This document shows positions 1 to 64,000 of a stretch of 64,000 bases of DNA, one piece after another. The stretch is taken from contig CAZAOT010000001.1 in the NCBI GenBank assembly GCA_964487045.1, positions 215,863-279,862 of the forward strand, given 5' to 3'. Within the stretch, counting starts at the first letter, position 1. Each line of letters begins with the position of its first letter. Both the position numbers and the translations under genes were made by a program. The notes beneath the pieces are model-generated. The model did not search any database. It saw nothing but the letters and a program-made list of their open reading frames with translations, and was not told where the DNA came from. This stretch comes from an uncultured Candidatus Saccharibacteria bacterium. GTDB lineage: Bacteria > Patescibacteriota > UBA1384 > DTJR01.

Positions 1-1109
1 TGTTTGTCGGAGTTGGAGCTTCGCGTGTGAGAGATATGTTCACCAAGGCCAAGAGAAACGCTCCATGCGTAATATTCATCGATGAACTTGATGCTATTGG
101 CCGCCAAAGAGGCTCTGGACTGGGTGGTAGCCATGACGAGCGTGAGCAGACCCTCAACCAGATTCTGGTTGAAATGGATGGCTTTGAGACCGACACAAGA
201 GTGATCGTCCTAGCAGCCACCAACAGACCTGACGTACTTGATCCGGCACTACTTAGGCCAGGAAGATTTGATCGCCGAGTTGCGCTTAGTTTGCCTGACA
301 AAAATGACCGAGAAGAAATTATCAAAATCCACTCACTTAATAAGCCAATCGAGAAAAACGCTGACTATGGCCGAATTGCCTCAAACACCGTTGGTATGAG
401 CGGAGCTGACCTGAAAAATGTGATGAACGAAGCAGCGATTCTTGCAGCCAGAAAAGATCAAAAGACCGTTACTGAAAAAAATGTTTTCGAAGCAATCGAA
501 AAAGTTACACTCGGACCTGAACGAAAAAGTAAAATCATGAACGCCCACGAGAAAAAAATTGCCGCCTATCATGAGGCTGGTCATGCTGTGATCGGTCATG
601 CTATTAAAGACGATCAAGCCTTGCAGAAAGTATCCATCATCTCCCGTGGACAAGCCCTCGGATATACCTGGAGTATGCCGAAAGAAGATACTTATATGCG
701 ATCAAAAGATGAATTCTTAAATGATATCGCTGAGCTTCTTGCTGGACGGGTAGCGGAGAACATGATCTTTAGTCAGCAAACTACTGGAGCCTCAAACGAC
801 CTTGAGCGCGCCACGAAGATTGCCCGAGATATGGTTCAAGTTTATGGTATGAGCGAGATCATCGGACCGGTAGTTGTCGGCCAGAGAGACGAACTCGTTT
901 TCTTGGGACGAGAGTTGACTGAGCACAAAAACAGAAGCGAAAAGACCTCTGCTCTTATTGATAGCGAAATTGAGAAATTCGTCAGAGCTGGTGAAGATAG
1001 AGCTAAAAAAATCCTTACTAAAGATAAATCAAAACTTACCAAACTTGCAGAAGCATTACTCAAAAACGAAACATTAGATCGCGAAGAACTCGAGAAGATT
1101 TTAGCCTAG
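1..1109 (+). CDS. ftsH: ATP-dependent zinc metalloprotease FtsH, C-terminal portion (5' end outside the window)
   Basis: AAA second-region and M41 peptidase motifs are present ([29 protein letters not shown]; HEAGHA zinc site). The reading frame is open from position 3. Confidence 0.9.
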
Positions 1110-1119
1110 AACTAGTTGT

Positions 1120-2766
1120 TTATAGATATTCTGACGTGAATGCTGGTGGGAGTGCATTGAGGCTTGCTACAGGCACCAATCCAGAAAGACTAGTTCTACT
1201 ATCAGGGATCCACTTGTCTTGTCCTGAGTAAGCGGCATAATATTTGTATTTGCCATTTACTACTGCACGCAAACTCCAAAAGGCTTGAGAGTCACCTGTC
1301 CCGCCATATTTAACCAGTGTGGCAACGTATCCACGAGATTTATTGTATGTCCTCCATGTATAGTGAGAGCTAATAGTTCCAAATCTGGCCAAATCTCGAG
1401 TTGGTGAGCTCCAAAAATTTGTAGATTCAACTTGTCTTTTTCTAACATATACTTGCCTCTCCTTTTCGGTTGCAGCAGCTTCTCTTTCGGCCCATCGTAT
1501 TTTCTCGTAATAAAGGGGATCTTGTCCAGCAGCTTCTGCGGCCACAATTCGTTTATATTCCAAAATTGCGTCTTTAATGTTATTGCAATTATCTAACTTA
1601 TTCTGTGCCTTGCCAAAAAGCTGATTTTTCAATGCAGACAATCTTCCCTTTATCTCTGTAAGTCTGTTGTCAGTAAGTTTATTTTTTTTGAGATATTTTT
1701 CTCTTTCTGCGATAAATTGACTTATGTCTTTCTTGCACTCCTTCAGTTCTGGACTTTCAGCGGTTACCTTGTCTATCATTTTTATCCATTCCTGACATTT
1801 CGCGATAGCTTTTTTGGGGTCTTTTGTGAATATTTCTTTATCTTTATATTCCTTATATTGACCCTCGATCGTACTATAAGGAAGTCTTATAGGGTCGTTA
1901 ATAGTTGCATAGTCGATCTCTCTGTAATCGTATAAAAATTTATTTACCCTTGCTCTACAGTTTGAAATAGTAGATGTAGATTTATCTTCATTATCAGTCT
2001 TTAATCCCGTTGGCAAAGTCACTTGATTAGGATTTTCAGCCAAAGATGCTCCGGCGGTCTGCCCAGTTCCATCATTCCCGGTCGTCGCGACTGTTCCCGT
2101 TGCTGCATCTGTTTTGCCCTGTTCGACAGCCTGTTGTACCGTATCGTTTGGTTTAGTGACTGGGATAGCATCACCTTTTGAGCTGACAATCTCGCCATAA
2201 TCCTCACTATTTGGTCCCTGACAATCCGGTTTAGACTGGGATTGAATCACCGTTCTTTGTAAGTCTTGCGCTAGGAAATCTTTTCTACCTGCGTTTGTTT
2301 CTTTGTTCCATTCAACCCATTTTTGCATAAAGGCTTCGCCATTTGCTACAAATACGATCGGCTTTCCGTTGATACTTCCGCCATTTAAATAGTCGACAAC
2401 TTTTGCTCTATTTTCAGTTTCCTTACCAGCAGCCGTGCTTATTTCAGGAACGCAAATTTGAGAACATCTAAAATTTTTACCACCAAGAGGTTTTAGGACT
2501 TCTCCGGTTTTGTACGCCGAATTTCCGGTAACGTACTTGTTGATGTTGTCTGGTCCAGGATAATTATTGATTGCGATAGCAGCTGAACCTTCCACGCATT
2601 TTCCCTGAACTGGGCGAGTGGTGACAGTCGAGGCATCTACCGGATAGTAATATTTAAAAATAAATAAAGAAGAGATTGAGATAGCAAAAAAGAGTGCCAA
2701 GGTACCAGCAATCGACCACAAAACCGCAATTAACTCACGAGGTGCCTCGTGGTGTGAGTGACTCAT
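1120..2766 (-). CDS. hypothetical membrane-anchored protein with an N-terminal TM helix and a coiled-coil-rich C-terminal half
   Basis: 548-aa ORF in AT-rich backbone composition. A hydrophobic segment lies near the N-terminus. No family was recognised. Confidence 0.5.
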   Translation of the reverse strand: MSHSHHEAPRELIAVLWSIAGTLALFFAISISSLFIFKYYYPVDASTVTTRPVQGKCVEGSAAIAINNYPGPDNINKYVTGNSAYKTGEVLKPLGGKNFRCSQICVPEISTAAGKETENRAKVVDYLNGGSINGKPIVFVANGEAFMQKWVEWNKETNAGRKDFLAQDLQRTVIQSQSKPDCQGPNSEDYGEIVSSKGDAIPVTKPNDTVQQAVEQGKTDAATGTVATTGNDGTGQTAGASLAENPNQVTLPTGLKTDNEDKSTSTISNCRARVNKFLYDYREIDYATINDPIRLPYSTIEGQYKEYKDKEIFTKDPKKAIAKCQEWIKMIDKVTAESPELKECKKDISQFIAEREKYLKKNKLTDNRLTEIKGRLSALKNQLFGKAQNKLDNCNNIKDAILEYKRIVAAEAAGQDPLYYEKIRWAEREAAATEKERQVYVRKRQVESTNFWSSPTRDLARFGTISSHYTWRTYNKSRGYVATLVKYGGTGDSQAFWSLRAVVNGKYKYYAAYSGQDKWIPDSRTSLSGLVPVASLNALPPAFTSEYL

Positions 2767-3018
2767 ATCCCTCCTTATTAATTATATTTTAGGGAAGTGG
2801 TAGCTAAATTGCAACCCGCTCCCGTTTTTAAAATATATTAGAAAAACGGGAAGTCCCGCATCAATTCCTGAAGGCGAACGAGGATGCTTTGCGAAGGTGG
2901 AATTCGCAAATATCAAAATTGTAGATATTACCAATCCTATGTGTTGCATTCAAGAATTTGGTGCTGGGATGTATCATGCTCGTTGCAAGCATTCTCGCTC
3001 GCTGATAAGCTAATAGTC

Positions 3019-4872
3019 ATGGATATTTTAGAAGGCTTAAATCCGGCACAGAAAGAAGCCGTTACGGTGACAGAGGGCCCCGTTTTGATATTGGCTGGAG
3101 CTGGTTCAGGAAAAACTAGAGCGCTTACTCATAGGATCGCCTACTTAATAGGGGAGAAGAGTGTTAGCGTTCAAAATATTTTGGCCGTGACTTTCACCAA
3201 TAAAGCTGCCGGTGTGATGGGCGAAAGAGTATCTAAATTGCTTAAGACAGAAGCTAAATTGCCCTGGCTCGGTACTTTTCACTCTATTTGTGTCAAAATC
3301 CTACGCCGCGAGGTTCACCAGCTCGGCTATTCCAGTAAATTCTCAATATACGATCAGGACGATTCTCTGAGGCTTATCAAACAAACGATGAAATCGCAGG
3401 GTATAGACGAGAAGAAATTTAATCCTCGCGCAATTCAATCTTATATTTCAGGAGCAAAAGGGGAGTTGATCGATGCCAAGGCATATCAAAGTTTTGCTTT
3501 TGACGTATTTCAGGAAAATGTAGCTAAAGTTTATAAAATTTATGAAAGAAAACTTAAAGAGCAGGATGCGCTTGATTTTGATGATTTGATAGGGAAGGCA
3601 GTCGAGCTGTTTCAAAAATTTCCGGAAGTATTAAATAATTATCAAAGTCGTTTTAGATATATCTTGGTCGATGAGTACCAGGACACAAATCATTCTCAAT
3701 ATATTCTGCTTAAATTAATCGCCGAAAAACATCAAAACATCTTCGCGATAGGGGACGACTGGCAGTCGATCTATTCTTTCAGAGGAGCAAAATTTCAGAA
3801 TATTCTTGACTTTAAGAAAGACTATCCAAAGGCAAAAGTGATTTATTTGGAGGAGAATTACAGATCTAAAGCGCCGATTTTGGATGCGGCGCAAGCAATT
3901 ATCAAAAACAATGAACTCAGGTCTGACAAGAGCATCTTTACCAAGAGGGTAGGGGGGTCACCGGTGATGGTCATCGGCTCGCCGACTAAAAACGAAGAAG
4001 TAGAATTTATTCTTGACGAGATCCTATCGCTCAAGATAGGGGAGGGGCGAGAGCTAAATGACTTTGTAATTTTATATCGAATTAACGCCCAATCGCGAGC
4101 TTTTGAGGAATCGATGATGCGCCGCGGACTTCCCTACCGGATCATCGGGGGAGTCAGGTTCTATGAAAGACGCGAAATTAAAGATATTTTGGCGTATTTG
4201 CGTTTCGCCCGCAATCGCCTTGACACCATTTCCCTCTCCAGAATCATAAATGTACCCGCCCGAGGGATCGGCGAGAAAACCGAAAATCAAATTTTGGCTG
4301 ATCTAGATCAAGCTTTAAATTTTCCAAAATTCGCTAAGTTCATGGAGATTATCGAAAAAATTTCTGCTCAAATTGACAAAAACCTCAAGCCAGATGTTTT
4401 GATTGATCATGCACTTACCTTCTCTGGCTACAAGGACTTTCTAAATGACGGAACTATCGAATCTCAAGGCCGACTGGAAAACCTAGAGGAACTCAAAAAT
4501 GCCGCCGCCAGTTTCGAGACACTTGAGGAATTTTTAGAATCAGTCGCTTTAGTATCTGACACGGATAAATTTCAAGAAGATCGTGATTACCTAACTTTGA
4601 TGACCGTACACGCAGCCAAGGGTTTAGAATTTCCAGTTGTTTTTATTTCAGGTTTGGAAGAGGGTGTCTTCCCACATTCACAGAGCCAATTCGATCCTAA
4701 CGAACTTGAAGAAGAACGCAGACTATTATATGTTGGTATGACAAGGGCGATGGAGAGGTTGTATTTAACCTACGCTAGAAGCAAGTATCTCTATGGCCAA
4801 CTGCAATTAGCAACAGAGTCTAGATTTATAAAGGAGTTGCCTGATGACCAAGTCGAAATTATTGATGTGTAG
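3019..4872 (+). CDS. pcrA: ATP-dependent DNA helicase, UvrD/PcrA family
   Basis: Walker A GAGSGKT is followed by UvrD-type motifs. The start was taken at the ATG for MDILEGLNPAQKEAVT; the longer ORF begins at 2884. Confidence 0.85.
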   Translation: MDILEGLNPAQKEAVTVTEGPVLILAGAGSGKTRALTHRIAYLIGEKSVSVQNILAVTFTNKAAGVMGERVSKLLKTEAKLPWLGTFHSICVKILRREVHQLGYSSKFSIYDQDDSLRLIKQTMKSQGIDEKKFNPRAIQSYISGAKGELIDAKAYQSFAFDVFQENVAKVYKIYERKLKEQDALDFDDLIGKAVELFQKFPEVLNNYQSRFRYILVDEYQDTNHSQYILLKLIAEKHQNIFAIGDDWQSIYSFRGAKFQNILDFKKDYPKAKVIYLEENYRSKAPILDAAQAIIKNNELRSDKSIFTKRVGGSPVMVIGSPTKNEEVEFILDEILSLKIGEGRELNDFVILYRINAQSRAFEESMMRRGLPYRIIGGVRFYERREIKDILAYLRFARNRLDTISLSRIINVPARGIGEKTENQILADLDQALNFPKFAKFMEIIEKISAQIDKNLKPDVLIDHALTFSGYKDFLNDGTIESQGRLENLEELKNAAASFETLEEFLESVALVSDTDKFQEDRDYLTLMTVHAAKGLEFPVVFISGLEEGVFPHSQSQFDPNELEEERRLLYVGMTRAMERLYLTYARSKYLYGQLQLATESRFIKELPDDQVEIIDV

Positions 4873-5788
4873 CGCTATTCTATCGCTTGTTTTTATAGCT
4901 ACCCCAGCGCTTGCTTACGACGAATCTTATTTCAAAGGCAAAGCTATTGAAAAAGCTGGTTTTCAGGAAGATGAGCTAGTGGTTGAACCCGAGTTGGTTT
5001 ATTCTTTGCCGGGTAGCCGAGAGCTAGCCGGGGGGAGTGAAGCGGATAGGGTCATTACAATTATTGATCCTAAATTCTCCATCACCGGGATCACCGCTGT
5101 CTTCAAGGCGCCAATTTATACTATTGTTGACCAAACTAAGACCTATCAGCTCCCTTCTTTTAAGCGAAGAGTAGGGGACATTTTAGCCGCTGGGGGAGTC
5201 GATATTGCAAAAGAAGATATGGTAAATCCGAATCTTTCCTCTTCCGCCCCCCTGCCAGAAAATAATAATTTAATTAAAATCACCCGTGTTTCGGTCGCTG
5301 AAATTGAAAAATTTGAATCACTCCCCTATCAGACAAAAAGAATTGACGATCCAACCTTGGAACGCGGTAAGGAAAAAGTCGAACAAGAAGGGAAAATTGG
5401 AAAAAAGCGACTCCTCTACTCTGTTAGGCGTGAGAATGGTGTCGAAGTTTCAAGGGTTCTCTCTAAAGATGAAATTGTTGAAAAACCAAAGGATAAAATC
5501 ATCAAAGTGGGAACTAAGATAGTAGTGCTTAGTTCCAAAAGAGGCATCGCAACCGCTACCAACCGAAATAACGCAGTTGTCTCGGCTAATTATAAAAAGG
5601 GCACTCTGATCAGAATCACCAACCTCCAGAACAACACTACTATTATAAAAACGGTCAATTACACTTGGGGTACTGCTACTGCGCCCGATGGGATTGTGCT
5701 AGACCTGTCCTGGAGTATTTTGGACGAGCTTAAATATGACGGCAAGGGCAAAGGACCTAGCGTCTTAGTTGAGGAGATTAAGCCATGA
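4844..5788 (+). CDS. secreted YabE/RpfB-like protein with a G5 domain and a C-terminal 3D (RlpA-like DPBB) domain
   Basis: Signal peptide MTKSKLLMCSAILSLVFIATPALA. A G5-like block is followed by a 3D-like C-terminus (GTLIRITNLQNN...DGIVLDLSW). AAGGAG sits 6 nt upstream of the ATG. Confidence 0.6.
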   Translation: MTKSKLLMCSAILSLVFIATPALAYDESYFKGKAIEKAGFQEDELVVEPELVYSLPGSRELAGGSEADRVITIIDPKFSITGITAVFKAPIYTIVDQTKTYQLPSFKRRVGDILAAGGVDIAKEDMVNPNLSSSAPLPENNNLIKITRVSVAEIEKFESLPYQTKRIDDPTLERGKEKVEQEGKIGKKRLLYSVRRENGVEVSRVLSKDEIVEKPKDKIIKVGTKIVVLSSKRGIATATNRNNAVVSANYKKGTLIRITNLQNNTTIIKTVNYTWGTATAPDGIVLDLSWSILDELKYDGKGKGPSVLVEEIKP

Positions 5789-6609
5789 GTGATAAATCCA
5801 TCTATCTAGAGAAATACAAGCAGTTTCATTTTGATAAATCTCTTGGTCAGCATTTTTTGACTAATGACGCGGTTGTCGAAAATATGGTTAAACACGCCAA
5901 GATCGAACGCGAAGATGCGATATTAGAAATTGGCCCCGGTCTTGGAATTCTTTCGCATGCCTTAGTCGCCTCGCCTGCTCGCGAAGTTATTCTTTGCGAA
6001 AAAGATGATTTGTTTGCCGCGATTTTAAAAAAGGAAATCACTAATAACAGGGTAAAAGTTATCACCGAAGACGCCCTCGTGCTAGTCCCCACCCTCCAAG
6101 TAAAACCGCCTTTTAAAGTAGTCTCAAATCTTCCATATAATATCTCATCACCGATTATTACTTCACTTTTGACGATGTCTCCTACTCTTCCGACAAAAAT
6201 TATCGTTATGCTTCAGAAGGAAGTCGCCGAGAGGCTGGTCACTCCGGCGGGAAATTCTGACCGAGGGATCATCACGGTTTTGATCGAATCTTTTGGTAAG
6301 GCTTCTATCATAGATCAGGTTCCTAAAGAAGATTTCTACCCCAGCCCGAAAGTGGATTCAGCGGTTTTGATGATTGAAGACATTAAGCCTTCTCAAATCG
6401 ATCCTAAGAAATTACTCAAGATTTTAAAAATGTCTTTTGCTGGTAAGCGCAAAAAGATCAAAAACTCATTGTTTTCAACTCTAAAGATTCCAGCTGATCA
6501 AGCGCTTGAGATTGCCAAGAATTCAGGTTTTTCGCTTGATGATCGTCCCGAGGATCTCACAATCGACGCGTGGACTAAATTGTTTAAAGCTCTCGAAGCA
6601 TTTAAATAA
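5785..6609 (+). CDS. rsmA: 16S rRNA (adenine1518/1519-N6)-dimethyltransferase
   Basis: N-terminal motif LGQHFLTN...ILEIGPGLG. ATGA overlap with the upstream gene. Confidence 0.85.
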   Translation: MSDKSIYLEKYKQFHFDKSLGQHFLTNDAVVENMVKHAKIEREDAILEIGPGLGILSHALVASPAREVILCEKDDLFAAILKKEITNNRVKVITEDALVLVPTLQVKPPFKVVSNLPYNISSPIITSLLTMSPTLPTKIIVMLQKEVAERLVTPAGNSDRGIITVLIESFGKASIIDQVPKEDFYPSPKVDSAVLMIEDIKPSQIDPKKLLKILKMSFAGKRKKIKNSLFSTLKIPADQALEIAKNSGFSLDDRPEDLTIDAWTKLFKALEAFK

Positions 6610-6659
6610 AAAAGTCGCTTATCTAGCGACACCATAATTAGAAATTAAAAATTACCGGC

Positions 6660-7187
6660 TTATGAAGTAAGGCGGTCTAGCAGCCATCCCATTCCCACTC
6701 CGATAAGGGCTGTTTTCCAAAAATCTCCAGATTTATCAGTTTCAACCGAGAGGTTGTAATTATCTCCACCGAAAGCGATATAGTTTCGTCCTAGCGCGGG
6801 GTATTGAAGGTAGTTATTATTGCTACCATAATTATTATAATTTCCGAGCATCGGGTTATAACCCTGACATTTCGATTGAGGAAGCAGGGAATTTATAAGC
6901 AAACACATAATTAGCCACTCTCCAGTGCCCATATTGGCCAGTTGCGAGTTATATGAATATTGATTGCCATAACCTGATATTAAGCCATTCGTTGCGTTCC
7001 AAATATTTCCATTCTCAGAGCACGTATTTAAATTATCCCCCGGCGACGCCCAGGTACCATCAGGCATCTGCTGCCAATATTCGCCTTGAATTTGTTTACA
7101 AGTTCCTACTGGATAAGAAGTAATGGAAGCGGCAAATGATACGCTTGGTAGCAAAACTATAAAAAGTCCGATCAAAAACTTCTTCAT
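6660..7187 (-). CDS. small secreted Asn/Tyr/Gly-rich hypothetical protein
   Basis: Signal peptide MKKFLIGLFIVLLPSVSFAAS. Backbone composition. Confidence 0.5.
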   Translation of the reverse strand: MKKFLIGLFIVLLPSVSFAASITSYPVGTCKQIQGEYWQQMPDGTWASPGDNLNTCSENGNIWNATNGLISGYGNQYSYNSQLANMGTGEWLIMCLLINSLLPQSKCQGYNPMLGNYNNYGSNNNYLQYPALGRNYIAFGGDNYNLSVETDKSGDFWKTALIGVGMGWLLDRLTS

Positions 7188-7326
7188 TAGCTAAATTTTA
7201 CATCTTTACGCAGGGGTCCGCAACTATTTACATATAAATTGAGAATATTATAATGGCACTTAACCGCAAGGATCAGCGGCATATAAGATTGGTCCAATGT
7301 CTGGCCGCAAGGCCAAAAGCAGGTGA

Positions 7327-8118
7327 ATGATGGAAAAGCTGTTTTACGGTCAGCCGGAGGTGGTTGCTGCAACTAGCCCCGTCGACGTTTTTGAAGTAGG
7401 TAATGGGTGGGGTCTCGCCAGGCAACAGCTGTATAACGACCCTTGTGCATTGGCGGTTGCCAGAGTCGAAAACTGCGCTTTTCTGGTCCGTTTCGAAAAT
7501 GGCCCAGAAATTGACTGGCAGGCAGGAGAGGGCTGGGGATGGTGTTTTCACGACGGCGGCTTCGTGCATACCGATATGCCAGAAGGCGGTAGATATATCT
7601 ACCCGGCCGTCGATCCTCTAGTGTTGTTCGCAGTCAGAGACGGCTGGGACTGGGAACAATTCCAGTATGCTCGCATGCTGCAGATCATCTGCGGCATCAG
7701 CGGTATGTACGAGCATGGGCAGAGCGTGTTCGAAGAACTCTACCCGAAGCTAAAGTTCCGCAAGAGTCTCGGTAACTACCAGGATCTCAGTAACGCGCTG
7801 GTTGCTGCCACTGCAGGACGTATGGCTCATCGGAGGGTCACAGTCCTAGGAGATTTCTGTAAGACGCAGCTCCAATGCGCAGGCAAGGGTGACAAGCGTC
7901 CCCTTGAGGCTCTGGTTACTACCCAGGGGCCAGTCGGTTATGTTGCTAATAGGCTCAAGGATGCCATCTATGCCATGATGGATGTCTGTAACAGCCTTGT
8001 CGGTGATTCAGTGGATCTTCAAGGCAGAAAGCTACTGCCTCGCAGTGAAGAACCGACGAGCGCCCTGGATTTCACGAAAGTCGACGAGGAATTACAGCGT
8101 ACGATCAACCTATTGTAG
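7327..8118 (+). CDS. GC-rich cassette A: hypothetical protein of 263 aa
   Basis: The open frame is visibly GC-rich against the AT-rich flanks. A TATAAT lies upstream and a hairpin (ggttgcc...ggcaacc) downstream at 8138-8160. Confidence 0.5.
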   Translation: MMEKLFYGQPEVVAATSPVDVFEVGNGWGLARQQLYNDPCALAVARVENCAFLVRFENGPEIDWQAGEGWGWCFHDGGFVHTDMPEGGRYIYPAVDPLVLFAVRDGWDWEQFQYARMLQIICGISGMYEHGQSVFEELYPKLKFRKSLGNYQDLSNALVAATAGRMAHRRVTVLGDFCKTQLQCAGKGDKRPLEALVTTQGPVGYVANRLKDAIYAMMDVCNSLVGDSVDLQGRKLLPRSEEPTSALDFTKVDEELQRTINLL

Positions 8119-8172
8119 TTCTGTTTGTAGAGTTGCCCACGGGTTGCCTGATTCTTAGGCAACCCTTCTTCT

Positions 8173-9129
8173 CTATAGCCAAGTAGTGATACGTTTGATC
8201 GCATCAGAGGAACTTTTTATCAAAATCAAATCTTGTTGTTTGCGAAGCCAAGTCAGCTGTCGGCGAGCATAGCCGTGAGTTTTCCATTTAAGCTCCTGAG
8301 CCATTTCTTTGAATTCTTTGGAATTTAAGACTTGAGATTTATGATTTGATTGGAACTTGGAAATTGGAACTTGGAAATTTTGCGTTAAATAATCGCTAAT
8401 TATTCTATATTCGAGACCTAGGGATTCGAGCCACTGGTGTGATACTCCACTGCTGAGCAATCCTACTACTTCCTCTAGCATCCTCTGCTTAGCGAATCGA
8501 ACATCAACTCTCTTATCAATTCTGCTATAAAGTTCTTCTCTGGGTAGGTCGATCGCTAATATTAAGCTTTCAAAATTAGGCTTTTGCTTGGTTGTACTAA
8601 TTCCCTCTTGAGTTTTTTCGATCGCTCGAATCAGCCTGCGAGGGTTTTGTATATCCAATTTTTCTGAATCTATTTTTAATTTTTTTATTAACTTTTGGAG
8701 CTTCTCTAGGGTCATCTTGTTAAGTATGTCTCTAGAATAATGTTGCGAAGCGACTCCTGAGCTCTTAGTTCTTAGTTTTGAGCTATCAGATATGCGAAAT
8801 CCTTCAGCCAGCGCTTTTGCATATAATCCTGTCCCCCCGACTACTATTGGCAATTTGCCGGCGCTAAATATTTCTTCAATTTTTGTTTTAGCTTGTTCTA
8901 GCCAATCAAAAAGTGTGAATTTTTCTTCTGGAATGCAAATATCGATCAGGTGATATTTAACGCCATCATATTCACTAAGGTCCTTGCCAGAACCGATATC
9001 AAGGCCCTTATATACTTGGCGCGAATCAGCTGAAATAATCTCGCCATCAAATTTTTTGGCGAGTTTTACGGCTAAGGATGTTTTGCCTGATCCAGTTGGT
9101 CCTAAAATAAAAACCACTTTTCTTTTCAT
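8173..9129 (-). CDS. miaA: tRNA dimethylallyltransferase
   Basis: MKRKVVFILGPTGSGKTSLAVKLA P-loop. The alternative upstream start at 9165 would leave only 21 bp to the divergent comM. A tandem 15-bp repeat lies in the 3' coding region. Confidence 0.8.
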   Translation of the reverse strand: MKRKVVFILGPTGSGKTSLAVKLAKKFDGEIISADSRQVYKGLDIGSGKDLSEYDGVKYHLIDICIPEEKFTLFDWLEQAKTKIEEIFSAGKLPIVVGGTGLYAKALAEGFRISDSSKLRTKSSGVASQHYSRDILNKMTLEKLQKLIKKLKIDSEKLDIQNPRRLIRAIEKTQEGISTTKQKPNFESLILAIDLPREELYSRIDKRVDVRFAKQRMLEEVVGLLSSGVSHQWLESLGLEYRIISDYLTQNFQVPISKFQSNHKSQVLNSKEFKEMAQELKWKTHGYARRQLTWLRKQQDLILIKSSSDAIKRITTWL

Positions 9130-9186
9130 CTCGAGAAGTTTATCAAAAATATTGTTTTCTATCAACCGGGCGATATAATCAAATCA

Positions 9187-10728
9187 ATGAGCAAGCTCTC
9201 AAAAGTCTATTCAATTTTTACTCATTCACTTGATGCTAATTTGGTTGAGGTTGAAGTTGATGTTGGTGCCGGTATTCCTTCTCTTATAATTGTCGGTCTG
9301 CCCGACAAGTCAGTAGAGGAGGCCAAAGAGCGGGTTAAGTTAGCTATAAGAAATTCAGGATTAGATTTTCCAGATAAAAAAATAATTGTAAATTTAGCTC
9401 CGGCTGACCAGAAAAAGGAAGGACCTCTTTATGACCTGCCAATTGCGATCGGAATTCTAGCTGCCACTGGTATGATTGATGGCGAGAAGTTAAAGAAGAC
9501 AATTTTACTTGGCGAACTTTCTCTCTCTGGTGAAATCAAACCTGTTAGAGCAGTTATCCAAGCGGCAGAACTTGCAAAAAATAAAAATTATAATTTAATA
9601 ATCCCTTCACAAAATTTGATGGAGGCGGGCTTGATCGAAGGGGTCAATGTTTATGCCCCGGAAAATCTGCAAGAACTATTTAAATCCTTAGAAACGAAAA
9701 AGGAAATTTTTTCGAAAACCAAAAAGCCGAAGATTCCATATCTAGACGATTTTGGTGAATATGATTTTTCAAATATAGTTGGGCAGTTTATGGCTAAGCG
9801 TGCATTAGAAATTGCTGCCGCCGGAGCTCATAACATTTTATTTTTCGGCTCTCCCGGCGGCGGAAAAACCTTATTGTCTAAAAGTATCGTTTCGATCCTG
9901 CCGGAGTTGAACGAACAGGAGATGCTGGAAGTTACGAAAATTTATTCGGTTGCTGGGATGCTTTCGAGCGATAAGCCAATTATTAATTGCCGACCATTTT
10001 TATCTCCTCATCACACAACCTCACCGGTCGCGATTATCGGCGGAGGGACCAATCCAAAGCCCGGATCCGTTTCGCTTGCACATAAAGGAGTTCTTTTTCT
10101 TGATGAGTTTCCAGAGTTTCCTCGTTCTGTTCTCGAAGCTCTGCGCCAGCCGCTTGAAGACAGGGTTGTGACGATATCAAGAGCCCAAGGCTCGATCACT
10201 TATCCGGCTGATTTTATGCTCGTTGCCTCCGAGAATCCTTGCCCTTGTGGTTATTATGGTGATCCCAAGCGAGAATGCACTTGCTCGACAACACAGATTA
10301 TTGCCTATCACAAGAAAATTTCTGGTCCGATGCTCGATAGAATTGACCTTCACCTAGAAGTCGAAAAAATTCCGCTTAAAACTATCAAATCAAAATCCAA
10401 AGAAGAGCCTTCGTCGGAGGTTCGCCGGAGGGTCAGCAGTGCCAGAAATATCGCTCTTTCGCGAGCGCAGAAATTACTAAATAAACCCAAATTAAATAGC
10501 GCTCTTAGTCGCCAGGATTTGCTCAAAGTTGCTCCGCTTGATAGTGCTTGTGAAAAATTACTTGAGGACGCATGTGATAAACTAGACCTATCGATGAGGC
10601 AATTTTTGAAACTGCAAAAAATCGCGAGAACAATTGCTGATCTGGAAGGCGCGACCAATATTAGCATTTCACATTTATCGGAAGCCCTTCAATATAGATC
10701 AAAGAAAGGAGAGCGCGGTGGAATTTAA
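9187..10728 (+). CDS. comM: Mg-chelatase-like AAA ATPase, ComM/YifB family
   Basis: N-terminal Lon-like domain, an AAA core (FGSPGGGKT), and a C-terminal ChlI-like domain. Confidence 0.85.
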   Translation: MSKLSKVYSIFTHSLDANLVEVEVDVGAGIPSLIIVGLPDKSVEEAKERVKLAIRNSGLDFPDKKIIVNLAPADQKKEGPLYDLPIAIGILAATGMIDGEKLKKTILLGELSLSGEIKPVRAVIQAAELAKNKNYNLIIPSQNLMEAGLIEGVNVYAPENLQELFKSLETKKEIFSKTKKPKIPYLDDFGEYDFSNIVGQFMAKRALEIAAAGAHNILFFGSPGGGKTLLSKSIVSILPELNEQEMLEVTKIYSVAGMLSSDKPIINCRPFLSPHHTTSPVAIIGGGTNPKPGSVSLAHKGVLFLDEFPEFPRSVLEALRQPLEDRVVTISRAQGSITYPADFMLVASENPCPCGYYGDPKRECTCSTTQIIAYHKKISGPMLDRIDLHLEVEKIPLKTIKSKSKEEPSSEVRRRVSSARNIALSRAQKLLNKPKLNSALSRQDLLKVAPLDSACEKLLEDACDKLDLSMRQFLKLQKIARTIADLEGATNISISHLSEALQYRSKKGERGGI

Positions 10729-11377
10729 TTTTTCTGGAGCTCGAATAATTACAAGCGAGGTAGAAGATGGCTCGATGGATAAGGAGAACATCTCGCAAAA
10801 TTTACCTAAATTTATTGAAAAATATTACCTAGGGGATGTCGCCTACTGCGAGCAGGTCCATGGTATGCAGATCGAAATAATTTCGAAAAGTGGATTTTAT
10901 AAATCAGCTGACGGCCTGGTGACGGGGGAGCGGATGGGGCTAATTATCAAATCAGCCGACTGCATTCCCCTGCTCTTTCGCTCCAAGGAGGGGATACTCG
11001 GCGCGGTTCATGTTGGCCGCCGCTCGCTTCTTGGCGGAATCATCACTAAATCGTTAAAAGAAGTTTTTGAAAAATTATCACTCTCCCCTACTAATATAAA
11101 TTTTTTCCTGGCGCCGCACATTCGAACTAACAATTATGAAGTCGGCGAAGACCTAATCCAGGAGATTTCAGCATGTGGCTACTCCCCTTTTATCAAAGAA
11201 AGTCACTTTGATCTAACCGGAGCGCTTATAAATGATCTTGTGAAAATCGGGGTAAAGGAGGAGAATATAGTGGATAGCGGGATCGACACATTCTCTGACA
11301 AGAGGTTTTTTAGTTATCGTCGAGGCGACAAAAATAAATTATTTGCAAGCGTAATTTCATGGCCAAAAGACAAGTAG
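10718..11377 (+). CDS. pgeF: peptidoglycan editing factor PgeF/YfiH (DUF152 laccase-domain protein)
   Basis: Motifs ADCIPLLF...GAVHVGRR. A GTG start with AAGGAG 7 nt upstream was chosen, which overlaps the comM stop. Confidence 0.7.
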   Translation: MEFNFSGARIITSEVEDGSMDKENISQNLPKFIEKYYLGDVAYCEQVHGMQIEIISKSGFYKSADGLVTGERMGLIIKSADCIPLLFRSKEGILGAVHVGRRSLLGGIITKSLKEVFEKLSLSPTNINFFLAPHIRTNNYEVGEDLIQEISACGYSPFIKESHFDLTGALINDLVKIGVKEENIVDSGIDTFSDKRFFSYRRGDKNKLFASVISWPKDK

Positions 11378-12405
11378 CGCAGATCTATAAAATATTGCTC
11401 CTGATTGTTTCAGTGATTTTTATATATGTGATTTTTAGGCAGCTTGGAGACCTGACCAGAGCTGTTGAGACCCTGTCCAAGGGTTCATGGTATTTTATCC
11501 TGCCGGTTCTCGGTATTCAGGTGCTGGCGATAGTCAATAAAGGCGCTCTTTATCAAACGCTCTATGATTATTTCAAGGTGAAAGACACGCTTTGGCGACA
11601 TATCAAGATGCAGCTCGCGGCAAACTTTTTGAATCTCGCTGCGCCCTCGGGTGGATTATCCGGAATGGCCGTTTATGTCGCTCAGGCCAAATCACATGGA
11701 GTCTCCAAGAGTCGCTCGACGTTTATAAATTTCTTTGCCTACTTCTTATACTATGCGGTCTTTACTATTATTCTTCTCTTCGGATTGTTTTATCTAATGC
11801 TCAATCATCAACTCTATCAGTACCAGATCGTAACCGCCTCAATCCTGTTTGGCATGATTATTTTAATTTTAATCGCAGTAATTGCAGTTATCGAAGAGGC
11901 AGCCAGACTCAACAAGCTGTTTTCGCTGGTAGCGAGAATGATTAATTTTATTAGCCGATTTTTCAAGAAGAAAAAGTTAGTCGAAGATCAAGACATTTCT
12001 GCGCTTTCAAAAGAAATTCATAGTTGTTTGAGATATGTCCAAGTCAAATGGAAGGCCTTGTGGCTACCAATTTTTCATGTTCTTTTGGCTGAAGCAATTG
12101 ATATTATGACGTTGTATTATTTGTTTTTGGCCTTCAAATATCCGATTTATCCTGGAATTTTAATAACCGCATACGCTATCTGTGTTTTATTTACCCTAGT
12201 ATCAATCACTCCTGGAGGGATCGGGGTAGTTGAAGCAGCGATGCTGTTCGTATTGTCAAACCTTGGAGTACCGGTAGAATTAGCGGCGGTTGCAGTTTTG
12301 GGGTTTAGAATTATTGGTTACTGGATTCCTTTCGGCTTAGGGTTCTTATCATTTAGGTCGCTTCATAGCGAGAAATTGGAAAAAATCGAGAATGGTACTG
12401 CTTGA
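11359..12405 (+). CDS. UPF0104 / LPG-synthase-TM 'flippase-like' integral membrane protein
   Basis: Multi-TM protein with the GIGVVEA motif typical of the family. It is translationally coupled to the neighbouring genes. Confidence 0.65.
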   Translation: MAKRQVAQIYKILLLIVSVIFIYVIFRQLGDLTRAVETLSKGSWYFILPVLGIQVLAIVNKGALYQTLYDYFKVKDTLWRHIKMQLAANFLNLAAPSGGLSGMAVYVAQAKSHGVSKSRSTFINFFAYFLYYAVFTIILLFGLFYLMLNHQLYQYQIVTASILFGMIILILIAVIAVIEEAARLNKLFSLVARMINFISRFFKKKKLVEDQDISALSKEIHSCLRYVQVKWKALWLPIFHVLLAEAIDIMTLYYLFLAFKYPIYPGILITAYAICVLFTLVSITPGGIGVVEAAMLFVLSNLGVPVELAAVAVLGFRIIGYWIPFGLGFLSFRSLHSEKLEKIENGTA

Positions 12406-13084
12406 TCAATTAGGCCCGAATATCGATCATATTCCGACGCCTAAAAAGAAAAAACAAAATTATATTTGGGCTTTATTTAAAGATATTGTTCTAGTAACTT
12501 TTTTTTCATTTTGTGTTTTCATATTCATCAATTTCCCGGCAATTACATTGATTGGTACTTACAAATTGACTCCACATCGACTCGCTTATGATTTTCCAGC
12601 CCAGGCTGAGACTCAGAGTCCGACTGCTATTGAGTCAAAAACTCCGGAGGCGCCAAAGATTGAACAATATCCTGATAATATGATTTTTATTCCTAAGATC
12701 GGGGTGAAAGCTCCCATCGACTGGGACGTCACAAGTGATAATGTGATGGACGAGCTCGAAAAGAATGTCGTTCATCTCAAGGATACTGATAAGCCGGGTG
12801 GGCCTGGCAATATCTTTGTGACTGGTCACAGCTCAAACTACTGGTGGAAATCAGGAGAGTATAATACGGTCTTCGCTCTAGTTCCTCAGCTTGTCGAGGG
12901 AGATGAAATCATCATCACCTACAAAGGAGAATTTCATTATTATAAGGTCACTGACAAGCAGGAAATGCGAAAAGACGAAGTTTCAAATCATCTCGAATCG
13001 GGTCGGCCAAGACTCACGCTTATGACCTGCGTACCAGTTGGAACGAATTTGAGAAGGATGTTGGTGTTTGCTTCACCCCGTTAG
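12392..13084 (+). CDS. sortase family transpeptidase
   Basis: N-terminal TM helix, catalytic His (VTGHSS), TLxTC motif (LTLMTC) and a conserved Arg. Confidence 0.8.
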   Translation: MVLLDQLGPNIDHIPTPKKKKQNYIWALFKDIVLVTFFSFCVFIFINFPAITLIGTYKLTPHRLAYDFPAQAETQSPTAIESKTPEAPKIEQYPDNMIFIPKIGVKAPIDWDVTSDNVMDELEKNVVHLKDTDKPGGPGNIFVTGHSSNYWWKSGEYNTVFALVPQLVEGDEIIITYKGEFHYYKVTDKQEMRKDEVSNHLESGRPRLTLMTCVPVGTNLRRMLVFASPR

Positions 13085-13232
13085 AGATTAGCGCAAGCCT
13101 TATTATGTTTAATTAGATTAGAAGATAAGAATCGATATTCAAAAATAAACTAAAGGAAGTTTTATCTCTAACGGGGCAAGCCAGTTAAGAAGTAATTTAT
13201 TGAAAATGCACAAGTTTGGTATAATCAATTTG

Positions 13233-13577
13233 ATGAAAAAATCCTATTTATTCCTAGCACTCTTAGGCTTAATTTTTCTGTTTGCAGTAAAAGTCCAAGC
13301 TCAGGGAACCGAGCCTGGCTTGGGTTTGCCGCTTCTAGATGATGTTACCTCGACAGCAACGACAACATCTGGTACTTATACTACTACCCCAATCACAACT
13401 TACTCGACAATTACGCCAACCACCTATACAACTACGACGAGTTCTCTCAGCCAGCAGGCAGTTGATGATGCTGATACAGGGAGTGAAGTGGTTGTGTTAG
13501 TTATTCTCTCAATCACTGGCGGAGTGGGAATTTTCTTAATCAAAAAATACTTCGATTTTAAGCGCTATAGTTTGTAG
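13233..13577 (+). CDS. small Thr-rich surface protein: signal peptide, low-complexity Thr-rich region, C-terminal TM helix and basic tail (candidate sortase substrate)
   Basis: Signal peptide MKKSYLFLALLGLIFLFAVKVQA. C-terminus ...VDDADTGSE-VVVLVILSITGGVGIFLI-KKYFDFKRYSL. The ORF lies directly downstream of the sortase. Confidence 0.6.
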   Translation: MKKSYLFLALLGLIFLFAVKVQAQGTEPGLGLPLLDDVTSTATTTSGTYTTTPITTYSTITPTTYTTTTSSLSQQAVDDADTGSEVVVLVILSITGGVGIFLIKKYFDFKRYSL

Positions 13578-13646
13578 CTCGATCTATAAATATTCTCTCA
13601 TTTGCGGCTGGTTCATTTTGCTTTTATCTTCTGATAAAATGAGGTT

Positions 13647-15089
13647 GTGATGGAAGATCCCTTTGGTCTTCTTGAGATAAGTAAAAAGTCACCATCTCAA
13701 GAGACCAAGCAAAAAAAAGACAACCGGAAGGTATATTTGACCGTGATGTCAGTCTTGGTAGTTTTTAGTTTACTTGCAGTCAGCTTGGCAATATTCAGCG
13801 ATCGGGGCAAAATTTCAGCCGATTCTCAGAACCCGGCTGCAACTATCAAAATTACTAACCTTCCGTCAGATATCAAAACAGGCCAGACAATCTCATTTAA
13901 TTTAGTTTTTACAAATACTTCTGATAATTTCGATACTTCATACGCTCTCATCCAAGCAAAGGGTCTGAGCTTAAATCAAACGACCGAGCAGGCGAAGAAC
14001 CTACTTGTGACGCAAGATGGTTACTTACGAAAAATGATCGATTCTGAATATACGCGTTTCGATCAGCAGGGTGATTCAGGAATTTATTATAGGACTGGCG
14101 CTCTTAAGAATAACGAGTCAAAAAGCTTAGTAATCAAGGCTGTCGTCAACTCTGGTGCGGAAGGTGATACCGGCGTTGAGGCGAAGATGTTTACGACCAA
14201 ATATAAGGCTGAGAAATGTGGATTTTTGCGTTTATCAACTTGCCAGAGTGAATCGGGAACGAACCAAATCGCTTCAGCCACTTTCCAGCTTGAGCCACTT
14301 GAATCAGGCAAGATCAAGCTTCGCTCCGGCTTTAATTTCGTTTCTCTCCCATATATATTTTCTTCAAACTCATTGCAGGAATTTTTCGCCTCGCTCAAGA
14401 GCAAATGGGCTTATATTTATGCTCCGTCAACAGGGGAATATTTAAATTTGTTAACCGGCACCAATACTGCAAATGTTAAACCAGGGAGTGCTTTCTGGGT
14501 TTATGATGCAAACGGGGGTGAATATGATTTACCAACCACCAAAGTCGAGACAAATATCAACGAAACGTATTCGATTCCCCTCTCAATCGGCTGGAATCAG
14601 GTGGGCAATCCCTATTCAAAACGTATGATTTTATCTAGCAAGAAAATTATAGTAAAAGAGCTTTCTGACTCTGGAAGCGAGCTTGGCACTGGCTATGACC
14701 TTAAAACCGCGATCGCAAATGGCGTTTTGTCTGATCCATATATGATCGTTTATCCAACAGCCAATGATTCTTCGACTAATCTCAAAACAGTCAAGGGATT
14801 TTTGGACAATATGATCGAGCCGTTTTCCGGATTCTTGATTAGCTCAACCAAGAAAGTAAATCTAATAATTCCTGGCAAAGAGGTTATTGCTCCAGGCGAC
14901 GTATTGTCCGGCAAGGAAAGAACCAAGATCGAAAATTGGATTAGTGAAAATGGGTTTAATCAATACGGCGATCCAAACGGGACTGTCTATGCGGGCGGTA
15001 CCCCACTTTACGATGAAAATACCGGTCAAACTCTTGACCGAATGGACTATATTTTAGAGCGTCACCCCGACAGACCGTGGAATAGATAG
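13647..15089 (+). CDS. large extracytoplasmic hypothetical protein with an N-terminal signal-anchor
   Basis: 480-aa ORF. A TM helix lies at about residues 30-50. Backbone composition. No known domain was recognised. Confidence 0.55.
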   Translation: MMEDPFGLLEISKKSPSQETKQKKDNRKVYLTVMSVLVVFSLLAVSLAIFSDRGKISADSQNPAATIKITNLPSDIKTGQTISFNLVFTNTSDNFDTSYALIQAKGLSLNQTTEQAKNLLVTQDGYLRKMIDSEYTRFDQQGDSGIYYRTGALKNNESKSLVIKAVVNSGAEGDTGVEAKMFTTKYKAEKCGFLRLSTCQSESGTNQIASATFQLEPLESGKIKLRSGFNFVSLPYIFSSNSLQEFFASLKSKWAYIYAPSTGEYLNLLTGTNTANVKPGSAFWVYDANGGEYDLPTTKVETNINETYSIPLSIGWNQVGNPYSKRMILSSKKIIVKELSDSGSELGTGYDLKTAIANGVLSDPYMIVYPTANDSSTNLKTVKGFLDNMIEPFSGFLISSTKKVNLIIPGKEVIAPGDVLSGKERTKIENWISENGFNQYGDPNGTVYAGGTPLYDENTGQTLDRMDYILERHPDRPWNR

Positions 15090-15125
15090 CGTAGCTAAAT
15101 ATTAAGTACTAAGTTCTAAATTAGA

Positions 15126-15497
15126 ATGTCAAACAAAGATCAAAACTCAAAATCCAAGAAATACGGATTAGGCGAAAGGTGTTCAAAATTTGGGGAAGAA
15201 ATTATTTTATTTTGTAAGACAATTAAAGAATCTAACATCAATAAAAGCATTATTAATCAATTAATAAGATCCGGAACCTCAATTGGTGCAAATTATATGG
15301 AAGCTGATTGTGCCGAAAGTAAGAAGGACTTTTATCACAAGATAGGTATTTGTAAAAAAGAGTCAAAAGAATCTACGCATTGGCTCAGGATGCTAGCAAC
15401 TTCGGAACAGCATTTAAAAGCTAATTGCAGGAGACTATGGCAAGAAGCTCATGAATTAACATTAATCTTCTCAACAATTATTAAAAATAGAACTTAG
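15126..15497 (+). CDS. four-helix-bundle protein (the family also called 23S rRNA intervening-sequence protein)
   Basis: Characteristic of the family: ...IRSGTSIGANYMEADCAESKKDFYHKIGICKKESKESTHWLRM... Confidence 0.65.
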   Translation: MSNKDQNSKSKKYGLGERCSKFGEEIILFCKTIKESNINKSIINQLIRSGTSIGANYMEADCAESKKDFYHKIGICKKESKESTHWLRMLATSEQHLKANCRRLWQEAHELTLIFSTIIKNRT

Positions 15498-15595
15498 ACC
15501 TTATTATTTTGTTAGAACTTGGAACTTTTAATTTAGAATCTTTTAAGTCCATGCTTGAGATTTGATTGGATGTTGGTTTTTGGTAATTGATATTT

Positions 15596-15919
15596 CTAAA
15601 TCGACAGATTTAGTCTATCCACCATCCACACTCCAGCTTTGAGGATGATGTCTGATTTGGTGTTAATTAGATACACAGCAACAACGGCTAAAATTAGAAT
15701 TGAATATGTTATTAGAATTTTTCTAATTTCTTTCTTAACCTCATGGGTTTCGGCAGCATCAGAGTCATTTCTCATCTGTGTTTGAGGTTTGATTTCAGCT
15801 TTCGCATCCGAAGCAATTACTTCCTCTTGCCCTTCAGGCATAGATGTTGAAGTGCTTACTTGATGCTCCGCTTGCGCGTGCATTATTTTTCTCAATTTTT
15901 TCTTATTTCTTTTTCCCAT
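15596..15919 (-). CDS. small hypothetical membrane protein
   Basis: 107 aa with a charged N-terminus and one TM helix. It sits downstream of tRNA-Cys on the same strand. Confidence 0.4.
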   Translation of the reverse strand: MGKRNKKKLRKIMHAQAEHQVSTSTSMPEGQEEVIASDAKAEIKPQTQMRNDSDAAETHEVKKEIRKILITYSILILAVVAVYLINTKSDIILKAGVWMVDRLNLSI

Positions 15920-15998
15920 AAATGCCTTTTTTTAATAATTGTCCAACTTCGCCAAGGCTTCGCTGGACATCCCGCATAGCCCTTTGGGCGACGTGGGA

Positions 15999-16072
15999 TG
16001 GAGGTCTGGCCGGGATTTGCACCCGGGTATGCGGTTTTGCAGACCGCTGCCTAACTACTCGGCCACCAGACC
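15999..16072 (-). tRNA. tRNA-Cys (GCA)
   Basis: Hand-folded. Acceptor GGTCTGG/CCAGACC, anticodon loop CTGCAAA, T stem CCGGG/CCCGG, discriminator U, encoded CCA. The T-loop is atypical (TGCAAAT). Confidence 0.75.
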
Positions 16073-16306
16073 ATGTCAAACTTCAAGCCTACTTAGTCAC
16101 CCTTGTCCTTCCGTAGGTCGCACTGCTCATAGAGGATATAATCCCTTGATCAGTAAGACCGAAGGAGGAAGACCTAATTTACAGGGTTAATATTATCAGC
16201 TTTTTATTAAATATAAAGAGTTTACGAAAGAAAACAGCCCCGGACGCGTCATCCTGGTAGAACCAGTCTGACGGCCGGGGCCGTTGGTGGCTAGTTGCCT
16301 AGCCAA

Positions 16307-16732
16307 CTACTCCCAGGAGAGCCAGGGGGCGGCAGAGGTGTCGGCAACCTTCATCAGGATTGCCAACGCGGTAGATGCGACGGGCCCCGGGAAGGCAACC
16401 GTTCCGCCTTCCTTGCGAATACCGACCTTGAGGCCAACAGCCTCAGCGGCGGCGCAGATGAAGCCGTGGCCGCGCGAGAAGATGTTGGCGGCGCCATCGA
16501 GCGCCAGTTCATGGCCATGGATGAGCACGTTGTCGCCATCCTGAAACATGTACACGAAGGTCGCGTTGGACTTGTCCTTGGCGACCTCCATCACGAACAT
16601 CTCGGCCTCGATCTCTCGGCTCTCCTCGTCAACTTCGCCTTGCTCATTCAGCGATACGACAGTCAGAGGCAGTGACCTTCTCATCTGAAACTCCAACCGC
16701 TTTAGGGGCGCGGCAACCCCATGGCTTGTCAA
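16307..16732 (-). CDS. GC-rich island B, gene 2: hypothetical protein of 125-141 aa
   Basis: GC-rich ORF. An internal Met at 16684 has the better SD (GGAG). Upstream at about 16800-16830 is a TTGACT-17-TATAGT promoter. Downstream (minus strand) is the gccccgg/ccggggc hairpin followed by a T-run. Confidence 0.5.
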   Translation of the reverse strand: MTSHGVAAPLKRLEFQMRRSLPLTVVSLNEQGEVDEESREIEAEMFVMEVAKDKSNATFVYMFQDGDNVLIHGHELALDGAANIFSRGHGFICAAAEAVGLKVGIRKEGGTVAFPGPVASTALAILMKVADTSAAPWLSWE

Positions 16733-16985
16733 ACTTCATGCAAGGGAGTACTAAGCTTCCTCCTCAAGCAAACATAAGACTATACCACAAAACAGCCTAA
16801 AAGTCAAGCCAAGTGAGTATTCTCACCTGGGTAACCCCTCACTCTAGACACGAAGTGAACGTGAACGAATTGTTCGAGTGAACTTTCGAGTTAGAGGGAG
16901 TGGTCAAGATTAGGGCTGTTTATAAAGAGGAAGGCCCCCTGTCGAATGACGGGGGGCCTGGTGGTTGCGAACAGAATCAGCGGGG

Positions 16986-17777
16986 CTATACCTTGGGAAA
17001 GATGGAGGCGCAGTCGCGCCCGGTGAACATGTTTTCGGGCGTGATCTGGACAGAGCGCCCGATGGCGTCGAGGTTGGGAGAGCATGCCAGAAGAACTTCG
17101 CGTAGATTCCACATGTTCATCCAGATATCCTTGAGCGCCTCAATGGCGCCGTCGGTTCCCTTCAGGAATAGTCCGTTCGGTGGGCCCTTGATGGGCCATT
17201 CCTTCAAGTGCTCCGATCCGGTCAGCCAACGCTCAAGCGCCAGAACCTCCTGAGGGAAGACGACTTTTTGCCCGGTGTTGTTCTGGCACTGGAGCCTGAC
17301 CTCATCAATGATGCTAGGGTCACTGGCCGAGGCCCGACCCTTGAAAGTAACGCGCACATTCTTGGCGGTGGTGTCGCGGACTCGTTGCCACTCGCAGTAC
17401 CAGTCGGCGAAGTCTTCCTTGATTGAGAGCTTGCAGACATAGGCTGATTGGAGCGTACTCCTTCGATCTCGGGAGTGATTGGACATGATCGGGTCGGGTG
17501 TGTGCTCGATGGACAAGCGTGGACCGAAGAGATGGCATCTCGTCAGGCCTCTGGCGAGGTTGACACAACGAGTGTTGCCAATGTAGTGAAGGAACCTAGT
17601 TCCTTGAGCTTCCGGACTCTGTAGTCGGATATCCATCTCGTCGCCGGAGGCGTTGGCCTGAATGTAGGCTGCGGCGCCTCCCTTGAAGCCTGGCACGATC
17701 TCGATGTCTCCTTGTAACGGTTTGAGCGCTTCGATGTCCGGAAGGCTGAACAGCTCGGGGGTCGGCGGCTGCACCAT
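16986..17777 (-). CDS. GC-rich island B, gene 1: hypothetical protein of 263 aa
   Basis: GC-rich ORF. AAGGAG lies 5 nt upstream of the ATG. No family was recognised. Confidence 0.5.
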   Translation of the reverse strand: MVQPPTPELFSLPDIEALKPLQGDIEIVPGFKGGAAAYIQANASGDEMDIRLQSPEAQGTRFLHYIGNTRCVNLARGLTRCHLFGPRLSIEHTPDPIMSNHSRDRRSTLQSAYVCKLSIKEDFADWYCEWQRVRDTTAKNVRVTFKGRASASDPSIIDEVRLQCQNNTGQKVVFPQEVLALERWLTGSEHLKEWPIKGPPNGLFLKGTDGAIEALKDIWMNMWNLREVLLACSPNLDAIGRSVQITPENMFTGRDCASIFPKV

Positions 17778-17880
17778 CTTGACTCCTTCTTGGCGGCTTA
17801 CCAGTAGGCCATGCCCGAACGGGTTGGGGAAGCGTCAACTATTGGTCCTGAGAAAACGGACATATGTTTATTCGCTGATC

Positions 17881-17926
17881 CTATCCGCCAAAGATCAAGT
17901 ATTCTCCTGATCACTGGCGGATAAGT
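17881..17926. promoter_or_regulatory. imperfect 17-bp inverted repeat (cTATCCGCCAaaGATCA...TGATCActGGCGGATAag), a candidate operator upstream of island B gene 1
   Basis: The palindrome was read directly. It lies about 100-150 bp upstream of the 17777 start and is adjacent to and overlaps a TTGACA. Confidence 0.45.
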
Positions 17927-18034
17927 ATGTCAAAGAACATTCAAAAGCACTCCTTGTAAAATCTTCACCAATACAATAACCTTATTTGTTAATATTTACA
18001 AAATTTCTCTCTTGATATATAATTGCTCCAGTTA

Positions 18035-18109
18035 GCGGGTGTAGTTCAGCGGTAGAACGCTTCCTTGCCAAGGAAGAGGCCGTGGGTTCAAGTCCCATCA
18101 CCCGCTCCA
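18035..18109 (+). tRNA. tRNA-Gly (GCC)
   Basis: Acceptor GCGGGTG/CACCCGC, anticodon loop TTGCCAA, T-loop TTCAAGT, encoded CCA. A terminator hairpin (aaccgcc-acca-ggcggt + T-run) follows. Confidence 0.9.
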
Positions 18110-18231
18110 AACAAAATAACCGCCACCAGGCGGTAATTTTGTTTGAAAAATGGCTGTGGGACTTGAAGGCCGGAGGTGCGACGGCACCGAGGCCCGCCCT
18201 GAAGAAATTTCAGCAGAAATTTACTGAAGGG

Positions 18232-18251
18232 AAGTCCCATCACCCGCTCCA
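18232..18251 (+). repeat. 20-bp perfect direct repeat of the tRNA-Gly 3' end (aagtcccatcacccgctcca)
   Basis: Identical to 18090-18109. Additional 19-bp direct repeats (gggacttgaaggccggagg) lie at 18158-18176 and 18300-18318. Confidence 0.8.
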
Positions 18252-18435
18252 ATTGAAACAGATGGCCCAGTAGGGCCATATTTTGGTGGAGTAAAAATTG
18301 GGACTTGAAGGCCGGAGGGCAACTGGTGCTTGATTTTGTAATTTCTCGATGTTCTCCGTTTGTTCGGGGTTGATTTTTACTCCTAACAGGTGTAGACCCT
18401 TGACAAGCTTGCTCAGTAGTGTACACTATTTCCCG

Positions 18436-18669
18436 ATGTTAAAAATCCTTGTTTGGATAGAATATATTGTTTCTGTCTTGATCATTGCTTCGGTGCTACT
18501 TCAGCACCGCGGTACTGGTTTGGGCGGAGCATTTGCAAGTTCTGCAAACGCTTATCGCTCCAAGAGGGGCATAGAGAAGTTTTTGTTTAACGCTACCATC
18601 GCTTCTGCGGTCGTACTGGTAGCAGTAACCCTAACTCATTTGTATCTTCGCCTAAAAGGCATAAGTTAA
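18436..18669 (+). CDS. secG: preprotein translocase subunit SecG
   Basis: Sequence MLKILVWIEYIVSVLIIASVLLQHRGTGLGGAF. The promoter is TTGACA-16-TACACT at 18401-18428. Confidence 0.8.
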   Translation: MLKILVWIEYIVSVLIIASVLLQHRGTGLGGAFASSANAYRSKRGIEKFLFNATIASAVVLVAVTLTHLYLRLKGIS

Positions 18670-18674
18670 GAACT

Positions 18675-20018
18675 ATGGAAATTCCCTTACGCGGCTCAAG
18701 CCGTGTCAAAATAAATACATTTAGATTTATCACAAAACACTGGAAAACTATTTTCCCAACTTGGGAAAAGATTTCCCTGCTACTTATTGCCCTTCTAGTT
18801 GCTTTAACTAGTGTGTCATGGGTATGGGCCGCCTCCGCGAGTAAAGGCACTAGTCCTAAAGAAGGCGGTACTTTTATAGAAGGAATAGTTTGTGGCAATA
18901 TCGAATCAGTTGACCTGGGTCGTTTAACCAAGTCAGGACTCACAAAAATCAACGAAAAAGGTGAAGTTTCTCCTGATATAGCCCAAAATTGGGTGATATC
19001 AAATGATAAATTAACCTATACTTTTAACCTGTCGGATAAGGTTACAGCTTATGAGATTGCCGATAATGTCAAAAATGCGCCTACTTATCTGCCGAAAGCT
19101 ACATTATCGCCGGTTGACCCTAAAACCCTCTCTATCGCCTTGCAAGAGCCTGATTCGAACCTTTTGACCGAAGTCTCGCAGCCTATATTCCCACACGGAC
19201 CTTATACGGTTGATAAAAAGACCCAAACAGAAATTCGTCTTAAGAGAAACAACGGCTATCATTTAGATAGACCATTTTTCGATAAATTTATAATTCGCAC
19301 CTATCCTGATGCTTCAGCTCTCCAGAAGGCAGCTGATCGAGGTAAGGTTAATGGTGCTTTAAATCTCGTCAAAACCCCAGGAAACTGGCAGGAAAAAGAG
19401 ATCTCACTTGGTAAAAAGCACTATTTATTTATCAATTCTTCTAAAACTTATCTGAAGAAAACCAAGACCAGAGAAGCACTTCTAAATGCCGTCAAACCTG
19501 ATGGTGTAACTACTCTCGACGTTCTCGAGGTCAATGGCCAGCAAGAAGATGCTGATTTTGAGGCCTGGAAAGAAAAATTAAAGGCTGCTGGTGTAGAGGT
19601 CAAGAGTAGAAAAGTTGCCCTAAAAGATGCTCTAAAGGAAGATTTACCCAAGAGAAATTATGATGTTTTGTATATCTTGATCGCTGAGGGACAGGCTCAG
19701 GATCCATATCTTTTGTGGAATTCCACCCAGCGTTCATCCGTTGGCCAGAACTTTGCTGAGCTTGCTAATGCTGATATTGATGAATTGACCGAGAACTATC
19801 ATGCAGAAACTGATCTAACTAAGAAAGCGGAAATTGCTGCTAATATCAAAAAAGCGGTTGAAGCAGAAAAGGTTTCTGTCGAGTATCGCAATTTAACTGC
19901 TAAGTATGTTGTCTCTCCAAAGGTCAAGGGATTTGTCGTCTCACCTACTATCTCAAGCGAAGTTGATCGCTTCGCCCAGGCGGGTTTGTGGTATATGTAT
20001 GAGAAAAAGATTAGATAA
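18675..20018 (+). CDS. extracellular solute-binding protein, family 5 (OppA-like)
   Basis: N-terminal TM/signal anchor and an SBP_bac_5-like N-terminal core (GGTFIEG...LTYTFNLSDKV). Confidence 0.55.
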   Translation: MEIPLRGSSRVKINTFRFITKHWKTIFPTWEKISLLLIALLVALTSVSWVWAASASKGTSPKEGGTFIEGIVCGNIESVDLGRLTKSGLTKINEKGEVSPDIAQNWVISNDKLTYTFNLSDKVTAYEIADNVKNAPTYLPKATLSPVDPKTLSIALQEPDSNLLTEVSQPIFPHGPYTVDKKTQTEIRLKRNNGYHLDRPFFDKFIIRTYPDASALQKAADRGKVNGALNLVKTPGNWQEKEISLGKKHYLFINSSKTYLKKTKTREALLNAVKPDGVTTLDVLEVNGQQEDADFEAWKEKLKAAGVEVKSRKVALKDALKEDLPKRNYDVLYILIAEGQAQDPYLLWNSTQRSSVGQNFAELANADIDELTENYHAETDLTKKAEIAANIKKAVEAEKVSVEYRNLTAKYVVSPKVKGFVVSPTISSEVDRFAQAGLWYMYEKKIR

Positions 20019-20132
20019 TCTTTTTTAAATTTCTAAATTAAAAATTACAAGTTCAAAGTATGGAATCGCCCGAGGGCGATTTCTTGGTAAAAAGAAAGGG
20101 CTCGTAAGAGCCATTATAAGTTGTGTAATATC

Positions 20133-20219
20133 TGGTGCCGAGAACAGGACTTGAACCTGCATGACCTTGCGGTCACAGCGCTCTGAACGCTGCGTGTATA
20201 CCAATTTCACCATCTCGGC
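20133..20219 (-). tRNA. tRNA-Leu (CAG), type II
   Basis: Acceptor GCCGAGA/TCTCGGC, anticodon loop TTCAGAG, long variable arm, CCA. A terminator hairpin (ggctcttacgagcc + T-run) lies on the minus strand. Confidence 0.85.
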
Positions 20220-20319
20220 TTATATCAAAAATAAATACTACTCAATTTTATTAAACCTGTAAAGAAAAGGGGCCGCGGTCGATGAAAATCGCGGCCCCTA
20301 GGCACAGGCTGGACTGAGA

Positions 20320-20610
20320 TCATCCGCCTTGCATCTTTGCGAATGCCCCGCGGATAAGTGTTTCCAGATGAGTGTAGTAACCGTAGCCTCTCGTGTCGAG
20401 TGGCTGGCCGTCCAGGTACTGTGCACGCGAGGGCGAACCCTCGCATACTGTCTTGCCATCAATGACAACTGGCAGCAGATGTCGGTGGTCGTCGTCATGA
20501 CCACCCCAGTTCAGGATGCCTTCGCTCAATGACCCGGTGATCTTTTCGAGCTTGGCGACGTCGTTGTCGGGAGGTACGTCTAGTCCACACTTATCGCATT
20601 TTGCAGACAT
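20320..20610 (-). CDS. GC-rich cassette C: 96-aa hypothetical protein with an N-terminal CxxC
   Basis: TTGACT-17-TATAAA promoter and AAGGAG SD upstream. A strong terminator lies downstream (ggggccgcg...cgcggcccc + T-run, 20255-20298). Confidence 0.5.
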   Translation of the reverse strand: MSAKCDKCGLDVPPDNDVAKLEKITGSLSEGILNWGGHDDDHRHLLPVVIDGKTVCEGSPSRAQYLDGQPLDTRGYGYYTHLETLIRGAFAKMQGG

Positions 20611-20731
20611 AAATGCATCTCCTTATTCTTAGAAGCAAGACTTTTATACTTCTAGATTTGCTTAAAGTCAAGATTATCCCTTGATATTTATCAATTTTCT
20701 GACTAGGATTAATTACACTAATTTATAAAAA

Positions 20732-22300
20732 ATGAACTCGATAGAGCTTCAAAAACAATTTCCCGAAATTTACCAAGAGTTTTTCTTCAAGTGTCAGCGA
20801 GTTGCTTCCGCTCCCCATTCTTTCCTGTGGACAGGGGATTTTTCCGGTTTTTATGGAGGGCTGACAATCTTATCCAAACTACCTTTGCGGTTTTATGTAG
20901 GACTTGAACAAATTGGCTCAGACAAATTTGAAATAAATGATAAATTCCAGGCATATTTTCCGGCGCAAAAGAAATTTAAAGATATAAAAATCGAAAGTCA
21001 TATCACTAGAGAATTAGCCGATATTCTCAAAAATAAGTTCAAGGGTTACAGGATGCATTTTCTATCAGAGTTAACCCTCGGACTTTCTCTTGGTGGACTT
21101 GGCGCAATTGCTGCATCGATTGCAGAGCTTGCAGATAAAGAAGCGAATTTTGACGATAAATTTAAAATTGCCAAAACAATTGTTGCCCAGATTCAAACTG
21201 GGCGAACTTCGGCCGCTACTGCTTATTGCGCCCTCTCGCAGTCTAGATATCCTGCGGTTTTCTACCAGAGCGGCGCCAAGAGCTGGGGAAAGTCGCTTGA
21301 CGAATTAGCCGAGTTGCCAAAAAATCCTGTTTGGCCATTTGATTTCGGGCTAATTTTCTCTGGAAATTTAGTCCAGGGAGCCGCGGTTATCACATCAGCC
21401 GAGCAGATCAAACGAATCTCGACCAAGCGCCAAAAAGAAATTTCAGATCTAATTGGCGAAGAGTCGGGTAACTTCTGGGGCGACTACCTTAAGATGCTTG
21501 ACCAAGTTTCGAAACAAACTCTGCTTGAAATGGTAGAAGTTTTCAAAACTGGAGGAGTGGATGAGAATCTACGCAAATTTTTCGAAAGTCTAAATCAATA
21601 TCAGAATCTATTGCATTATCTTGAAATTTCGACTTCCAATATTGATAAAATTTATTCCTCAATTCATCGCCTCTCGGATAAGAGCGAGAATAGAGTCGGT
21701 TCTGGGTGCAAAATCACCGGAGTGGGGAAGGGCGGAGAGGTTCTGTTTGCAGTGCCATTTGGCAAGTATCGAGAAACTATTGAGAACTCGATTCAGAAAA
21801 TAGGCAATGATCTTTCACTTGATTATGCTTCTTGGTCCGGAGGTCAAGACGTCGAGAAAGCTAAGATCGAACAGAATTTAGATATTAATTTATTCCATGA
21901 TCTTGCCAAAAAAGCCAAATATACTGCTTCAATTTATACCAAAAACGGGGTATCTAAATTGCTCCTAAGCGATCACGATGTCAAGGCAGACCTTGTCCTT
22001 GATCTGATAAATTCCAAAATAATTTACAAGGGAAAGAGTGTTACTAGCCAGCAAATTCCTTCGCAAAAGGCAGCAGCGCAGATACTTAGCAATCTTTTGA
22101 AAACTGAAAAAAGAGTTTTGAAAAGTAGTGCCTGCGGCAAGTATGGCAAAAGCAGATATGACCTGCAGGGTAAAATTGCCCTGCCCATTTCTAAGATAAC
22201 AGGTTTAAAATTCGAGATTTCCGGTGATATTTATGACAACTTTTCGATAACGCTAAAACCATTTGATCTAAAAATCGCTGTCATTGAGTATCTAAAATAA
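20732..22300 (+). CDS. GHMP-kinase-family-like protein (long form)
   Basis: The C-terminal block GSGCKITGVGKGGEVLFAVP resembles GHMP motif III. A glycine-rich block LGLSLGGLGAIAASIA sits near motif II. Confidence 0.45.
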   Translation: MNSIELQKQFPEIYQEFFFKCQRVASAPHSFLWTGDFSGFYGGLTILSKLPLRFYVGLEQIGSDKFEINDKFQAYFPAQKKFKDIKIESHITRELADILKNKFKGYRMHFLSELTLGLSLGGLGAIAASIAELADKEANFDDKFKIAKTIVAQIQTGRTSAATAYCALSQSRYPAVFYQSGAKSWGKSLDELAELPKNPVWPFDFGLIFSGNLVQGAAVITSAEQIKRISTKRQKEISDLIGEESGNFWGDYLKMLDQVSKQTLLEMVEVFKTGGVDENLRKFFESLNQYQNLLHYLEISTSNIDKIYSSIHRLSDKSENRVGSGCKITGVGKGGEVLFAVPFGKYRETIENSIQKIGNDLSLDYASWSGGQDVEKAKIEQNLDINLFHDLAKKAKYTASIYTKNGVSKLLLSDHDVKADLVLDLINSKIIYKGKSVTSQQIPSQKAAAQILSNLLKTEKRVLKSSACGKYGKSRYDLQGKIALPISKITGLKFEISGDIYDNFSITLKPFDLKIAVIEYLK

Positions 22301-22334
22301 TTTTTCTTTTCTGATGCAGGGGGTAAGAGAACCT

Positions 22335-22680
22335 ACTTGCGAAGCGGTTCTCCTACCCCCTGCACCCCCCTCTTTGCTCGCCCAAAAGACGATTTTGCTT
22401 TCTGAGACACTCCGAAAATCGCTTCGCTAGAATCGGCCTCTCGAAGCGCAAAATCGACTTTTGATAAAGGAGGGTTGGTCTTTTTGTTCGGGCAATATGC
22501 GATTGCCCGAACAGCAGGTAAAGCGAAAATTTTCTTGTTTCAATGAGTAGGCCCGCAAACTTGTCGGGTAGAGGCTCATTAGAAAAAGAAAATTTGAGCA
22601 GTCCTTGAAGCGTGTAAGGGTGAGGAAAGTTTTGAAAACCTAGGGAATTTGCCCGCAACAAATTCCTGGGTTTTCAAAAT
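22335..22680 (-). repeat. copy 5 (inverted orientation, diverged) of the recurrent structured element
   Basis: The reverse complement matches the shared blocks ccctaggttttcaa..tttcctcaccct and carries the terminal hairpin ttttgaaaacctaggg..cccgcaa..ccctgggttttcaaaa. Confidence 0.5.
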
Positions 22681-22780
22681 TATATAAAAATTATTATAAG
22701 ATTTTTCCATTTTTTTCTAATTTATAAAATTTATAGTGAGTCTATGAGGCTTAGGTCCTTTGCTGTAGGAGGAAGCTACC

Positions 22781-22858
22781 ATGCAAGAAGGGTTCAACCC
22801 TTTCAACCTAGACGGCTCGATCAACTACGATCACCCGCATTTTCCATCACACTGGTAA
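22781..22858 (+). CDS. GC-rich cassette D, small ORF 1 (25 aa, MQEGFNPFNLDGSINYDHPHFPSHW)
   Basis: AGGAGG lies 7 nt upstream. It is immediately followed by small ORF 2. Both are short, so coding status is uncertain. Confidence 0.3.
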   Translation: MQEGFNPFNLDGSINYDHPHFPSHW

Positions 22859-22872
22859 GGAGAGCTACTGAC

Positions 22873-22986
22873 ATGAGCAAGCCGATCAACCACTGCACTG
22901 GTCATATCGTCCGTCCGAACGGCACTGTCACTCGTCCCACCCCACCTCCGCCCGCTTCCGCCAAGAAGCACATCGCTGTCATCTAG
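22873..22986 (+). CDS. GC-rich cassette D, small ORF 2 (37 aa, Pro-rich, MSKPINHCTGHIVRPNGTVTRPTPPPPASAKKHIAVI)
   Basis: AAGGAGAG SD. A strong terminator follows (ggcgaccgc...gcggtcgcc + TTTTT, 23015-23048). Confidence 0.35.
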   Translation: MSKPINHCTGHIVRPNGTVTRPTPPPPASAKKHIAVI

Positions 22987-23205
22987 GCAGCCACGCCCTA
23001 ACCGGGTTCTCAGGCGACCGCGCTACGCGCTGCGGTCGCCTTTTTCTATATGTAATATAAATGACCCACTCACCGAAATCTTACTGCAAAACAGACTACG
23101 TCCTGTTATTGCAGTGCGGTTGGTGAGGGGTCTGCGGCTAGAGTACTAGCCTTGACTTTTATGATGATGTATGATAACATCATAGATCGTAAATTAAGAA
23201 AGCTT

Positions 23206-24192
23206 ATGACAAATTTTGAACAGGAAGTAAAAACAGGAATCGAATTTTTCAAACTTTTTGACGCAGAGAAAATTCATGAATTTGTGACGCAAATTAAGCC
23301 GCCGGTCTTAGTTGCGGCTATGGGTTCTAGCTATTATTTGCCAAGCGGACGAGCTCAGTCGATTGCTGACCAACTTAGCGTGATGCAGCATATCAGGTTT
23401 ATTTTTGCCTCAGAAGGTTACAATATCAATCCTAAACACTGGAATTCATTAATCCTAATTTCAAATTCTGGAAAAACCAGAGAGATTATTTCGCTAGCTA
23501 AGAAATTTAAAAAAGAGAATATTTACGCTATCACCTCAAGTGGTTCTTCAGAACTCGCTTCACTTGCTCGAAAGACTTATGTTCTTCAGTCAGGAAAAGA
23601 AAAGGCTGTCGCTGCCACTAAGTCAATTGTGGAGCAATCCTTAGTGCTTGAAGATTTAGTCAAATACCTTTCCCAAAAAGGAGAGATTTCTAAAGTTGAG
23701 ATGAAGCAGGTTGACCAAGCGATGAAGAAAAATTTAAATTTATCGATCGACTCAAGATTGGTTTTAGCAATCGCTGGAGCTCAAACCGTTTATTTTGTAG
23801 GTGGATCAACTGGTATCGGCGAAGAGGTTGCCCTTAAATTTAATGAACTTGCTAAGAAAAAGTCTAAATTTATTCCTGGTACTCAAATACTACACGGCTC
23901 AGAAGAAGTTATTGAAAAGGGTGATGTCGTATTCTTGCTTTTTGCGGAAAAATATCGAGATTACGCTGACAGGTTTAAGCAAATGAAAGAAAAAACTGGT
24001 TGCTTCTTCGTAACCGTTGGTCAAAATTGGCCAATTTCCGATGTGGATGCCAGGCTTGAATTAGTTAGCGGTTACAAACCATATTGCTACTTAGCATACT
24101 TCTGGAATATTCTTACCAAATACGCTTTGCTTCGAGGATATTCGCTTGACAAAGCCGATAAAATTGCCAAAGTAGGCGTAGGAGCTAAATAA
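23206..24192 (+). CDS. SIS-domain sugar phosphate isomerase/aminotransferase-like protein
   Basis: SIS-like motifs (AAMGSSYY...ISNSGKT). The start was chosen at MTNFEQ, because the longer frame's TTG coincides with the -35 box. Confidence 0.55.
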   Translation: MTNFEQEVKTGIEFFKLFDAEKIHEFVTQIKPPVLVAAMGSSYYLPSGRAQSIADQLSVMQHIRFIFASEGYNINPKHWNSLILISNSGKTREIISLAKKFKKENIYAITSSGSSELASLARKTYVLQSGKEKAVAATKSIVEQSLVLEDLVKYLSQKGEISKVEMKQVDQAMKKNLNLSIDSRLVLAIAGAQTVYFVGGSTGIGEEVALKFNELAKKKSKFIPGTQILHGSEEVIEKGDVVFLLFAEKYRDYADRFKQMKEKTGCFFVTVGQNWPISDVDARLELVSGYKPYCYLAYFWNILTKYALLRGYSLDKADKIAKVGVGAK

Positions 24193-25031
24193 TGGAAAGA
24201 CTTCCTTTTACAATTACAATGCGCAAAGACCTTGTTAAGAAGGTCGATTCTTTGGTTGATGGTACAAAAATTAGAAATCGATCGCATGCTTTAGAGTTTG
24301 TGGTCAATACATATTTCTCCCCAAAGATTTCAAAAGCACTTATCTTGGCTGGCGGAAAGGGTATAAAAATGCGCCCGCTAACTTACGAAATGCCCAAGGC
24401 AATGCTTCCAGTTAAGGGCAAGCCAATTTTAGAATATACAATCGAGCAACTTAAGAAGAACGAAATCCGCGAAATTATAATTGCTTGTGGGCCTCTTAGC
24501 GAAAAAATAAAAGACTATTTTGGCGACGGCTCAAGATTCTCAGTCAAAATTAGCTATATTGATGAGAAGGCAGACCTTGGAACTGGTGGCGCGCTTAAAA
24601 AGGCCCTACCAATCATGGGAAGCGAGCCTTTTGTGATGGTTTGGGGAGATGTTTTGGCTGAGCTTGATCTTGCTGACATGGTTGATTTTCATATGGACGA
24701 AAATCCAGTTATGACAGTCGCCCTGACCTCTGTTTCTGACCCTAGAGAATATGGTTCGGTTAGAATGCATCGCAATATTATGGTTGATTTCCATGAGAAG
24801 CCAAAGAAAGGTGCTGATGTATCTCACTTGGTCACAGCGGGAATTCATATCGTTGATCCAAAAATTTCTAAATATTTATCAAAAAAATCTTCTTTTATGC
24901 TTGAAGAAGAAGTTCTACCAATGCTGACTAAAGATAGGGAAGTAAGAGGTTATATTTTCGATGGTCAGTGGTTTGATGTAGGGTCTCTTGAGATCTATCA
25001 GCGCGCTATCAGATCTTGGGGCAAGAACTAA
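24192..25031 (+). CDS. sugar-phosphate nucleotidyltransferase with an N-terminal ribbon-helix-helix extension
   Basis: Canonical NTP-transferase N-terminus ALILAGGKGIKMRPLTYEMPKAMLPV is preceded by 46 aa with an RHH-like pattern (ITMRKDLVKKVDSL...RSHALEFVV). It couples to the upstream gene by a TAATG overlap. Confidence 0.7.
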   Translation: MERLPFTITMRKDLVKKVDSLVDGTKIRNRSHALEFVVNTYFSPKISKALILAGGKGIKMRPLTYEMPKAMLPVKGKPILEYTIEQLKKNEIREIIIACGPLSEKIKDYFGDGSRFSVKISYIDEKADLGTGGALKKALPIMGSEPFVMVWGDVLAELDLADMVDFHMDENPVMTVALTSVSDPREYGSVRMHRNIMVDFHEKPKKGADVSHLVTAGIHIVDPKISKYLSKKSSFMLEEEVLPMLTKDREVRGYIFDGQWFDVGSLEIYQRAIRSWGKN

Positions 25032-25100
25032 ATTTAAATTCTCTTGTTTGGTTTGCAATTTTTTCATGTATAATTATGGTAGACGCTAATCATGTGATAT

Positions 25101-25730
25101 ATGAAAAAAATTGGTTGGTCTAATAAAATGGCATATGCGGTCGGTCTTTTAGCTACCGACGGTCATCTTTCAATTGATAAACGACATATAGATCTAACTT
25201 CAAAGGATGTCGAACAGCTGAAAAATTTTATGCAGGCGATTGGGAGACAATATATCATAGCTAAAAAATCTTCTGGTTATACGGGTGAGCTTTGTAGCCG
25301 AATTCAATTTAGTGACGTATCGCTGTATCGGTGGTTGCTGAGTATCGGCTTCAAGCAGAAAAAGACTGATGAGATGAGCGATTTAAAGATCCCTCAAAAG
25401 TATTTCTTTGATTTTCTTAGAGGACATTTCGATGGTGACGGGTCTATATACTCATACTTTGATCCTCGCTGGAAAAGTAGTTTTATGTATTACATAACAT
25501 TTATAGCTAAGAACAGAGATCATATTGTTTGGTTACAAAAAATGATTGAAAAATTAAGTGGCGTAAAAGGAAGGATTGGATTGGGAAAGCGTGTATATCA
25601 AGTAAGATTCGCCAAGAAAGAGAGCAAGGTTCTTATCAATAAGATGTACAAAAGAACTGACGCCCTTTATTTAACTAGAAAATATGATAAAATCTTAAAG
25701 ATCCTTGAAATTGATGCGGATGTGCTGTAA
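25101..25730 (+). CDS. LAGLIDADG homing endonuclease (two-motif)
   Basis: Motifs LLATDGHL and FDGDGSIY. The last 15 nt and stop codon overlap the 5' end of tRNA-Leu(GAG). Confidence 0.8.
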   Translation: MKKIGWSNKMAYAVGLLATDGHLSIDKRHIDLTSKDVEQLKNFMQAIGRQYIIAKKSSGYTGELCSRIQFSDVSLYRWLLSIGFKQKKTDEMSDLKIPQKYFFDFLRGHFDGDGSIYSYFDPRWKSSFMYYITFIAKNRDHIVWLQKMIEKLSGVKGRIGLGKRVYQVRFAKKESKVLINKMYKRTDALYLTRKYDKILKILEIDADVL

Positions 25731-25802
25731 TTGGTAGCCAGGCGGCCTTGAGGAGGCCGTGTCCGTAAGGGCGTGGAGGTTCGAGTCCTCTCATCCGCAC
25801 CA
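25716..25802 (+). tRNA. tRNA-Leu (GAG), type II
   Basis: Acceptor GCGGATG/CATCCGC, anticodon loop TTGAGGA, long variable arm, T-loop TTCGAGT, CCA. Confidence 0.8.
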
Positions 25803-26070
25803 AAAATTAAATATCCCGAAAGGGTTATTTTTTTTAACCCACTTGACCCCATACCAGATAATATTATTGTTAAGGATTATTTGGCGGTTCCGCCCCGCCA
25901 AAGCCTTTCTGCAAAACGAAATTCTTTCGGTTACCTGCCTGCCGGCAGGCAGGTTGCAGAAGCGTCGGCTACGGGGTCTGCGAGCTGATTACAGCTCTTG
26001 ACAACAATATGATGATGTATGATAACATCATATTACATCACGAGCATTTCTTGACAGGAGGGTCGCAATC

Positions 26071-26286
26071 ATGACTGGTGGTACCGTTTCTCTCGATCTG
26101 GAAAATGTTCACGAAGGTGTCCGTCTCTGCAAGAGCGGATGCAACGTGAATGTCTTCGGGGCTAACGGAGTCTTACTCCAAATCCTCGAAGGCACCGACA
26201 TCGCTGAATGTGTGGAGCGCCTTCAGAAAGAGGGTGTTCCGCACACCATCTGCACCCCTGACCTGGTCATTCAAATCACCCGCTAG
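26071..26286 (+). CDS. GC-rich cassette E: 71-aa hypothetical protein
   Basis: A TTGACA promoter overlaps the 24-bp motif atgatgatgtatgataacatcata, which also occurs at the native SIS gene promoter. A terminator hairpin agggcccc...ggggccct follows. Confidence 0.45.
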   Translation: MTGGTVSLDLENVHEGVRLCKSGCNVNVFGANGVLLQILEGTDIAECVERLQKEGVPHTICTPDLVIQITR

Positions 26287-26450
26287 TGTCGTCTGCTAGC
26301 CAGCTATCTCGTGACATCAGGGCCCCCGTCAATCGACAGGGGCCCTACGACTAATTTGACAACTTGGTTTAATATGGTGTTATTATGGCAATATGTATTG
26401 AAAATTAATTCGTTTAAAATTTAATTTTTAAAATAAGAATTGAGGTAGAT

Positions 26451-28289
26451 ATGTGCGGAATTGTTGGTTATATTGGCACGAATAATGGTGTCGAAGCGAT
26501 TGTTGATGGACTCAAGAGGCTCGAGTATCGCGGCTATGACTCGTGGGGAATTGCGGCCAAAAAAGATGGAAAGATTTTAATACACAAACAAGTTGGCAAA
26601 ATTGGAGGATTTGATTTAAAAAAAGATTTACCTAAATTCGATGGACAGCTCTGTATTGGTCACACCCGCTGGGCGACTCATGGCGGCGTAACTCGTGAGA
26701 ACTCTCACCCTCATGTATCTTGCGACGGTAGGATTGTTGTAGTTCACAATGGCATTGTCGAAAACTATCAGGAGCTCAAGGCTGAGCTTACGAAAAAGGG
26801 TCATGTTTTCAAATCCCAGACTGACACTGAAGTCATTGCTCACTTAATTGAGCAAGAGCTATCCGCCTTCGCCAAGGCTTCGGCAGGATCGTCCGGGTCG
26901 TCTAAAGCCGACTCGGCGAAAAGATTAGTCGATGCTGTCAGAAGAGCTTTAAAAAAGATCGAAGGAAGTTATGCTCTTGGCGTTTTAGATCGTGAAACAG
27001 ATACTTTAATCGGAACTCGTCTGGCTAGTCCGCTTATTTTAGGAATCGGAAAAAATGAATTTTTTCTTGGCTCCGATGTACCAGCGTTTCTCAAATATAC
27101 TAATCAAGTGGTATTTCTTGACGAAGGCGAGATGGCTGTAATGAAGAAAGATGCTCTTGGCGCATCGACCTATGAGCTTCTAGAAGTTGCCTCTGGCAAA
27201 AAACTTAAGCCAAAAGTGGTCAAAATTGCCTGGTCTAGTGAAGAAGCAGAAAAGGGCGGGCACCCTCATTTTATGATCAAAGAAATGCTTGAGCAGCCAC
27301 AAGTTATCAGAAAAACTGCCGGCACCGAAAAAGAAGAACTCGAAAAAGCAGCAGCGCTAATTAACAAAGCAAAAAGGGTTTTTGTCGTTGCTTGTGGAAC
27401 GGCCCTACATGCTGGTCTATACGGATCGTATTTGCTCGCTAAGAGAAATAATATTATGGTTGAGCCAATCTCAGCAGGAGAGCTTTCATATTTTTCTCAT
27501 TTATTCAAAAAAGGCGATTTGGTCATAACCGTATCGCAGTCCGGAGAAACAGCCGATGTTTTGGAAGCGGTTCGCTCTGCTCACAAAGCTGGTGCAAAAG
27601 TTTTGGCTTTGGTAAATGTACTTGGCTCCTCGCTCATGCGCTTAGCCAATCGCTCCATTCTTACTAAAGCTGGCTCTGAAATTTGCGTGCTTTCAACCAA
27701 AGCTTATATCTCGCAACAAGCGATGTTTGCGATGCTATCAGGAACGCTTTCGGGCAAAACTGCTTCAGCAAAAAAAGAACTTGAACTAGTCGCTAAAGAC
27801 ATGGAGAAGATTCTTAGCAAAAAAAGCTTAGAAAAAATCAAACTTTCCAGCAAGAAACTTGCTAAAGTCCCTAATCTCTATGCTCTTGGCCGCTCGATCA
27901 ACTATGCAAACTCTCTTGAGAGCTGTCTAAAAATCAAAGAAGTTTCATATATCCATGCCGAGGGTTTTGCCGGCGGTGACCTCAAGCATGGACCAATTTC
28001 ACTTATCGAAAAAGGAGTGCCAGTTTTGATCTTTGTCTCTCCGGACTCGACCGAGAAAGAAATTATTTCAAACGCGATGGAGGTAAAGGCCAGAGGCGCT
28101 CACGTAATCGGCATCTCGCCAACAAATAACTCTGTGTTTGATGAGTATTTTCCAGTCGCAGATCTTGGTGATCTGACTCCAATTTCAGCAATCGTTTACG
28201 CTCAGCTCATGGCTTATTATATTGCCTTAGAGAAGAAACTCGATCCTGACAAGCCAAGAAATTTGGCTAAGTCGGTTACGGTCAAATAA
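26451..28289 (+). CDS. glmS: glutamine--fructose-6-phosphate aminotransferase
   Basis: MCGIVGYIG N-terminal Cys and two SIS domains. Ends with ...VTVK. Confidence 0.9.
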   Translation: MCGIVGYIGTNNGVEAIVDGLKRLEYRGYDSWGIAAKKDGKILIHKQVGKIGGFDLKKDLPKFDGQLCIGHTRWATHGGVTRENSHPHVSCDGRIVVVHNGIVENYQELKAELTKKGHVFKSQTDTEVIAHLIEQELSAFAKASAGSSGSSKADSAKRLVDAVRRALKKIEGSYALGVLDRETDTLIGTRLASPLILGIGKNEFFLGSDVPAFLKYTNQVVFLDEGEMAVMKKDALGASTYELLEVASGKKLKPKVVKIAWSSEEAEKGGHPHFMIKEMLEQPQVIRKTAGTEKEELEKAAALINKAKRVFVVACGTALHAGLYGSYLLAKRNNIMVEPISAGELSYFSHLFKKGDLVITVSQSGETADVLEAVRSAHKAGAKVLALVNVLGSSLMRLANRSILTKAGSEICVLSTKAYISQQAMFAMLSGTLSGKTASAKKELELVAKDMEKILSKKSLEKIKLSSKKLAKVPNLYALGRSINYANSLESCLKIKEVSYIHAEGFAGGDLKHGPISLIEKGVPVLIFVSPDSTEKEIISNAMEVKARGAHVIGISPTNNSVFDEYFPVADLGDLTPISAIVYAQLMAYYIALEKKLDPDKPRNLAKSVTVK

Positions 28290-28299
28290 TTAATTTTTT

Positions 28300-28632
28300 T
28301 GCGAGCAGTAGCTCGCGCTTATGTGAAAACCGGGGGGACACTCTTGATTGTGAAACATCCACTTTTTGAGTACCACCTCAAAAAGCCCTAGGTTTTCAAC
28401 GCTTTCCTCACCCTCGCAATGCCCTTGGTGAAGCTATCTTTGTTGAAACTTCCGGAATTTATTCAGTTTACGTTCAGACTTACGTCTTCATATTCAACTG
28501 ATATGCAGTTCCAACTTTCAACTTCAGAGAGCATCTATTAATTCATAGGCTCGAAGCTCGCTTTTTCGCCTATGAATTGGAGGGATTTATTAATGCCACA
28601 GAATTGACAAAACAGCACTTTTGTGCTATATT
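28300..28632 (+). repeat. copy 1 of the recurrent structured element, with a TTGACA-17-TATATT promoter at its 3' end
   Basis: Shares conserved blocks with the copies at 52555, 37131(-), 42381(-) and 22335(-). It carries two expanded hairpin inserts. Confidence 0.7.
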
Positions 28633-28736
28633 GTCAGGTTCGTAAATTGAAATTTACTTAGAGGTAGGTTCCTGGAGCTTTATCCAGAAATCCTGCTTCT
28701 AAGCAGGTATTCTCCAGCCGCTTAGTCGGCTGGGAG

Positions 28737-29261
28737 GTGATTGATTTGTCGAAGCAAGAACGGACAACCGGACTCGTTGTTGTAGCAGCGGTCGTAGGGA
28801 TCTGGATCCTTAGCCGCATCGTCGGCGATGGCTTCGGCGAGACGTTCTGCGAGATCTTGGCCGTGAGCGCCGGCGCCCTGGTCTGTACCATACTGGCATC
28901 TGCGCTGCTGACGAAGCCGGATGGGAAGATGCCGGAGGAGAGTGCTATCATCGGGCTCTTCATGATCTTCTTTGTCCTGCTGGCTATCCCGCACTTCAGT
29001 GTCTCGGCCAAGCTTGCGTCGAGCAAGTGGCAGATGAAGATCGCGGTGGCCCACGACTATGACAAAGCAGGGATCAAAGAGGCGCTCACCCAGCGTGACG
29101 AGACGCTCCGGCGCTCGAGTGCTTACATGATCGGTGACGGCTGGAAGTATGACCGTCACACCCACTACTTCAACCGGGGCTGGAACCTGTATCTCTGGGT
29201 TCCGTTCTCCGGATACCGGCGCAAGCCGGTCACGACCAACGGCCTGGGGACTAGTCCCTAG
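28737..29261 (+). CDS. GC-rich cassette F: hypothetical integral membrane protein (3-4 TM)
   Basis: GC-rich ORF with a structured ~100-nt leader and a GGGAGG SD. The start could be the GTG at 28737 or the TTG at 28746. Confidence 0.5.
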   Translation: MIDLSKQERTTGLVVVAAVVGIWILSRIVGDGFGETFCEILAVSAGALVCTILASALLTKPDGKMPEESAIIGLFMIFFVLLAIPHFSVSAKLASSKWQMKIAVAHDYDKAGIKEALTQRDETLRRSSAYMIGDGWKYDRHTHYFNRGWNLYLWVPFSGYRRKPVTTNGLGTSP

Positions 29262-29317
29262 GCCGTTTTTGATTGAAAAAAATCAAATTATAAGGTATAA
29301 TTTCGATGTTTGATGAT

Positions 29318-29394
29318 GGGCGACTAGCTCAGTTGGTTAGAGCGACTCGTTTACACCGAGTAGGTCAGGGGTTCGAATCCCTTGTCGCCCACCA
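29318..29394 (+). tRNA. tRNA-Val (TAC)
   Basis: Acceptor GGGCGAC/GTCGCCC, anticodon loop TTTACAC, T-loop TTCGAAT, CCA. Confidence 0.85.
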
Positions 29395-29426
29395 CAATAT
29401 TTTTAAACTAGTGATATAATTAAAAT

Positions 29427-30101
29427 ATGACATACCCCATTAGTTTAAAAAATAAAGCGTTTGAGTTTAGATTGAGAGGATTAAGTTACAACACGATTTC
29501 TACTCGTCTAAAGGTGCCCAAAAGTACCTTGTGCTCATGGCTCAAAGAAAATCTAGATTCAGCAAAAATAAAAGAACAGAACATTGAAAAAACGAGAAAA
29601 ATTTGGTCTACAAATATCTCATCATTTAATTCTGCTAGAGCGAAGCGTTACAAAACTGAAGTTGCATCTGAAATCAGAGCAAATTCAAAGACTTTGCCTA
29701 AACTCAATTCTGATAATCTTTTCTGGATCGGGATAGGACTTTTTATGGCAGAAGGTAGTAAAAAAGAGAAATGGTCGATTAAATTTACAAACTCTGATCC
29801 TTTGATAATTAGATTAATAATGAGATTTTTTAGAGAAATTTGCAACGTTCCCGAGGATAAATTTAGGCCGTTGGTTTTTATACATAATAATTGTGATGAA
29901 GCCGAATCATTGAAATATTGGTCAGGAATTGCTAAAGTTCCAGAAGAGCAGTTCTGGAAGTCACAGATCATACGATCAAAGAGTAGCTTGGGCCGGAGAC
30001 CGGTCGATAGGTTGCCTTATGGAACTTTGCGGATCGCTATTCCTGACACAAGATTGAATAGAAAAATTTATGGTTGGATGCTTGGCTTGAGCAAATATTA
30101 A
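29427..30101 (+). CDS. homing-endonuclease-like protein (single LAGLIDADG-like motif IGIGLFMAEGS)
   Basis: It lies 33 bp after tRNA-Val and 0 bp before tRNA-Phe. Confidence 0.55.
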   Translation: MTYPISLKNKAFEFRLRGLSYNTISTRLKVPKSTLCSWLKENLDSAKIKEQNIEKTRKIWSTNISSFNSARAKRYKTEVASEIRANSKTLPKLNSDNLFWIGIGLFMAEGSKKEKWSIKFTNSDPLIIRLIMRFFREICNVPEDKFRPLVFIHNNCDEAESLKYWSGIAKVPEEQFWKSQIIRSKSSLGRRPVDRLPYGTLRIAIPDTRLNRKIYGWMLGLSKY

Positions 30102-30176
30102 GCCGAGGTAGCTCAGTGGTAGAGCACCGGTCTGAAAAACCGGGTGTCGGCAGTCCGATCCTGCCCCTCGGCACCA
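30102..30176 (+). tRNA. tRNA-Phe (GAA)
   Basis: Acceptor GCCGAGG/CCTCGGC, anticodon loop CTGAAAA, CCA. The T-loop is atypical (TCCGATC). Confidence 0.75.
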
Positions 30177-30299
30177 AACTTCCCTCCAGTAGGAGTTACG
30201 CTTGGCAAGCCACCTATATCAACTAAGATCACCCTTTTCAGGAAGCAATTAAAAATGCGGTTTTCGGGCGGAACGAAAACCTAATCCATAATACAAAGT

Positions 30300-30707
30300 A
30301 TGATCAACTTCAAAGAATTTTTTACCTATAACCATCTCTTTACGCCGACTAACGAGCCGATGCACTACGTGCTTTATTTTTTTAGCCTTTTAGGGATTTG
30401 CCTTCTTATTTCGATTTATCTATATTTTATAGCCAAGAAAAAGCCAATTAAGTTCCAGAAAAATTTTTATCGAAGAGTCGCGGACTCACTATTTTATCTG
30501 CCAGTTCTGATGATTTTGTATCTTTTTATCAGGCGCGGAGGTCTGCAAATTGCCTCCCAGCGGATCATTTTCCTTAGTATGCTGGTTTTATGGTTGATTT
30601 GGCTCGGATTTTTGTTATACTATCGCTTAGCTGTTATTTCGAGATTATATCTTGAGTACAGCAAAAAAAAGAGAGAAGAAAGGTATCTAAAAAATGGTAA
30701 AAACTAA
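30300..30707 (+). CDS. small hypothetical integral membrane protein
   Basis: 135 aa with 3 hydrophobic helices. Confidence 0.45.
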   Translation: MINFKEFFTYNHLFTPTNEPMHYVLYFFSLLGICLLISIYLYFIAKKKPIKFQKNFYRRVADSLFYLPVLMILYLFIRRGGLQIASQRIIFLSMLVLWLIWLGFLLYYRLAVISRLYLEYSKKKREERYLKNGKN

Positions 30708-31773
30708 TACGGCGATTGAAGTTCAGTCATCTATGGACGAACTGGTTGCAGAGGTTGGGGACAAGCTAGTCCCGTTTGGTATTGGAGACTCGGTAGAATG
30801 TAAGGTTTTGCAGACAGCATCACACAGAATTTTGTGTGATGTTATGGGTTTAACTTGCGGTTTTGTGCCGGAGAAAGAATTTTCTTTTGACACTAAAGAC
30901 CTAAAGCCTGGAGATAAAGTTGTTGGTTCGGTTATGTCGATGGAAGGCAAGGACGGAATGATCGTTCTTTCACTTAGACGTGCCGACAGGGACAAGCTTT
31001 GGGACACTTTGCGAGAAAAAATGGAGAATCACTCCACTCTATCAGTAAGAGTTGCTTCTGCTAACAGAGGCGGTTTGATGGTAGATGCTGGAGGGTTAAC
31101 TGGATTCTTACCAGTTTCACAGCTGTCAGTAGATCACTATCCACGAGTTGATGGTGGAGATTCAGGTCAGATTCTCTACAAATTAAAAAAATTAGTCGGC
31201 GAGCCATTATCAGTTAAGATAATTGCCGTTGATAAAAATGAAGAGAAGCTAATCTTCTCCGAAAAAGAAGCAGTTTCAGATGCTCTCGGTGGAGTTGAAA
31301 GCTTGTTCGAAGTTGGCGAAGTTGTTGAGGGTATTATTTCAGGAATTGCTCCTTTTGGACTTTTCGTCAATCTTAAGTCGATCGAAGGTTTGATCCACAT
31401 TTCAGAAGTTTCATGGGATCATGTCTCAGACTTAAACAAAGAATTCAAAGTTAGCCAAAAAGTCAAAGCTAAGGTTGTGAAAATCGAAAACGGAAAGGTA
31501 TCACTTTCGATCAAGCGCTTAAGTGAAGATCCATGGCTAGGGCAGATGAAGAAGCTAAAAGTTGGCCAAAAACTCGAAGGTGAAGTTGGTAAGGTAACCG
31601 CTTATGGTGCATTTATCAAGCTACCTGATGGTTTAGAAGGTCTTGTTCACGCTGGCACACAAGGTGGCGATCCAGCTAAGGTGAAAGAGCTAAAAGCAGG
31701 CGAAAAAAAGGAATTCGAAGTCATCGAACTAAAGCCAGAATCAAGAAGGATTGGACTAAGGCTACTCGATTGA
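30694..31773 (+). CDS. rpsA: S1 RNA-binding-domain protein with four S1 repeats (ribosomal protein S1-like)
   Basis: Repeated S1-like blocks (GxV..I...G.FV.L..G..GL.H.S). Confidence 0.65.
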   Translation: MVKTNTAIEVQSSMDELVAEVGDKLVPFGIGDSVECKVLQTASHRILCDVMGLTCGFVPEKEFSFDTKDLKPGDKVVGSVMSMEGKDGMIVLSLRRADRDKLWDTLREKMENHSTLSVRVASANRGGLMVDAGGLTGFLPVSQLSVDHYPRVDGGDSGQILYKLKKLVGEPLSVKIIAVDKNEEKLIFSEKEAVSDALGGVESLFEVGEVVEGIISGIAPFGLFVNLKSIEGLIHISEVSWDHVSDLNKEFKVSQKVKAKVVKIENGKVSLSIKRLSEDPWLGQMKKLKVGQKLEGEVGKVTAYGAFIKLPDGLEGLVHAGTQGGDPAKVKELKAGEKKEFEVIELKPESRRIGLRLLD

Positions 31774-31908
31774 TCACAGCCCCGACCGGTATTGTACCGA
31801 TGGGGCTGGATCAACCCAGCTTCGATAAGTTCGTCTTAAAGATTACCAGCACTAGTATTCGGACATAACAAGCGGTAAAATTTTTGTAATTCAGCTAAGG
31901 AGGCTGGG

Positions 31909-31937
31909 TTGACAAAACGGCTTAGATAAGCTATAAT
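31909..31937 (+). promoter_or_regulatory. consensus sigma70 promoter (TTGACA-17-TATAAT) for cassette G, followed by a 15-bp perfect leader hairpin (31950-31987)
   Basis: Read directly from the sequence. Confidence 0.6.
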
Positions 31938-32034
31938 CTAGTATTTCATAAACGCACGGCTCTGGAGTAATTCAGAGCCGTGCGTTTATAAGAAACCACC
32001 TGCTCTTTGAGAGTTAGGTTAAGGAGGAACGGCC

Positions 32035-33717
32035 GTGGGCAAGCTGTGGCTGGCTCTTGTATTGCTTGTTGTTGTCTCGATGTCGTTTGCTGCTCAAGAC
32101 TTCGCAGTCGAGTGGCATGTCCACTCGAGCACCTTCTCGGACGGTACTCGCACCCCGCTACAACTCGTGCTCGATTCGCTTTGCCAAGTGGTGGTCTTCT
32201 CAGATCACCTCGACGGCATAGCAGCAAAGGGGGCGAAGCTCTACCTCGACACCATCAGAAGGTTGTCGGGTACAGCTGGGACGCTGGCTATTCCTGCGGT
32301 CGAAGTGACTTGTGGTAAACTTGAGAGCTCATATGATGTGATTGCTCTTGGCCTGAACGAAGAATCGCTTGACGAGCTGATTTCGCTTTATCAGAGAGGG
32401 GCTTTCAACTACTCCGAGCAAGGGCTACCTGCCCTTAAGGCGGTTGCAAACCGCTACAACTTGATCCTCATCGCTGCCCATCCGGACAGTAAGGACACCC
32501 TGCTTGGCAAGGGCATCCCTTTCCATCTCAACGAGAACGCCAAGTATGTCGACGGGTTTGAGATGTTCGATTCGAACCACATCGGTTTTGACGCGGACAA
32601 ATTTCCCGAAAACTGCCTGCCGTTCTACAGGCACTTTGACCGGCTAACGCTCACAGCTGGCAGCGACTTTCATTTCCTGATTCACGGCTCATTGCCAACC
32701 GAGTCTTGGCGTGAAGCGCCAATGACCCGGGTCATCCTCGACGACGACGCCTCGCTCACCGAAGAGTCGATCACTGACTCAATCCGGCGTGGCCGAACTT
32801 ACGTCTCGAGTCTGCGCAGCGCTCGGCTAGTCGAAGCGAGTGCGATGCCCGGCGGAGTGTGGAAGCTCGCCGAGCCGCTCTATATGGCTTGCCGAGGAGT
32901 AGAGGAAGGCGATTTTCTCTACGACAAGGTCAATGTGATTGCGGTCACCGGGAAGACGTGGCACAAGCGGAGCTTTCAACCTCGCTTTGATGGTGACAAG
33001 TTGGTGCTGAAGATCTCGGCTGATCAGTTTCCCCCTGGCATCAAGAGTCTGAACGTAGACTTCTGCGGGCGGATCCTCACCTCGACGATTCTCACCGCGC
33101 CGGCGCCAACTGCTCCGGTGCAGTCATCGCCTGTCGCTTCCGCACCCTCGCCGGTCCAGCCGACCCCTCAACCCGCACCTCAGCCTGCCGCCACATCCTC
33201 ACCAAACGCTAATGTCGATCCGAAGTACGGCATCAATCTTGCGGCGTATAAGTACCGCTTCCGCGGTACACAGGGGAATGTCTTTGGCAACACGAACGAG
33301 TATCTGGTCGTCTTTAATGACGACCTCAAGGGTAAAGTCTGGCATCAATTCGTGGCAGAATTTCCGCCGATTGTTCTCGACGTACAGCTCGAGATGAAAA
33401 GCGACGGCCACGCCCAATGTGTAGAGCTGTTCGACTTTGAACAGACCGCGAACGCCTGGCTTCCCAACCGTGCCCGGGATCCTCGCAAGACCGACCCATA
33501 CCTTGATGAACTGAGGTGTTGGAGTGAAGGTGACTGGGATCTGATCCCCAAAGGGAAGGCGCGTTTGAGAGTCAGCATTGATCCCAAGAGCCTCATGGCG
33601 TCGCACTGCGACACGTCGGGGCTTGCCTATACGATCAAGTCGATCCCTGCCTGGGCCTACGCGTTCAATCGGGGGTTTAACTACTACTATGACCAGGTTT
33701 TCCTAAAGCGTTTCTAG
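32035..33717 (+). CDS. GC-rich cassette G: secreted PHP-domain phosphoesterase with a Pro/Ala-rich linker and a C-terminal domain
   Basis: GTG start with AAGGAGG 7 nt upstream, then a signal peptide. PHP motifs HVHSSTFSDG, AAHP and SDFH are present. A strong terminator lies at 33745-33781. Confidence 0.6.
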   Translation: MGKLWLALVLLVVVSMSFAAQDFAVEWHVHSSTFSDGTRTPLQLVLDSLCQVVVFSDHLDGIAAKGAKLYLDTIRRLSGTAGTLAIPAVEVTCGKLESSYDVIALGLNEESLDELISLYQRGAFNYSEQGLPALKAVANRYNLILIAAHPDSKDTLLGKGIPFHLNENAKYVDGFEMFDSNHIGFDADKFPENCLPFYRHFDRLTLTAGSDFHFLIHGSLPTESWREAPMTRVILDDDASLTEESITDSIRRGRTYVSSLRSARLVEASAMPGGVWKLAEPLYMACRGVEEGDFLYDKVNVIAVTGKTWHKRSFQPRFDGDKLVLKISADQFPPGIKSLNVDFCGRILTSTILTAPAPTAPVQSSPVASAPSPVQPTPQPAPQPAATSSPNANVDPKYGINLAAYKYRFRGTQGNVFGNTNEYLVVFNDDLKGKVWHQFVAEFPPIVLDVQLEMKSDGHAQCVELFDFEQTANAWLPNRARDPRKTDPYLDELRCWSEGDWDLIPKGKARLRVSIDPKSLMASHCDTSGLAYTIKSIPAWAYAFNRGFNYYYDQVFLKRF

Positions 33718-33744
33718 CGCGTAGGGAGATCGAGGTTTGTTTTC

Positions 33745-33781
33745 ACGCCCAGCCGGGTTGTTTCCTGGCTGGGCGTTTTTC
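33745..33781 (+). terminator. intrinsic terminator (acgcccagccgg...ctggctgggcgt + TTTTT)
   Basis: Read directly from the sequence. Confidence 0.7.
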
Positions 33782-33972
33782 TTGAACAAATGTCTTTGTT
33801 CTGTTAAGATCGTGTAATAAATAAAGTAATATCCCGTCACTTTTCAACCTCTCGCAATATTCTCAATCTGAGAAATTTGCGGTCCCCTGTCAAACGGGTC
33901 AAGTAGGTTTCCAAAGTGAGGGACTTCCGGTCCAGCCCTTCGTGAAGAGCTGGACACGGAGCGGGAGTAAAC

Positions 33973-34449
33973 ATGCAGATTTCTAAAGCAAAAGATGGAC
34001 TCATTGAGATAAAAACCAAGTCAGCGATAATTCTGATCGATCATAAAATTATTATAAACGACGTCTCCTTGGAGGGCGCTGGGGAGTACGAAATTGGTGG
34101 GATTTCGATCGAAGGAATTGACGATAATATTTATATTTGCCAAGGCGAAGATATCAATTTTGCAATGGTTAATTTCATCGAAAAAATTTCCAAAGAATCG
34201 ATCGAAAAATTATCAAGCGTATCGCTACTTTTTGCAAGAGTTGATCAAAATGTTGATGCGGCAATTGAGCAGATCAGTCAAATTGAACCAAATCTTTGCG
34301 TTTATATTGGAGACGAACCTTCATATCAAAAAATAAAATCGGCCAGTATTGATGTCGATAAAACAGAAACTCTCAAAGTAAGTAAAAAAGATCTAGATGA
34401 GGCGGAGGGCTCATACTTTCTTGAAATAAACGATGCATCAAGCAAGTAA
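33973..34449 (+). CDS. hypothetical protein of 158 aa
   Basis: Backbone composition. It is preceded by a ~180-nt GC-richer structured leader. Confidence 0.45.
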   Translation: MQISKAKDGLIEIKTKSAIILIDHKIIINDVSLEGAGEYEIGGISIEGIDDNIYICQGEDINFAMVNFIEKISKESIEKLSSVSLLFARVDQNVDAAIEQISQIEPNLCVYIGDEPSYQKIKSASIDVDKTETLKVSKKDLDEAEGSYFLEINDASSK

Positions 34450-35377
34450 AGTCAAAGCATTTCTCGACAATAGTCAAAATATTTTAATTCTTCTGCATCA
34501 GTCACCTGACGGAGATACTATCTCTTCGTCGCTTGCGCTCGCTGCTTATTTCAGGCGAATTGGTAAGAAGGTTGATCTCGCTGTTAATGATGAAATTCCG
34601 AAGATTTTTGAGTTTCTCTTGAGCGAAGATGAGATCAAAAAAGACTTTCTTCTAGGTGACTATGATCTAGTCTTCGCCATAGACTGCGGCGATGCTCTAA
34701 GGACTGGTTTCCCGGCAAGGCTCGAGTCAATGTCTAAGGCAAAGCCACTTATAAATATCGACCATCACTTTAGAAATAATCTTCATAAAATAGCAACTCT
34801 AAATATTGTAGACGAAACGGCCTCCGCTACTGCTGAAATAATTTTTGAAATTCTGCTTGAGCTAGGAGCCAAGATAGACTCCAAAGTAGCAACTTATATT
34901 TTGGCCGGAATTTATTATGATACCGGGGGTTTTCAACATTCAAATGTAACTGGTCGTACACTCGGGATAGTTTCGGAATGTATCCGCTATGGTGGAAGAA
35001 TCAGCCTGGTGAGTCAAAATATTTCTTTAAATAAAAAAACTGCCGGTCTTAGACTTTGGGGCTTGGCTCTTAGAAGGATGATTGCCAAGAAAAACGGAAT
35101 TGTCTTTACCTACCTATCGAGCGAAGATCTTTTGGCAGTCGGCGCCGAAGTTGATGATGCCTCTGGCATTGTGAACCTCATAAATTCAGTACCTCAAAGT
35201 AGGGTCGCACTCTTGTTAATCGAGACTCCAGATGGTAAAATCAAAGCTAGCTTGCGAACCGAGGAAGACAGAGTGGATGTGTCTAAGATCGCTCGAATTT
35301 TTGGCGGAGGTGGTCATCGAAAAGCAGCCGGTTTCACCTTCGATGGCAAGCTGAAGAATTTGATCGCAAAAATATAA
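34433..35377 (+). CDS. nrnA: DHH-family phosphoesterase (NrnA-like oligoribonuclease/pAp phosphatase)
   Basis: DHH motifs: HQSPDGDT...NIDHH...GGGH. Confidence 0.75.
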   Translation: MHQASKVKAFLDNSQNILILLHQSPDGDTISSSLALAAYFRRIGKKVDLAVNDEIPKIFEFLLSEDEIKKDFLLGDYDLVFAIDCGDALRTGFPARLESMSKAKPLINIDHHFRNNLHKIATLNIVDETASATAEIIFEILLELGAKIDSKVATYILAGIYYDTGGFQHSNVTGRTLGIVSECIRYGGRISLVSQNISLNKKTAGLRLWGLALRRMIAKKNGIVFTYLSSEDLLAVGAEVDDASGIVNLINSVPQSRVALLLIETPDGKIKASLRTEEDRVDVSKIARIFGGGGHRKAAGFTFDGKLKNLIAKI

Positions 35378-35382
35378 CAAAT

Positions 35383-35470
35383 GGCGCGGTGTCGTAATCG
35401 GTAGCCGAGGCAGACTTAAAATCTGTTGGTCCTAAAGACCGTGTGGGTTCGAGTCCCACCCGCGCCACCA
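35383..35470 (+). tRNA. tRNA-Leu (TAA), type II
   Basis: Acceptor GGCGCGG/CCGCGCC, anticodon loop CTTAAAA, long variable arm, T-loop TTCGAGT, CCA. Confidence 0.8.
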
Positions 35471-35482
35471 TAGGGAGGATTT

Positions 35483-36175
35483 TTGCAAAAGTTGATCGAT
35501 ACAGAATTCTTCAAGAAATGGACGCATGATAGTGCTTATCTAATCGGCTATATATGTGCTGATGGTTGTGTACATAAGCGATCCAACAGGAATAATAGCT
35601 ATATTCTAACGATCACATCAAAAGATAAAGATCATTTGCACAAAATCAACACCATATTGTCATCTAATTATGCTATTTCAAAAAAAATCGGCGGTAGTGG
35701 ATCGATTTCCTACAATCTAAGTATTTCAAACACTGAGCTTTGCCTTGATCTAATAAATCTAGGGATAACTCCTCGTAAGACTTTCACCATAAGTAAAGTA
35801 GACGTTCCGGACTCTTTATTCTGCGATTTTTTGCGAGGTTATTTTGACGCAGATGGATCGATCTACATCTATAAGGTTAATAATACTTGGCAACTCAAGC
35901 TAGCTTTGGTTTCAGCTAGCAAGAACTTTTTGGAATTATTAGAGAGGGAAATATCTTTCAGACTTCAACTAGAGAGAAAAAATATTTATACGTTTCAGGG
36001 CAAGGGCAAGAACAATCCATTGCACTCGCTAGTTTTTTATATAAATGATGGGCAAAAATTCTTAAAATTTATTTACAAAAATAGTCCCCATATTTTTTTA
36101 GAAAGAAAGTACGAAGTCTTTAATAAATGGAAGACCATCAAAAGACGTAGCTATATATTAACAACTCAAAGTTGA
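35483..36175 (+). CDS. LAGLIDADG homing endonuclease (two-motif)
   Basis: Motifs YICADGCV and FDADGSIY. TTG start with AGGGAGG 7 nt upstream. It lies 12 bp downstream of tRNA-Leu(TAA). Confidence 0.75.
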   Translation: MQKLIDTEFFKKWTHDSAYLIGYICADGCVHKRSNRNNSYILTITSKDKDHLHKINTILSSNYAISKKIGGSGSISYNLSISNTELCLDLINLGITPRKTFTISKVDVPDSLFCDFLRGYFDADGSIYIYKVNNTWQLKLALVSASKNFLELLEREISFRLQLERKNIYTFQGKGKNNPLHSLVFYINDGQKFLKFIYKNSPHIFLERKYEVFNKWKTIKRRSYILTTQS

Positions 36176-36277
36176 TACTTTTCTTACTCCCTTGATCAAT
36201 TTTTATAAAAATGTTATAATTTCTCTCTGTTGGCGCAAATGAAATTGGCCATTTTGTGGTCAGCTAAATCTGCGACA

Positions 36278-36508
36278 ATGGAGGGTGTTTCTGTGGAACA
36301 GGACATCGTATTCGTGTTCGAGGATAAGAAGTACAAGGTCAGCCATGATGCTTACATCCTGGGTCTGGCCATCAGGCTTCCGGATGGTCGCATGATCCGC
36401 CCGAACTACTGGGAAACAGGTGATCCCCCTGTTCCCAAAGGACTGGCGGTTTGTGGGATAGACGAGCATGTTCTTGCTGAGCTCGTCGAAGACGGGAGCC
36501 AGTCATAG
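36278..36508 (+). CDS. GC-rich cassette H: ~76-aa hypothetical protein
   Basis: TTGATC-17-TATAAT promoter at 36191-36219. The start is ambiguous (ATG at 36278 or the GTG 15 nt later after GGAGGG). A terminator follows (ggccgga...tccggcc + T-run). Confidence 0.45.
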   Translation: MEGVSVEQDIVFVFEDKKYKVSHDAYILGLAIRLPDGRMIRPNYWETGDPPVPKGLAVCGIDEHVLAELVEDGSQS

Positions 36509-36578
36509 ATCGCATCTGCAGCATTGTCTCCTGGCCGGACCCAAGCATCACGCTTGGCTCCGGCCTCTTCTTTTTTAG

Positions 36579-37115
36579 CTAGGTCTTATTTCTAGTTAGT
36601 TCTAAAACCTCATACAAAATAACACCTGCAGAGGTAGCCACATTTATTGAATTTGCTCGCCCTAACATCGGTAGTTCTACTGACAAATCGCACTCTTCAA
36701 GTACTTCTTTTGACACTCCCTTGCCTTCATGTCCGAGTACGATCGCAATCGGTCTTTTGTATTTAGCTTTTTTGTAGTCGATTGACTGGTCGGTTTGCTC
36801 TAAGGCTACAACTCGCACTCCTTCATCTTTCAACTTTTTAACAATCATTTTTGCACTTTCAGCGTACTCCCAATCTACCCATTCAACCGCTCCCATTGAG
36901 ACCTTGAAAATTTTGTTTCGCGGAGGTGTAGCGGTGATGCCGCAAAGGTAAATCTTTTTTACTCGTACCGCATCGCAAGTTCTAAAAATTGCCCCGACAT
37001 TTTCCATCGATTTAATATTGTCGAGAATTACATAAATCTCGTTTTTAGGGGATTTAGAAACTTGTCTAAGTCCACCTTTAAGTTTTTTGTTTTCTGCTTG
37101 TGTTCTTTGCCGCAT
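36579..37115 (-). CDS. SpoU/TrmH-family RNA 2'-O-methyltransferase
   Basis: SpoU motifs ...NVGAIFRTCDAV...LVLGHEGKG... Confidence 0.75.
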   Translation of the reverse strand: MRQRTQAENKKLKGGLRQVSKSPKNEIYVILDNIKSMENVGAIFRTCDAVRVKKIYLCGITATPPRNKIFKVSMGAVEWVDWEYAESAKMIVKKLKDEGVRVVALEQTDQSIDYKKAKYKRPIAIVLGHEGKGVSKEVLEECDLSVELPMLGRANSINVATSAGVILYEVLELTRNKT

Positions 37116-37130
37116 AGTTAGTAATTAAAT

Positions 37131-37400
37131 CAATTTTATTTATAAAAGTCAAAGATATTATATTCAAATAGTCGAAGAAGCGAGCTTGGAAGCGATAATA
37201 AATAAATGCTCTCCGAAGTTGAAAGCTGGAACTGATTATCTTGGCAAACTTGTCCAAGAATGAATTCCAGAAGGTTCAACAAGGAGAGCTTCATCAAGGG
37301 CGTTGCGAGGGTCAGGAATTCGTTAAAAACCTAGGGAACACACCGAAAGTGTGCCCTGGGTTGTTAACATTAACTGCGAGCCGAAGGCTCGCAAAGTAAT
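37131..37400 (-). repeat. copy 3 of the recurrent structured element, upstream of the native trmH-like gene
   Basis: Its reverse complement is about 85% identical to copy 2 (52555-52770) and shows compensatory stem changes. Confidence 0.7.
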
Positions 37401-37442
37401 AATCTATTGTTAAATGAATTTTTTTTAGTTAAAATCTAACTA

Positions 37443-38141
37443 ATGAGGAAAAAACTTCAATCATATCTAGCAGTAGTGCTTGCTATAGGCATTTTTGGGT
37501 TCGGAGTATATAAATATTTTCCGACCATTTTTGCTGATGACATTTATCCTCTTGAATACACTGAAGAAATCAATAAATGTGCTGATCTTTTCGGTCTAGA
37601 TAAGCCTCTGCTTGCTGCCTTAATTCTTAAAGAGTCTGGTTTTAATGCTCAAGCTGTATCTCGTGCGGGCGCGATGGGACTGACTCAGCTGATGCCTGCT
37701 ACAGCAAGAGGGCTTAACAATCGAGTTTTTGAAGGAAGATATACAGATTATTTTGATCCAGAATCTAATATTTGTATGGGCGCAGCGCACTTAGCTGGAC
37801 TTCTTGGCACCTATGATGGGGACGTAACTGCGGCGCTTATTGCATATAATGGTGGCGACGGCGCGGCTAGACGTTACTTGGCCGCTCGAGACACTTCAGT
37901 TTTAGTGACTGAAACCAGGCTTTATTCTCCTAAAATCTTGGCTGCTAGGGAAGTCTACGCTTCGATGTATGCCGATAGATTCACTCCGTCTAAGAGTGAA
38001 TTCAAGCTACCAGATCCGACGACCGGTAAAATTTATGCCCCGCAACTAGTCAACCTAAACGTACCAAGGCCCGAAGATAAAACCAAGGAATTCTGGAAAG
38101 GATTTTTGAAGGATGCCTTTGCAAGATTTGTCAAGAAATAG
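37443..38141 (+). CDS. lytic transglycosylase (SLT domain), membrane-anchored
   Basis: SLT motifs ES.FN..A.S.AGA.GLMQ and AYNGG. Confidence 0.75.
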   Translation: MRKKLQSYLAVVLAIGIFGFGVYKYFPTIFADDIYPLEYTEEINKCADLFGLDKPLLAALILKESGFNAQAVSRAGAMGLTQLMPATARGLNNRVFEGRYTDYFDPESNICMGAAHLAGLLGTYDGDVTAALIAYNGGDGAARRYLAARDTSVLVTETRLYSPKILAAREVYASMYADRFTPSKSEFKLPDPTTGKIYAPQLVNLNVPRPEDKTKEFWKGFLKDAFARFVKK

Positions 38142-39894
38142 TATCAGAGAAGCTTATTTAAAGTTTTTTGAAGGGAAGGGGCATAAACGATTGCCTTCTT
38201 CTTCGTTATTGCCAGAAAATGATCCGAGTGTTTTGTTTACAACCGCGGGCATGCAGCAGTTCAAGAGATACTATTTATTTCCCGATGAAGCACCAGCTAG
38301 TCGCATCACAACTTGCCAAAAATGTGTGCGAACTGGAGACATTGATGAAGTTGGAGATCAGACCCATCTGACATTTTTTGAAATGCTTGGCAATTTTTCG
38401 TTTGGATATCCCGAGCTAGAGGGGTCTTATTTCAAGGAGGAGTCGATTGGTTGGGCTTGGGAGTTTTTGACGGAAGTGCTCGGAATTGATAAATCACGAA
38501 TTTACGCAACCTATTTTAACGGAGAAAATGGAGTTCCAGCAGATGAGGAATCGCTCGAAATTTTAAAAAAAATTGATGGACTTTCGAAAATTGAGCCCCA
38601 GGGATTTGAGGATAATTTTTGGTCGCTTGGAACCGAAGGATCACCAGGTGGTCCGACAGTTGAATTCTATGTCGACGGGGTTGAGGTTTGGAATCTGGTC
38701 TTTAATGAGTTTGTGATGAAAAATAGTGTTTATGAACCATCGGAGCTAAAAGGTGTCGATACCGGCATGGGTTTGGAGCGACTTGTGGCGATGATGCAGG
38801 GTAAAAGTGATGTTTATCAAACTGATTTGTTCGAATCGATAATCAAAAGAATCGAAGAATTGACGAATTTAGAATATGGCGACATGGCAGATAGTGAATA
38901 TGAAGATTGTTGGGTAAACGTGCGAAAACAAATGCGAATTGTCGCTGATCATTTGCGATCAGCCGAGGCTATGATTGCAGATGGAGTAATTCCGTCAAAC
39001 AAAGATCAGGGTTACATTTTAAGGCGATTAATTAGGCGAGCGATTGTTCAGGGCAAGAAACTTGGGTTTGAAGATAATTTCACCGCCGAATTTTTCATTA
39101 ATGAGGAGATAAAGGCTGAATTAGAGAAGGAAGAGGCGAAATTTAGAGAGACGCTAGAAAACGGACTAAGAAAATTCGAGAAAAGAATAAAAGGTAGTTT
39201 CGGCCAGGTCGGTTTTGGTGAAAGCCAGATTGTAAAAGATGCTAGGCCAAGTATTTCTGGAGATGAAATTTTTGATCTTTATCAAACTTATGGCTTTCCG
39301 GTTGAGCTAAGTCTTGAGCTAGCGGAAGAGAAAAATATTATTTTAGCAGAAGGTGCATTGGAGATGACGAAAAAATTGATGCTAGAGCATCAAGAGAAAT
39401 CACGCACAGCTTCCGCCGGAATGTTCAAGGGCGGTTTGGCAGATAACAAAATCGAAACGACCAGACTGCACACGGCCGCGCATTTACTTCTCGCTAGCCT
39501 TCGTCATGAATTGGGTGATGAAGTTGAGCAAAAAGGTTCAAATATTACCGAAGAGCGACTTCGATTTGACTTTAATTATCCAGAAAAGCTAACGGATGAA
39601 CAAATTAAGAAAATTGAAGATTTAGTTAATTTGAAGATTGAGGAAGCGCTTCCGGTTACGATGCAGGAGATGGAGATCGAGCAGGCAAAATCATCTGGGG
39701 CAACAGGCTCATTTCATGATCGTTATGGCGATAAAGTGAAAATTTTTACAATTGGTGCGATGGAAGAACCATTCTCAAGGGAGATCTGCGGCGGCCCTCA
39801 TGTTGCAAACACATCTGAACTTGGTGTTTTCAAAATTACTAAAGAAGAATCATCATCAGCTGGCGTGAGAAGGATTAAAGCGATTTTGAACTAA
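38113..39894 (+). CDS. alaS: alanine--tRNA ligase, short form (catalytic and editing domains, no C-Ala domain)
   Basis: N-terminal AlaRS motifs (FTTAGMQQFK; TCQKCVRTGDIDEVGDQTHLTFFEMLGNFSFGY) and the editing HxxxH motif (HTAAHLL). Only 593 aa. Confidence 0.8.
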   Translation: MPLQDLSRNSIREAYLKFFEGKGHKRLPSSSLLPENDPSVLFTTAGMQQFKRYYLFPDEAPASRITTCQKCVRTGDIDEVGDQTHLTFFEMLGNFSFGYPELEGSYFKEESIGWAWEFLTEVLGIDKSRIYATYFNGENGVPADEESLEILKKIDGLSKIEPQGFEDNFWSLGTEGSPGGPTVEFYVDGVEVWNLVFNEFVMKNSVYEPSELKGVDTGMGLERLVAMMQGKSDVYQTDLFESIIKRIEELTNLEYGDMADSEYEDCWVNVRKQMRIVADHLRSAEAMIADGVIPSNKDQGYILRRLIRRAIVQGKKLGFEDNFTAEFFINEEIKAELEKEEAKFRETLENGLRKFEKRIKGSFGQVGFGESQIVKDARPSISGDEIFDLYQTYGFPVELSLELAEEKNIILAEGALEMTKKLMLEHQEKSRTASAGMFKGGLADNKIETTRLHTAAHLLLASLRHELGDEVEQKGSNITEERLRFDFNYPEKLTDEQIKKIEDLVNLKIEEALPVTMQEMEIEQAKSSGATGSFHDRYGDKVKIFTIGAMEEPFSREICGGPHVANTSELGVFKITKEESSSAGVRRIKAILN

Positions 39895-39926
39895 AAAAGA
39901 TACTGCCCGCCGATAGGCGGGCAGGG

Positions 39927-40544
39927 TCAATAGAGCAAAGTACTCGTACTGGTACGAAAACCAATACTCCACTCAAGGTCGGAATAGATCTTTGCTTCGA
40001 TTGAGCCGAAGCGCTGACATATACCAACCTGGAAGTCAAAGTCGTCTAGGTTCGAAACGTCCAGGAAGCCCCGAGCGATAAAGTCGGTGCTTGATGTGAG
40101 TTTGGCGATGCGCCATTTCGGCAGAGAAAGGAAACCGGTCGGGTGCGAGTTGGGTAGCGCGATCGGATAGAGGAGCCGCAAATCGATATTTCTATCGAGG
40201 TACTGCAGCCCTGCGTAGAACTCCTCTTTCTGGATTGGGTCGTATCCCATTTCCTTGTCTCGATCGGATTCCCAGATTCCCGGTACGATATCGAGCATAA
40301 AGCGGTACGACGAGCGCCAGTCTTTAGGGATTGGCCAGGAAAACCTGACGTTCTTGGTCAGTGAGGTTGACGATTCGTAGTCGATTTCGAAGAGGAATAT
40401 CTGATCGTAGAAGTATCCTTTGACCAGACCGTCGCTCCACTCGGCCCCGACTTCGAAGGGTCGGTTGTCAATATCCTGCGCCCAAAGCGGCGTCAGGCAG
40501 AGCACGGCTACCGCAAGAGCGGCTAAACGTGTCACGCATGACAC
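39927..40544 (-). CDS. GC-rich cassette I: secreted hypothetical protein with a signal peptide and a C-terminal aromatic residue
   Basis: AAGGAGG SD. A terminator ctgcccgcc-gata-ggcgggcag + T-run lies on the minus strand. Confidence 0.5.
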   Translation of the reverse strand: MSCVTRLAALAVAVLCLTPLWAQDIDNRPFEVGAEWSDGLVKGYFYDQIFLFEIDYESSTSLTKNVRFSWPIPKDWRSSYRFMLDIVPGIWESDRDKEMGYDPIQKEEFYAGLQYLDRNIDLRLLYPIALPNSHPTGFLSLPKWRIAKLTSSTDFIARGFLDVSNLDDFDFQVGICQRFGSIEAKIYSDLEWSIGFRTSTSTLLY

Positions 40545-40655
40545 CTCCTTAGGTTGGCTTACTAGCTACACTATAGCACTATTTAGCCCGTTAGAAATTG
40601 CCGACGCCTTGTATGCGCCGATATTGTGTATTTATATCTTAGTCGGCATCGATTT

Positions 40656-41483
40656 CTAACGGGCCGAGAAATATGTCTCTACAAACTTTTTTGCCGCTTT
40701 GAGATTTTTTATCACCGCTTCTTCGGTGATATTTCCCTTCTTATCAGCATACTGTTCGCACCAAAGTTCGATTGAAATTGGACCGAAATATTTATCGGCC
40801 CTTAATTGACGCAAAAATTTTTTAAGTGGTAATTTGCCCTTGCCGGGAAGGAGATGGCAGTCTTCAATATTACCCGGCTTTTTCGGACTTGGTCTCATAT
40901 CAGAGTCAGAAAAATGAACATGGCCGACTTTTTCTTTAATTTTTTCATAATACTGCATAATATCCATTTCGGCAGTTGCGATGTGGGATGTATCTAAATT
41001 TATAGACTCAAAAGCCTGCATCACGTCGAAGTGATAGCTCGGATTGAGAGTATTGCCAGAGGTGAAATCATCGCGTTTGGTCGCATTTTCAATCACCACT
41101 TTAACTGGTTTGGCAAGCTTGAAGACACTCTTTTGATTTTCAATCAACCAAGTGACGTATTGCGGATCAGAGTAATCCCAAGAATGCAAAATTAAATATT
41201 TTGCCTTCAGCTCCTTGGCGAGTTTAATCGATTTCTCGAGTCTATTTTTCCAGTCGCCCCAAGAATAAACAAATTCCATCGCTGAGTGAATTGATGTGAC
41301 CTTGAGGGAAAATTTTCGCTCTAAGCGTTTAATGTATTTGGAGTCTTGAGAGTCGAGTCGGTCATCGATAATTAATTCGATATTCTTAAATCCAGCTTTT
41401 TTCGCAACCTCAAAGAACCGGTATAGCCCATATCGGTGACAAGATCCGGTCGATAAAGTCAATTGATTTTTAAGTGTAGCCAT
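40656..41483 (-). CDS. sugar phosphate isomerase/epimerase (xylose-isomerase-like TIM barrel)
   Basis: AP-endonuclease-2/XylA-like TIM-barrel pattern in backbone composition. Confidence 0.6.
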   Translation of the reverse strand: MATLKNQLTLSTGSCHRYGLYRFFEVAKKAGFKNIELIIDDRLDSQDSKYIKRLERKFSLKVTSIHSAMEFVYSWGDWKNRLEKSIKLAKELKAKYLILHSWDYSDPQYVTWLIENQKSVFKLAKPVKVVIENATKRDDFTSGNTLNPSYHFDVMQAFESINLDTSHIATAEMDIMQYYEKIKEKVGHVHFSDSDMRPSPKKPGNIEDCHLLPGKGKLPLKKFLRQLRADKYFGPISIELWCEQYADKKGNITEEAVIKNLKAAKKFVETYFSAR

Positions 41484-41583
41484 TTGAGCAAAATATTACT
41501 AAAAATAAGGTTCAATGTAAACAAAACGGGCCACCCAAGCTATGCAAGGGTGGCCCGTAGAGGGTCCTGGTAGGTGGCTCTAC

Positions 41584-42246
41584 CTAGACCGGGTTGCCAT
41601 TGGCGTCAGCACCGGCGCCATCTGTGTTGACCGAGTAGTCGTTCTTCGTCTCGGTCGTGGTCGTGCGGGTGCCGGCGTTCGAGGCGTTGTCGGCCACGTT
41701 GGCCGTGCCACCCATGCTGCCTTCGGCGGCGGACGAGGTGGTGCCTCCCTCGGCCGAAACCGTCGGGGAAGCAGTGGCGCTCACGCCACTCACGAGCGGC
41801 CCGCTCCACAGCCCATTGGGCAGGGAGAGGGTCAGGTTGATCGTGGGCACAGTCGGCGGCTGACTGCGGAGAGCGTTCAGCTCTCGCCGCATCAGCACCA
41901 GCGCGATCAGGCCCGCGATAAGGCCAAGGGCCAGTCCGATGAGGACTGCCATGACCCAGGAGTTGTCCCGCCAAATCTGCTCCGCCGCCGCGACGGCCAT
42001 CGCCCAAGCCTCCGCGCGAGTCGCGTTGGCGTTGGGGCGGAGCGTACCGTCGGGGTACCCGTTCAGGTTCCCCTGACCGGTGCCCTTGTTCCATGTGGGC
42101 TGGGCCCAGGCGGGCGCGGTCTCACCGGTGTTGAGGTTCGTGAAGTTGATCGGTCCAGAGGAAGGGATCCACGGCCGATCAGTCTGAGCGAACGCGACGG
42201 ACGACAGGAGAACGACAGTGATCACGGCAATGATGGTGCGGGACAT
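41584..42246 (-). CDS. GC-rich cassette J: secreted protein with an S-layer-homology (SLH) domain, then a TM helix and a Ser/Thr/Gly-rich tail
   Basis: SLH signature GYPDGTLRPNANATRAE. The promoter TTGACA-17-TATACT (42381-42409, minus strand) is near-identical to the cassette F promoter. Terminator gggccaccc...gggtggccc at 41529-41557. Confidence 0.55.
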   Translation of the reverse strand: MSRTIIAVITVVLLSSVAFAQTDRPWIPSSGPINFTNLNTGETAPAWAQPTWNKGTGQGNLNGYPDGTLRPNANATRAEAWAMAVAAAEQIWRDNSWVMAVLIGLALGLIAGLIALVLMRRELNALRSQPPTVPTINLTLSLPNGLWSGPLVSGVSATASPTVSAEGGTTSSAAEGSMGGTANVADNASNAGTRTTTTETKNDYSVNTDGAGADANGNPV

Positions 42247-42380
42247 GAGTTGCCTCCCGGCAAGTGTAGTTGCCGCCTCTATACCGAGGTCGGCGTGTAT
42301 CTTTACCCCAGAGCCACCTGGGGATTAAGAACTAATTGTCAAATGCCACATTGATGAGCTTCTCACCAACGTAACGAAGC

Positions 42381-42650
42381 AGTATAGCACAAAATAGCTG
42401 TTTTGTCAATCCTGGAGCTAATTAATCGCCGAAGGCACCGCTTCCAAAAGATGATTTTTCGCTTCTTGCGCGAGTAGTGCCGCAAATCTGTCGGCTCGAG
42501 TGCTCCCGGGAAAGAAAAATCATACTTTTGAGCGTGTTGCGCTTTTTGAGTGGAGCAAAAAGCTAATCCATCAAACCTAGGAACTTGCCCGCAACAAGTT
42601 CTTGGGGTTTCGACATTAACTGCGAGCTTTTAGCTCGCAAAATTTCTTTC
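42381..42650 (-). repeat. copy 4 (partial) of the recurrent structured element, carrying the cassette J promoter
   Basis: Shares the terminal hairpins tgcgagc-N5-gctcgca and aaacctagg..cccgcaa..ccttggggttt, plus the promoter block. Confidence 0.55.
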
Positions 42651-42686
42651 TTTTTACTCTTTCATAAAAGTGCTAAAATAAAACAA

Positions 42687-43943
42687 ATGGGCATATTCGA
42701 TATTTTTAAGGGTTCAGAGGACTACTCTAATTACGCTATCTCGCTAGATATCGGAACTGAGTTTGTAAAAACGCTTATTTTTAAGGTTGAAGGTGATCAG
42801 GCTCATGTGCTTGGCATAGGCAAGCAGCGCCAAAGGTTAGCTGATATTCAGGGCGGAGTTGTCACCGATATTTATGGAGTAATTCGAAACTGCGAAACTG
42901 CGCTTGATCAGGCTGCTACTCAGGCTAAAATTCTGCCCCAACAGGTTATTATCGGTATTGCCGGAGAATTGGTCAAAGGTATTACGACCGATGTGAAATA
43001 CACCAGACCAGATCAAAACAAAAAAATCTCGATGGACGAGCTGACCGAGATCGTCAATCGCATCCAAAAACAAACCTATGACCGCGCTAGAAAAATTCTT
43101 GCTTATGAAACAGGTCATCGAGAAGTTAATGTAAAACTGGTTAATTCGGCGGTCGTGGATGTAAAAATCGACGGATATCACATTACCAATCCGCTTGGTT
43201 TTCAGGGAAAAGAGATCGAGGTTAGCGTCTTTAACGCCTTTGCGCCAAATGTTCACTTGGGAGCGCTTCAAACGGTCGCCGAGAGTTTGGATCTAGACTT
43301 GCTTTCGATCGCTGCCGAGCCATTTGCGGTTGCAAGATGTATGGGCTCAGATCAGGAAAGCGAATTTTCAGCTATTTTCATTGATATTGGAGGCGGTACG
43401 ACTGACATCGCTGTCGTTTCCAAGGGTGGATTGGTTGGAACAAAAATGTTTGCCTTGGGAGGTCGCGCCTTTACCAAGAGAATTGCCCAAGTTTTAAATG
43501 AACCATTTTTAGAAGCAGAACAGGATAAATTAGACTATACTGCCGGCAAATTGGCCAAGGAAAAGCTGGATATTGTCGAAAAAGCAGTCAAGCAGGATTC
43601 GGATGTATGGCTAGCTGGCGTGCAACTCACACTCGAAGAGTTTTCGGATTTAGAGTTACTTCCAAGTAAGATTTTGCTTTGTGGAGGAGGCTCTAATTTG
43701 CCAGATATAGAGAGGGTTTTGCTTGACGCAAAATGGGGGCGAAATGTCGCATTTGCCAAGAAGCCAAGTGTAGGATTTTTAAAACCAAAGAATGTCTCAG
43801 CGGTTGTCGATGATACGGGTGAGCTTAAGACCATCTCTGATGTTACACCGATGGCACTCGCAAATTTAGCCATTGATATGGTTGGCAAAGAAAAAGTAGT
43901 GGACGGATTATTCTCGAAGATTATAATGACTTTGAGGAGTTAA
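42687..43943 (+). CDS. ftsA: cell division protein FtsA-like (actin fold)
   Basis: Motifs DIGTEFVK..., IFIDIGGGTTDIAV and LCGGGS. The start is at MGIFDIF. Confidence 0.7.
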   Translation: MGIFDIFKGSEDYSNYAISLDIGTEFVKTLIFKVEGDQAHVLGIGKQRQRLADIQGGVVTDIYGVIRNCETALDQAATQAKILPQQVIIGIAGELVKGITTDVKYTRPDQNKKISMDELTEIVNRIQKQTYDRARKILAYETGHREVNVKLVNSAVVDVKIDGYHITNPLGFQGKEIEVSVFNAFAPNVHLGALQTVAESLDLDLLSIAAEPFAVARCMGSDQESEFSAIFIDIGGGTTDIAVVSKGGLVGTKMFALGGRAFTKRIAQVLNEPFLEAEQDKLDYTAGKLAKEKLDIVEKAVKQDSDVWLAGVQLTLEEFSDLELLPSKILLCGGGSNLPDIERVLLDAKWGRNVAFAKKPSVGFLKPKNVSAVVDDTGELKTISDVTPMALANLAIDMVGKEKVVDGLFSKIIMTLRS

Positions 43944-45782
43944 ATGGACGAGATTTTATATTTAGAACCAGATGAGGAAATAACTTCCGTAGTCGATAAG
44001 CTTAAGGGGCTCGAGGGGGACTCGGTTGGCTTAGTGGCGCCGAAGGGTTCTTCGATCGTCCAATCTTTAGTTAGTTTGAAATTACTTCAAAAACAAGCCG
44101 AGTCGCTCGGTAAGGAAATTGCCATTGTTACTTCTGATGAAGTAGGCCAGAATTTGGCCGGACGAATTAACCTGCCGGTATATGCCGACGTAAGAAGTCG
44201 TAAGCCGATTGAGCCAAAAGAGCAGAAAGAACCAGAAGAAACGGGTCCAATCGAAATTACAGACGAACCAGCTACGGCAACCGCAGCCGAGATAGCTCGC
44301 GAAAAAGTTGAAACTCCAAAAGAAAGACCAGAAAAAGAACTTCCAGAGGAATATAAAGATTTACCGAAAAATTTTGAAATTAGTCGTTATGATCAAGCTA
44401 AAGATACTGAAGCACCCGAAGAGGTTGCGCCTGTGGCCGCCGAGGATGATGATCCTAAGGAGAGCGAGCAAGAAGTAGAAACTAGCGAGGAAGACAATAT
44501 GCCAAGTGAGCGCTCGGAAGAAAAATCAAATACTAATTTTGTAAACAGACCTCTTCGTGAGAGAGCCGAAGACAATAGGGCTGATCTTGAGAGTGCTAGA
44601 CCAATGATCCATGAGAAAAGGCAGGTCCCAAGTGTTAGTAAGAAAAAATCTCCAAAGAAAGCAATTATCGCAACTGTCATAACTATCTTGGTTTTGGGCG
44701 GACTTTTGTTCGCTGATCTAGCCTTGGCCAAGCTTGATATTAACTTGACGATTCCGGCTGAAGAAATTTCCAAAGATGTAATGATTTCAGTGGAGAAGGA
44801 TCATCCAGCACTCGACTTAGAAAATGGGATTATTGGGGGAACTCAAGTAGATAAAGACGTTTTGAGCGAAGGAAATTATAATTCAACAGGTGAAAAAGAA
44901 ACTGGAGATAAAGCCAAGGGTACTCTTGTCGCAAAGAACGATGCGGGAGTAGATGAGGCAATTGCCGGTGGCACTACTGTAAGGAGTTCTGGCGGAGTTG
45001 AGTTTACTACTGATAAGGACGTTGTCGTGCCAAAAGCGAGCCTAAACTCTAATGGCGATAAAGTTCTAGGACAAGCGAGTTTGGCTGTAACTGCTAAAGA
45101 GGCGGGGGCAAAAGGAAACCTGCCTTCATCAACTTCCTATGTGATTTCTTCTAAGACAAAAATTTCGATTTCGGGAGAAACTACTGGCGGAACGACCAAG
45201 AAAATTAAAATTGTAGCAAAGGCGGATGTTGATGCAGCTAAGAAAGATCTTCAGGAAAAGGCAATTACAAAATTCAAGGAAGAGTTGAAGACTGATAAAA
45301 AAACCTTGTTCTTAGATGATGCAGTCAAGGCTGACCTTAGTGAATTTACGACAAGCAAAAATATTAGTGATGAAGCCGAAAGTTTCAAAGCAAATGCAAA
45401 AGTGAAGATTTCGACTATTACATTTTTGACTGATGACTTTAATCAGGCTGTACAGAAAACCGCCGAAAAGGGGTTGCCGGAAGGTAAGAGTTTGCTTGTT
45501 ACCGAATCTGACTCTGTCACCCCGGCTTTAGAAGAAAATCAGATAAATGTCGGCAAGCTTAAGGTAAAGGGTGAGCTTAGAAGTCATATCGGCCCTAAGA
45601 TCGATCTTGACCAAATTGTCGCTTCCTTCAGACTTAAACCAATCAAAAATATCAAAGCCGAACTTCAGAAGATAGAGGGGGCGACTGTTAATGACGTCAA
45701 GATTTCACCAAGCTTTGCCCTTCCAATTGGACCATTATTCAAGAGCAGCACTCGCCTAAAAATTGAATATACCAAGAAGTAA
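43944..45782 (+). CDS. bitopic hypothetical membrane protein: ~225-aa cytoplasmic Glu/Lys-rich N-domain, one TM helix, ~360-aa extracellular domain
   Basis: Translationally coupled to ftsA (TAAATG). No family was recognised. Confidence 0.5.
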   Translation: MDEILYLEPDEEITSVVDKLKGLEGDSVGLVAPKGSSIVQSLVSLKLLQKQAESLGKEIAIVTSDEVGQNLAGRINLPVYADVRSRKPIEPKEQKEPEETGPIEITDEPATATAAEIAREKVETPKERPEKELPEEYKDLPKNFEISRYDQAKDTEAPEEVAPVAAEDDDPKESEQEVETSEEDNMPSERSEEKSNTNFVNRPLRERAEDNRADLESARPMIHEKRQVPSVSKKKSPKKAIIATVITILVLGGLLFADLALAKLDINLTIPAEEISKDVMISVEKDHPALDLENGIIGGTQVDKDVLSEGNYNSTGEKETGDKAKGTLVAKNDAGVDEAIAGGTTVRSSGGVEFTTDKDVVVPKASLNSNGDKVLGQASLAVTAKEAGAKGNLPSSTSYVISSKTKISISGETTGGTTKKIKIVAKADVDAAKKDLQEKAITKFKEELKTDKKTLFLDDAVKADLSEFTTSKNISDEAESFKANAKVKISTITFLTDDFNQAVQKTAEKGLPEGKSLLVTESDSVTPALEENQINVGKLKVKGELRSHIGPKIDLDQIVASFRLKPIKNIKAELQKIEGATVNDVKISPSFALPIGPLFKSSTRLKIEYTKK

Positions 45783-45831
45783 AAAAGATCTCTCAATTTA
45801 CTATTTACAATAACGAGTTATAATCTTAGCT

Positions 45832-46203
45832 ATGAAGAATGAAATCTTACTTGGAATAGATTTTGGAACTAAGAGAGTGGGGGTGGCTATTTCTCATGGA
45901 TTTATGGCCGAAGGGATAGCGACTCTTGGTTTTTCGAATAAGGAAAGTTTTTATAGTGATTTAAAAAAAATAATTGTAGAGCAAAAAATCGAAAAAATAA
46001 TTGTTGGTTTGCCGATGGGTGTTGATGGTGATACGCATCAAACTTTGTGGACTAGGGAAAGAGGCGAGGAGCTCGGTGAAGAAACTGGCCTACCGGTTAT
46101 TTTTGTTGACGAATCATACTCTTCTGTAGAGGCCGACAAGTATAATTCTGATCGTGATAGCGAATCAGCCAGAATAATATTGGAGCAATACTTGGCCCGT
46201 TAG
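45832..46203 (+). CDS. ruvX: putative Holliday junction resolvase / pre-16S rRNA nuclease RuvX (YqgF)
   Basis: Sequence LGIDFGTKRVGVAIS. The stop codon lies inside the inverted-repeat arm gcccgttagagaca. Confidence 0.75.
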   Translation: MKNEILLGIDFGTKRVGVAISHGFMAEGIATLGFSNKESFYSDLKKIIVEQKIEKIIVGLPMGVDGDTHQTLWTRERGEELGEETGLPVIFVDESYSSVEADKYNSDRDSESARIILEQYLAR

Positions 46204-46211
46204 AGACAACC

Positions 46212-46472
46212 ATGTATTATACTTATGTATTGCGAAGTAGCAAAGATAAGCATCTCTATACAGGTTGCACAAAAGATTTACGGAAGCGCTTAGATCAGCA
46301 TGTTAGAGGGCGGGTTTATCCAACTCAAGCTAGGGGACCATTTGAAGTGATATACTATGAAGCGTGTTTGGATAAGCAAGACGCTTTTGCAAGAGAAAAA
46401 TATTTAAAAACAGGGTACGGGAAACGTTATCTGAAAAACAGGCTTAAGCGCTTCCTGTCTCTAACGGGTTAA
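46212..46472 (+). CDS. GIY-YIG nuclease-domain protein (UPF0213/YhbQ-like), flanked by 14-bp inverted repeats
   Basis: GIY-YIG pattern YYTYVLRS...LYTGCT...R...H. The inverted repeats lie at 46195-46208 and 46456-46469. Confidence 0.75.
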   Translation: MYYTYVLRSSKDKHLYTGCTKDLRKRLDQHVRGRVYPTQARGPFEVIYYEACLDKQDAFAREKYLKTGYGKRYLKNRLKRFLSLTG

Positions 46473-46478
46473 ACAATC

Positions 46479-47531
46479 ATGAAAGCTGAAGTAACAAGGT
46501 ATGACGAAAAGCGTCAATCAGATAAAGATTTAGTCGTCAAAACAAAGAAAGAAAAAAAGAAATCAATTTTTGATAACAGGCTACTTATCACAAGTGGAGT
46601 AGTGATTTTGCTAATATTTTTCGCCTCGGTCAGTTATGTTAGTTTTCTCGGCAGACCGGTATCTAATAACCGCGAAGATTTTACCTATTTTGAAATTAAA
46701 AAAGGCGAGGGAAAGAGACAGGTCGCAGATAGCCTTAAAAAGCAGGGGCTTATTCGATCGTCATTATCATTTTCAATAAACGCGTATTTATCCAAGGAAG
46801 GCCTGCAAGCCGGACATTATAAAATCTCGTCTTCGATGAAACAGGAAGATATTTTGAAAAAATTTGCTACTGGTGATGTCGACGCATACACAATTACTAT
46901 TCCCGAAGGTTATCGCGTTTTGCAAATTGCCAAGAAGCTTTCGGAAGTTGGCGAGGTTGATGCAAATAAATTTTTAAATTCAGCTGGTGGTACTGAAGGG
47001 ACATTATTTCCCGATACATATGTCATCCCTTACGGACTTGAGGAGTCAAAAATTATTAAGATGTTTAAAGACAACTATGAGAAAAGAACTCAAGGGCTGA
47101 GGGTGACCGAGGAGCAGTTAGTTCTAGCTTCGATTGTTGAGCGAGAAGCGATCAAGGATGATGAAAGGGCAAAAATTGCTGCAGTTTATAAAAATAGAAC
47201 TGATCGAAATATGCTGCTTCAGGCAGATCCGACTATTCGCTACGGGATTGATACACAAACTTACTTAAAGCAGAAAAACCTTAATTTTGAATTTTGGCAG
47301 CCACTGACTAAGGCCGATATTAATAATTTAAATAGCCCATTTAATACTTACAAGCAAAAGGGTCTTCCGCCGGCGCCAATCTGCAATCCGGGGATGAAGA
47401 GTATTCAAGCGGCGCAAAGCCCAGAGCCAAGTTTTGATTATCTATTTTTCTTCCACGACAAAAATCAGGTTATACATTTTACTAAAACGTACGAAGAGCA
47501 CTTGAAGGCGATACAGCAGTTTGGGGTGTAG
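46479..47531 (+). CDS. mltG: endolytic murein transglycosylase MltG (YceG-like)
   Basis: N-terminal TM helix plus a YceG domain. Confidence 0.75.
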   Translation: MKAEVTRYDEKRQSDKDLVVKTKKEKKKSIFDNRLLITSGVVILLIFFASVSYVSFLGRPVSNNREDFTYFEIKKGEGKRQVADSLKKQGLIRSSLSFSINAYLSKEGLQAGHYKISSSMKQEDILKKFATGDVDAYTITIPEGYRVLQIAKKLSEVGEVDANKFLNSAGGTEGTLFPDTYVIPYGLEESKIIKMFKDNYEKRTQGLRVTEEQLVLASIVEREAIKDDERAKIAAVYKNRTDRNMLLQADPTIRYGIDTQTYLKQKNLNFEFWQPLTKADINNLNSPFNTYKQKGLPPAPICNPGMKSIQAAQSPEPSFDYLFFFHDKNQVIHFTKTYEEHLKAIQQFGV

Positions 47532-47796
47532 GGCTAAGACGATGATATGAATTTCTCAAGGACGTAGTTCATACAATTCATTTGCGAGCTCCACTCTCGC
47601 AAACCTCCAGCGAGCGATACTACTCATTCTCGGCTTTTTGTCGCTTCGCGAACCGAGCCAAAAAGCCTGCGAAACGCCTTTCGAAATTATATTCATCGTC
47701 ATTCAAGGAGGAGGAAGGAAAGTTTGACTTATCGCTTGTGATTGATAAAATCAGCTCTGTAGCTCGGAGGGCTGATTTTTAAATTAAAGGACGGGT

Positions 47797-48837
47797 ATGT
47801 TCGATAGATTGTTTGGTTTATTTTCAGATGATATTGGTATAGACCTAGGTACGGCCAATAGTTTGGTTTATGTTAAAAACCGGGGAATTGTAATCAACGA
47901 GCCGTCGGTTGTAGCGATTAACCAACGAACCAAACAGGTTCTGGCGATTGGTGAGGATGCCAAGCGAATGGTTGGCAGAACTCCTTCCTATATAGTGGCT
48001 AGTAGACCGCTTCAAGATGGAGTGATTTCCGATTTTGAAATTACTGAGCAGATGCTCAAATATTTTATTGCCAAAAGTATCGAGCGAAAATTTAGCATTA
48101 GTCCGAAGCCTCGAGTTGTAGTCGGTGTGCCTTATGGGGTAACTGAAGTTGAGCGACGAGCTGTTGAGGAAGCAGCGATATCGGCGGGAGCCAGAGAGGT
48201 TTACCTTATAGAAGAGCCACTTGCTGCTGCGATTGGTGCGAGGCTTCCAGTACAGGAATCAACAGGATCGATGATTGTCGATATTGGCGGTGGCACGACT
48301 GAGGTCGCAGTTATCTCGCTTGGCGGAATTGTCACTAGCCGTTCGCTTAGAGTTGCCGGAGATGAGATGAATGATGATATTGTTGATTTCGCTAGAGATA
48401 ATTTTAATCTTTCGCTTGGGCTAAGAACTGCTGAAGAATTAAAGGTGGCGATTGGTTCGGCGGTTGAGCTTGGCGAAGATTTAACTGCACCGATGCGCGG
48501 TCGTGATTTGGTCACAGGACTTCCTAAGGAAATTATTATAAATGATGAAGTTATCAGAAAGGCTATCTCAAAATCAGTCAGAGCAATTGTTCAAAGTGTA
48601 AAAGCAACTATTGAAGAAGCTCCCCCTGAGTTGGTCGGAGATATTTTCGAGCGAGGAATAGTTCTCTCTGGCGGCGGCGCACTTCTTCGCGGATTAGATC
48701 GACTGATTGCCCAGGAAACGCAAACTACAGTTCATATTGCCGACGACCCATTAACTGCGGTCGTTAGAGGTACTGGCGTTGTAATTGAGGATTTGGAAAA
48801 CCTTCGTCCGGTTCTTCTTTCGAGCGCTTTGGATTAA
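47797..48837 (+). CDS. mreB: rod-shape-determining protein MreB
   Basis: Sequence IGIDLGTANSLVYV...DIGGGTTEVAV. Confidence 0.9.
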   Translation: MFDRLFGLFSDDIGIDLGTANSLVYVKNRGIVINEPSVVAINQRTKQVLAIGEDAKRMVGRTPSYIVASRPLQDGVISDFEITEQMLKYFIAKSIERKFSISPKPRVVVGVPYGVTEVERRAVEEAAISAGAREVYLIEEPLAAAIGARLPVQESTGSMIVDIGGGTTEVAVISLGGIVTSRSLRVAGDEMNDDIVDFARDNFNLSLGLRTAEELKVAIGSAVELGEDLTAPMRGRDLVTGLPKEIIINDEVIRKAISKSVRAIVQSVKATIEEAPPELVGDIFERGIVLSGGGALLRGLDRLIAQETQTTVHIADDPLTAVVRGTGVVIEDLENLRPVLLSSALD

Positions 48838-49617
48838 ATGAAGAAAATAGTATATTTCTATCTTATTAGTGCGATTGTTTTATTAATTGTGCTATATCGC
48901 ATTTGGCCTCTCCCATTTCAAACATTTTCGAAAGCAGTTCTTTTGCCTTCGGCAAATGCTTTCGCCCAAGCTGGAAAGAAGGTTTACTCGCCAGTGAATT
49001 TAATTTTAAATCTTAATTCTCTAAATGAAACAAATAAAAGACTCGAGGAAGAGAATTTAAAATTAAGCGCTGAGCTTTCAAAGCTAAAAAGTGATTCTTA
49101 TGATGCAAAGCAACTTCTTGGGGAGATAACAAAGAGTAAGGCAGCCGGTAATATATTGATCGCTAAAGTAATCTCTAGAACTCCGGGGGGATTCAATCAA
49201 AAAATTATTATTAATAAGGGTGAGAGAGATGGTGTGGTTAAAGGTCAAACCGTTTTATCAAGTGGCTATTTTATTGGATTAGTAAGCCAAGTAGACAAGT
49301 CTCAGTCGGAGGTTGAGTTGATTTTTTCACATTCCCTTAGGGTACCGGTTAAGATGGAGAAGAATAGCGATGGCGGACTTTTGCAGGGCGGACTTGAAGG
49401 ACTGGTAGTGACGGATATTCCCATAAATTCCAAGATAGAATCATCTGATAATATTATCACTAGCGGGCTTGGTGGACAGATTCCTACTGGCCTTCTAGTC
49501 GGTCAGATTGGTCTTCACCTTGGTGTAGAGGGCGAGCTTTTTCAAAAAGTTAGAGTGACTTCACCGATCAATCCTTCGGCTATTGAATTTGTGAGCGTTT
49601 TGCAAAATGAATTATAA
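48838..49617 (+). CDS. mreC: rod-shape-determining protein MreC
   Basis: N-terminal TM helix, a coiled coil, and the position after mreB. Confidence 0.7.
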   Translation: MKKIVYFYLISAIVLLIVLYRIWPLPFQTFSKAVLLPSANAFAQAGKKVYSPVNLILNLNSLNETNKRLEEENLKLSAELSKLKSDSYDAKQLLGEITKSKAAGNILIAKVISRTPGGFNQKIIINKGERDGVVKGQTVLSSGYFIGLVSQVDKSQSEVELIFSHSLRVPVKMEKNSDGGLLQGGLEGLVVTDIPINSKIESSDNIITSGLGGQIPTGLLVGQIGLHLGVEGELFQKVRVTSPINPSAIEFVSVLQNEL

Positions 49618-50068
49618 AATATTATTACTCTCAGCCGGAGCTCTTCTAGCTGATTTAGTTTTGGGGATTTACATAAGAGGCGTTGCTCCCGCGATACTGG
49701 TCATCCTAGTTTTTTATCTAGCTTTAAAATTAGAGTATTGGGAAGTAATTCCGATTGCTCTTTTATGCGGATTTTTGTTTGATATCTCGCTTCTCGACGC
49801 GAGTATTTTCAACAGCATTTTTTTACTTGTAATCGCTTTGGCAGTAAAGTTTACTAGCTATAAGTTTATTGATTTCTCACTTCCTTCAATTCAAGTGATT
49901 TCGGTAATATTCTTGCTTTGCGCGAAAATGATAATATTTTATCTTTTATACGATCGTTCACTAAATTCAATTTTTGTTTTTCAAAGTTTGATATCGATTA
50001 CAATTATAGCTTTAGCGATCATTCTATATTTAACGTGGGTTAGGTTTTATGTCAGAGAAAAGAAATAA
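49607..50068 (+). CDS. mreD: rod-shape-determining protein MreD
   Basis: Small polytopic membrane protein positioned after mreC. Confidence 0.6.
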   Translation: MNYKILLLSAGALLADLVLGIYIRGVAPAILVILVFYLALKLEYWEVIPIALLCGFLFDISLLDASIFNSIFLLVIALAVKFTSYKFIDFSLPSIQVISVIFLLCAKMIIFYLLYDRSLNSIFVFQSLISITIIALAIILYLTWVRFYVREKK

Positions 50069-51920
50069 ATTTTATCCTCAAAAGCCAGTTGGCCAGGTGA
50101 GCGATCAGTTGGGTGAGCGAGAATTTTTTGATGAAGAGGCAGATATTTCCAAGAAAACGCCACGGCATCTAATTTGGCCATATTTGGTCGTAACGTTCAT
50201 TTTCTTTTTCCTTGCAACAAGATTATTCCAACTTCAAGTGAAAGAAGGTTTTGCTAATCTTGCCTTAGCAGAGGGTAACCGAATCAAAGAAATTCCTATT
50301 GCTGGAGCAAGAGGGCAAGTAATTGATAGTAAGGGACAAGTGTTAGCCACGAACTCTGCAAGTTACGATCTCATAACTAGAATTACGAAGGTGAAAGATC
50401 TTGAAAAAGTTGATCCTACTATTTTTGAAATAACTGGTCTTAGCAAGGATGCTATCAGTGAGCTGGTTAAAAAACATTCTACAATAAGTGGCTATACGAT
50501 CTTAAAAGAAAATCTGCCTCGTGATGAAGCACTTCTGATGAAATCACGCTTACCAGTATATGGCGAATTTGATATTACGCCGACATTTATTCGTGAATAT
50601 ACTGATCCAAGCTTGTCTCATATTTTGGGATATGTGGGAAAGGTAAATGATGATGAGCAGAAAAATAAACCAATCGCGGCAATAAATGGATCATCGGGAA
50701 AAGCCGGAATCGAAAAAGTTTATGATGATTATCTTCAGGGTGTGCCAGGAACGCATAAGGCAGAAGTAAATGTATCAAACCAACTTGTAAGATTTTTATC
50801 TAGCGATGATCCTCAGATTGGGCGAAGCGTGAAACTGACAATCAATGATGACTTGCAGAAGTTTGCCTTTGAAAAATTAAAAGCTAAGACCGATGAGCTT
50901 AAGACTCAGGGAGCTCTTGTCGCGATGAATCCGCAAAATGGCTCAATTTTAGCGCTAGTCAGTCTTCCGCTATACGATAATAAAAAGCTTTCGACAGGTA
51001 TATCGCAAAAGGAGCTTGATGATATTTTTAATAATCCTTCAAAACCATTTCTAAATAGAGTTATTTCGGGAGTATATCCATCTGGATCGTCAATTAAGCC
51101 TTTTATCGCAACGGCAGCACTCGAGGAAGGCGTGGTTAATGAAGATACTTCGTTTGAGACCCCTCCGTTTATCGAGGTGGGACAATGGAAGTTTCCGGAC
51201 TGGAAAGATCATGGTGTCACTGATATTAAGCGAGCAATTGCTGAGTCAAATAATATCTTCTTTTACTCAATTGGTGGCGGATGGGGACCAGTTAAAAAAG
51301 GTCTTGGACCAGACAGAATCAAAAAAGGACTCGAAAAATTTGGTTTTGGGGCGCTAAGTGGAATTGATTTACCTAGTGAGCAAAAAGGATTTTTGCCAAC
51401 ACCTGAGTGGAAAAAGAGAACTACCGGAGAATCCTGGTATATAGGCAACACTTACAATATGTCTATCGGTCAGGGTGACCTACTTGTCACCCCTCTTCAG
51501 ATTGCCGGCGCAACCAGTGTGGTTGCAAATGGTGGAAAACAATTTAGGCCATATCTAGTATCTGAAATCTTAGATGCAGATAAAAAAGTAGATGCAGCAA
51601 ATGTTGGTGAAAAACTAATCGCTAAAGATACAATGTCTGGTAACAACCTAAGAATAGTTCGCGACGGAATGCGTCAAACTGTTACGAGTGGTTCGGCAAG
51701 GTCTGTTTTTGGTGAAAATTTTCCAACACAGGTGTCTGCTAAAACTGGTACAGCGCAATTTGGTACAGAGGACAAGACCCATGGGTGGTTCACTTCTTTC
51801 GCCCCATCTGACAACCCCCAGATAGTTGTGACCGTCATTATCGAGGCGGGGGGAGAGGGCTATGAATCGGCTGCTCCAGTAGCCAAAGATGTGCTAGAGT
51901 GGTGGGCGAATAATAAATAG
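50049..51920 (+). CDS. mrdA: penicillin-binding protein 2 (peptidoglycan D,D-transpeptidase)
   Basis: Transpeptidase motifs SGSSIKP, SNN and KTGTA. Confidence 0.85.
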   Translation: MSEKRNKFYPQKPVGQVSDQLGEREFFDEEADISKKTPRHLIWPYLVVTFIFFFLATRLFQLQVKEGFANLALAEGNRIKEIPIAGARGQVIDSKGQVLATNSASYDLITRITKVKDLEKVDPTIFEITGLSKDAISELVKKHSTISGYTILKENLPRDEALLMKSRLPVYGEFDITPTFIREYTDPSLSHILGYVGKVNDDEQKNKPIAAINGSSGKAGIEKVYDDYLQGVPGTHKAEVNVSNQLVRFLSSDDPQIGRSVKLTINDDLQKFAFEKLKAKTDELKTQGALVAMNPQNGSILALVSLPLYDNKKLSTGISQKELDDIFNNPSKPFLNRVISGVYPSGSSIKPFIATAALEEGVVNEDTSFETPPFIEVGQWKFPDWKDHGVTDIKRAIAESNNIFFYSIGGGWGPVKKGLGPDRIKKGLEKFGFGALSGIDLPSEQKGFLPTPEWKKRTTGESWYIGNTYNMSIGQGDLLVTPLQIAGATSVVANGGKQFRPYLVSEILDADKKVDAANVGEKLIAKDTMSGNNLRIVRDGMRQTVTSGSARSVFGENFPTQVSAKTGTAQFGTEDKTHGWFTSFAPSDNPQIVVTVIIEAGGEGYESAAPVAKDVLEWWANNK

Positions 51921-52026
51921 AATAATTTTACGAAAAAGTATTGATTTATATGTCAAAAGAGTGCTATAATTAGCCAAGTTGCCACTCGCCTCGTGCGAGT
52001 GGCCATTAATCTTAACGGGAGTAAAT

Positions 52027-52488
52027 ATGGCTGAAAAAGTAATAAAATTGACCAAATCAGGAGTAGAAAAACTGAAGGCCGAGCTTGATGATTTAAAAAA
52101 GGTTAAAAGACCGGCTGTTATCGATCGTATCAAGAGATCTAAGGACTATGGCGATCTATCAGAAAATGCTGAATACGAAGATGCTAGAAACGAGCAGTCC
52201 TTTATTGAGGGTAGAATTCAGGAGATCGAACACATGCTCAAGTATTCTGAAGTGATTGAAAGCAAAAAGGGTGGTGAAATTGGTATGGGTTCGGTCGTAA
52301 AGGTAGAGATGGATGGCGACAAAATGGAATATGAGATTGTCGGATCAACCGAAGCCGATCCTATTGCTGGAAAAATCTCGTCCGATTCCCCAATCGGTTC
52401 TGCCTTGAGTGGCTCAAAGGCCGGCGAAAAAGTTACTGCTAAGACACCAGGTGGAGAGATCGAAATCAAGATCATTTCCGTAGCGTAA
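52027..52488 (+). CDS. greA: transcription elongation factor GreA
   Basis: MAEKVIKLTKSGVEKLKAELDDLKK coiled coil plus the C-terminal FKBP-like domain. The terminator aaaaaagacccgcgagggtctttttt lies at 52511-52536. Confidence 0.85.
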   Translation: MAEKVIKLTKSGVEKLKAELDDLKKVKRPAVIDRIKRSKDYGDLSENAEYEDARNEQSFIEGRIQEIEHMLKYSEVIESKKGGEIGMGSVVKVEMDGDKMEYEIVGSTEADPIAGKISSDSPIGSALSGSKAGEKVTAKTPGGEIEIKIISVA

Positions 52489-52554
52489 TTTAGATTAAAA
52501 AGATTCTAAGAAAAAAGACCCGCGAGGGTCTTTTTTCGTTTTGGGAGCTAAAGA

Positions 52555-52819
52555 TCGTATGTAATGTTAACAACCCAGGGGACACTTTCGGTGCGTCCCC
52601 TAGGTTTTTAACGATTTCCTCACCCTCCTAACGCCCTTTGTGTAGCTCTTTTTGTTGAACCTTCTGGAATTCATCCTCGAACAAGTTTGTCGAGGTAATC
52701 AGTTCCAGCTTTCAACATCAAAGAGCATCTATTTTTTAAAGTCTCGAAGCCCGCTTCTTCGACTATAAATCGACTTTTGATACGGGAGTATTGACATTTA
52801 CCGGGGAATGTGGTAATAT
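52555..52819 (+). repeat. copy 2 of the recurrent structured element, with a TTGACA-17-TAATAT promoter at its 3' end
   Basis: About 85% identical to the reverse complement of 37131-37400. It sits directly upstream of cassette K. Confidence 0.7.
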
Positions 52820-52829
52820 ACGCAAGCTC

Positions 52830-53210
52830 ATGTATTTGAGCACATCCGACGTATACGGAGGCAAGCCCATGGGATGGGAACACGGAACGTTCGGTCGTGG
52901 GGCGTACGACGCGTTTCTCGCTGACTTGAGAAACGATAAGTACAACGACTTCACCATCGTGAAGCTCGACAATCCCAACCAGCCTGAGTACAAGCGACTC
53001 TGCCGCGGACGCGACCTCGACTGCAAGAGGTCTCTCCCGCTGCGCATGGCTCGCTTCAATTACGCAGGCCGCCGCGACAACTGGTACGTCGTGGAGGAAG
53101 TTCTCGCGGTTGATGACAGGGATTGCGATGGCGCGTCCATCGTATCTCTGATTGTCTACCCCGAAGGCTGCCGCCCTGCAGTCAGCCCACCACTGATGCT
53201 GGAGGCCTGA
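52830..53210 (+). CDS. GC-rich cassette K: ~126-aa hypothetical protein, probably translated from a near-leaderless mRNA
   Basis: The ATG lies about 10 nt after the -10 box. A terminator (ggacc...ggtcc + TTTTT) lies at about 53365-53400. Confidence 0.45.
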   Translation: MYLSTSDVYGGKPMGWEHGTFGRGAYDAFLADLRNDKYNDFTIVKLDNPNQPEYKRLCRGRDLDCKRSLPLRMARFNYAGRRDNWYVVEEVLAVDDRDCDGASIVSLIVYPEGCRPAVSPPLMLEA

Positions 53211-53466
53211 CCACACGAGTCCTGAGCGGACTGTAAAATGCTCCGTCTCCGGCAGACGTTAAATGCTGGACTTCCCCGGAAACGGGGGTTCTAGGCATGG
53301 CTTGCCATGTCTACCACACCTGATCGTTTTGCTGTTTATTTGGGCGGCTAGTTCCGTCCACTATATGCGGGACCTGCGGCGATATTGCTGACGGGTCCTT
53401 TTTGTTATTACTTGATTGTAAAATACCCATTTTGAGATATAATCAAACCAGTAAAAAAGGAATTTT

Positions 53467-54768
53467 ATGCTTGATATAAATTTTATTAAAAAGAACCAGG
53501 ACAAAGTGGCCGGAGCGATTAAGGCCAAGGGTATTTCTCTTGATCTTGAAAAACTTTTACAAATTAGCGAAGAGCGTAATCAATTGATCCTAAAAATTGA
53601 CGAACTCAGGAGCAAGCAAAACGAATTTAATAAAACAATCGTCTCTCTCAAAGATGATGAAAAATCTGGCGCTATCGCACAGATGAAATCAGTCTCCGAC
53701 GAAATAAAAGATCTCGAAGAAAAAAGAGCTAAAGTAGAGCTCGAATACGAACTTTTGATGTATCTTGTTCCAAATATTCCTTCTAGTGATTCGCCTATTG
53801 GAGGTGAAGAAGCAAACGAGGTTGTCGACACTTGGGGCGAGGAAACAAAGTTTGATTTTGAACCCAAGAGTCATGTCGAGTTGGCAAGAGATCTCGACCT
53901 GGTCGATTTTGATAAAGGAGTCAAAACATCCGGATTCAGAGGATATTATCTTAAAAATGAAGCTGCGATTTTGCACGTAGCGGTTTTGTTTTATGCTTTG
54001 CAAAAAATGACAAAAGAAGGTTTTGTGCCGATGATTACTCCGACAATATTAAAATCTTTTGCGCTATTTGGCTCGGGACATTTTCCATTTGGTAAAGAAG
54101 ATATTTACGAACTGGCCAATACAGGCAAGGATGAAAATGGAGTGCAGATCGGTGAAAATTTATTTTTAGCTGGAACTAGCGAACCTTCACTTTTAGCTTA
54201 TCGCGCTGGTGATATTCTGGAAGAGTCTGAATTACCCCTAAGATATTGCGGCTTTTCGCAATGCTATCGCAACGAAGTAGGATCTTATGGCAAAGACACT
54301 AAGGGCTTATACCGCATTCATGAATTTATGAAAGTGGAGCAAGTCGTGATCTGCGAAGCTGATGAAAAGATTTCTGAAGAGTGGCTACAAAAAATGCGCG
54401 GTTATGCCCAGGACCTCTTAAGAGATCTTGGACTGCCTCACAGGGTTCTTGCGATCGCAACTGGAGACATGGGAGCGGGCAAGCGCAAGATGTATGATAT
54501 CGAAACCTATATGCCATCACGCAAGGGCTATGGCGAAACCCATTCCGACTCCGACCTAACTGATTGGCAGACGAGAAGGTTAAATATTAAATACAAGACA
54601 AAAGATGGTGAGAAGAAGTACGCTTATGCCTTAAATAACACAGTACTTGCCAGTCCGAGGATTTTGATTGCAATACTCGAAAATTTCCAAAATGCCGACG
54701 GATCGGTTACAATTCCTGAAGTATTAAGACCACTATGTGGTTTTGATACAATCTCACCAAAGAAGTAA
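53467..54768 (+). CDS. serS: serine--tRNA ligase
   Basis: N-terminal coiled coil plus a class II core (…GFRGYYL…FMKVEQ…). Confidence 0.9.
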   Translation: MLDINFIKKNQDKVAGAIKAKGISLDLEKLLQISEERNQLILKIDELRSKQNEFNKTIVSLKDDEKSGAIAQMKSVSDEIKDLEEKRAKVELEYELLMYLVPNIPSSDSPIGGEEANEVVDTWGEETKFDFEPKSHVELARDLDLVDFDKGVKTSGFRGYYLKNEAAILHVAVLFYALQKMTKEGFVPMITPTILKSFALFGSGHFPFGKEDIYELANTGKDENGVQIGENLFLAGTSEPSLLAYRAGDILEESELPLRYCGFSQCYRNEVGSYGKDTKGLYRIHEFMKVEQVVICEADEKISEEWLQKMRGYAQDLLRDLGLPHRVLAIATGDMGAGKRKMYDIETYMPSRKGYGETHSDSDLTDWQTRRLNIKYKTKDGEKKYAYALNNTVLASPRILIAILENFQNADGSVTIPEVLRPLCGFDTISPKK

Positions 54769-54781
54769 GCGGAGGTATTTT

Positions 54782-55144
54782 ATGGATCTAGTAATAAAAT
54801 CATTATCCGGGGTATTAGAAGACGAAGAAAAAAAAGTAATTAGAAAAAAATTACTTTGGTTTGATGAGCACTTGCCTAATAACTCAATAATGACTGTTGG
54901 AGTAAGACAAAAGATTACCAAAAAAAGCAATCAAGCTTATGAGGTTATTGTCCATTTGAATACGCCAAAAACAAGACGTGCAGTTTATGTCAAAATGGCT
55001 AAGGACAATTTGCCTGATGCTCTTGATCAAATAAGAGAGAAGATTGAAAGAATTGTATTAAAGAAAAAAGATAAGAAGCAAATGAAATTTAAAATTCCGC
55101 AACTGCGGTTCGGGAAGAAGAAGCTTGATGAAAAAAATTCTTGA
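54782..55144 (+). CDS. hpf: ribosome hibernation promoting factor / RaiA family
   Basis: Sequence MDLVIKS...EVIVHL. GGAGG lies 7 nt upstream. Confidence 0.7.
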
Positions 55145-57830
55145 TAGACTTTTTGGCGGTAGCAATTCACGAGAAGTTAGAAAGCTCGATTCTATTGTTG
55201 CAAAAATTAACTCCTTTGAAGAAGAATATAAAAGTTTAAAAGACGAAGAGCTTCCTAAGAAGACTGAGGATTTTAAGCAAAGAATAGCCTCAGGCGAAAC
55301 CCTTGATAGCATTTTGCCTGAAGCTTTTGCTCTTGTGCGTGAAGCATCTGGAAGAGAGATCGGCCAGAGGCATTTTAATGTTCAGATGATGGGAGGAATC
55401 GTTCTGCATCAAGGCAAGATCGCTGAAATGCGAACTGGAGAAGGTAAGACTTTGGTCGCTACTTTGCCTTTATATCTAAATGCACTCTCGGGCAAGGGAG
55501 CTCATCTAGTCACCGTAAACGATTATCTCTCTAAGTATCAGGGAGAATGGATGGGTCGGGTTTATGATCGATTGGGCCTTAAAACAGGGATTATCCAAAA
55601 CCAAGGTGTGAGCTTTATTTTTGATCGTGCCTGGAATAAGGAAAAGACAGAAGATGAAAAAAAGGCAGCCGAAGTATGGGAAGAAAACTTAAAGCCATGC
55701 ACTAGGGCTGAGGCTTACTTAGCTGACATTACTTATGGAACTAACAATGAATATGGTTTTGATTACTTGCGTGATAATATGGCACAAAGCAAAGAGCAAC
55801 TTGTTCAAAGGGATCTTAACTTTTCTATTGTCGATGAAGTTGACTCGATCCTAATTGATGAAGCAAGGACCCCACTTATTATTTCTTCTGCTGCCGAAGA
55901 GTCAGCTTCGCTTTATGCTCAGTTTGCCATGATCGTGCCACAGCTTAAAAAGGATCTGGATTTTGAAGTTGACGAAAAGTTAAAGGCGATCTCACTGACT
56001 GATGATGGAATCTCAAAACTCGAAAAAATTCTGAAGGTAGATAATATTTATAGGCCAGAGACGATCGCATTGGTGCACCATCTTGAGGAGGCGCTAAAGG
56101 CTCATGCACTATTTCAAAAAGATAAAGATTATATTGTCAAAGATGGCGAAGTTATTATTGTGGATGAATTTACTGGCAGACTAATGCCAGGCAGAAGGTA
56201 TTCAGAAGGCTTACATCAGGCTATAGAAGCCAAAGAGGGCGTGATGGTAAATCGCGAATCTGATACCTTAGCGACGATTTCTTTCCAAAATTTCTTTAGA
56301 TTGTATGGCAAGCTTTCCGGTATGACAGGAACGGCTGCGACAGAGGCGGAAGAATTTCATAAGATTTATAAACTTGACGTTGTCGAGATTCCCACCAATA
56401 GTCCGATGGTCAGAATCGATATGCAGGATCAGATTTATAAAAATGAAGCAGCAAAGTTCAACGCCATTAGTGAAAAGATCAAGGAGCTTAGCGAAAAAGG
56501 TCAGCCAGTTTTGGTCGGAACTATTTCGATCGAAAAATCAGAAGTACTATCAAAATTACTTAAACGTTCTGGCGTAAAGCATGAAGTCTTAAATGCAAAA
56601 GCCCATGAGAAAGAGGCAAAAATTATTGCTCAGGCTGGAAGGCTTGGAGCGGTAACAGTTGCAACCAACATGGCCGGAAGAGGAGTAGACATCTTGCTTG
56701 GAGGAAGTCCCCAGATCAAGGAAGAAGCCGATAAAGTCAGAAAACTTGGCGGCTTAGTTGTCCTTGGTACTGAGCGACACGAGTCAAGACGTATAGACAA
56801 CCAGCTTCGTGGACGATCTGGTCGTCAGGGTGACCCTGGGATGAGTCAATTTTACATTTCAATGGATGATGATTTGATGAGAATTTTTGGCGGAGATCGT
56901 CTAAAGGGCATGATGGAGCGTATGGGTTTGCCAGAAGACCAGCCAATTGAACATTCATTTATATCTAAGTCGATCGAATCAGCGCAAAGGAGAGTTGAAG
57001 GGCATAACTTTGATATTAGAAAACATTTAGTTGAATACGATGATGTTATGAATCGACAGAGAGAAGTTTTTTATCGAAAACGAAAAAGTATACTTTCGCT
57101 CGACGTCGAAAAGGACGAGTTCCTGCATGATGAAATTTTGGAAAAACTTTCAGAAGAAGAAAAAGCTAGCTATCTGTCAAATTCTAAAAATGTTGACCCG
57201 AGAGCGATCAGAGATCTGGAGAGAAGAATATATCTCTCTATCATGGACCAGCTGTGGGTTGAGCATCTAAACACGATGGATCAATTAAGGGACTCTATAG
57301 GACTAAGGGGCTATGGCCAAGTCGATCCGCTTATTGCCTACAAAGAAGAGTCGCTAAGGCTTTTTGAAGGATTGATGCATCAAATAGACGACGAAGCGAT
57401 TGATGTCCTCGTAAAAATTAAAATAGATCAATCAGCTTCAAATTCAGCTGCTAAGCCTACCGTGCAAAAAAATAATCCGCTTGAATATCATGGAGCAGAC
57501 GAAACCGAAGGATCTGAAGTCATTGAAGAGACGAAAAATAGTTTAGAAACTTCCGCTCGCCCCGTTAGAGATTTACGAGAAGAAGCTGGTGAGCAGGCTA
57601 ATGATTATACACAAAATCCTGAGATCTCTAACGGGGTAAAAAAATCCCCAGAAAAACTTCCTACTAAGAAAGCTAGCGGCGGGGTGGTTGTCACAGTTAG
57701 AGATGCATCTAAGAAAATGGAGCAAGCGGTTAATCAGTCAGGCTCACCAAAACAAAACTCAAATATTGGACGCAACGATCCTTGTCCGTGCGGCAGCGGG
57801 AAAAAGTACAAAAAATGCCACGGTAAGTAA
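55125..57830 (+). CDS. secA: preprotein translocase ATPase SecA
   Basis: Motifs [14 protein letters not shown], a DEAD-like region, and the C-terminal zinc finger [14 protein letters not shown]. An in-frame inverted-repeat insertion lies in the C-terminal tail at 57560-57635. Confidence 0.9.
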
Positions 57831-58550
57831 ATGAACTTAATATTTCTAGCAGCAGGGTTTGCCACTAGACTTGAGCCATTAACTCTAGATCGGCCAAAAC
57901 ATCTTCTGCCTCTTAAAAATGGAGTATTCATTGATCTTTTGATTGATCAACTCAAAAGTGTCGAAAACCAATTCGACAGGAAGATTCTAGTTACTAATGA
58001 AAGATATAAGCAAAGCTTTTCCTCTTGGCAGGAAAGCGCTAAATTTAAAGTCGAGGTCTTTTCGGATGGAGTAAGTAAAAAGGAGAGTCGTTTGGGCGCT
58101 ATTGGCGATTTGCTCAATGTTTTGGATCAAGCTTCGGCTGATGATGATCTTTTGATCTTGGCGAGTGACTATATTCTAAAAGATTTTAATTTTGAACAAT
58201 TTTTGAAGTTTGCAAAAAGTAAAAAATCTTCTGCAACTGTAGCAAAAAAGGAGAAAGACAAAGAAGCAATAAAAGCCGGCTCATGCTTAATGCTTGGAGT
58301 TGATGACAGGATTGTTTCTTTTGCTGAAAAGCCAGAAGAACCTTTTTCCGATCTTTATGGCGCTCCTTATTATTATGTTACGAAGAATGATCTTAAGAAA
58401 ATTCGCGAGATTCCACGAGAGCTGTGGGACAATTGCGGACAAATTGTAGCCCAGCTTTTAAATGATTCTGTAATATATGGATTTAAGTTTGACGGAGATG
58501 ATTTGCATATGACGACTCTTAGCGACTACGAAAAAATTAAATCAATCTAA
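57831..58550 (+). CDS. nucleotidyltransferase-fold protein (sugar nucleotidyltransferase-like)
   Basis: Sequence LAAGFATRLEPLT...KHLLP. Couples to secA by a TAAATG overlap. Confidence 0.5.
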   Translation: MNLIFLAAGFATRLEPLTLDRPKHLLPLKNGVFIDLLIDQLKSVENQFDRKILVTNERYKQSFSSWQESAKFKVEVFSDGVSKKESRLGAIGDLLNVLDQASADDDLLILASDYILKDFNFEQFLKFAKSKKSSATVAKKEKDKEAIKAGSCLMLGVDDRIVSFAEKPEEPFSDLYGAPYYYVTKNDLKKIREIPRELWDNCGQIVAQLLNDSVIYGFKFDGDDLHMTTLSDYEKIKSI

Positions 58551-58660
58551 AATATCCTATTAATAAGTTCTATAGAGAAAAAGGATATAATAAGTACATC
58601 AGCAAAACAAAATCTCAAAAAATAGCTGGTGCGAGGGGCGTTTTAATAGCGACTGTAAGT

Positions 58661-60307
58661 TTGCTTGTCTTGTTTTTTGTGTTGTTTTTTCCTTCGATTG
58701 CAAAAGAAGGAATATTTAATCTAAGCAGTAGTCAGAAGGATTCATTAATTATTCTGCCGCATCTTGATAGTGCTAAAAACTCTAGGCAAGTTTTTATAAA
58801 TGGAATCGATATAAATCCAAGTGATATCGTCATTCTCTCGACAAACCACTTTAATGTTTCGCCTAAAAATATTATCTATTCTAACTCAAGTTGGGTGCTT
58901 GAGGATATTTCTTTAAACCAAAATCAAAATAATCAAATTCAAGACGATGGCGGGTTTGATGATCTGCTAAAAACAGATCATGGCATAAGAAATGTAATTG
59001 TCGATCTTGCAAGTAAATTCAAGCAAGCGACCTACCATAATTATTTAGTTAAATCAGGAGCAACCGAAGAGGAGCTTAAAGATTTACAAGATAATATTAA
59101 GCGATATTGCGAAAAGAAAGACTGCTTGATTGTAGGCTCAGTTGATTTTTCTCATTATAATCCAAATTCACTTAGTCAAATTCACGATCGATATTCGATA
59201 GGGGCGCTTGAGAGTTTTGACGAGAATAAAATAAAAAATTCTGAAACAGATTCTCCGGAGGTTTTGGAGATTGTTAGCAATCTAGCGAAAGAGTTTGGTC
59301 AAAATAATTTCGAAGTTTTTGAAAATTCCAATACTGGGGAGCAATCGGGAAATTTCGATACGGAAACAACAAGCTGGGTCATCGGGAGATATAGCGATAA
59401 AGTTCTCGACAAGCAAAATTCGACCGAATTGATGTTTGCCGGAGATATAATGATGGATAGGCTTGTAGATGCTCGATATAAAAATAACTTCAAGTCATTA
59501 TTTTCTGAATTTAAGGATAGGGTTTTTGCAGGGGTTGATGCATCAATCGCAAATTTTGAGGGACCTCTAAATGATGGTCCTGTAAAAGAAGATGTGTCTG
59601 TCGATAATTTGTTATTTAATTTTCCTTTAAGCAGTCTTGAGGGTCTTAAATATATTAATTTAAGTGGATTCACTTTGGCCAACAACCACACTTTAAATGA
59701 TGGAACAAAAGGACTAAGTAGAACCAGGACACTTCTTGATGAGAATAATTTTTTTGAATTCGGTTCTCCTAAGGGCGTTGACCAGTATTCTGTTAAGGAG
59801 TTAAGCACTAATCCAAAAGTGAGCCTCATAGGGATAAATGTGCTTGAAGGTGTAGACCAAACTAAACTAGTTGATTTAATAAGAGATCAAAAATCAAAAG
59901 GTAACTTCGTTGTAATTTATCCGCATTGGGGCGCGGAATACCAATTGTCTCACGGCGCATCGCAGCAAAAACTTGCCTATGAAATGATTGATGCTGGAGC
60001 CGATATGATTGTTGGGAGTCACCCGCATGTAGTGCAAGATAGTGAAATATATAAAGGCAAGGCAATATTTTATTCTTTAGGAAATTTTGTTTTTGATCAG
60101 CTTTTTTCAAAAGAAACGCAGCAGGGTTTGATTTTGGCTGTGAATATTACAGAAAGCAGACAAAAAATAGTATTAGTTCCAGTTGAGTCAAAAAATCTTA
60201 AACCCCAGCTTGCAACTGGCTCCGTGCGTCTTGAAATTCTCCGCCGGGTGATGCCGAAAGATTTTTTAAACCAGTTAGAAAGTGGTATAATAGAACTAAA
60301 TCGTTAA
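58661..60307 (+). CDS. CapA/PgsA-family metallophosphatase-like protein with an extra N-terminal domain
   Basis: C-terminal motifs FAGDIMM...LANNH...HWGAEY...GSHPHV...GNFVFDQ. Confidence 0.6.
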   Translation: MLVLFFVLFFPSIAKEGIFNLSSSQKDSLIILPHLDSAKNSRQVFINGIDINPSDIVILSTNHFNVSPKNIIYSNSSWVLEDISLNQNQNNQIQDDGGFDDLLKTDHGIRNVIVDLASKFKQATYHNYLVKSGATEEELKDLQDNIKRYCEKKDCLIVGSVDFSHYNPNSLSQIHDRYSIGALESFDENKIKNSETDSPEVLEIVSNLAKEFGQNNFEVFENSNTGEQSGNFDTETTSWVIGRYSDKVLDKQNSTELMFAGDIMMDRLVDARYKNNFKSLFSEFKDRVFAGVDASIANFEGPLNDGPVKEDVSVDNLLFNFPLSSLEGLKYINLSGFTLANNHTLNDGTKGLSRTRTLLDENNFFEFGSPKGVDQYSVKELSTNPKVSLIGINVLEGVDQTKLVDLIRDQKSKGNFVVIYPHWGAEYQLSHGASQQKLAYEMIDAGADMIVGSHPHVVQDSEIYKGKAIFYSLGNFVFDQLFSKETQQGLILAVNITESRQKIVLVPVESKNLKPQLATGSVRLEILRRVMPKDFLNQLESGIIELNR

Positions 60308-60319
60308 AAAAGGAGGGGT

Positions 60320-62026
60320 ATGGATGAGCCAATTCAGACCCAAGAAACTACAAAAGAAGTTAGCCCTCATCGTATATCGAATAAAGTTTTAATTGGAGCG
60401 ATATCGGTAGCTAGTGTCTTAGTGTTAGCTGTTGGAGCATATGCTTATAAAAATTATTCTTCTGGAAATAAAGAGGTTGCCGTATCATCTCCAGTAGCTT
60501 CACCCGTTGCGTCTCTTGAGATAAAATCGCCTGTAGCAGATAGAATTGTCGATGAAGGTGTGACATGGCAAGAACCTCAAAAAATAGATGACCAGGGTTT
60601 ATTTGAAAAATCGGGATCAAATAGCGACTATATGTCCACAGATTATTATAAGGTTGGTACAACTGCATCTGGCGGAGAGATTGTTCTTGCTAAGGTAAAT
60701 ATCGCTGGGATGGGTGATACTTATAGCATCCAAAGAATTATTAAAAATGGTGAAACATATAAAAGGATTTCTCAAAATAGTGAAGCTATCGATGGCAATA
60801 GTTTTGCTCCAACCAGTAAGTTAGAGCAAGATAGTAGTTACTCATTTAAATCGTTGTTCGCCGATAAAGTGATAACTAAAGACGATACTGAATTAATATC
60901 GAGTCAATCGTCGAAATTTGCAATTGAACTGAGCCCAGACTCCGAAACTAAAAAAATCGCCTCAACAAAATGGGGAGATATGTTTCTTGAGAAGACAAAC
61001 TCTTATTCTATTAACGATCTCAATCAGGCAAATTCGGATAAAACTCCAATCGTGAGGATCTCGAGGTATTATGTTAAGCTTAACGACTCTACTCAAGTTA
61101 CCTATGAACCTCGTCCTACTTTTCTAAGGGATGATAATACTTTTGATTTGGATTTTAAGGTAAAGGGAGCATCATCAATAAAGTATGAAAAGTTTGAGAC
61201 CGGGGGCTGTGGCCTTGGATTTGGATTCTTCCCTTTGATGGTAGATAGCAATTCGCTTAGTGATAAATTTGTTATCGCTAGTAAAAATGGATCGGAGCTC
61301 TCGGGAATAAACGCAACATCCAACAAGACCCTTGAATATGCATATGAACTTTATAAGTCAGACCAAGCTGAGAATAAAAAGGATGTTAGTACATTCGCAA
61401 ATGAATATGCGTTTGTCTATTGGGTAGATGCTTATGGCTCCACAATAGGCTTTCTTAACTCAGAATTTAAGCCGGCAGTCGAATGCGGAAAGCCGGTTGT
61501 TTATCTTTATCCGACCAAAGAAACTAACTTTAAGGTCAAGGTAGGAGCACAGGTAACCAAATCTGATCCTGAATATCTAGGCGGCTGGGAAGGTGTAGCA
61601 AAACCAAATGGGCAGTTGACCGTAGGTGGCAAAGACTACCCAAATCTGTTCTGGGAGGGAAAAGGTGTTGGTATGTATCCTAATATAGATTTCGGCCGAT
61701 TAGTCGAAAGAGAAAATATTAAATCTGAAATTTCTAGAGACTTGTCTCATATGGGTTTAAACAGCCAAGAGATATCAGATTTCAATGCCTATTGGCTTGA
61801 TAAAATGCCGCAGAGCAAATACATTCGCTTGAGTTGGCTTGCTAATAATGAGCTTGATAAACTTGCTCCACTATATATTAGTCCTAAGCCAGAGAGTGTA
61901 ATTCGAGTGTTTCTTGATTTTGCCGGATATAATGAAGCAATCAATTTAACCCATCAAACATTGCCTAAATTTGAGCGCAAAGGATATACGGCGGTGGAAT
62001 GGGGAGGATTGCTTAGAGGAAAATGA
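60320..62026 (+). CDS. large hypothetical membrane-anchored extracellular protein
   Basis: N-terminal TM helix in backbone composition. Confidence 0.5.
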   Translation: MDEPIQTQETTKEVSPHRISNKVLIGAISVASVLVLAVGAYAYKNYSSGNKEVAVSSPVASPVASLEIKSPVADRIVDEGVTWQEPQKIDDQGLFEKSGSNSDYMSTDYYKVGTTASGGEIVLAKVNIAGMGDTYSIQRIIKNGETYKRISQNSEAIDGNSFAPTSKLEQDSSYSFKSLFADKVITKDDTELISSQSSKFAIELSPDSETKKIASTKWGDMFLEKTNSYSINDLNQANSDKTPIVRISRYYVKLNDSTQVTYEPRPTFLRDDNTFDLDFKVKGASSIKYEKFETGGCGLGFGFFPLMVDSNSLSDKFVIASKNGSELSGINATSNKTLEYAYELYKSDQAENKKDVSTFANEYAFVYWVDAYGSTIGFLNSEFKPAVECGKPVVYLYPTKETNFKVKVGAQVTKSDPEYLGGWEGVAKPNGQLTVGGKDYPNLFWEGKGVGMYPNIDFGRLVERENIKSEISRDLSHMGLNSQEISDFNAYWLDKMPQSKYIRLSWLANNELDKLAPLYISPKPESVIRVFLDFAGYNEAINLTHQTLPKFERKGYTAVEWGGLLRGK

Positions 62027-62192
62027 AGAGTTGAAGATTACCAATAACCTTTTCAGAACCGGCATAAAAATTTTCCAGCGAAATTTTTTGCCTAAATCTC
62101 GGCCGGTTTTCCCGCAGGCGGGACCAAGCAAAACCGACCTGCGAATTTTCTTCAAAGGTCATTGGTACACTTCATTTTAAGAAAGAGGAGAG

Positions 62193-62891
62193 TTGGAAGA
62201 AAAGAAGGAAGCAATAATAGAGATCAAAGGGCTTACCAAGAAATACGGTAATACCTATGCTTTGGATCATGTTGATTTAAAAATATATCCAAAGGAATTC
62301 ATAATTTTAGTCGGTCCTTCGGGCGCGGGCAAGTCTACCCTCATCAAAATGCTTATAAGGGAAGAAAAGCCTGATAAGGGAAGTATTATGGTGGCCGGAA
62401 GAAATCTTGTAAAGCTTTCGTCTTCAGACTTACCTTATTATCGAAGGAATATTGGAACTGTTTTTCAAGACTACAAGCTTCTACCAACAAAAAACGTTTT
62501 TGAAAATGTCGCCTATGCGCTTGAAGTTGCAGGTGTTTCAGATGAAGAAATTATAAGAAAAGTTCCCAAGGTGCTAAAGGCGGTTAATATCGAAGCCAAA
62601 GCTAACTCCTATCCTGATCAGCTTTCCGGAGGAGAGGCCCAAAGAGTTAGTATCGCAAGAGCGTTGATTCACAATCCTAAGATTTTAATTGCTGACGAGC
62701 CGACTGGAAATTTGGATCCAGAGGCTAGTAGAGAAGTTGCGGTTATTCTGGAGAAGATTAATTGTTTGGGAACTTGTGTTATACTAGCTACTCACGATAG
62801 AGAGCTTGTTGATAGAATGCGTAAGAGGGTGGTAACTATGAAGGAGGGCCGGATCGTTTCGGATCAACAAAATGGCCGGTATAGTTGTTAG
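62193..62891 (+). CDS. ftsE: cell division ATP-binding protein FtsE
   Basis: Motifs GPSGAGKST, LSGGEAQR and DEPTGNLD. Confidence 0.85.
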   Translation: MEEKKEAIIEIKGLTKKYGNTYALDHVDLKIYPKEFIILVGPSGAGKSTLIKMLIREEKPDKGSIMVAGRNLVKLSSSDLPYYRRNIGTVFQDYKLLPTKNVFENVAYALEVAGVSDEEIIRKVPKVLKAVNIEAKANSYPDQLSGGEAQRVSIARALIHNPKILIADEPTGNLDPEASREVAVILEKINCLGTCVILATHDRELVDRMRKRVVTMKEGRIVSDQQNGRYSC

Positions 62892-63803
62892 ATGATAAGA
62901 TTCAAAAGAATTCTAAAAGAAGCTTTAACTGACTTTTTTAGAAATGGACTACTTTCTGCTACCACTACTTTGATTATGACCATGGCTCTTTTGTGTGTTG
63001 GAATATTTATGGTAGTTTTTCTATCCACCAACCAAGCGATTGCTGACCTAAAAGGCAAAATCGATATTGTAATAAATTTCAAGGATGAGGCAAGTGAGTC
63101 ACTAATCCAACAGCTTAAGGCAGAATTACTTGCCAGGCCAAGCATCAAGTCAGTTAGATATATTTCTAAAGAAGACGCCTTGAATGAATTTAAATCAAGA
63201 GAATCGGTCAAGGTTGAAGTCAGGCAAATTATAACTCCAGAAGACAATCCTTTGCCGAGAGGGTTACAAGTTCAGTCGGTTGATCTAGCTGAGTACGATT
63301 ATATTTCTGCTCTTACTAAGAGTCCCATCTATCAGCCATTTATTGACTCCTCTAGCCACGATGATAATAAGCTTTTAATAGAAAATATTAATGATTCCAT
63401 CAAAGTTACTGAGCGAGTTGGTTTCGCCTTGTCTGGTTTATTCTTACTTATTGCGGCACTTGTCGTTTCGAATACTATTCGCTTAACCGTTCACTTTAGA
63501 AATAAAGAAATTGAAATAATGCGTTTAGTCGGAGCTTCAGAGTCGTATGTGAAAATGCCATTTTTGATCGAAGGGATCATCTACGGTACTTTAGCAACGA
63601 TAATTTCTACACTGCTTATTTATGGGTCAACTCTTATCCTCAAAAAAGTTGCAACCACCAGTATATTATCGCGATTTGTTGATAAGGTCGCGCCAGTTTA
63701 TTTTCACGAATTTTGGTTCATTACACTTACAATGTTGGTTATAGGAATAGTGATTGGATTTGGTGCAAGTTGGTTTTCCACAAGGAGGAATGTAAAGCTA
63801 TGA
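62892..63803 (+). CDS. ftsX: cell division permease FtsX
   Basis: Four-TM topology with a large first extracellular loop, positioned after ftsE. Confidence 0.8.
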   Translation: MIRFKRILKEALTDFFRNGLLSATTTLIMTMALLCVGIFMVVFLSTNQAIADLKGKIDIVINFKDEASESLIQQLKAELLARPSIKSVRYISKEDALNEFKSRESVKVEVRQIITPEDNPLPRGLQVQSVDLAEYDYISALTKSPIYQPFIDSSSHDDNKLLIENINDSIKVTERVGFALSGLFLLIAALVVSNTIRLTVHFRNKEIEIMRLVGASESYVKMPFLIEGIIYGTLATIISTLLIYGSTLILKKVATTSILSRFVDKVAPVYFHEFWFITLTMLVIGIVIGFGASWFSTRRNVKL

Positions 63804-64000
63804 ACAAACAAATTATAGTTAAGTTTCTTTTAGCAATTATCATTATTGGACTACCTGCTCAATTTGCGAGCGCGGCGTCACTTAGTGATCTTCTGAGGCA
63901 ACGCGATCAGTTGAATCAAGATCTTAACAATGCTCAGTCGGCTGCCGATAATAAAGCCAAGGAAGCTAAGACACTTTCGACACAGATTAAGAGTTTGGAC
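63800..64000 (+). CDS. EnvC-like murein hydrolase activator / M23 peptidase, N-terminal part (3' end outside the window)
   Basis: Signal peptide plus a coiled coil, an ATGA overlap with ftsX, and AAGGAGG upstream. Confidence 0.55.
   Translation, partial: MNKQIIVKFLLAIIIIGLPAQFASAASLSDLLRQRDQLNQDLNNAQSAADNKAKEAKTLSTQIKSLD

Follow-up and report, generated by a model that had tools for sequence, protein, structure and literature searches.

A LAGLIDADG homing endonuclease gene in the window (the whole 64,000-nucleotide stretch of DNA analyzed here) runs into the 5′ end of an intact tRNA-Leu(GAG) and is preceded by what is probably a relic of the same tRNA. Together, the tRNA-derived candidate promoter element and the open reading frame (ORF) probably form a free-standing, intron-less mobile cassette specific to tRNA-Leu(GAG) genes in the Patescibacteria. 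Several hundred genomes of this group show the arrangement, which would make it a widespread mobile element; no published description of a half-tRNA + ORF + tRNA-Leu(GAG) element was found.

Table 1. Features at the junction of the endonuclease gene and tRNA-Leu(GAG), in coordinates of the window
Feature	Position	Strand	Remarks
TATAAT, −10-like hexamer; candidate endonuclease-gene promoter in the clade	25069..25074	+	Read from sequence; 5′ of the tRNA-like element
Shortened upstream element TATGGTAGACGCTAATCATGTGATAT; probable relic of the tRNA-Leu(GAG) 5′ half (D loop to anticodon arm)	25075..25100	+	Abuts the ATG
LAGLIDADG homing endonuclease gene	25101..25730	+	ATG start; 209 aa; single chain; C-terminus ...EIDADVL*
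LAGLIDADG motif 1	25131..25166	+	AYAVGLLATDGH; includes AVGLLATD20G; predicted catalytic Asp, D20
LAGLIDADG motif 2	25413..25445	+	FLRGHFDGDGS; predicted catalytic Asp, D113
TGaTAAAAT, extended −10-like site in ORF 3′ end; candidate internal tRNA promoter	25685..25693	+	22 nt before the tRNA
Intact tRNA-Leu(GAG) with encoded CCA	25716..25802	+	ARAGORN; Rfam
Weak hairpin then T run; probable intrinsic terminator of the ORF-tRNA unit	25809..25835	+	RNA fold

The ORF, present in the mechanical ORF list, encodes a protein that matches Pfam LAGLIDADG_3 (PF14528) over two stretches at 28.1 bits (cut-off 22.5); an NCBIfam search gave no match. The protein has 2225 homologues, and across a 30-sequence homologue alignment D20 and G21 of the first motif and D111, G112, D113, and G114 of the second are invariant. 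The AlphaFold2 model (pLDDT 92.2, pTM 0.90) consists of two alpha-beta-beta-alpha-beta-beta-alpha halves, with the order of elements expected for the pseudo-dimeric LAGLIDADG fold, and its top 50 Foldseek matches in the PDB are LAGLIDADG proteins without exception. The best of these is I-Tsp061I (2DCH; E 2.9e-11, TM 0.74), which was also matched in a profile search (E 1e-6). I-Tsp061I and I-DmoI are the closest solved structures, and all three proteins are compact, at about 200 aa with two motifs; the solved pair are single-chain enzymes of archaeal rRNA introns at 18% identity, whereas the gene described here is free-standing and bacterial. LAGLIDADG homing endonucleases make site-specific double-strand cuts at long targets (about 18–22 bp). 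Judged from its sequence and predicted fold, the 209-aa product belongs to the LAGLIDADG enzymes; both catalytic aspartates are intact, and it would be expected to cleave DNA.

The structural neighbors also include WhiA, raising the prospect of a LAGLIDADG protein domesticated in the manner of WhiA or the intron maturases: a vertically inherited host factor that regulates or assists tRNA-Leu(GAG) expression, with the upstream element as its binding site. WhiA-like regulators have lost the catalytic acidic residues, have added a C-terminal HTH domain, and are near-universal, single-copy genes in their clade. Here, unlike in WhiA, both aspartates are kept; the WhiA Pfam model stays below threshold (14.7 against 23.2), and no HTH or other added domain was found by Pfam or in the AlphaFold2 model. 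The distribution of the gene, taken up below, bears on this alternative as well.

Both partners in the overlap are sound. ARAGORN finds the tRNA intact, as does a local Rfam scan (25716–25799; 47.9 bits, gathering score 29); applied to the whole window with default filters and the gathering threshold, Rfam left the tRNA at 25716 unlisted. The overlap covers 15 nt (25716–25730), comprising the last four codons and the stop of the ORF, such that GCG GAT GTG CTG TAA is also tRNA positions 1–15 and the ORF ends on the D-loop TAA. A first-pass annotation had described a LAGLIDADG ORF overlapping the 5′ end of an uninterrupted tRNA, and the ORF list, Pfam, ARAGORN, and the local Rfam scan bear it out. 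That annotation had also warned of a failed tRNA prediction or a frameshift. The tRNA is upheld as above, and the overlap is not a frameshift artifact of one assembly, since three independent short-read assemblies (L001–L003) carry the identical sequence; in relatives at 66% identity (P0004, P0005), the ORF enters the tRNA in the same frame. The sequence is present in the read samples SRR29243437, SRR29243440, and SRR11845636.

The same junction marks the family as a whole. The species-genome collection holds 505 confirmed matches to the ORF, and the 80 best-scoring of these, from Patescibacteria species genomes, were inspected, with 73 of the 80 informative. A tRNA-Leu lies directly downstream at all 73 informative loci (71 GAG, 2 AAG), and the ORF ends between 36 nt inside the tRNA and 13 nt before it, with one exception at +46; a single reading frame is common to 22 of 26 overlaps. 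A junction identical in kind at 73/73 informative loci places the arrangement far beyond chance. The mechanical origin of the ORF lists and the gap in the whole-window Rfam run might point to a coincidental adjacency or to an error of annotation or assembly, but the agreement of three assemblies, of ARAGORN with the local Rfam scan, and of all informative loci effectively refutes this reading. Downstream of the tRNA, the candidate terminator hairpin (−8.2 kcal/mol, z −1.8) was not called by the consensus terminator scan; hairpin and T run recur at the same position in L209 and L211, where the stem sequences differ and yet pair.

No group I or group II intron was found around the ORF: Rfam over 23000–28000 at E ≤ 10 returned only the tRNA and chance-level matches, leading us to reject an intron as its housing. 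The genes of group I intron-encoded endonucleases lie inside a P3–P9 ribozyme that interrupts the host gene; this one is a stand-alone ORF beside an intact tRNA, with presence/absence polymorphism and degenerate copies among its relatives. The first-pass annotation had left two histories open. A free-standing endonuclease at a tRNA-proximal site is supported by the catalytic aspartates, the lack of intron signal, the intact tRNA, and patchy occupancy. Its other suggestion, an intron residue fused to the 5′ flank, holds in so far as an upstream tRNA 5′ half belongs to the likely history, but the group I core that it proposed to look for in the ORF region did not appear. Bacterial tRNAs do harbor group I introns in the anticodon loop, cyanobacterial tRNA-Leu(UAA) being an example (reviewed in PMC3984707). 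The host there is likewise a leucine tRNA, and the half-tRNA described here ends in the anticodon loop, at the intron site; the differences are that no ribozyme core is detectable, the tRNA is uninterrupted, and the anticodon is another.

The upstream element has the consensus AATTGGTATACGC..CTTGAGGTATAAT. Its full form, TTGGTAKACGC-N5-8-CTTGAGG, lies upstream of the ORF at about 90 of 102 occupied loci (about 88%) and is nearly absent among 72 empty loci, where the 5 matches are neighboring tRNA-Leu(CAG)-type genes or weak. Taken with the −10 box, as TTGGTAKACGC..CTTGAGG(TATAAT), it resembles the 5′ half of tRNA-Leu(GAG) cut at the anticodon loop and also a sigma-70 promoter; a −10 hexamer starts ≤20 nt after TTGAG at 52/75 loci, versus 26/216 control windows. 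The element shares 68% identity with the corresponding stretch of the local tRNA (49% for shuffled controls) and more, 76%, with the family consensus, and some copies retain the acceptor strand. From these likenesses it probably descends from the 5′ half of tRNA-Leu(GAG), and it appears to carry a −10 box and probably a −35 box. The core of the window's own copy, TGGTAGACGC, lies at 25077–25086; this copy is conserved in the clade relatives L209 and L211, and in L211 TATAAT is followed by ATGGTAGACGC in the same arrangement. That the window's element is shortened, with a full −35/−10 pair not called there by the promoter scan, was counted against the cassette interpretation; across 24800–26200, consensus promoter and terminator matches were no more frequent than in shuffles.

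A second candidate promoter lies at the other end of the gene, where the TGaTAAAAT site is invariant in L209 and L211. A −10-like hexamer occurs 5–35 nt before the tRNA at 41/74 loci, against 6–20 in most control windows; an equally strong peak occurs at 67–97 nt before the tRNA, and conserved codons can produce such hexamers. For a −10 ending 3–20 nt before the tRNA, the counts were 28/72 at empty sites versus 29/104, which is not clearly different. An internal tRNA promoter in the 3′ end of the ORF is thus a possibility that the sites suggest, with an enrichment confounded by codon conservation.

How the half-tRNA came to stand upstream admits of more than one account. The element stops precisely behind the anticodon loop (CTTGAGG), the classical position of a tRNA intron; some copies still have a complete 5′ half, acceptor strand included; and the frame shared by most overlaps suggests one ancestral junction. 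These traits would suit an immobile relic, in which an endonuclease-bearing insertion split a tRNA-Leu(GAG) at about 37/38 beside a second intact copy, and the resulting unit [5′ half - ORF - tRNA] was then vertically inherited and repeatedly deleted. It would suit such a relic, too, that near-identical cassettes in distant, clearly different hosts were not seen, a point also counted against the mobile cassette. We nevertheless consider it unlikely: no intron RNA core is detectable, the catalytic residues are maintained, and the acceptor strands of element and local tRNA disagree in L059 and L086 (GCCCAGG versus GCGCGGG). In pairwise identities, moreover, the ORF tracks the element (rho 0.41) and hardly the tRNA (rho 0.12), with L043/L187 and L013/L026 among the discordant pairs; since the tRNA reflects host relatedness only noisily, its low value is indirect evidence. 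This co-variation and the resemblance to the family consensus over the local tRNA indicate that the element travels with, or is co-selected with, the ORF.

Occupancy was gauged in metagenome loci picked tRNA-first and blind to the ORF. Among 102 tRNA-Leu(GAG) loci of this type, 30 were occupied and 72 empty, so that the endonuclease-free loci that the first-pass annotation had proposed to look for in relatives do exist; close relatives with roughly 80–90% identical flanks lack the ORF. Four occupied/empty pairs share common flanks and identical or near-identical tRNAs, and in these the indel is exactly [element + ORF]. Decay is seen as well: L094 and L117 carry frameshifted copies, and in L098 and L095 there are 5′-truncated remnants, each preserving precisely the ORF 3′ end. 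A tail-motif regex aimed at short remnants detected 20/104 positive controls, making the further remnant count (L095) a lower bound. A domesticated host factor would account for the strict, phylum-wide linkage to one tRNA species and for the conserved tRNA-like element overlapping the promoter. Family members are mostly 50–55% identical to one another and almost all intact, a divergence comparable to vertical descent, and this speaks against mobility in that a gene passed down vertically for a long time under selection would look the same. The patchy occupancy, including relatives with matching flanks, the invariant aspartates, the weak co-variation of ORF with tRNA, and the frameshifted and truncated copies make domestication improbable, and for the mobile cassette we infer that movement is ongoing.

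The matched pairs also bear on which tRNA is present. In two of them the intact tRNA is identical in both alleles, and in three the last few nucleotides 5′ of the tRNA resemble the empty allele's own leader; both observations point to a resident tRNA. A tRNA that travels with the cassette is largely rejected by these identities and by the ORF-tRNA correlation. The identity of the tRNA in occupied and empty alleles was also counted against homing, as it touches on how an occupied locus escapes cleavage of itself. A further reading is a “cleave and rescue” scheme, in which the enzyme destroys sensitive tRNA-Leu(GAG) alleles between the D arm and the anticodon loop, the cassette supplies a resistant tRNA, and the upstream half-tRNA is the wreck of the original resident gene. 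The truncation point falls within the anticodon loop, the acceptor strand of the half differs from that of the intact tRNA, and in L086 a full-length 5′ half sits 6 nt after the stop of an upstream rplS-like gene, which is the position of the intact tRNA in the empty locus L115. Set against the weak ORF-tRNA correlation, the two identical tRNAs, and the three empty-type leaders, however, the scheme is very improbable.

Other kinds of mobile element fit less well. Integrase-type tRNA elements combine a tyrosine or serine integrase with a far border at which the tRNA 3′ end is directly repeated; the cassette has no integrase and consists of about 0.7 kb with one LAGLIDADG ORF, the duplicated piece is a 5′ half and not a 3′ end, and this type was rejected. 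A phage vector was rejected too, viral contigs offering only relatives at 25–32% identity and two 39-residue partial matches at 51%.

The free-standing cassette sits between the upstream flank and the resident tRNA, docked at the 5′ edge of the tRNA. Its 3′ end lies 0–13 nt from tRNA +1, or the ORF runs into the tRNA until it meets a stop codon, either the D-loop TAA, as in this window, or a TGA made up of U33 plus anticodon bases one and two. With an uninterrupted tRNA, no splicing is required. The tRNA could be made by either of two routes: RNase P would release it from the end of the endonuclease transcript, which a terminator closes immediately downstream, or a promoter within the final ORF codons would drive it. 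Spread would proceed by intronless homing: once the enzyme has cleaved a tRNA-Leu(GAG) locus that lacks the cassette, repair against an occupied allele would copy the cassette in, the tRNA serving as right-hand homology; after fixation, the gene would decay and be lost, leaving remnants. By analogy with I-TevI, the upstream element may also be an operator that resembles the homing site. The I-TevI operator resembles its homing site (15/20 identical positions), overlaps the enzyme's own promoter, and mediates autorepression (PMC2988022). The likeness lies in a target-like sequence over the gene's own promoter, here the element related to the local tRNA; binding and repression are demonstrated for I-TevI, whereas the comparison here is one of analogy and the sequence is clearly a tRNA-half relic.

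A bolder proposal joins three parts: takeover of the expression of an essential tRNA, throttling of the endonuclease by RNase P, and a half-tRNA that acts as an enzyme-bound operator. Taken jointly these are a tentative suggestion, with the chances against it. If true, the insertion would have pushed the native promoter of the tRNA about 0.7 kb away, and tRNA-Leu(GAG) would now depend on the cassette: either a promoter derived from half a tRNA would yield it at the 3′ end of the endonuclease mRNA, or a promoter within the final ORF codons would drive it. The selfish gene would then be hard to delete cleanly, an idea to be compared with the remnants (L095, L098) that keep the ORF 3′ end. In overlapping versions, RNase P cleavage at tRNA +1 would strip the last four codons and the stop, leaving a non-stop message, and tRNA maturation would thereby throttle endonuclease synthesis.

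Among the closest known systems is SegB of phage T4, a free-standing GIY-YIG homing endonuclease in the phage tRNA gene cluster. Its recognition site contains a conserved tRNA motif, and SegB promotes its own inheritance together with that of the neighboring tRNA region (PMC2330249). In both cases an endonuclease gene lies between or next to intact tRNA genes with no intron, and intronless homing (PMC3984707) is the presumed mobility route here. SegB is a GIY-YIG enzyme of a phage, whereas the gene here is LAGLIDADG and sits in a cellular chromosome; SegB has no tie to a single tRNA, no half-tRNA relic or promoter, and no tRNA overlap. Cleavage has been demonstrated for SegB, whereas we infer it for the 209-aa protein. 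Within the candidate phyla (CPR), LAGLIDADG genes reside in insertion sequences and group I introns of 16S and 23S rRNA genes, their patchy distribution has been attributed to homing, and tRNA is nowhere mentioned (PMC11270868). Phylum, enzyme superfamily, preference for a conserved structural-RNA gene, and patchy distribution are common to the two classes; the rRNA genes are interrupted and need removal from the transcript, whereas the tRNA-Leu(GAG) cassette interrupts nothing.

Mobile LAGLIDADG genes of the candidate phyla would not be confined to rRNA insertions: a second, large class, with more than 2,000 protein clusters and 505 confirmed matches in genomes, would be linked to a single tRNA gene. 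It would exemplify a homing endonuclease that exploits a structural-RNA gene without an intron, by docking at the 5′ edge and drawing its promoter from half of the tRNA. For meganuclease engineering, the family also offers many natural single-chain LAGLIDADG enzymes that are very compact (about 210 aa) and have a defined, conserved tRNA gene as their probable target. Annotators should expect an overlapping pair from gene callers and tRNA finders at such loci, half-tRNA relics may pass for pseudogenes, and breaks in short-read contigs are frequent at the cassette locus.

Three things had escaped the first-pass annotation: the upstream half-tRNA element, the family-wide architecture, and a second LAGLIDADG gene in the window. 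A possible half-tRNA relic (about 36233–36300), seen by eye and not reproduced in L166, lies 3′ of this second gene, which adjoins tRNA-Leu(TAA).

The LAGLIDADG ORF and the tRNA-Leu(GAG) gene of the window share DNA, as the first-pass annotation had proposed: the ORF list, ARAGORN, a local Rfam scan and Pfam agree on an ORF overlapping the 5' end of an intact tRNA gene. Positions 1-15 of the tRNA, GCG GAT GTG CTG TAA, are the ORF's final four codons and its stop, which is the D-loop TAA. ARAGORN calls the tRNA, and the local scan gives it 47.9 bits (gathering score 29). A frameshift artefact of assembly, raised earlier as a possibility, is ruled out because three independent short-read assemblies carry the same sequence. 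Whole-window Rfam (gathering threshold, default filters) returned six tRNAs and omitted the one at 25716-25802, which looks like an effect of speed filters.

Coordinates of the two LAGLIDADG genes, their tRNAs and associated signals in the window
Feature	Position	Strand	Basis or remark
TATAAT 5' of element	25069-25074	+	sequence
Shortened half-tRNA element	25075-25100	+	sequence
LAGLIDADG ORF, 209 aa, ATG start, C-terminus ...EIDADVL-stop	25101-25730	+	ORF list
TGaTAAAAT	25685-25693	+	sequence; invariant in clade (window, L209, L211)
tRNA-Leu(GAG), CCA encoded	25716-25802	+	ARAGORN
Weak hairpin and T run, 3' of tRNA	25809-25835	+	-8.2 kcal/mol, z -1.8
tRNA-Leu(TAA)	35383-35470	+	second LAGLIDADG gene starts 13 nt 3' of it
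Second LAGLIDADG gene	35483 (or ATG 35519) to 36175	+	motifs YLIGYICADG, FLRGYFDADG

Pfam LAGLIDADG_3 matches two stretches of the ORF product above threshold, the motifs AVGLLATDG and FLRGHFDGDG both retain their terminal Asp, and when 30 homologues are aligned, D20, G21 and D111-G114 do not vary. The AlphaFold2 model built from this alignment is confident (pLDDT 92.2, pTM 0.90), with two halves that are each alpha-beta-beta-alpha-beta-beta-alpha. The top solved-structure match is I-Tsp061I (profile E 1e-6; fold E 2.9e-11, TM 0.74), a homing endonuclease from an archaeal rRNA intron; next come intein endonuclease domains, WhiA, I-AniI, I-SceI and I-DmoI. A group I intron core, suggested earlier as something the ORF might conceal, gave no Rfam signal in 23000-28000 even at E<=10, nor did any group II signature.

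Junctions of this kind extend across the family. Database searching gives 2225 relatives of the protein, the best 120 of which (~50-82% identity, ~210-240 aa) include, among those named, many Patescibacteria lineages (Howlett-, Berkel-, Sung-, Pace-, Azam- and Staskawiczbacteria among them); none of the close relatives lies in a viral contig, and the C-terminal tails of several homologues resemble translated tRNA. Scanning a single genome for each species gave 505 confirmed matches, of which the best-scoring 80 loci were fetched and seven left out (contig end <100 nt from the ORF, or ORF running off the contig); in all 73 informative loci the next same-strand feature after the ORF is a tRNA-Leu (71 GAG, 2 AAG). 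From stop codon to tRNA +1, the non-overlapping loci lie at 0 to +13 (46) or +46 (1), and the overlapping ones at -36 (10), -35 (1), -21 (2), -16 (1), -15 (10) or -10 (2). In 22 of the 26 overlaps the frame is shared, tRNA base 1 being codon position 1, and translation stops either at the TAA of the D loop or at a TGA that joins U33 to the first two anticodon bases. The tRNA bodies vary considerably from locus to locus. Short-read contigs repeatedly stop in or just past tRNA-Leu(GAG) (L001 at its 3' end, 6 nt past the ORF stop codon; also L009, L024, L056, L057, L067 and L079); such ends could reflect assembly-graph branching between alleles with and without the ORF in mixed populations.

Occupancy is patchy. 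A metagenome scan with a pattern drawn from the tRNA body only, and so blind to the ORF, returned 120 loci; ARAGORN found tRNA-Leu(GAG) in 114, of which 30 are occupied (ORF directly 5'), 72 empty (with at least 300 nt of DNA 5' of the tRNA) and 12 too short to judge. For the comparison with endonuclease-free relatives that had been proposed, four occupied/empty pairs have common flanks: L023/L188, L080/L123, L104/L179 and L086/L115. Within each of the last three the upstream gene is ~80% identical; from its KLYYLR-like C-terminal tail it presumably encodes ribosomal protein L19 (putative rplS). The same putative gene stands immediately 5' of tRNA-Leu(GAG) in many loci, including L095, L115, L123 and L179, and in L115 and L123 no nucleotide separates its stop codon from tRNA +1. 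The extra DNA of the occupied alleles is exactly the ORF plus a conserved half-tRNA-like element 5' of it (together, the cassette). Three pairs have identical tRNAs, those of L080/L123 being ~90% identical, and since the final few nucleotides before it resemble the empty allele's own leader in three pairs, the tRNA is indicated to be the resident gene. Decay is also seen: the ORF is split over two reading frames in L094 and L117; L095 retains ~17 codons (KIKKALGIIGRRDLISN), with TTGAAA-17 nt-CATAAT inside them; and L098 keeps only the last ~49 residues, 12 nt 5' of its tRNA (E 1.3e-9). Between the rplS-like gene and this remnant, at L098 2800-3960, stand two ORFs unrelated to the endonuclease, one of 136 aa and one for a hydrophobic protein of 166 aa, so the cassette's 5' part has seemingly been replaced there.

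The element lies at a median of 45 nt 5' of the ORF, with a consensus over 75 non-redundant loci of a T-rich stretch, AATTGGTATACGC, 5 to 8 nt (often TATnAC) and CTTGAGG, frequently followed directly by TATAAT. It can be read as the D loop, D-stem 3' strand and anticodon stem and loop of tRNA-Leu(GAG), ending exactly at the 3' edge of the anticodon loop; some loci (L010, L031, L059, L063, L086, L139) still keep the acceptor strand, for example GCCCAGGTGGCGGAATTGGTATACGCTTTTACCTTGAG. Because the half-tRNA is cut there, an origin by insertion into the anticodon loop, the classical intron position of tRNA genes, is pointed to. Fuzzy search found the element in ~90 of 102 occupied loci; the only 5 matches among 72 empty loci are adjacent genes of tRNA-Leu(CAG) type or are weak. 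Its identity is 68% to the corresponding stretch of the local tRNA (shuffled controls 49%) but 76% to other loci's elements. In sequence it also reads as a sigma-70 promoter, with TTGGTA/TTGGCA as -35 box and an 18-nt spacer: a -10 hexamer (at least 5/6 matches) starts within 20 nt past TTGAG in 52/75 loci against 26/216 control windows, most commonly directly after CTTGAGG (25 loci). The clade of the window and two relatives' loci, L209 and L211, has a shortened version, ATGGTA(G/T)ACGCT..., abutting the ATG, with TATAAT just 5' of it in the window and L211.

Across 73 non-redundant loci, pairwise identities of ORF and element are correlated (Spearman 0.41), more than those of ORF and tRNA (0.12) or tRNA and element (0.21). 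Discordant pairs include L043/L187 (ORF 74%, element 96%, tRNA 61%), L041/L054 (ORF 86%, tRNA 70%) and L013/L026 (tRNA at least 95%, ORF 52%), and L059 and L086 have GCCCAGG as acceptor strand of the element versus GCGCGGG at the local tRNA start. Correlations, discordant pairs and acceptor mismatch together argue that element and ORF behave as one unit and the resident tRNA as another. The main rival explanations (a domesticated factor linked to the tRNA, an old insertion left as a non-mobile relic, or a "cleave and rescue" element supplying its own tRNA) are each weakened by this co-variation, by patchy occupancy, by the retained catalytic residues and by the identical tRNAs of occupied/empty pairs.

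The evidence best supports a free-standing LAGLIDADG homing endonuclease, mobile now or until recently, with tRNA-Leu(GAG) loci as predicted target, whose cassette docks at the tRNA gene's 5' edge, leaving it uninterrupted, and whose putative promoter region descends from a tRNA-Leu 5' half. The earlier suggestion, that a free-standing endonuclease had homed to a site beside a tRNA, is supported by the intact tRNA, the absence of an intron signal and patchy occupancy. T4 SegB comes closest as a functional precedent: this free-standing endonuclease, located among clustered tRNA genes, recognises a tRNA motif (PMC2330249). The general route would be intronless homing (PMC3984707). The operator of I-TevI resembles that enzyme's homing site and overlaps the promoter of the I-TevI gene itself (PMC2988022); by analogy, the element here may also be a site that the enzyme binds. 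The one study to treat CPR LAGLIDADG genes systematically is confined to insertions in rRNA and makes no mention of tRNA (PMC11270868); literature on LAGLIDADG with tRNA-Leu, Patescibacteria, CPR and free-standing genes, with subscription journals incompletely covered, did not yield the arrangement, and the phylum-wide three-part architecture of half-tRNA element, ORF and intact tRNA appears undescribed.

In the window a weak hairpin and T run follow the tRNA, which would make it the last element of the unit; L209 and L211 have the same at the matching place, with stem sequences that differ yet pair. Transcription from the putative cassette promoter might yield the tRNA at the 3' end of an endonuclease message; alternatively, the tRNA might have a promoter within the ORF's last codons, where the window has the clade-invariant TGaTAAAAT at 25685-25693. 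Family-wide enrichment of -10-like hexamers near the ORF 3' end, confounded by codon conservation, is suggestive of such a tRNA promoter signal. RNase P cleaves precursors at tRNA +1; under co-transcription, that cut would remove the stop codon of overlapping ORFs of the window's type.

Mostly intergenic G+C-rich patches (50-59%, in a genome otherwise ~38-40%) lie at 20300-20600, 22850-23150, 25850-26000 and 28700-29300, the third containing a perfect 20-nt palindrome at 25940-25960 (CCTGCCTGCCGGCAGGCAGG); an inverted repeat at ~26008-26040 lies just past TTGACA, 5' of a 71-aa gene at 26071. Rfam has no match at patches, palindrome or inverted repeat.

The window's second LAGLIDADG gene is distant from the first (25% identity). 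Downstream of it, GGCGCAAATGAAATTGGCCATTTTGTGGTCAGCTAAATCTGCGAC at 36233-36300 (+) loosely resembles by eye the 5' part of tRNA-Leu(TAA), a likeness that may be chance; no counterpart was found in the related locus L166. In 5/5 independent loci (window, L166, L204/L205, L206, L207/L208) this second, small family stands immediately 3' of tRNA-Leu(TAA), so two leucine tRNAs of the window each have their own LAGLIDADG gene, one 5' and one 3'.

Follow-up and report, generated by a model that had tools for sequence, protein, structure and literature searches.

Genes and tRNAs in the window

The window analysed here, a stretch of 64,000 nucleotides from an uncultured Candidatus Saccharibacteria bacterium, contains three open reading frames (ORF1, ORF2 and ORF3) in immediate contact with tRNA genes. 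The four tRNA genes listed below were located on the + strand by ARAGORN, and Rfam concurs.

25069-25086, + strand: element upstream of ORF1, consisting of TATAAT (25069-25074) and then GGTAGACGC (25078-25086)
25101-25730, + strand: ORF1, 209 aa, double-motif LAGLIDADG_3 protein, family F1
25716-25802, + strand: tRNA-Leu(GAG), with D-arm GGTAGCCAG
29238-29301, + strand: terminator-like hairpin (29238-29267), then sigma-70-like promoter (29273-29301), both from consensus scans
29318-29394, + strand: tRNA-Val(TAC), conserved upstream neighbour of the clade of the window's ORF2
29412-29420, + strand: extended -10-like element TGATATAAT, of putative function, ending 6 nt 5' of the ORF2 ATG
29427-30101, + strand: ORF2, 224 aa, family F2
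30102-30176, + strand: tRNA-Phe(GAA), intron-less, beginning one base past the ORF2 stop
35383-35470, + strand: tRNA-Leu(TAA), conserved upstream neighbour of the ORF3 family
35473-35479, + strand: Shine-Dalgarno-like GGGAGGA, 3 nt 5' of the ORF3 TTG start
35483-36175, + strand: ORF3, 230 aa, TTG start, double-motif LAGLIDADG_3 protein, family F3

The original prediction of three free-standing genes abutting tRNA genes was correct in its coordinates and in the adjacency, and at ORF1 the contact is closer still: ORF1 overlaps tRNA-Leu-GAG by 15 nt, its TAA stop codon constituting nucleotides 13-15 of the tRNA. ORF2 starts 32 nt past tRNA-Val and its TAA stop abuts position +1 of tRNA-Phe, and ORF3 starts 12 nt past tRNA-Leu-TAA. 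The adjoining tRNAs are intact. Rfam matches nothing other than tRNAs, both at 24800-36600 and in the whole window; the three ORFs lie outside any intron or intein, and the possibility that they are intron-borne was rejected on these grounds.

A putative sigma-70-like promoter (TTGAAA-17-TATAAT, 11 of 12 matches in a consensus scan) is located just 5' of tRNA-Val. The element TGATATAAT has a counterpart, TGGTATAAT, at the same position in L166, the closest relative for which DNA is available, whose contig ends at the tRNA-Phe anticodon; possibly this element is ORF2's own promoter, which would give rise to a near-leaderless mRNA.

Adjacency between these ORFs and tRNAs is far beyond chance. 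A same-strand tRNA lies within 30 nt of the stop codon in 76 of 77 evaluable F1 copies and 51 of 94 F2 copies, versus 12 of 353 unrelated ORFs of at least 200 aa in the same tRNA-rich loci. The survey of related CPR genomes gives strong support to the lineage-wide association that had been proposed as the sign of a homing strategy: each of the three families is found with its own tRNA partner across CPR phyla, and none of the three ORFs is a degenerate pseudogene. The atypical T-loops to which the original prediction drew attention, TCCGATC in tRNA-Phe and TGCAAAT in tRNA-Cys, were read correctly, but they are unrelated to the ORFs; of 439 CPR tRNAs, about 11%, chiefly Phe and Cys, have T-loops lacking U55, with or without an adjoining ORF, and a link to the ORFs was rejected in favour of a trait typical of the lineage.

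The LAGLIDADG_3 families of ORF1 and ORF3

The LAGLIDADG assignment made for all three ORFs holds for ORF1 and ORF3. ORF1 scores 28.1 bits against Pfam PF14528 (LAGLIDADG_3; gathering score 22.5) and matches phrog_4645 'endonuclease' at 3e-29; ORF3 scores 54.9 bits against PF14528 (cut-off 22.5) and 22.6 bits against PF00961, and matches phrog_4645 at 1.6e-39. The two proteins are 25% identical (E=1e-21). The invariant residues of the ORF1 family (D20/G21 and D111-G112-D113-G114) and of the ORF3 family (D27/G28 and D122-x-D124-G125) correspond in each case to two LAGLIDADG motifs with intact acidic residues.

ORF1 has 2225 relatives, and its family comprises more than 120 clusters at 50% identity or above, spread across phyla, with near-constant length and few pseudogenes; the copy in L160 has a premature stop. 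Of 77 evaluable copies, 75 end at or inside tRNA-Leu-GAG, with stop codons from -59 to +14 nt relative to tRNA position +1 and a single copy at +46. In a between-lineage comparison, 76 tRNA-Leu-GAG genes possess an F1 ORF and 18 are empty, and none of the 18 tRNA-Leu-GAG genes in F2-centred genome loci carries one. Five close relatives of ORF3 lie just 3' of tRNA-Leu-TAA and one distant relative reads into tRNA-Cys; the order tRNA-Leu-TAA, then F3 ORF, is also found in L161-L164 and L011.

About half of the F1 copies are preceded by a relic of the 5' half of tRNA-Leu-GAG (positions ~18-36). The strict relic motif GG[TC]A[TG]AC[GA]C-N4-10-TTGAG is present in 35 of 69 distinct upstream windows, versus 3 matches in 1.6 Mb of background, and the 9-mer GGTAGACGC upstream of ORF1 is a degenerate copy of the D-arm relic in which TTGAG is replaced by TGTGA. 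The F1 relic doubles as a predicted promoter. Its origin by local duplication of the neighbouring tRNA was rejected because the acceptor strands differ; a relic of the 3' half downstream of the intact tRNA-Leu-GAG is absent (1 of 41), and the few F3 loci yielded no significant tRNA-fragment relics. The D-arm of the window's own tRNA-Leu-GAG is of a variant type common beside F1 ORFs, unlike the relic type, which in ORF-less tRNA-Leu-GAG of that type reads GGTATACGC...CTTGAGG. The relic-type D-arm 9-mer is found in 12 of 17 empty versus 9 of 68 occupied alleles (p=7e-6, with no phylogenetic correction and with locus sets sampled differently).

ORF2 and the group I intron of tRNA-Phe

ORF2 is unrelated to ORF1 and ORF3 by sequence comparison, and for this protein the LAGLIDADG assignment failed in profile comparisons and gained no support from fold comparisons. 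The protein consists of an N-terminal three-helix HTH (residues ~5-39) of homeodomain-like/transposase type, resembling the HTHs of IS630/Tc1-type transposases, a long helix over residues 43-87, and a strongly conserved alpha/beta domain at the C-terminus (95-222); the invariant residues are E109, G110, K112, N122, S123, D124, R191 and P197-Y198-G199-T200. The family comprises 1933 clusters at 50% identity, and among relatives the domain is combined only with the HTH or with unrelated N-termini. ORF2 is under strong purifying selection (dN/dS 0.08 versus L166).

No LAGLIDADG profile matched ORF2, 50 family members or 9 isolated C-terminal domains at E<=10; a PDB profile search with ORF2 returned HTH matches only; and hhalign of ORF2 with the LAGLIDADG_3 family gave 3% probability. 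Foldseek searches of PDB and BFVD with two confident AF2 models (pLDDT 88 and 85.5) found no LAGLIDADG match, the best being weak OmpA-like domains (E 3.6e-3 and 0.17). The C-terminal domain has no relative in Pfam, PDB or by fold; lacking any match to a known nuclease fold or family, it owes the endonuclease label entirely to context. The sole hint of LAGLIDADG kinship is a motif register (AEG with (T/A)DG, FTNSDP with LTSKD) that recurs in two insignificant hhalign alignments, a comparison of low power in which a control with the ORF1 halves fails too (P=0.06).

The genome scan had alignment A2 as its query, alignment A1 being too diverse. Within 150 nt of a tRNA lie 89 of 96 F2 copies, and 51 copies adjoin tRNA-Phe. 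F2 subclades track the tRNA slot: the ORF2 homologue has tRNA-Val-TAC as its upstream neighbour also in L166-L170, L001, L002 and L005, and other subclades are situated at intron-less Ile-TAT, Val-GAC, Arg-TCT, Met, Pro and Gly tRNAs. The slots are variably filled. The spacer between tRNA-Val-TAC and tRNA-Phe measures 12-80 nt in L011, L014, L018, L024 and L076 and is filled by an ORF in the window and in L060, and the spacer between tRNA-Phe and tRNA-Gly-GCC is occupied in eight loci and measures 46 nt in L060. Truncated copies are still found at their tRNA (L085, L063, L018), and several genomes encode multiple divergent copies, each at a different tRNA (L010, L014, L060, L062). In L168/L169 a neighbouring tRNA spacer contains a small GIY-YIG ORF. 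In a relative at 78-82% identity, the only one whose gene table is readable, ORF1 and ORF2 occupy the slots that they have in the window, and thus no very recent gain or loss is documented.

Directly 3' of F2 ORFs, Rfam detects a group I intron (RF00028), which reaches or exceeds the gathering score in L001, L002, L030 and L170 and scores 46 bits in L023. Of 39 intron-containing tRNA-Phe genes, 37 adjoin an F2 ORF; the intron is present in 37 of 51 F2-adjacent tRNA-Phe genes versus 2 of 18 independently sampled loci (p=1e-5, with no phylogenetic correction and with differently sampled sets), the other 14 F2 copies beside tRNA-Phe adjoining an intron-less allele. In the syntenic relatives L167, L168/L169 and L170, a group I intron of 205-226 nt interrupts the orthologous tRNA-Phe beside the homologue of ORF2. 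The claim that homing genes and tRNAs are associated without intron interruption therefore stands for the window and fails in its syntenic relatives; likewise, the collaborative-homing layout, consisting of an ORF and an ORF-less intron at the adjacent gene, is found in relatives and is absent from the window. These patterns suggest that the F2 ORF is tied to the site in the tRNA-Phe anticodon loop at which the intron is inserted.

The window's tRNA-Phe, besides having no intron, has an anticodon stem (CCGGT/ACCGG, with U31-A39) unlike that of intron-bearing alleles: U31 never occurs in the intron-bearing alleles and occurs in 20 of 31 intron-less alleles, the window's included (no phylogenetic correction). 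L060, in contrast, has an intron-less tRNA-Phe allele with exon sequence of the intron-bearing type. Intact ORF2-type genes beside intron-less tRNA-Phe, both in the window and among the 14 of 51, together with the L060 exon, indicate that immunity is not always conferred by the intron.

Probable homing at tRNA genes and its alternatives

The same tRNA genes occur, between lineages, both with and without an ORF. On balance, ORF1, ORF2 and ORF3 are probably free-standing genes of homing-endonuclease type, belonging to CPR-wide families for each of which one tRNA gene is the anchor and the probable cleavage target; they would be single-ORF selfish elements, lying outside introns and inteins, with putative nuclease activity. 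The encoded proteins would cut the ORF-less allele of their own tRNA gene in the region from D-arm to anticodon, and recombinational repair of the cut gene would copy the ORF in. The original prediction placed the target in tRNA-flanking sequence; the F1 relic and the F2 intron site point instead to the interior of the tRNA gene. The ORFs may ride on tRNA transcription units, with RNase P cleavage at tRNA position +1 setting the 3' end of the mRNA; at ORF1 this cleavage would strip the stop codon, which may hold expression low.

The F1 and F2 families may have solved the problem of inserting at a tRNA gene differently. The ORF1 element would have been inserted in the anticodon loop along with a replacement for the 5' part of the tRNA, restoring tRNA-Leu-GAG without splicing and leaving the displaced 5' half as the relic; this model does not explain how the restored gene escapes cleavage. 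The ORF2 family would practise collaborative homing, its enzyme cutting intron-less tRNA-Phe at the intron insertion site, with the intron shielding the carrier and both ORF and intron spreading jointly. The window's lineage has no such intron, and its tRNA-Phe allele presumably resists cutting.

The closest precedent for tRNA-targeted homing without interruption is SegB of phage T4, a free-standing GIY-YIG homing endonuclease encoded, like ORF2, between tRNA genes; it recognizes a 27-bp site that includes the T-psi-C stem-loop, a conserved tRNA motif, and drives the inheritance of itself and of neighbouring tRNA genes in the T4 tRNA gene cluster (PMC2330249; PMC2988022). SegB is a single case in a phage, whereas the CPR ORFs are cellular, encode LAGLIDADG_3 proteins or the novel ORF2 domain, and fall into families with hundreds to thousands of members, one tRNA isoacceptor per family; nor is SegB known to have a tRNA-half relic, as in F1, or an intron partner, as in the F2 family. 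An analogous collaborative system is known from cyanophage S-PM2, in which F-CphI and an ORF-less psbA group I intron spread jointly, the intron at the enzyme's target preventing self-cleavage, and a comparable system exists in phage (PMC6083498; PMC3984707). An F2 ORF beside an intron-containing tRNA-Phe has the same layout, with cleavage at the insertion site putative. The F2 system differs from it in its host gene, a tRNA, in residing in a cellular bacterium and in its different, uncharacterized enzyme family, and the window itself has the ORF without the intron; phage introns known at the time of one of these reports were all in protein-coding genes (PMC3984707).

Within the CPR, rRNA insertions carry LAGLIDADG proteins including LAGLIDADG_3, and homing into conserved RNA genes has been proposed (PMC11270868; PMC11809585); the survey in question found LAGLIDADG_3 in 16S insertions only and does not mention tRNA. 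Those ORFs share phylum and superfamily with ORF1 and ORF3 yet lie inside rRNA insertions or introns, whereas ORF1 and ORF3 stand alone beside tRNA genes and are not enclosed by a ribozyme. In literature searches of incomplete coverage, neither tRNA-adjacent endonuclease genes nor group I introns in tRNAs turned up for the CPR. In the hybrid mitochondrial atp6 gene of Allomyces, an endonuclease ORF arrived with a replacement gene terminus. By analogy with that case and with integrative elements that carry a tRNA gene segment, the F1 layout of 5'-half relic, ORF and intact tRNA resembles, in architecture only, what an element carrying a replacement gene segment would leave behind. F1 differs from integrative elements in having no integrase and in the extent of the duplication, which covers the 5' half as far as the anticodon loop; unlike the remnants of gene-rebuilding elements, its relic is conserved across lineages and apparently reused as a promoter.

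We consider it unlikely that the ORFs instead encode domesticated, vertically inherited DNA-binding proteins serving the host at tRNA loci, for instance as regulators of tRNA operon transcription or tRNA gene maintenance factors, kept beside tRNA genes since early CPR evolution and lost in many lineages. The model for such a fate would be WhiA, a LAGLIDADG and HTH protein turned regulator. F1 is unusually well conserved for a selfish gene, with constant length across phyla, and would fit a domesticated function too; yet F1 and F3 keep the two acidic residues of the LAGLIDADG motifs without exception, and WhiA has lost them. The purifying selection on ORF2 even without an intron, the HTH domain of F2 and slot-specific F2 subclades that could represent ancient paralogy are likewise compatible with a host role, as is an F1 relic or promoter acting as an operator, but the existence of truncated copies and the variation in copy number between genomes are not expected of it. 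Although the relative at 78-82% identity has the same slots filled, the wider distribution is patchy, as the 18 F1-less tRNA-Leu-GAG genes illustrate, and the GIY-YIG ORF in L168/L169 brings to the same kind of site a further, unrelated nuclease family, which suggests colonization rather than a single host function.

A second alternative, that ORF2-family proteins are not DNA endonucleases but maturase-like cofactors for the splicing or processing of the tRNA-Phe group I intron or of tRNA precursors, is improbable. The strong co-occurrence of F2 with the intron would be accounted for, but ORF2 is intact and under purifying selection beside an intron-less tRNA-Phe in the window's lineage, the 14 copies beside intron-less tRNA-Phe alleles would have no intron to serve, and other subclades adjoin the intron-less tRNAs for Ile, Val, Arg, Met, Pro and Gly listed above. 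ORF2 and the tRNAs are likely to be transcribed together and no nuclease fold is detectable in ORF2, both consistent with an RNA-directed role; the HTH, however, is of a type typical of DNA binding, and group I introns of ~210-285 nt with a full Rfam core, such as the one in tRNA-Phe, normally self-splice. Very improbable, finally, and rejected, is that the ORFs belong, as cargo or as enzymes, to integrative elements or transposons, which like integrases and some IS elements would target tRNA genes as classic integration sites: the transposase-like HTH of F2 and the resemblance of the F1 relic, a partial tRNA duplicate, to att-site duplications are outweighed by the failure to find an integrase or transposase catalytic domain, by a unit consisting of a single ORF, by flanks of 32 nt and 0 nt that leave no room for terminal repeats around an ORF2 filling the tRNA-tRNA spacer, and by within-genome copies too divergent to be recent transposition products.

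The usual view is that homing endonucleases require an intron or intein to live inside essential, conserved genes. In hundreds to thousands of CPR genomes, two further solutions seem to be in use at tRNA genes: a position right on the boundary of the tRNA, where the tRNA is rebuilt and the relic recycled, and a partnership with an ORF-less intron. That the ORF2 family is an unrecognized homing-endonuclease family and, jointly, the ORF1 family a self-healing LAGLIDADG insertion is a tentative proposal, perhaps correct. If so, F2, with its HTH and a fold that has no known relative, would give the first example of collaborative homing at a tRNA gene and beyond phages; F1 would insert in the tRNA-Leu-GAG anticodon loop bringing a replacement 5' part, with no intron or intein required, and the element would reuse the displaced tRNA half as its promoter or operator.

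A group I intron that is widespread in CPR tRNA-Phe, and apparently undescribed, also comes to light; the split gene escapes standard tRNA finders, so that genomes carrying it would seem to lack tRNA-Phe. Homing at tRNA genes would account for a large block of the genes annotated as 'hypothetical' or 'HTH-domain' in Patescibacteria, and would supply many natural long-target nucleases with guessable targets for use in meganuclease engineering. It would further imply regular exchange of DNA among these ultra-small, host-dependent bacteria.

The three tRNA-adjoining genes and their products

ORF calls, ARAGORN and Rfam bear out the three genes of the original prediction (ORF1, ORF2, the focal gene, and ORF3), each adjoining a tRNA gene. 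ARAGORN and Rfam concur on seven tRNAs in the window, of which four belong to the features around these genes.

Features around the three tRNA-adjoining genes
25078-25086, GGTAGACGC, degenerate copy of a relic of the tRNA-Leu-GAG 5' half (discussed below)
25101-25730, ORF1, overlapping tRNA-Leu-GAG by 15 nt
25716-25802, + strand, tRNA-Leu-GAG (ARAGORN, Rfam)
29238-29267, terminator-like hairpin (consensus scan only)
29273-29301, promoter-like site, 11/12 match (consensus scan only)
29318-29394, + strand, tRNA-Val-TAC (ARAGORN, Rfam)
29412-29420, extended -10-like TGATATAAT, kept in the closest relative
29427-30101, ORF2, starting 32 nt past tRNA-Val
30102-30176, + strand, tRNA-Phe-GAA (ARAGORN, Rfam)
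35383-35470, + strand, tRNA-Leu-TAA (ARAGORN, Rfam)
35483-36175, ORF3, TTG start, 12 nt past tRNA-Leu-TAA

The TAA stop of ORF1 comprises nucleotides 13-15 of tRNA-Leu-GAG; the base directly after the ORF2 TAA is tRNA-Phe +1; and ORF3 has a GGGAGGA Shine-Dalgarno sequence. Consensus scans alone give the surroundings of ORF2 a transcription-unit-like order: hairpin, promoter-like site, tRNA-Val, ORF2, tRNA-Phe. GC-rich islands (16100-18000, 28700-29300, 32000-33720, 36230-36510 and also 40000-43000; 50-55% GC against a background of ~41%) are found next to tRNA genes or next to the three ORFs: the interval from tRNA-Cys to tRNA-Gly, the stretch immediately ahead of tRNA-Val and the stretch immediately behind ORF3 each contain one. 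The islands are possibly foreign DNA, and their ORFs (174 aa; 560 aa, with a 546-aa counterpart in a relative; 92 aa) belong to no Pfam family.

All three products had been predicted to be LAGLIDADG proteins, which is borne out for ORF1 and ORF3 but finds no support for ORF2. By sequence, ORF1 and ORF3 qualify as true double-motif LAGLIDADG_3 proteins: each exceeds the Pfam gathering score and matches phrog_4645 ('endonuclease'), their mutual identity is 25% (E=1e-21), and the acidic residues of both catalytic motifs are invariant within the ORF1 family and within the ORF3 family. ORF2 has no sequence kinship to either; it comprises an N-terminal homeodomain-like/transposase-type HTH, a long helix and a strongly conserved C-terminal alpha/beta domain with invariant E109, G110, K112, N122-S123-D124, R191 and P197-Y198-G199-T200. 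Pfam LAGLIDADG found no match among 50 ORF2-family members and isolated C-terminal domains, a PDB profile search with ORF2 returned HTH matches only, and an hhalign comparison with the ORF1/ORF3 family put the probability at 3%. Two confident AlphaFold models (pLDDT 88.4 and 85.5) had no significant Foldseek match in PDB or BFVD, and no LAGLIDADG enzyme was among the top 50 matches listed per search. The sole hint of kinship is a motif register that recurs in insignificant alignments (G.aLYWAEG on GLLATDG/GfIADG; FTNSDP on LTSKD), in a test of little power because its control, ORF1 half against ORF1 half, likewise failed (P=0.06). Since no test supported a LAGLIDADG assignment, we class ORF2 as an HTH protein carrying a domain of no recognised fold class. 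Its family comprises 1933 clusters at 50% identity, and comparison with a 79% identical relative that has the same tRNA-Phe 5' sequence (L166) gives a dN/dS of ~0.08, with dS near saturation, indicating at the level of coding sequence that ORF2 is under selection and not decaying.

Linkage to tRNA genes and optional occupancy

The association with tRNA genes, described as consistent in the original prediction, proved tighter and more specific than claimed when surveyed across Candidate Phyla Radiation-type bacteria (CPR; Patescibacteriota). The ORF1 family (2225 relatives; over 120 clusters at ≥50% identity, spread over many CPR candidate phyla) was followed in 80 metagenomic loci, and each of the 77 evaluable copies ends at a tRNA on its own strand: Leu-GAG in 75, Leu-AAG in one and, at a distant paralogue, tRNA-Phe in one. 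The stop codon lies 0-14 nt before tRNA +1 in 42 copies and inside the tRNA in 35 of the 78 copies with a tRNA at that point (window and L081-L160), either in the D-loop or, frequently, in the anticodon loop, where U33-G34-A35 supplies the 'TGA'. Close relatives of ORF3 (L161-L164, 47-60% identity), and L011 (45%) as well, are without exception located immediately 3' of tRNA-Leu-TAA; a 35%-identity relative runs into tRNA-Cys, and tRNA-Leu-TAA comes next. The ORF2 family (represented by at least 545 copies among species-representative genomes) has a same-strand tRNA ≤30 nt from the stop in 51 of 94 copies, compared with only 12 of 353 unrelated ORFs of ≥200 aa drawn from the same tRNA-rich loci, and a tRNA ≤150 nt away in 89 of 96 copies, intron-containing tRNAs counted. 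Subclades of its protein tree follow the tRNA slot (Ile-TAT, Val-GAC, Arg-TCT, Met-CAT, Pro-TGG, Phe-to-Gly-GCC, after Val-TAC, after Phe). One copy stands in an apparent rRNA operon (L030, 959-4176: 16S rRNA, tRNA-Ile-GAT, tRNA-Val-GAC, ORF2-family gene, tRNA-Phe with group I intron, tRNA-Pro-TGG), and L028 likewise opens with a 16S 3' end.

Occupancy is optional. In the loci compared, 76 tRNA-Leu-GAG genes are accompanied by the ORF and 18 are not; the 18 from genome loci centred on ORF2 are all empty. Spacers between Val-TAC and Phe, and between Phe and Gly-GCC, either measure 12-80 nt or contain an ORF of ~680 nt. In four loci (L010, L014, L060, L062), two divergent members of the ORF2 family occur, each beside a different tRNA. 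Shortened, low-scoring copies remain attached to their tRNA (L085, 92 aa; L063, 115 aa; L018), and one copy (L160) has a premature stop. An 81-aa GIY-YIG-domain ORF lies beside an ORF2-family gene in the Leu-GAG|Val-TAC spacer (L168, 1036-1281; L169, 86-331) and is, from its sequence, a third predicted nuclease family in CPR tRNA spacers. Unrelated nuclease families in like sites, patchy occupancy and occasional decay together give these genes the look of free-standing homing endonucleases.

The tRNA-Phe intron, the tRNA-half relic and the T-loops

The follow-up exposed two features beyond the first reading, an intron partner in tRNA-Phe and a tRNA-half relic. ORF2-family copies apparently without a downstream tRNA have tRNA-like D-arms just past the stop, and Rfam places RF00028 group I introns directly after the gene in four loci (L030, 87.9 bits; L002, 74.5; L001, 63.1; L023, 46.2, which falls below the gathering score of 50). 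In a survey by intron-aware ARAGORN and four conserved intron-core motifs, 39 tRNA-Phe genes proved to be interrupted in the anticodon loop by an intron of 205-285 nt that contains no ORF. An ORF2-family gene lies no more than 150 nt from 37 of them, which follow directly on its stop or precede its start by 50-90 nt; such split genes explain the 350-600 nt 'gaps' after tRNA-Val-TAC. Loci with a split tRNA-Phe include L001, L002, L005, L023, L030, L167-L170 and about 30 more. The intron is present in 37 of 51 ORF2-adjacent tRNA-Phe genes versus 2 of 18 in independently sampled ORF1-centred loci (Fisher p=1e-5, phylogenetically uncorrected). Because standard ARAGORN runs overlook split tRNA-Phe genes, genomes carrying them would appear to be without tRNA-Phe. 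Two of the split genes were called as tRNA-Phe-AAA and one as tRNA-Asp-GTC (L035), which may be mis-parsed boundaries.

An association without introns, as originally predicted, describes the window, whose tRNA-Phe is intron-less, but not its relatives. The syntenic loci L167, L168/L169 and L170, at about 50% protein identity, share the window's order (tRNA-Val-TAC, ORF2 homologue, tRNA-Phe, ~140-aa membrane protein, S1). Every tRNA-Phe in them is intron-bearing, its start falling between -10 and +5 nt relative to the stop codon, and the L170 intron exceeds the Rfam gathering score. The window allele has a divergent anticodon stem (CCGGT/ACCGG, U31-A39); U31 occurs in 0 of 39 intron-bearing alleles versus 20 of 31 intron-less ones. 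The contig of L166, the closest relative with DNA, stops exactly at the tRNA-Phe anticodon (1498-1532), either by coincidence or by an assembly break from intron presence/absence polymorphism in the population. In L166 (568-778) and L170 (483-664), a second tRNA-like gene is split into a 5' and a 3' half with an intact tRNA-Val-TAC in the middle; the flanks form the inverted repeat GAAATTCATTTTCT / AGAAAATGAATTTT in L170. ARAGORN intron mode labels these arrangements 'tRNA-Ala/Gly with intron'. Insertion of one tRNA into another could account for them, as could allele replacement that left a split relic.

Upstream of the ORF1 family, the motif GG[TC]A[TG]AC[GA]C-N4-10-TTGAG occurs in 35 of 69 distinct regions, and its background, three matches in 1.6 Mb, also lies upstream of ORF1-family genes. 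This relic corresponds to tRNA-Leu-GAG positions ~18-36, D-loop to anticodon, and reaches the acceptor strand in L134, L123 and L106. TATAAT usually follows; with TTGG(T/C)A as -35, 17-18 nt upstream, it makes a sigma-70-like promoter. The relic and the intact tRNA downstream have different acceptor strands, for which reason a simple local duplication was rejected. A matching 3'-half relic follows the tRNA in only 1 of 41 cases. The relic-type D-arm 9-mer is found in 12 of 17 unoccupied versus 9 of 68 ORF-adjoining tRNA-Leu-GAG alleles (p=7e-6, uncorrected); the intact window tRNA carries the variant GGTAGCCAG.

The atypical T-loops noted in the window, tRNA-Phe C55 (30102-30176) and tRNA-Cys G55 (15999-16072), are real, and their supposed link to the ORFs is not: about 11% of the 439 CPR-locus tRNAs (window and L001-L165) have non-U55 loops (TC or TG at 54-55), which are concentrated in Phe and Cys with or without an adjacent ORF. 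About half of intron-less tRNA-Phe copies are non-U55 (e.g. TGCAAGT, TCCGATT). For CPR tRNA-Phe and tRNA-Cys this suggests that tertiary pairing between T-loop and D-loop is relaxed or altered, or that psi55 modification differs.

Proposed homing into tRNA genes

We lean, at somewhat better than even chances, towards the three ORFs being selfish free-standing homing-endonuclease-type genes. The original homing reading would be right in direction and wrong in detail, with targets inside each gene's own tRNA gene, from D-arm to anticodon region, rather than in its flank. The ORF2 family and the tRNA-Phe intron would practise collaborative homing, as F-CphI does with the psbA intron, a process reported for phage protein-coding genes (PMC6083498; PMC3984707). 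The window would stand for a lineage that has ORF2 without the intron, its tRNA-Phe allele presumably refractory. The ORF1 element would have entered the anticodon loop carrying a replacement tRNA 5' part, and the displaced half would have stayed upstream, co-opted as promoter and perhaps as operator, for which I-TevI autorepression is a possible analogy; this model gives no account of how the rebuilt tRNA-Leu-GAG escapes re-cleavage. Expression of the ORFs would ride on tRNA transcription units, with RNase P setting mRNA 3' ends; for in-tRNA stops of the ORF1 family, cleavage of the co-transcript would strip the stop codon and could yield a non-stop mRNA, a brake on expression.

Several points weigh against selfishness: the endonuclease activity of all three proteins is putative, ORF2 has no recognisable nuclease fold in Foldseek searches of PDB and BFVD with both models, ORF1 conservation is high for a selfish gene, and intact ORF2-type genes also stand beside intron-less tRNA-Phe, including an L060 allele with intron-type exons. 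The main rival, that these are domesticated tRNA-linked DNA-binding proteins, runs against the patchy occupancy and decay, and we regard it as rather unlikely.

The closest precedent for the homing-endonuclease-type reading, as a free-standing nuclease gene among tRNA genes, is T4 SegB, described as a GIY-YIG endonuclease encoded between tRNA genes, whose 27-bp site includes the tRNA T-arm motif (PMC2330249; PMC2988022). CPR LAGLIDADG enzymes have been reported from rRNA insertions, and a comprehensive survey of these records LAGLIDADG_3 in 16S insertions only and leaves tRNA unmentioned (PMC11270868); a literature search of incomplete coverage found neither endonuclease genes beside tRNAs nor group I introns in tRNAs described for CPR. 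A new enzyme family is possibly among these genes. The present families are cellular, tRNA-anchored and family-scale, with two unusual solutions, a relic with a rebuilt tRNA in the ORF1 family and an intron partner in the ORF2 family.

Follow-up and report, generated by a model that had tools for sequence, protein, structure and literature searches.

A family of covarying, hairpin-rich intergenic elements in a Candidate Phyla Radiation genome

Bacteria of the Candidate Phyla Radiation (CPR) have tiny genomes, and to our knowledge very few non-coding RNAs have been described from them. In the window analysed here, a 64-kb stretch of DNA (64,000 nucleotides, from a contig of 320 kb) whose GlmS and SerS proteins are 73-77% identical to proteins named Candidatus Berkelbacteria, a short intergenic hairpin recurs with both arms of its stem changed and its loop kept. 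This raises two questions: whether selection maintains the pairing, and what kind of molecule folds. The hairpin belongs to a repeat of about 250 nt that recurs in inverted form at 52555-52766 and, in direct orientation and more diverged, near 28300-28580. We report that the repeat is one of a new family of covariation-supported bacterial non-coding elements from a poorly charted phylum. What the family does is a matter of graded probability, and we place about even confidence in reading it as a lineage-restricted set of paralogous structured RNAs, or of 3′-UTR modules, in a Berkelbacteria-like CPR genome.

Nine copies of two types are known, six in the window and three in L017, a metagenome contig (JGI) of a relative with 88% identity in GlmS. 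Type 1 consists of copies A, B, C and L17_1, and the shorter type 2 of w22, w22b, w42, L17a and L17b (Table 1). A covariance model built from A, B and C (R1) recovered all three, together with the weaker w22 and the three L017 copies, while w22b and w42 were added by reading of flanks and by nhmmer. A second covariance model, built from the five type-2 copies (R2), scored these at 130-185 bits and cross-detected B and C. With its filters off, R2 found no additional copy in the window, and it gave 0 matches over 678 kb of unrelated DNA, a negative control taken from viral contigs that had matched by chance. B and C, the closest pair, are 87% identical (23 differences over 177 positions); between the two types, similarity is weak. 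No protein-coding signal is common to the copies.

Table 1. Position and make-up of the element copies in the window and of the parts of copy B (positions are those of the window)
Feature	Position	Strand	Description
Copy A (type 1)	28301-28544	plus	P0 28301-28316, core 28320-28544; R1 137 bits
Copy B core (type 1)	37196-37372	minus	P1, linker and P2; R1 216 bits; RNAfold z-score -5.6
Copy C core (type 1)	52562-52738	plus	R1 205 bits
Copy w22 (type 2)	22510-22686	minus	R1 48 bits; R2 132 bits
Copy w22b (type 2 variant)	22308-22471	plus	R2 130 bits
Copy w42 (type 2)	42437-42638	minus	core 42437-42622, P0 42622-42638; R2 148 bits
P0 of copy B	37376-37392	minus	GCGAGC-CUUCG-GCUCGC with T-rich run 5′; includes candidate -35 box TTGCGA
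P1 of copy B	37322-37368	minus	two-part hairpin; upper part 37336-37356
Linker J of copy B	37296-37321	minus	C-rich, unpaired in all folds, carries UUCCUGACCCUCGCAACGCCC
P2 of copy B	37201-37295	minus	long interrupted hairpin
Apical hairpin of copy B	37239-37259	minus	stem UCUUGG/CCAAGA, bulged A, loop region ACAAGUUUG
Apical hairpin of copy C	52675-52695	plus	CCUCGA-ACAAGUUUG-UCGAGG
3′ block of type 1 (copy B)	37172-37190	minus	mini-hairpin AAG-CUCG-CUU, then CUUCG

All copies are intergenic, and each is a modular element of about 165-245 nt. From 5′ to 3′ it comprises an optional T-run with a GCGAGC hairpin (P0), a two-part hairpin (P1), a C-rich linker, an interrupted hairpin (P2) and a U-rich tail. 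Independent folding of all copies returns the same layout of P1, linker and P2, and A, B and C, each folded alone, reach z-scores of -4.9 to -5.6. P0, of the form GCGAGC-N4-5-GCUCGC with a T-run in front, stands 3-40 nt upstream of P1 in five copies, and L17a carries a covarying version of it (GGCAGC/GCUGCC). Across the window and more than 150 fetched loci, this hairpin is exclusive to positions directly 5′ of elements. A role for P0 as the terminator of the upstream gene was rejected: its T-run precedes the hairpin, and it also occurs with no upstream gene and never without the element. Part of the linker is the complement of the 5′ arm of P0, UUGCGAG with CUCGCAA in B and A and UUGGGAG with CUCCUAA in C (37388-37394 with 37302-37308; 52544-52550 with 52625-52631), both partners being altered together. 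This complementarity, absent from L17_1 and type 2, may represent an alternative or long-range pairing. A perfect 13-bp hairpin between the convergent w22b and w22 (TGTTCGGGCAAT...ATTGCCCGAACA at 22483-22515, TTTTT in front) has the same order of T-run and hairpin as P0 and a different sequence.

The linker is 20-33 nt long, with 35-58% C and 9-26% G, and carries UUCCUNACC in seven of the nine copies. In A, B and C its motif reads UUCCUNACCCUC, which occurs three times in the window against 0.05 expected; w22 has UUUCCUCACCC. P2 holds 30-40 bp broken by internal loops, in copy B as the stems GCUCUCC/GGAGAGC, GUUGAA/UUCAAC, CUGGAAUU/AGUUCCAG (with a conserved U.G) and the apical stem. Its tip loop is ACAAGUUUG in five of the nine copies; w42 has the variant ACAGAUUUG. 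The linker motif is missing from two copies (w22b, and w42, where an extra hairpin takes the place of the linker) and the ACAAGUUUG loop from four, so neither is essential to every copy. The two types are finished differently. Type-1 copies finish with a small hairpin (GAAG-CUCG-CUUC) and then UUCG, a 3′ block conserved in A, B, C and L17_1, its stem differing in the last (AAGUG/CACUU), while in type 2 CAAAAG and CUUUUG flank P2 and lengthen its stem. The tails after P2 are U-rich but interrupted. Individual copies add their own variations: in A, P1 is enlarged by a 32-nt insertion and the apex is longer and different; w22 has P1, the linker and a shorter P2 capped by CCCG-ACAAGUUUG-CGGG; and w22b, which also has a different apex, is the positional ortholog of L17b with the base stem of P1 swapped.

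The case for selection on pairing begins with B and C, which an earlier note on this DNA had compared (as its copies 3 and 2). The note held that the apical stem had changed in both arms with pairing and loop kept. Both hairpins are present as quoted, and the claim is borne out: the six base differences amount to three pairing-preserving double substitutions (U-A to C-G twice, G-C to A-U) around an identical ACAAGUUUG. A second stem, the upper part of P1, had been said to behave in the same way. Both of its arms are indeed altered (GGGCACAC/GUGUGUUCC versus GGGGACAC/GUGCGUCCCC), but it re-pairs in a shifted register (C20-G34 in copy B, G20-C36 in copy C) and gains an A.C mismatch in C, and is therefore only loosely compensatory. 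The genuine second example is a third stem absent from the note, the base of P2, with two clean double changes (C-G to U-A in each). Over the ungapped 177-nt core, ten of the 23 differences fall in base pairs common to both minimum-free-energy folds. These ten are exactly five pairing-preserving double substitutions, and shared pairs contain no one-sided change. When 23 random substitutions were placed on B, at least 50 of the 54 pairs were retained in 0.2% of 20,000 trials.

Collecting further homologues, as the earlier note had proposed, strengthened its observation. In the five type-2 copies, aligned by MAFFT without fitting to a structure, the paired fraction of cells is 83.7%, and sliding the partners lowers it to 42-54%; both members have changed in 26 of 53 pairs, and none of 500 shuffles reached the observed values. 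Fitting seven copies to the model gave 88.5% paired cells (33-52% after sliding) and 32 of 54 pairs altered on both sides. The apical helix is 100% paired in these seven of the nine copies, four of its six positions showing three or four pair types. Anchored extraction from the raw sequence of the four type-1 copies gave an apical stem with 6/6 Watson-Crick pairs in each (24 cells) and four different stem sequences: UCUUGG/CCAAGA, CCUCGA/UCGAGG, UCAGUU/AACUGA and UCUGUC/GACAGA. Since the apical stems keep their pairing in the added copies, the non-compensatory drift that the note had named as counter-evidence is not seen. The loop ACAAGUUUG is retained in five copies above the stems CUUGG, CUCGA, CCCG, CCCCA and GCCG, and the P1 base stem of w22b differs from that of L17b in nine of its ten pairs (AUUAAAACCA/UGGUUUUAAU versus GCAGGGGGUA/UACCCCCUGC) yet pairs completely in both.

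Stems thus vary while loops and linker are conserved, so each copy is under selection for a single-stranded fold. The covariation looked for in structured non-coding RNAs generally is present, with slid-partner and shuffle controls far lower. Selection for base pairing, beyond primary sequence alone, is in our judgement strongly supported by these comparisons, and this part of the earlier note's conclusion stands firmly. The nine copies come from two related genomes only, so part of the covariation reflects paralog history. It is very improbable that the pairing arose as a by-product of mutation, with template switching correcting quasi-palindromes and selection playing no part. Such correction predicts perfect arms, whereas one and the same U.G wobble, bulged A and set of asymmetric internal loops recur in the helices of different copies; nor would it conserve the unpaired linker or the loop sequences.

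The earlier note had specified RNA, and here our support is more measured: the folded strand is likely to be RNA, in element orientation, instead of single-stranded DNA. A U.G wobble is retained in all four type-1 copies, U.G, U-A and C-G interchange at fixed helix columns, and bulges and asymmetric internal loops are conserved across copies. The U-rich tail exists in element orientation only, and the five copies behind a stop codon all point the same way as the gene that ends there. However, a tally of G.U against A.C in the helices stands at 33 to 22, with no clear excess, and the G-rich opposite strand folds at least as stably in all nine copies; we therefore grade RNA of the element strand as likely and no higher. 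That the functional transcript is instead the opposite strand, with a G-rich linker, shares the very low probability given to the by-product reading. Its lower folding energy in 9/9 copies speaks for it, as does one helix column that reads G-C, A.C or A-U and would hold G.U on the other strand. In silico, however, a G-rich strand always has the better fold, and this transcript would finish in an A-run, not a U-run.

Signals for transcription of the element itself are suggestive. The four copies with no co-oriented upstream gene have, by eye, TTGCGA followed after 16-17 nt by TAATGT or TATGGC, or a TATAAT box, just before P1; the TTGCGA that would serve as the -35 box of this candidate promoter sits inside P0. 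A consensus promoter scan called no promoter for any copy. With an intrinsic terminator taken as a GC-rich stem of about 5-14 bp immediately 5′ of a U run, a terminator scan made calls on sub-stems of just two copies, B and w22, and none on A or C; it flagged P2 in copy B only. TTGAC downstream of A, B and C was rejected as part of the element, comparison with the relative L026 having identified it as the -35 box of the host gene. A boxA-like motif was rejected for want of consistent defining features, the GCUCUUU in question sitting inside a covarying stem.

The genomic setting offers an alternative account, unlikely though deserving of serious attention, in which the element would act in cis, as an RNA module where one transcription unit borders another. 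There it would serve as a long hairpin terminator or insulator, or stabilise the 3′ end of the upstream mRNA, in the manner of REP, ERIC or BOX sequences and with no role in trans. All five copies behind a stop codon are co-oriented with the gene concerned (glmS, greA, an SBP_bac_5 gene, and a 521/522-aa gene in both genomes). Four of these, A, L17a, L17b and w22b, begin within about 30 nt of the stop codon (A at 12 nt past that of glmS, w22b about 10 nt past that of the 522-aa gene), and their upstream genes have no other terminator. Further, the gene after A, B, C or w42 has a promoter of its own, whose -35 box follows the copy at a distance of 20-60 nt, and the type-2 P2 between CAAAAG and CUUUUG resembles a bidirectional terminator. 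Against this, copy C follows a canonical terminator after greA, so a terminator role there would be redundant, and B, w42 and L17_1 lie between divergent genes with no upstream co-oriented gene; w22 lies between the convergent w22b and a divergent GC-rich ORF. Intrinsic terminators have much shorter and less interrupted stems, a terminator requires no conserved C-rich linker, invariant loops or second hairpin of about 20 bp, and syntenic relatives do without the element.

That absence from relatives bears on a different alternative, which we consider improbable: that the copies are non-autonomous mobile DNA of the MITE or IS200/IS605 PATE type, their hairpins kept for a transposase encoded elsewhere that acts on single-stranded ends. 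The copies are dispersed, in both orientations and strictly intergenic. Neither R1 nor R2 found a copy in about 240 kb of syntenic DNA from relatives (L018-L034, reached through GlmS and SerS homologs). The spacer between SpoU and SLT is 327 nt with copy B and 3-105 nt in relatives, where it is empty, and this comparison shows copy B to be an insertion between two back-to-back host promoters. TATT stands on either side of copy B relative to the empty L026 site, but this would-be duplication is a single case in AT-rich DNA. Three independent Logan assemblies break off within copy B, as assemblies tend to at dispersed repeats. GCGAGC/GCUCGC is common to the subterminal hairpins of the 5′ end and, in type 1, also of the 3′ end. 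This 6-nt motif is, however, the sole terminal inverted repeat, a repeat search having found no other of the kind that MITEs carry. Nor do the copies form a near-identical burst with a related autonomous element. They are old and diverged: even B and C differ at 23/177 positions, and the types recognise each other only through a model. Structural selection extends across the whole interior, beyond the ends.

Searches for the machinery of mobility and for known families point the same way. The window ORFs scanned contained no transposase, reverse transcriptase, integrase or TnpB-like domain; TnpA, TnpB and IscB Pfam domains were absent from the window and from the called genes of fetched loci, and neighbouring and window ORFs had no RVT domain of the kind that a retron would need. 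Against Rfam 15 at gathering thresholds, only tRNAs passed in the whole window. Permissive scans of all copy regions on both strands gave only sub-threshold generic hairpins, such as miRNA precursors, below 31 bits, and there was no match to IS605-orfB or HEARO RNAs. Blastn against phage and plasmid collections gave no match. In viral contigs, two specific patterns found nothing and a looser pattern found chance matches only. The exact linker-motif pattern matched five times in genome contigs and seven times in metagenome contigs, in each case by chance inside unrelated sequence. An attC-like recombination site and a coding region were both rejected, consistent defining features being absent, and literature searches found no description of the element.

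We return to the reading that we favour, a family of structured RNAs. A recently active mobile element fits less well, since divergence between the copies is old and constraint reaches beyond the ends into the whole interior. A plain terminator also fits less well. It would leave the invariant loops, a second hairpin and the conservation of an unpaired linker unaccounted for, and behind the terminator of greA it would be redundant. Under the favoured reading, RNA would be made in element orientation, read through from the gene whose stop codon precedes it in five copies. Alternatively, transcription might start at a weak promoter whose -35 box TTGCGA would lie inside P0, 15-17 nt before a TAnnnT box 5′ of P1. 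The transcript would end at the U-tail of P2. More speculatively, the two hairpins might hold the C-rich linker open as a working surface, which could pair with G-rich sequences resembling Shine-Dalgarno sites or bind a protein; the invariant loops might make protein or tertiary contacts, and the copies might owe their origin to duplication, or to insertion into intergenic spacers that tolerate it. Within the 64-kb window, sequences complementary to the linker or apical loop occur only in the elements themselves, which leaves no linker target there.

The neighbourhood of the elements has a distinctive gene content. Nine ORFs with no Pfam family have 52-64% GC against about 40% for the genome, and several encode signal peptides or transmembrane segments: 7327-8118(+), 16307-17777(-), 20320-20610(-), 22780-22986(+), 28737-29261(+), 32035-33717(+), 39927-40544(-), 41584-42246(-) and 52869-53210(+). 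They look like lineage-specific, possibly acquired, surface-protein cassettes. Each of the ORFs at 20320-20610, 28737-29261, 41584-42246 and 52869-53210 comes with a hairpin terminator as well as a strong sigma-70-type promoter and a ribosome-binding site of GGAGG type. Promoter and ribosome-binding site are both present at 32035-33717, and a ribosome-binding site at 22780-22986. The promoters at 28604-28632(+), 42382-42410(-) and 31910-31938(+) are near-identical (TTGACAAAAC(A/G)GC...GCTATA.T), those after copies A and w42 agreeing at about 28 of 31 positions, which suggests that the GC-rich cassettes share a promoter module.

Four of the GC-rich ORFs adjoin elements, three of them downstream and in the same orientation. 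Copies A, C and w42 each precede a strong promoter, a GC-rich ORF of no known family and a terminator, in that orientation, and w22 abuts a fourth cassette, which is divergent from it. In the relative L031 (SerS 84% identical), the greA-serS spacer (1564-2118, against 52790-53400 of the window) holds a different GC-rich ORF and no element, and its content therefore marks the spacer as a variable hot spot across the clade. We speculate, at a probability that is scarcely better than negligible, that the element is a module of RNA or DNA, specific to this CPR lineage, that marks or controls hot spots at which GC-rich foreign cassettes are captured and expressed. If true, this would be a previously undescribed cassette-associated system; the window shows no integrase.

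Two free-standing LAGLIDADG-type ORFs and a gene for a 23S-rRNA-intervening-sequence protein are present (25101-25730(+), 35483-36175(+) and 15126-15497(+)), one of the LAGLIDADG-type ORFs following directly after a tRNA at 35383-35467; no rRNA or intron was detected in the window. Between tRNA genes at 16002-16072(-) and 18035-18106(+), a 2-kb block of 54-57% GC with ORFs of no known family (16002-18106) looks like a tRNA-flanked island. A GlmS homolog from a JGI metagenome, P0008, is 694 aa long with a GIY-YIG domain (PF01541), which suggests an insertion of the homing-endonuclease or intein type in the glmS gene of a sister lineage. Beside an FtsA-like gene, a 612-aa protein encoded at 43944-45782(+) has a weak Baseplate_J-like Pfam match (E = 1e-5), which is odd for a cell-division neighbourhood.

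Six copies in 64 kb fill a visible share of scarce intergenic space. With stems held by such clear covariation, the element should have a function, be it that of riboregulator, protein-binding scaffold or transcription-unit border. Being narrowly and patchily distributed, it is of limited general importance; the patchiness also means that sister genomes allow its gains and losses to be traced, and both covariance models can be used to chart where the family occurs.

Several known systems share parts of this design. MITEs, IS200/IS605-derived palindrome-associated elements and orphan TnpB or IscB guide-RNA scaffolds are also small non-coding sequences, dispersed and rich in hairpins, in which related hairpin motifs stand near either end and presence differs between relatives. 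Unlike them, the present family has no partner transposase or TnpB in view and no convincing terminal repeats or duplications, its copies are not near-identical, and its interior is under selection. Retron msr/msd regions also place a short hairpin region before one long hairpin, and the 5′ GCGAGC of type 1 could pair with its 3′ GCUCGC in a comparable manner; yet no reverse transcriptase gene lies beside the copies or in the window, each genome holds many copies, and type 2 lacks the end pairing.

Small RNAs of Firmicutes with C-rich seeds, of the RsaE/RoxS type, offer a parallel in layout. They too have an unpaired C-rich motif between hairpins followed by a U-tailed hairpin, as expected for a regulator that pairs with G-rich ribosome-binding sites. 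The element differs in being about twice as long, in having many paralogs per genome and in matching no Rfam family at any threshold; no complementary target appears in the window, and its promoter and terminator are only suggested.

In genomic habit, the family resembles ERIC/IRU of enterobacteria, BOX of Streptococcus pneumoniae and REP/BIME. These are likewise multi-copy, strictly intergenic, modular and found in either orientation, with stable hairpins over 100-250 nt, often co-transcribed with their neighbours and patchy among close relatives. There is no relation in sequence, and the host belongs to a different phylum, within the CPR. The family is set apart from these repeats by its description: its copies are far more diverged and nevertheless covary, around a conserved unpaired C-rich linker and invariant loops.

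Follow-up and report, generated by a model that had tools for sequence, protein, structure and literature searches.

The stretch of DNA analyzed here (64,000 nt, hereafter the window) contains, at 46195-46469 on the plus strand between ruvX and mltG (yceG), a complete gene-carrying element consisting of a left end, a GIY-YIG nuclease ORF and a right end. Taken as a whole, our comparisons indicate that this segment is probably a member of a very widely distributed family of ultra-small transposable elements. The family is apparently undescribed, and appears to be a variant of the partnership between GIY-YIG nucleases and palindromic repeats with unusually clear hallmarks of a transposon. The left terminal inverted repeat of the element, CCCGTTAGAGACA (46196-46208, plus strand), contains an internal TAG (46201-46203) that is the stop codon of ruvX. 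The single-domain GIY-YIG ORF (46212-46472, plus strand; 261 bp, 86 aa plus stop) ends in the right terminal inverted repeat, TGTCTCTAACGGG (46456-46468, plus strand), which codes for its last four codons, the C-terminal S-L-T-G; the stop codon falls outside the repeat. The two repeats are complementary at 13 of 13 positions and form the inverted ends of a 274-bp stretch. An arm pair bracketing the ORF had been described in the initial annotation and was recovered here, the 13/14 match given there resulting from the outer bases 46195 (G) and 46469 (T), which are unpaired. The related contig L005 holds the full element at the same ruvX junction in a region that is 78% identical overall, with arms that differ from those of the window by one compensated pair of changes. 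In a relative sharing the locus the GIY-YIG protein is 86% identical, and the gene-carrying copy of the window has thus been vertically inherited.

The 86-aa protein matches the Pfam GIY-YIG family (PF01541, E = 1e-16) over residues 1-71, and the alignment shows that the family-invariant residues (Y5, Y16, T17, G18, R26, E50, and N76) are all kept. Its AF2 model is one compact domain (pLDDT 92, with only 61 for the tail, residues 81-86), and the best-matching relatives of solved structure are two UPF0213 proteins, BH0048 (E = 3.6e-10) and EF2693. In total, 2952 homologues of 65-86% identity were identified across phyla. Nearly all of them end in ...KRFLSLTG, which is the translated right arm, and the annotated N-terminal extensions (MNPVRE...) of some homologues are the translated left arm. 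A scan of one genome per species yielded at least 392 relatives of the protein, of which the best 80 were taken for the analysis of loci. The hosts of these best 80 of at least 392 comprise many classes of Patescibacteria, Omnitrophota, Planctomycetota, Syntrophales/Smithellaceae (Thermodesulfobacteriota), Elusimicrobiota, Bdellovibrionales, Clostridia, and Nitrospirota, at least eight phylum-level lineages in all. Among divergent relatives (P0258-P0382, 45-60% identity), a large subfamily ends in …(S/N)YLTG, and the L-T-G part of the arm (CTAACGGG) may thus be kept much deeper in the family, with inner arm positions that differ. The GIY-YIG nuclease is the sole ORF of the element, and no recognised transposase class (DDE, HUH, serine, tyrosine, or Cas1) is encoded. 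No conserved neighbouring gene besides GIY-YIG was found in 78 loci, and a partner gene acting as the real transposase was rejected on this basis. Carriage by phages or plasmids was also rejected, since no relatives were found in the 2.9 million viral contigs of IMG/VR and a tblastn search of 72,556 plasmids gave only two weak matches.

The ends of the gene-carrying element recur in three short gene-less elements of the window, which are 77-101 bp long and have mutually unrelated interiors. The first (13076-13176) has perfect 13-bp arms (13076-13088 and 13164-13176) around an interior of 75 nt, just as initially annotated, and a predicted hairpin fold with a z-score of -4.5; the TAG of its left arm (13082-13084) is the stop codon of a sortase gene. 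The second was likewise correctly located at 40586, and its stem extends to 24 nt (40586-40664; arms 40586-40609 and 40641-40664, with core arms at 40587-40598 and 40652-40663). The TAG of its right arm (40656-40658) terminates an AP_endonuc_2 gene on the minus strand, so that three of the eight arms in the window provide upstream genes (sortase, ruvX, and AP_endonuc_2) with their TAG stop. The third short element (57560-57636, plus strand) lies in frame in the C-terminal linker of SecA and is translated. Neither the stop codons nor the location inside SecA had been noted in the initial annotation. The initial annotation was right about the existence of this pair and its first arm (57560-57572), but the second arm is at 57624-57636 and the spacing is 51 nt, not 50.

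Counting of the motif confirmed that such pairs exceed random frequency. The 8-mer CCGTTAGA occurs eight times in the 64-kb window against an expectation of 1.41, and all copies belong to the four perfect inverted pairs. With up to one mismatch allowed, the 12-mer gave eight matches versus 0.75 expected, a number reached in none of 100 shuffles. All eight arms are perfect 12-mers, no copies with one mismatch exist in the window, and at two mismatches there is no excess (17 vs. 14.2 expected). The inner stem GCCGAC/GTCGGC of the second short element is also present in the SecA-tail element of a relative (L102), the stem common to window 40587-40663 and L102 12495-12570 reading GCCGACGCC…GTCGGC(A/G)TCGAT; one interior family can therefore span different loci of related genomes. 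The SecA tail of the window also carries, 57 nt downstream of the SecA element, the sequence ACAGTTAGAGAT (57693-57704; codons T-V-R-D), which is like the arm at 10 of 12 positions. The TVRD motif is conserved in the SecA tails of relatives, several of which bear RPVRD…ISNG inserts directly before it, and the site may be an insertion hotspot or an old arm. The size of 75-100 nt prompted a search for tRNA genes, which were rejected as an explanation because the seven tRNAs identified by ARAGORN are all elsewhere, none of them at the pairs. Three further inverted repeats of the window are unrelated to the element family and are probably terminators or operator-like sites: 31941-31996 (24 nt at 88%, 8-nt loop), 22315-22364 (19 nt at 95%, 12-nt loop), and a 19-nt palindrome just upstream of tRNA-Val (29238-29267).

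Both arms were identified at 79 of the 81 homologous GIY-YIG loci (based on the best 80 of at least 392 relatives), where they delimit comparable units of 268-291 bp. Repeats thus flank the gene on both sides and are also dispersed, each flank carrying a half-site and the two together making up a single hairpin. The core CCCGTTAGA is invariant in the 73 non-redundant loci, neighbouring codons vary, and the synonymous third positions of the S-L-T-G codons are invariant in all 73. Since these synonymous sites are invariant and the C-terminal tail is the only low-confidence part of the protein model, the constraint evidently acts on the DNA. The variable arm positions (-1, 10, 11, and 12) match the partner arm at frequencies of 0.89-0.99, compared to 0.36-0.83 for shuffled partners. 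Among the metagenome matches listed, 145 short elements gave family ends of the form Y-CCCGTTAGA…TCTAACGGG-R, with positions -1 and +1 complementary in 92%, and the 14-bp terminal inverted repeats of full elements read Y-CCCGTTAGAGAY ... RTCTCTAACGGG-R. Gene-carrying and gene-less copies have these terminal inverted repeats in common. Outward of -1/+1 no enrichment of inverted repeats was observed, the signal in the flanks being a direct repeat. In the reading frames of the arms, one contains the TAG stop and the others read P-V-R / S-N-G or P-L-E / S-L-T-G. In a separate subfamily of short elements (45-69 nt), arms of the form CCCGTTAGAAG(C/T) enclose a pair of internal hairpins, which results in a three-way junction (L068 18616-18681, L077 873-934, L036 11341-11406, L025 9712-9780 and 16722-16780, and L028 9284-9328). 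Its inner stems covary between genomes of different CPR classes, and its folds are very stable (z -6 to -11.5) and have no match in Rfam. More generally, no Rfam family matched the window or any of eight loci in which structured short elements abound.

The direct repeat just outside the arms is found in one register only and corresponds to a 4-bp duplication with the consensus TNNA. In a metagenome sample independent of the genome loci (145 short elements among the matches listed, chosen for perfect arms), the duplication was perfect in 81, versus a permutation mean of 12.5 and a maximum of 26. Perfect duplications were also found in 24 of 70 gene-carrying elements (6.9 expected) and in 12 of 38 short elements of the genome loci (2.2 expected), the permutation nulls correcting only in part for shared ancestry and lineage-specific target preferences. 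The duplicated tetramers are varied (TTTA, TTCA, TGAA, TAAA, CGAG, and others) and hence represent target sequence, not element. A model of 5-6-nt direct repeats was replaced by a terminal inverted repeat one base longer together with the 4-bp duplication. None of the four copies in the window has a target duplication and their interiors are mutually unrelated, and mobility is accordingly inferred from the family and not from the window copies.

Presence and absence of the elements could be followed at two of the window loci, as the initial annotation had proposed. The ruvX junction is arm-free in L104 and L105; in L104 (SecA 73% identical), ruvX ends in ...EQYLNGK-stop and is followed by an arm-free spacer and then yceG. 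At the same junction, L102 (SecA 72%) carries a short element of 100 nt whose arms are perfect, and the full element occupies this position in the window and in L005. In secA, L101 (SecA 80%; the closest SecA relative compared in DNA) has a clean gap in place of exactly the 81 nt in which the SecA element lies, and L102 and L104 have degenerate orthologues of the element with the left junction as in the window. Logan contigs with the same proteins were 99.9-100% identical to the window and thus uninformative on strain-level polymorphism.

Near-identical copies were found in other genomes. A Yanofskybacteria contig (L056) has two copies that are 98.9% identical over 273 nt, with unrelated flanks and similarity ending ~12 nt beyond the arms, and a pair of copies from a single-cell genome of Elusimicrobiota shows 95% identity. 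Judging from their sequences, some short elements are internal-deletion derivatives of the gene-carrying element: a 119-nt element in L064 still has the arm and the start of the gene of the full copy next to it (ATG and first 18 codons), and short elements in L027 retain the last 23 nt of the GIY-YIG ORF. Arms-only elements of 25-31 nt with duplications also exist. Interior families have up to five members across contigs and most interiors are singletons, and short elements lie within 300 nt of the gene in 8 of 38 cases (1.5 expected). With duplications, deletion derivatives, near-identical copies and arms on 79 of 81 genes, the proposal in the initial annotation of a mobile element with MITE-like derivatives is supported across the family. 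Neither of the two outcomes named there as refuting it, a near-random frequency of pairs and a lack of presence/absence polymorphism in relatives, was observed.

Some elements are arranged head to tail with 5-6 nt between the ends (L064 2763-3161; proteins P0090 and P0120, …SLTGVNPVRD), the junctions reading for example CGGG-ATGAT-CCCG and CGGG-GTTAAC-CCCG, and this spacing suggests insertion beside existing ends. In protein P0263, a short element (…YPVRGRSPRGG…ASNGV…) interrupts, in frame, another GIY-YIG gene of this family at a point flanked by …ELI and YYE…; the nested insertion divides the region of the catalytic Glu. Representatives from Planctomycetota, Syntrophales, and Schekmanbacteria (L006-L015, L017, L018, L042, L093, and L094) share a context in which the element directly follows an ORF6N-family gene in a type I restriction-modification island. 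The left junction is identical across these phyla (…FDAIRQLY/PVRD), and the element may therefore have travelled there within a larger island.

The GIY-YIG gene nearly always points the same way as the genes next to it (59:8 upstream, 55:5 downstream) and follows or precedes them closely, with gaps of a few nucleotides and 19 ATGA stop/start overlaps, which points to expression from host operons. In one subfamily the duplicated ATG of the host serves as the element's own start codon. Among the metagenome matches listed, 64 of 123 short elements have lengths that are multiples of 3, and 28 of 77 multiple-of-3 short elements were located in open frames versus 2 of 68 others; from the latter counts, about a fifth of the short elements are translated inside genes. 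The short forms would be tolerated in compact genomes because the arm TAG can end an upstream gene, because the two other arm frames are open (P-V-R / S-N-G), and because the surviving intragenic copies are multiples of 3 and translated, as in SecA. In L056, GIY-YIG elements (7374-7646, 8132-8404, and 9985-10257; proteins P0249 and P0251) are located at the start of type IV pilin-like genes. Here the right arm reads directly into the prepilin motif (…SLTG/FTLIE…), and the arm-encoded Gly falls on the prepilin-peptidase cleavage position. Some databases annotate nuclease and pilin together as a single fused ORF, which can reach 600 aa.

At least two of the four elements in the window are also present in relatives, and as far as sequence comparison goes the four copies are old, fixed insertions. 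Their arms are perfect despite this age and the lost or missing target duplications, which suggests that the arms have been selected in place, an outcome not expected of elements that are purely selfish. Selection in place would be compatible with a host-level role like that of the Ssn nucleases described below, and also with continued recognition by the resident nuclease.

The exclusive association of the nuclease with the arms leads us to infer that the nuclease mobilises the elements. As the comparisons show, a full element comprises ~274-283 bp, with 14-bp terminal inverted repeats around one 86-aa GIY-YIG ORF that fills the interior, the last four codons being the right repeat and the stop codon being supplied by the flanking target; insertion duplicates 4 bp of the target (TNNA). 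The putative nuclease would recognise the conserved ends and cut at the boundary between element and target, the ends possibly being recognised as a hairpin in single-stranded DNA, as by the related Ssn nucleases. Host repair or ligation would then complete the move. The other three pairs of the window are probably non-autonomous short relatives that keep only the ends, and elsewhere some such forms can be traced to internal deletion of a full element. GIY-YIG enzymes are hydrolytic nucleases, and neither strand transfer nor strand joining is known for them. The protein can therefore not by itself be a classical transposase, and host ligation or repair must be invoked. We tentatively propose that movement requires no element-encoded enzyme other than the 86-aa GIY-YIG nuclease, in which case the ~274-bp element would define a new, GIY-YIG-driven superfamily of prokaryotic transposons characterised by 14-bp ends and a 4-bp TNNA duplication; this narrower proposal is plausible but somewhat less likely than not.

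The initial annotation knew of nothing comparable in this lineage, but a close analogue exists in the Ssn family, ~94-aa single-domain GIY-YIG nucleases that cut single-stranded DNA, and neither dsDNA nor RNA, beside a hairpin repeat, NTS/SRM (Chenal et al. 2025, PMC11893778). The repeat flanks the ssn gene itself and occurs in hundreds of dispersed copies, NTS/SsnA in Neisseria modulates recombination or DNA uptake, and the authors remark on an IS-like and REP/RAYT-like look (PMC11893778). The NTS/SRM repeats correspond to the "CGTC-tagged REPs" and Rickettsia palindromic elements (PMC11893778, PMC3733652), for which no enzyme was known at the time (Di Nocera et al. 2013, PMC3733652). The elements studied here could belong to a domesticated system of the Ssn type, in which a site-specific single-stranded DNA nuclease serves the host, the arm hairpins are dispersed recognition sites modulating recombination or uptake, and the repeats spread slowly or by other means. 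We regard this as unlikely, yet it is the best of the alternatives. The architecture is alike, in that a ~90-aa single-domain GIY-YIG gene lies between copies of its own palindromic repeat, and further copies of the repeat are dispersed, clustered, and sometimes located inside coding genes (PMC11893778). The short elements fold into stable predicted hairpins, and the perfect arms of the old window copies, with complementarity kept in place in L005, also fit a host function. However, the repeat sequence is unrelated and lacks the CGTC tag: the SRM consensus HGTCWYN(0-2)YYVSBRHN(0-5)WNVSBRGN(0-2)RNCYNB gave no matches in the window (0.14 expected) and none within 400 nt of the gene in 80 loci. 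In our family the gene lies within a single hairpin made of two half-sites that are separated by 25-280 nt, whereas two complete hairpins of 20-50 nt flank the gene in the Ssn arrangement. Our hosts are mostly uncultivated lineages of the CPR/Omnitrophota type. Signs of selfish spread also speak against a purely host-serving system, namely diverse 4-bp duplications, insertions in essential genes, deletion derivatives, and 65-86% identity across phyla. Our family can be shown to have a 4-bp duplication as well as empty sites and deletion derivatives, and the consulted parts of the Ssn account mention no target duplication (PMC11893778). The Ssn-type and transposon readings are not mutually exclusive, and the alternative raised in the initial annotation, that the arms are a recognition site of the nuclease, is part of the same picture and not a rival to the transposable element.

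Far less probable is a free-standing homing endonuclease gene of the phage seg/I-TevI type, inserted between ruvX and mltG and leaving the arms as remnants of its recognition site. Like I-TevI and the Seg enzymes, the window gene has a GIY-YIG catalytic domain and resembles a selfish, horizontally spreading gene located between conserved host genes and missing from some relatives. I-TevI and Seg, however, have a separate DNA-binding domain, one conserved host target, no terminal inverted repeats and no gene-less derivatives; here the 86-aa protein consists of nothing but the catalytic domain, identical arms with target duplications are found at many non-homologous sites around unrelated cargo or none at all, the flanking genes vary by locus, and the 2.9 million viral contigs hold no relatives. 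An origin of the arms in place as RNA-level structures (terminators, RNase III sites, or REP-like mRNA stabilisers), with the GIY-YIG gene there by coincidence, is strongly disfavoured: the arms do lie at 3' ends of operon genes and form stable predicted hairpins, but their sequence itself, beyond pairing, is invariant across phyla, a T-tract is absent, intragenic copies are translated, Rfam gives no match, and there are target duplications and clean presence/absence.

The interest of the transposable element favoured here is that dependence on a GIY-YIG nuclease is not known for any bacterial transposon. To our knowledge, the enzymes of all established classes of bacterial insertion sequences are of the DDE/DEDD, HUH, serine, tyrosine, or Cas1 type. 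If our reading is true, an element with terminal inverted repeats, target duplication and a bare GIY-YIG domain would add a class of insertion sequence, and the size limit of a self-encoding element would drop to ~274 bp, the smallest self-encoding mobile element known. An autonomous element spread across many bacterial phyla would then seed thousands of hairpin mini-elements, many of them translated in essential genes. The Ssn-type partnership would gain a transposon-like form with defined ends, a 4-bp duplication, empty sites and deletion derivatives, and would be extended into the candidate phyla radiation, whose tiny genomes had been regarded as poor in mobile DNA. By donating stop codons, borrowing host starts and staying in frame within secA and pilin genes, the elements would be harmless in compact operons and a source of protein-length variation in these lineages. 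A predicted nuclease with a 9-bp invariant recognition core could also serve as a sequence- or structure-specific DNA tool.

Our literature search found no paper with this arm sequence, the matches being unrelated primers only, and no report of a bacterial GIY-YIG element with terminal inverted repeats and duplications. Integron attC-like sites were rejected as a counterpart, since no IntI-type integrase is among the conserved neighbours in 78 loci; the R''/R' cores of attC have the reverse order of the arms here. The REP/REPIN-RAYT systems (IS200/IS605-derived) share the arrangement of a single gene between inverted copies of a short palindromic repeat, the many gene-less hairpin doublets, and copies that are typically single and vertically inherited with conserved repeats. 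RAYT, in contrast, is an HUH tyrosine transposase associated with GTAG-tagged repeats and no target duplication, whereas the present family has a GIY-YIG hydrolase, arms that read CCCGTTAGA and lack the GTAG tag, and a 4-bp duplication. The short elements resemble bacterial MITEs (Correia/NEMIS, RUP, Nezha, and others), which are also short, non-autonomous, bounded by terminal inverted repeats and target duplications, located beside or inside genes with which they are co-transcribed, and derived from a larger element by internal deletion. Known MITEs are associated with DDE-type IS transposases or with no known enzyme, and their copies within a genome have interiors in common. In the family described here, by contrast, no protein other than a GIY-YIG nuclease is linked to the elements, and extreme diversity of the interiors goes along with ends that are conserved across phyla.
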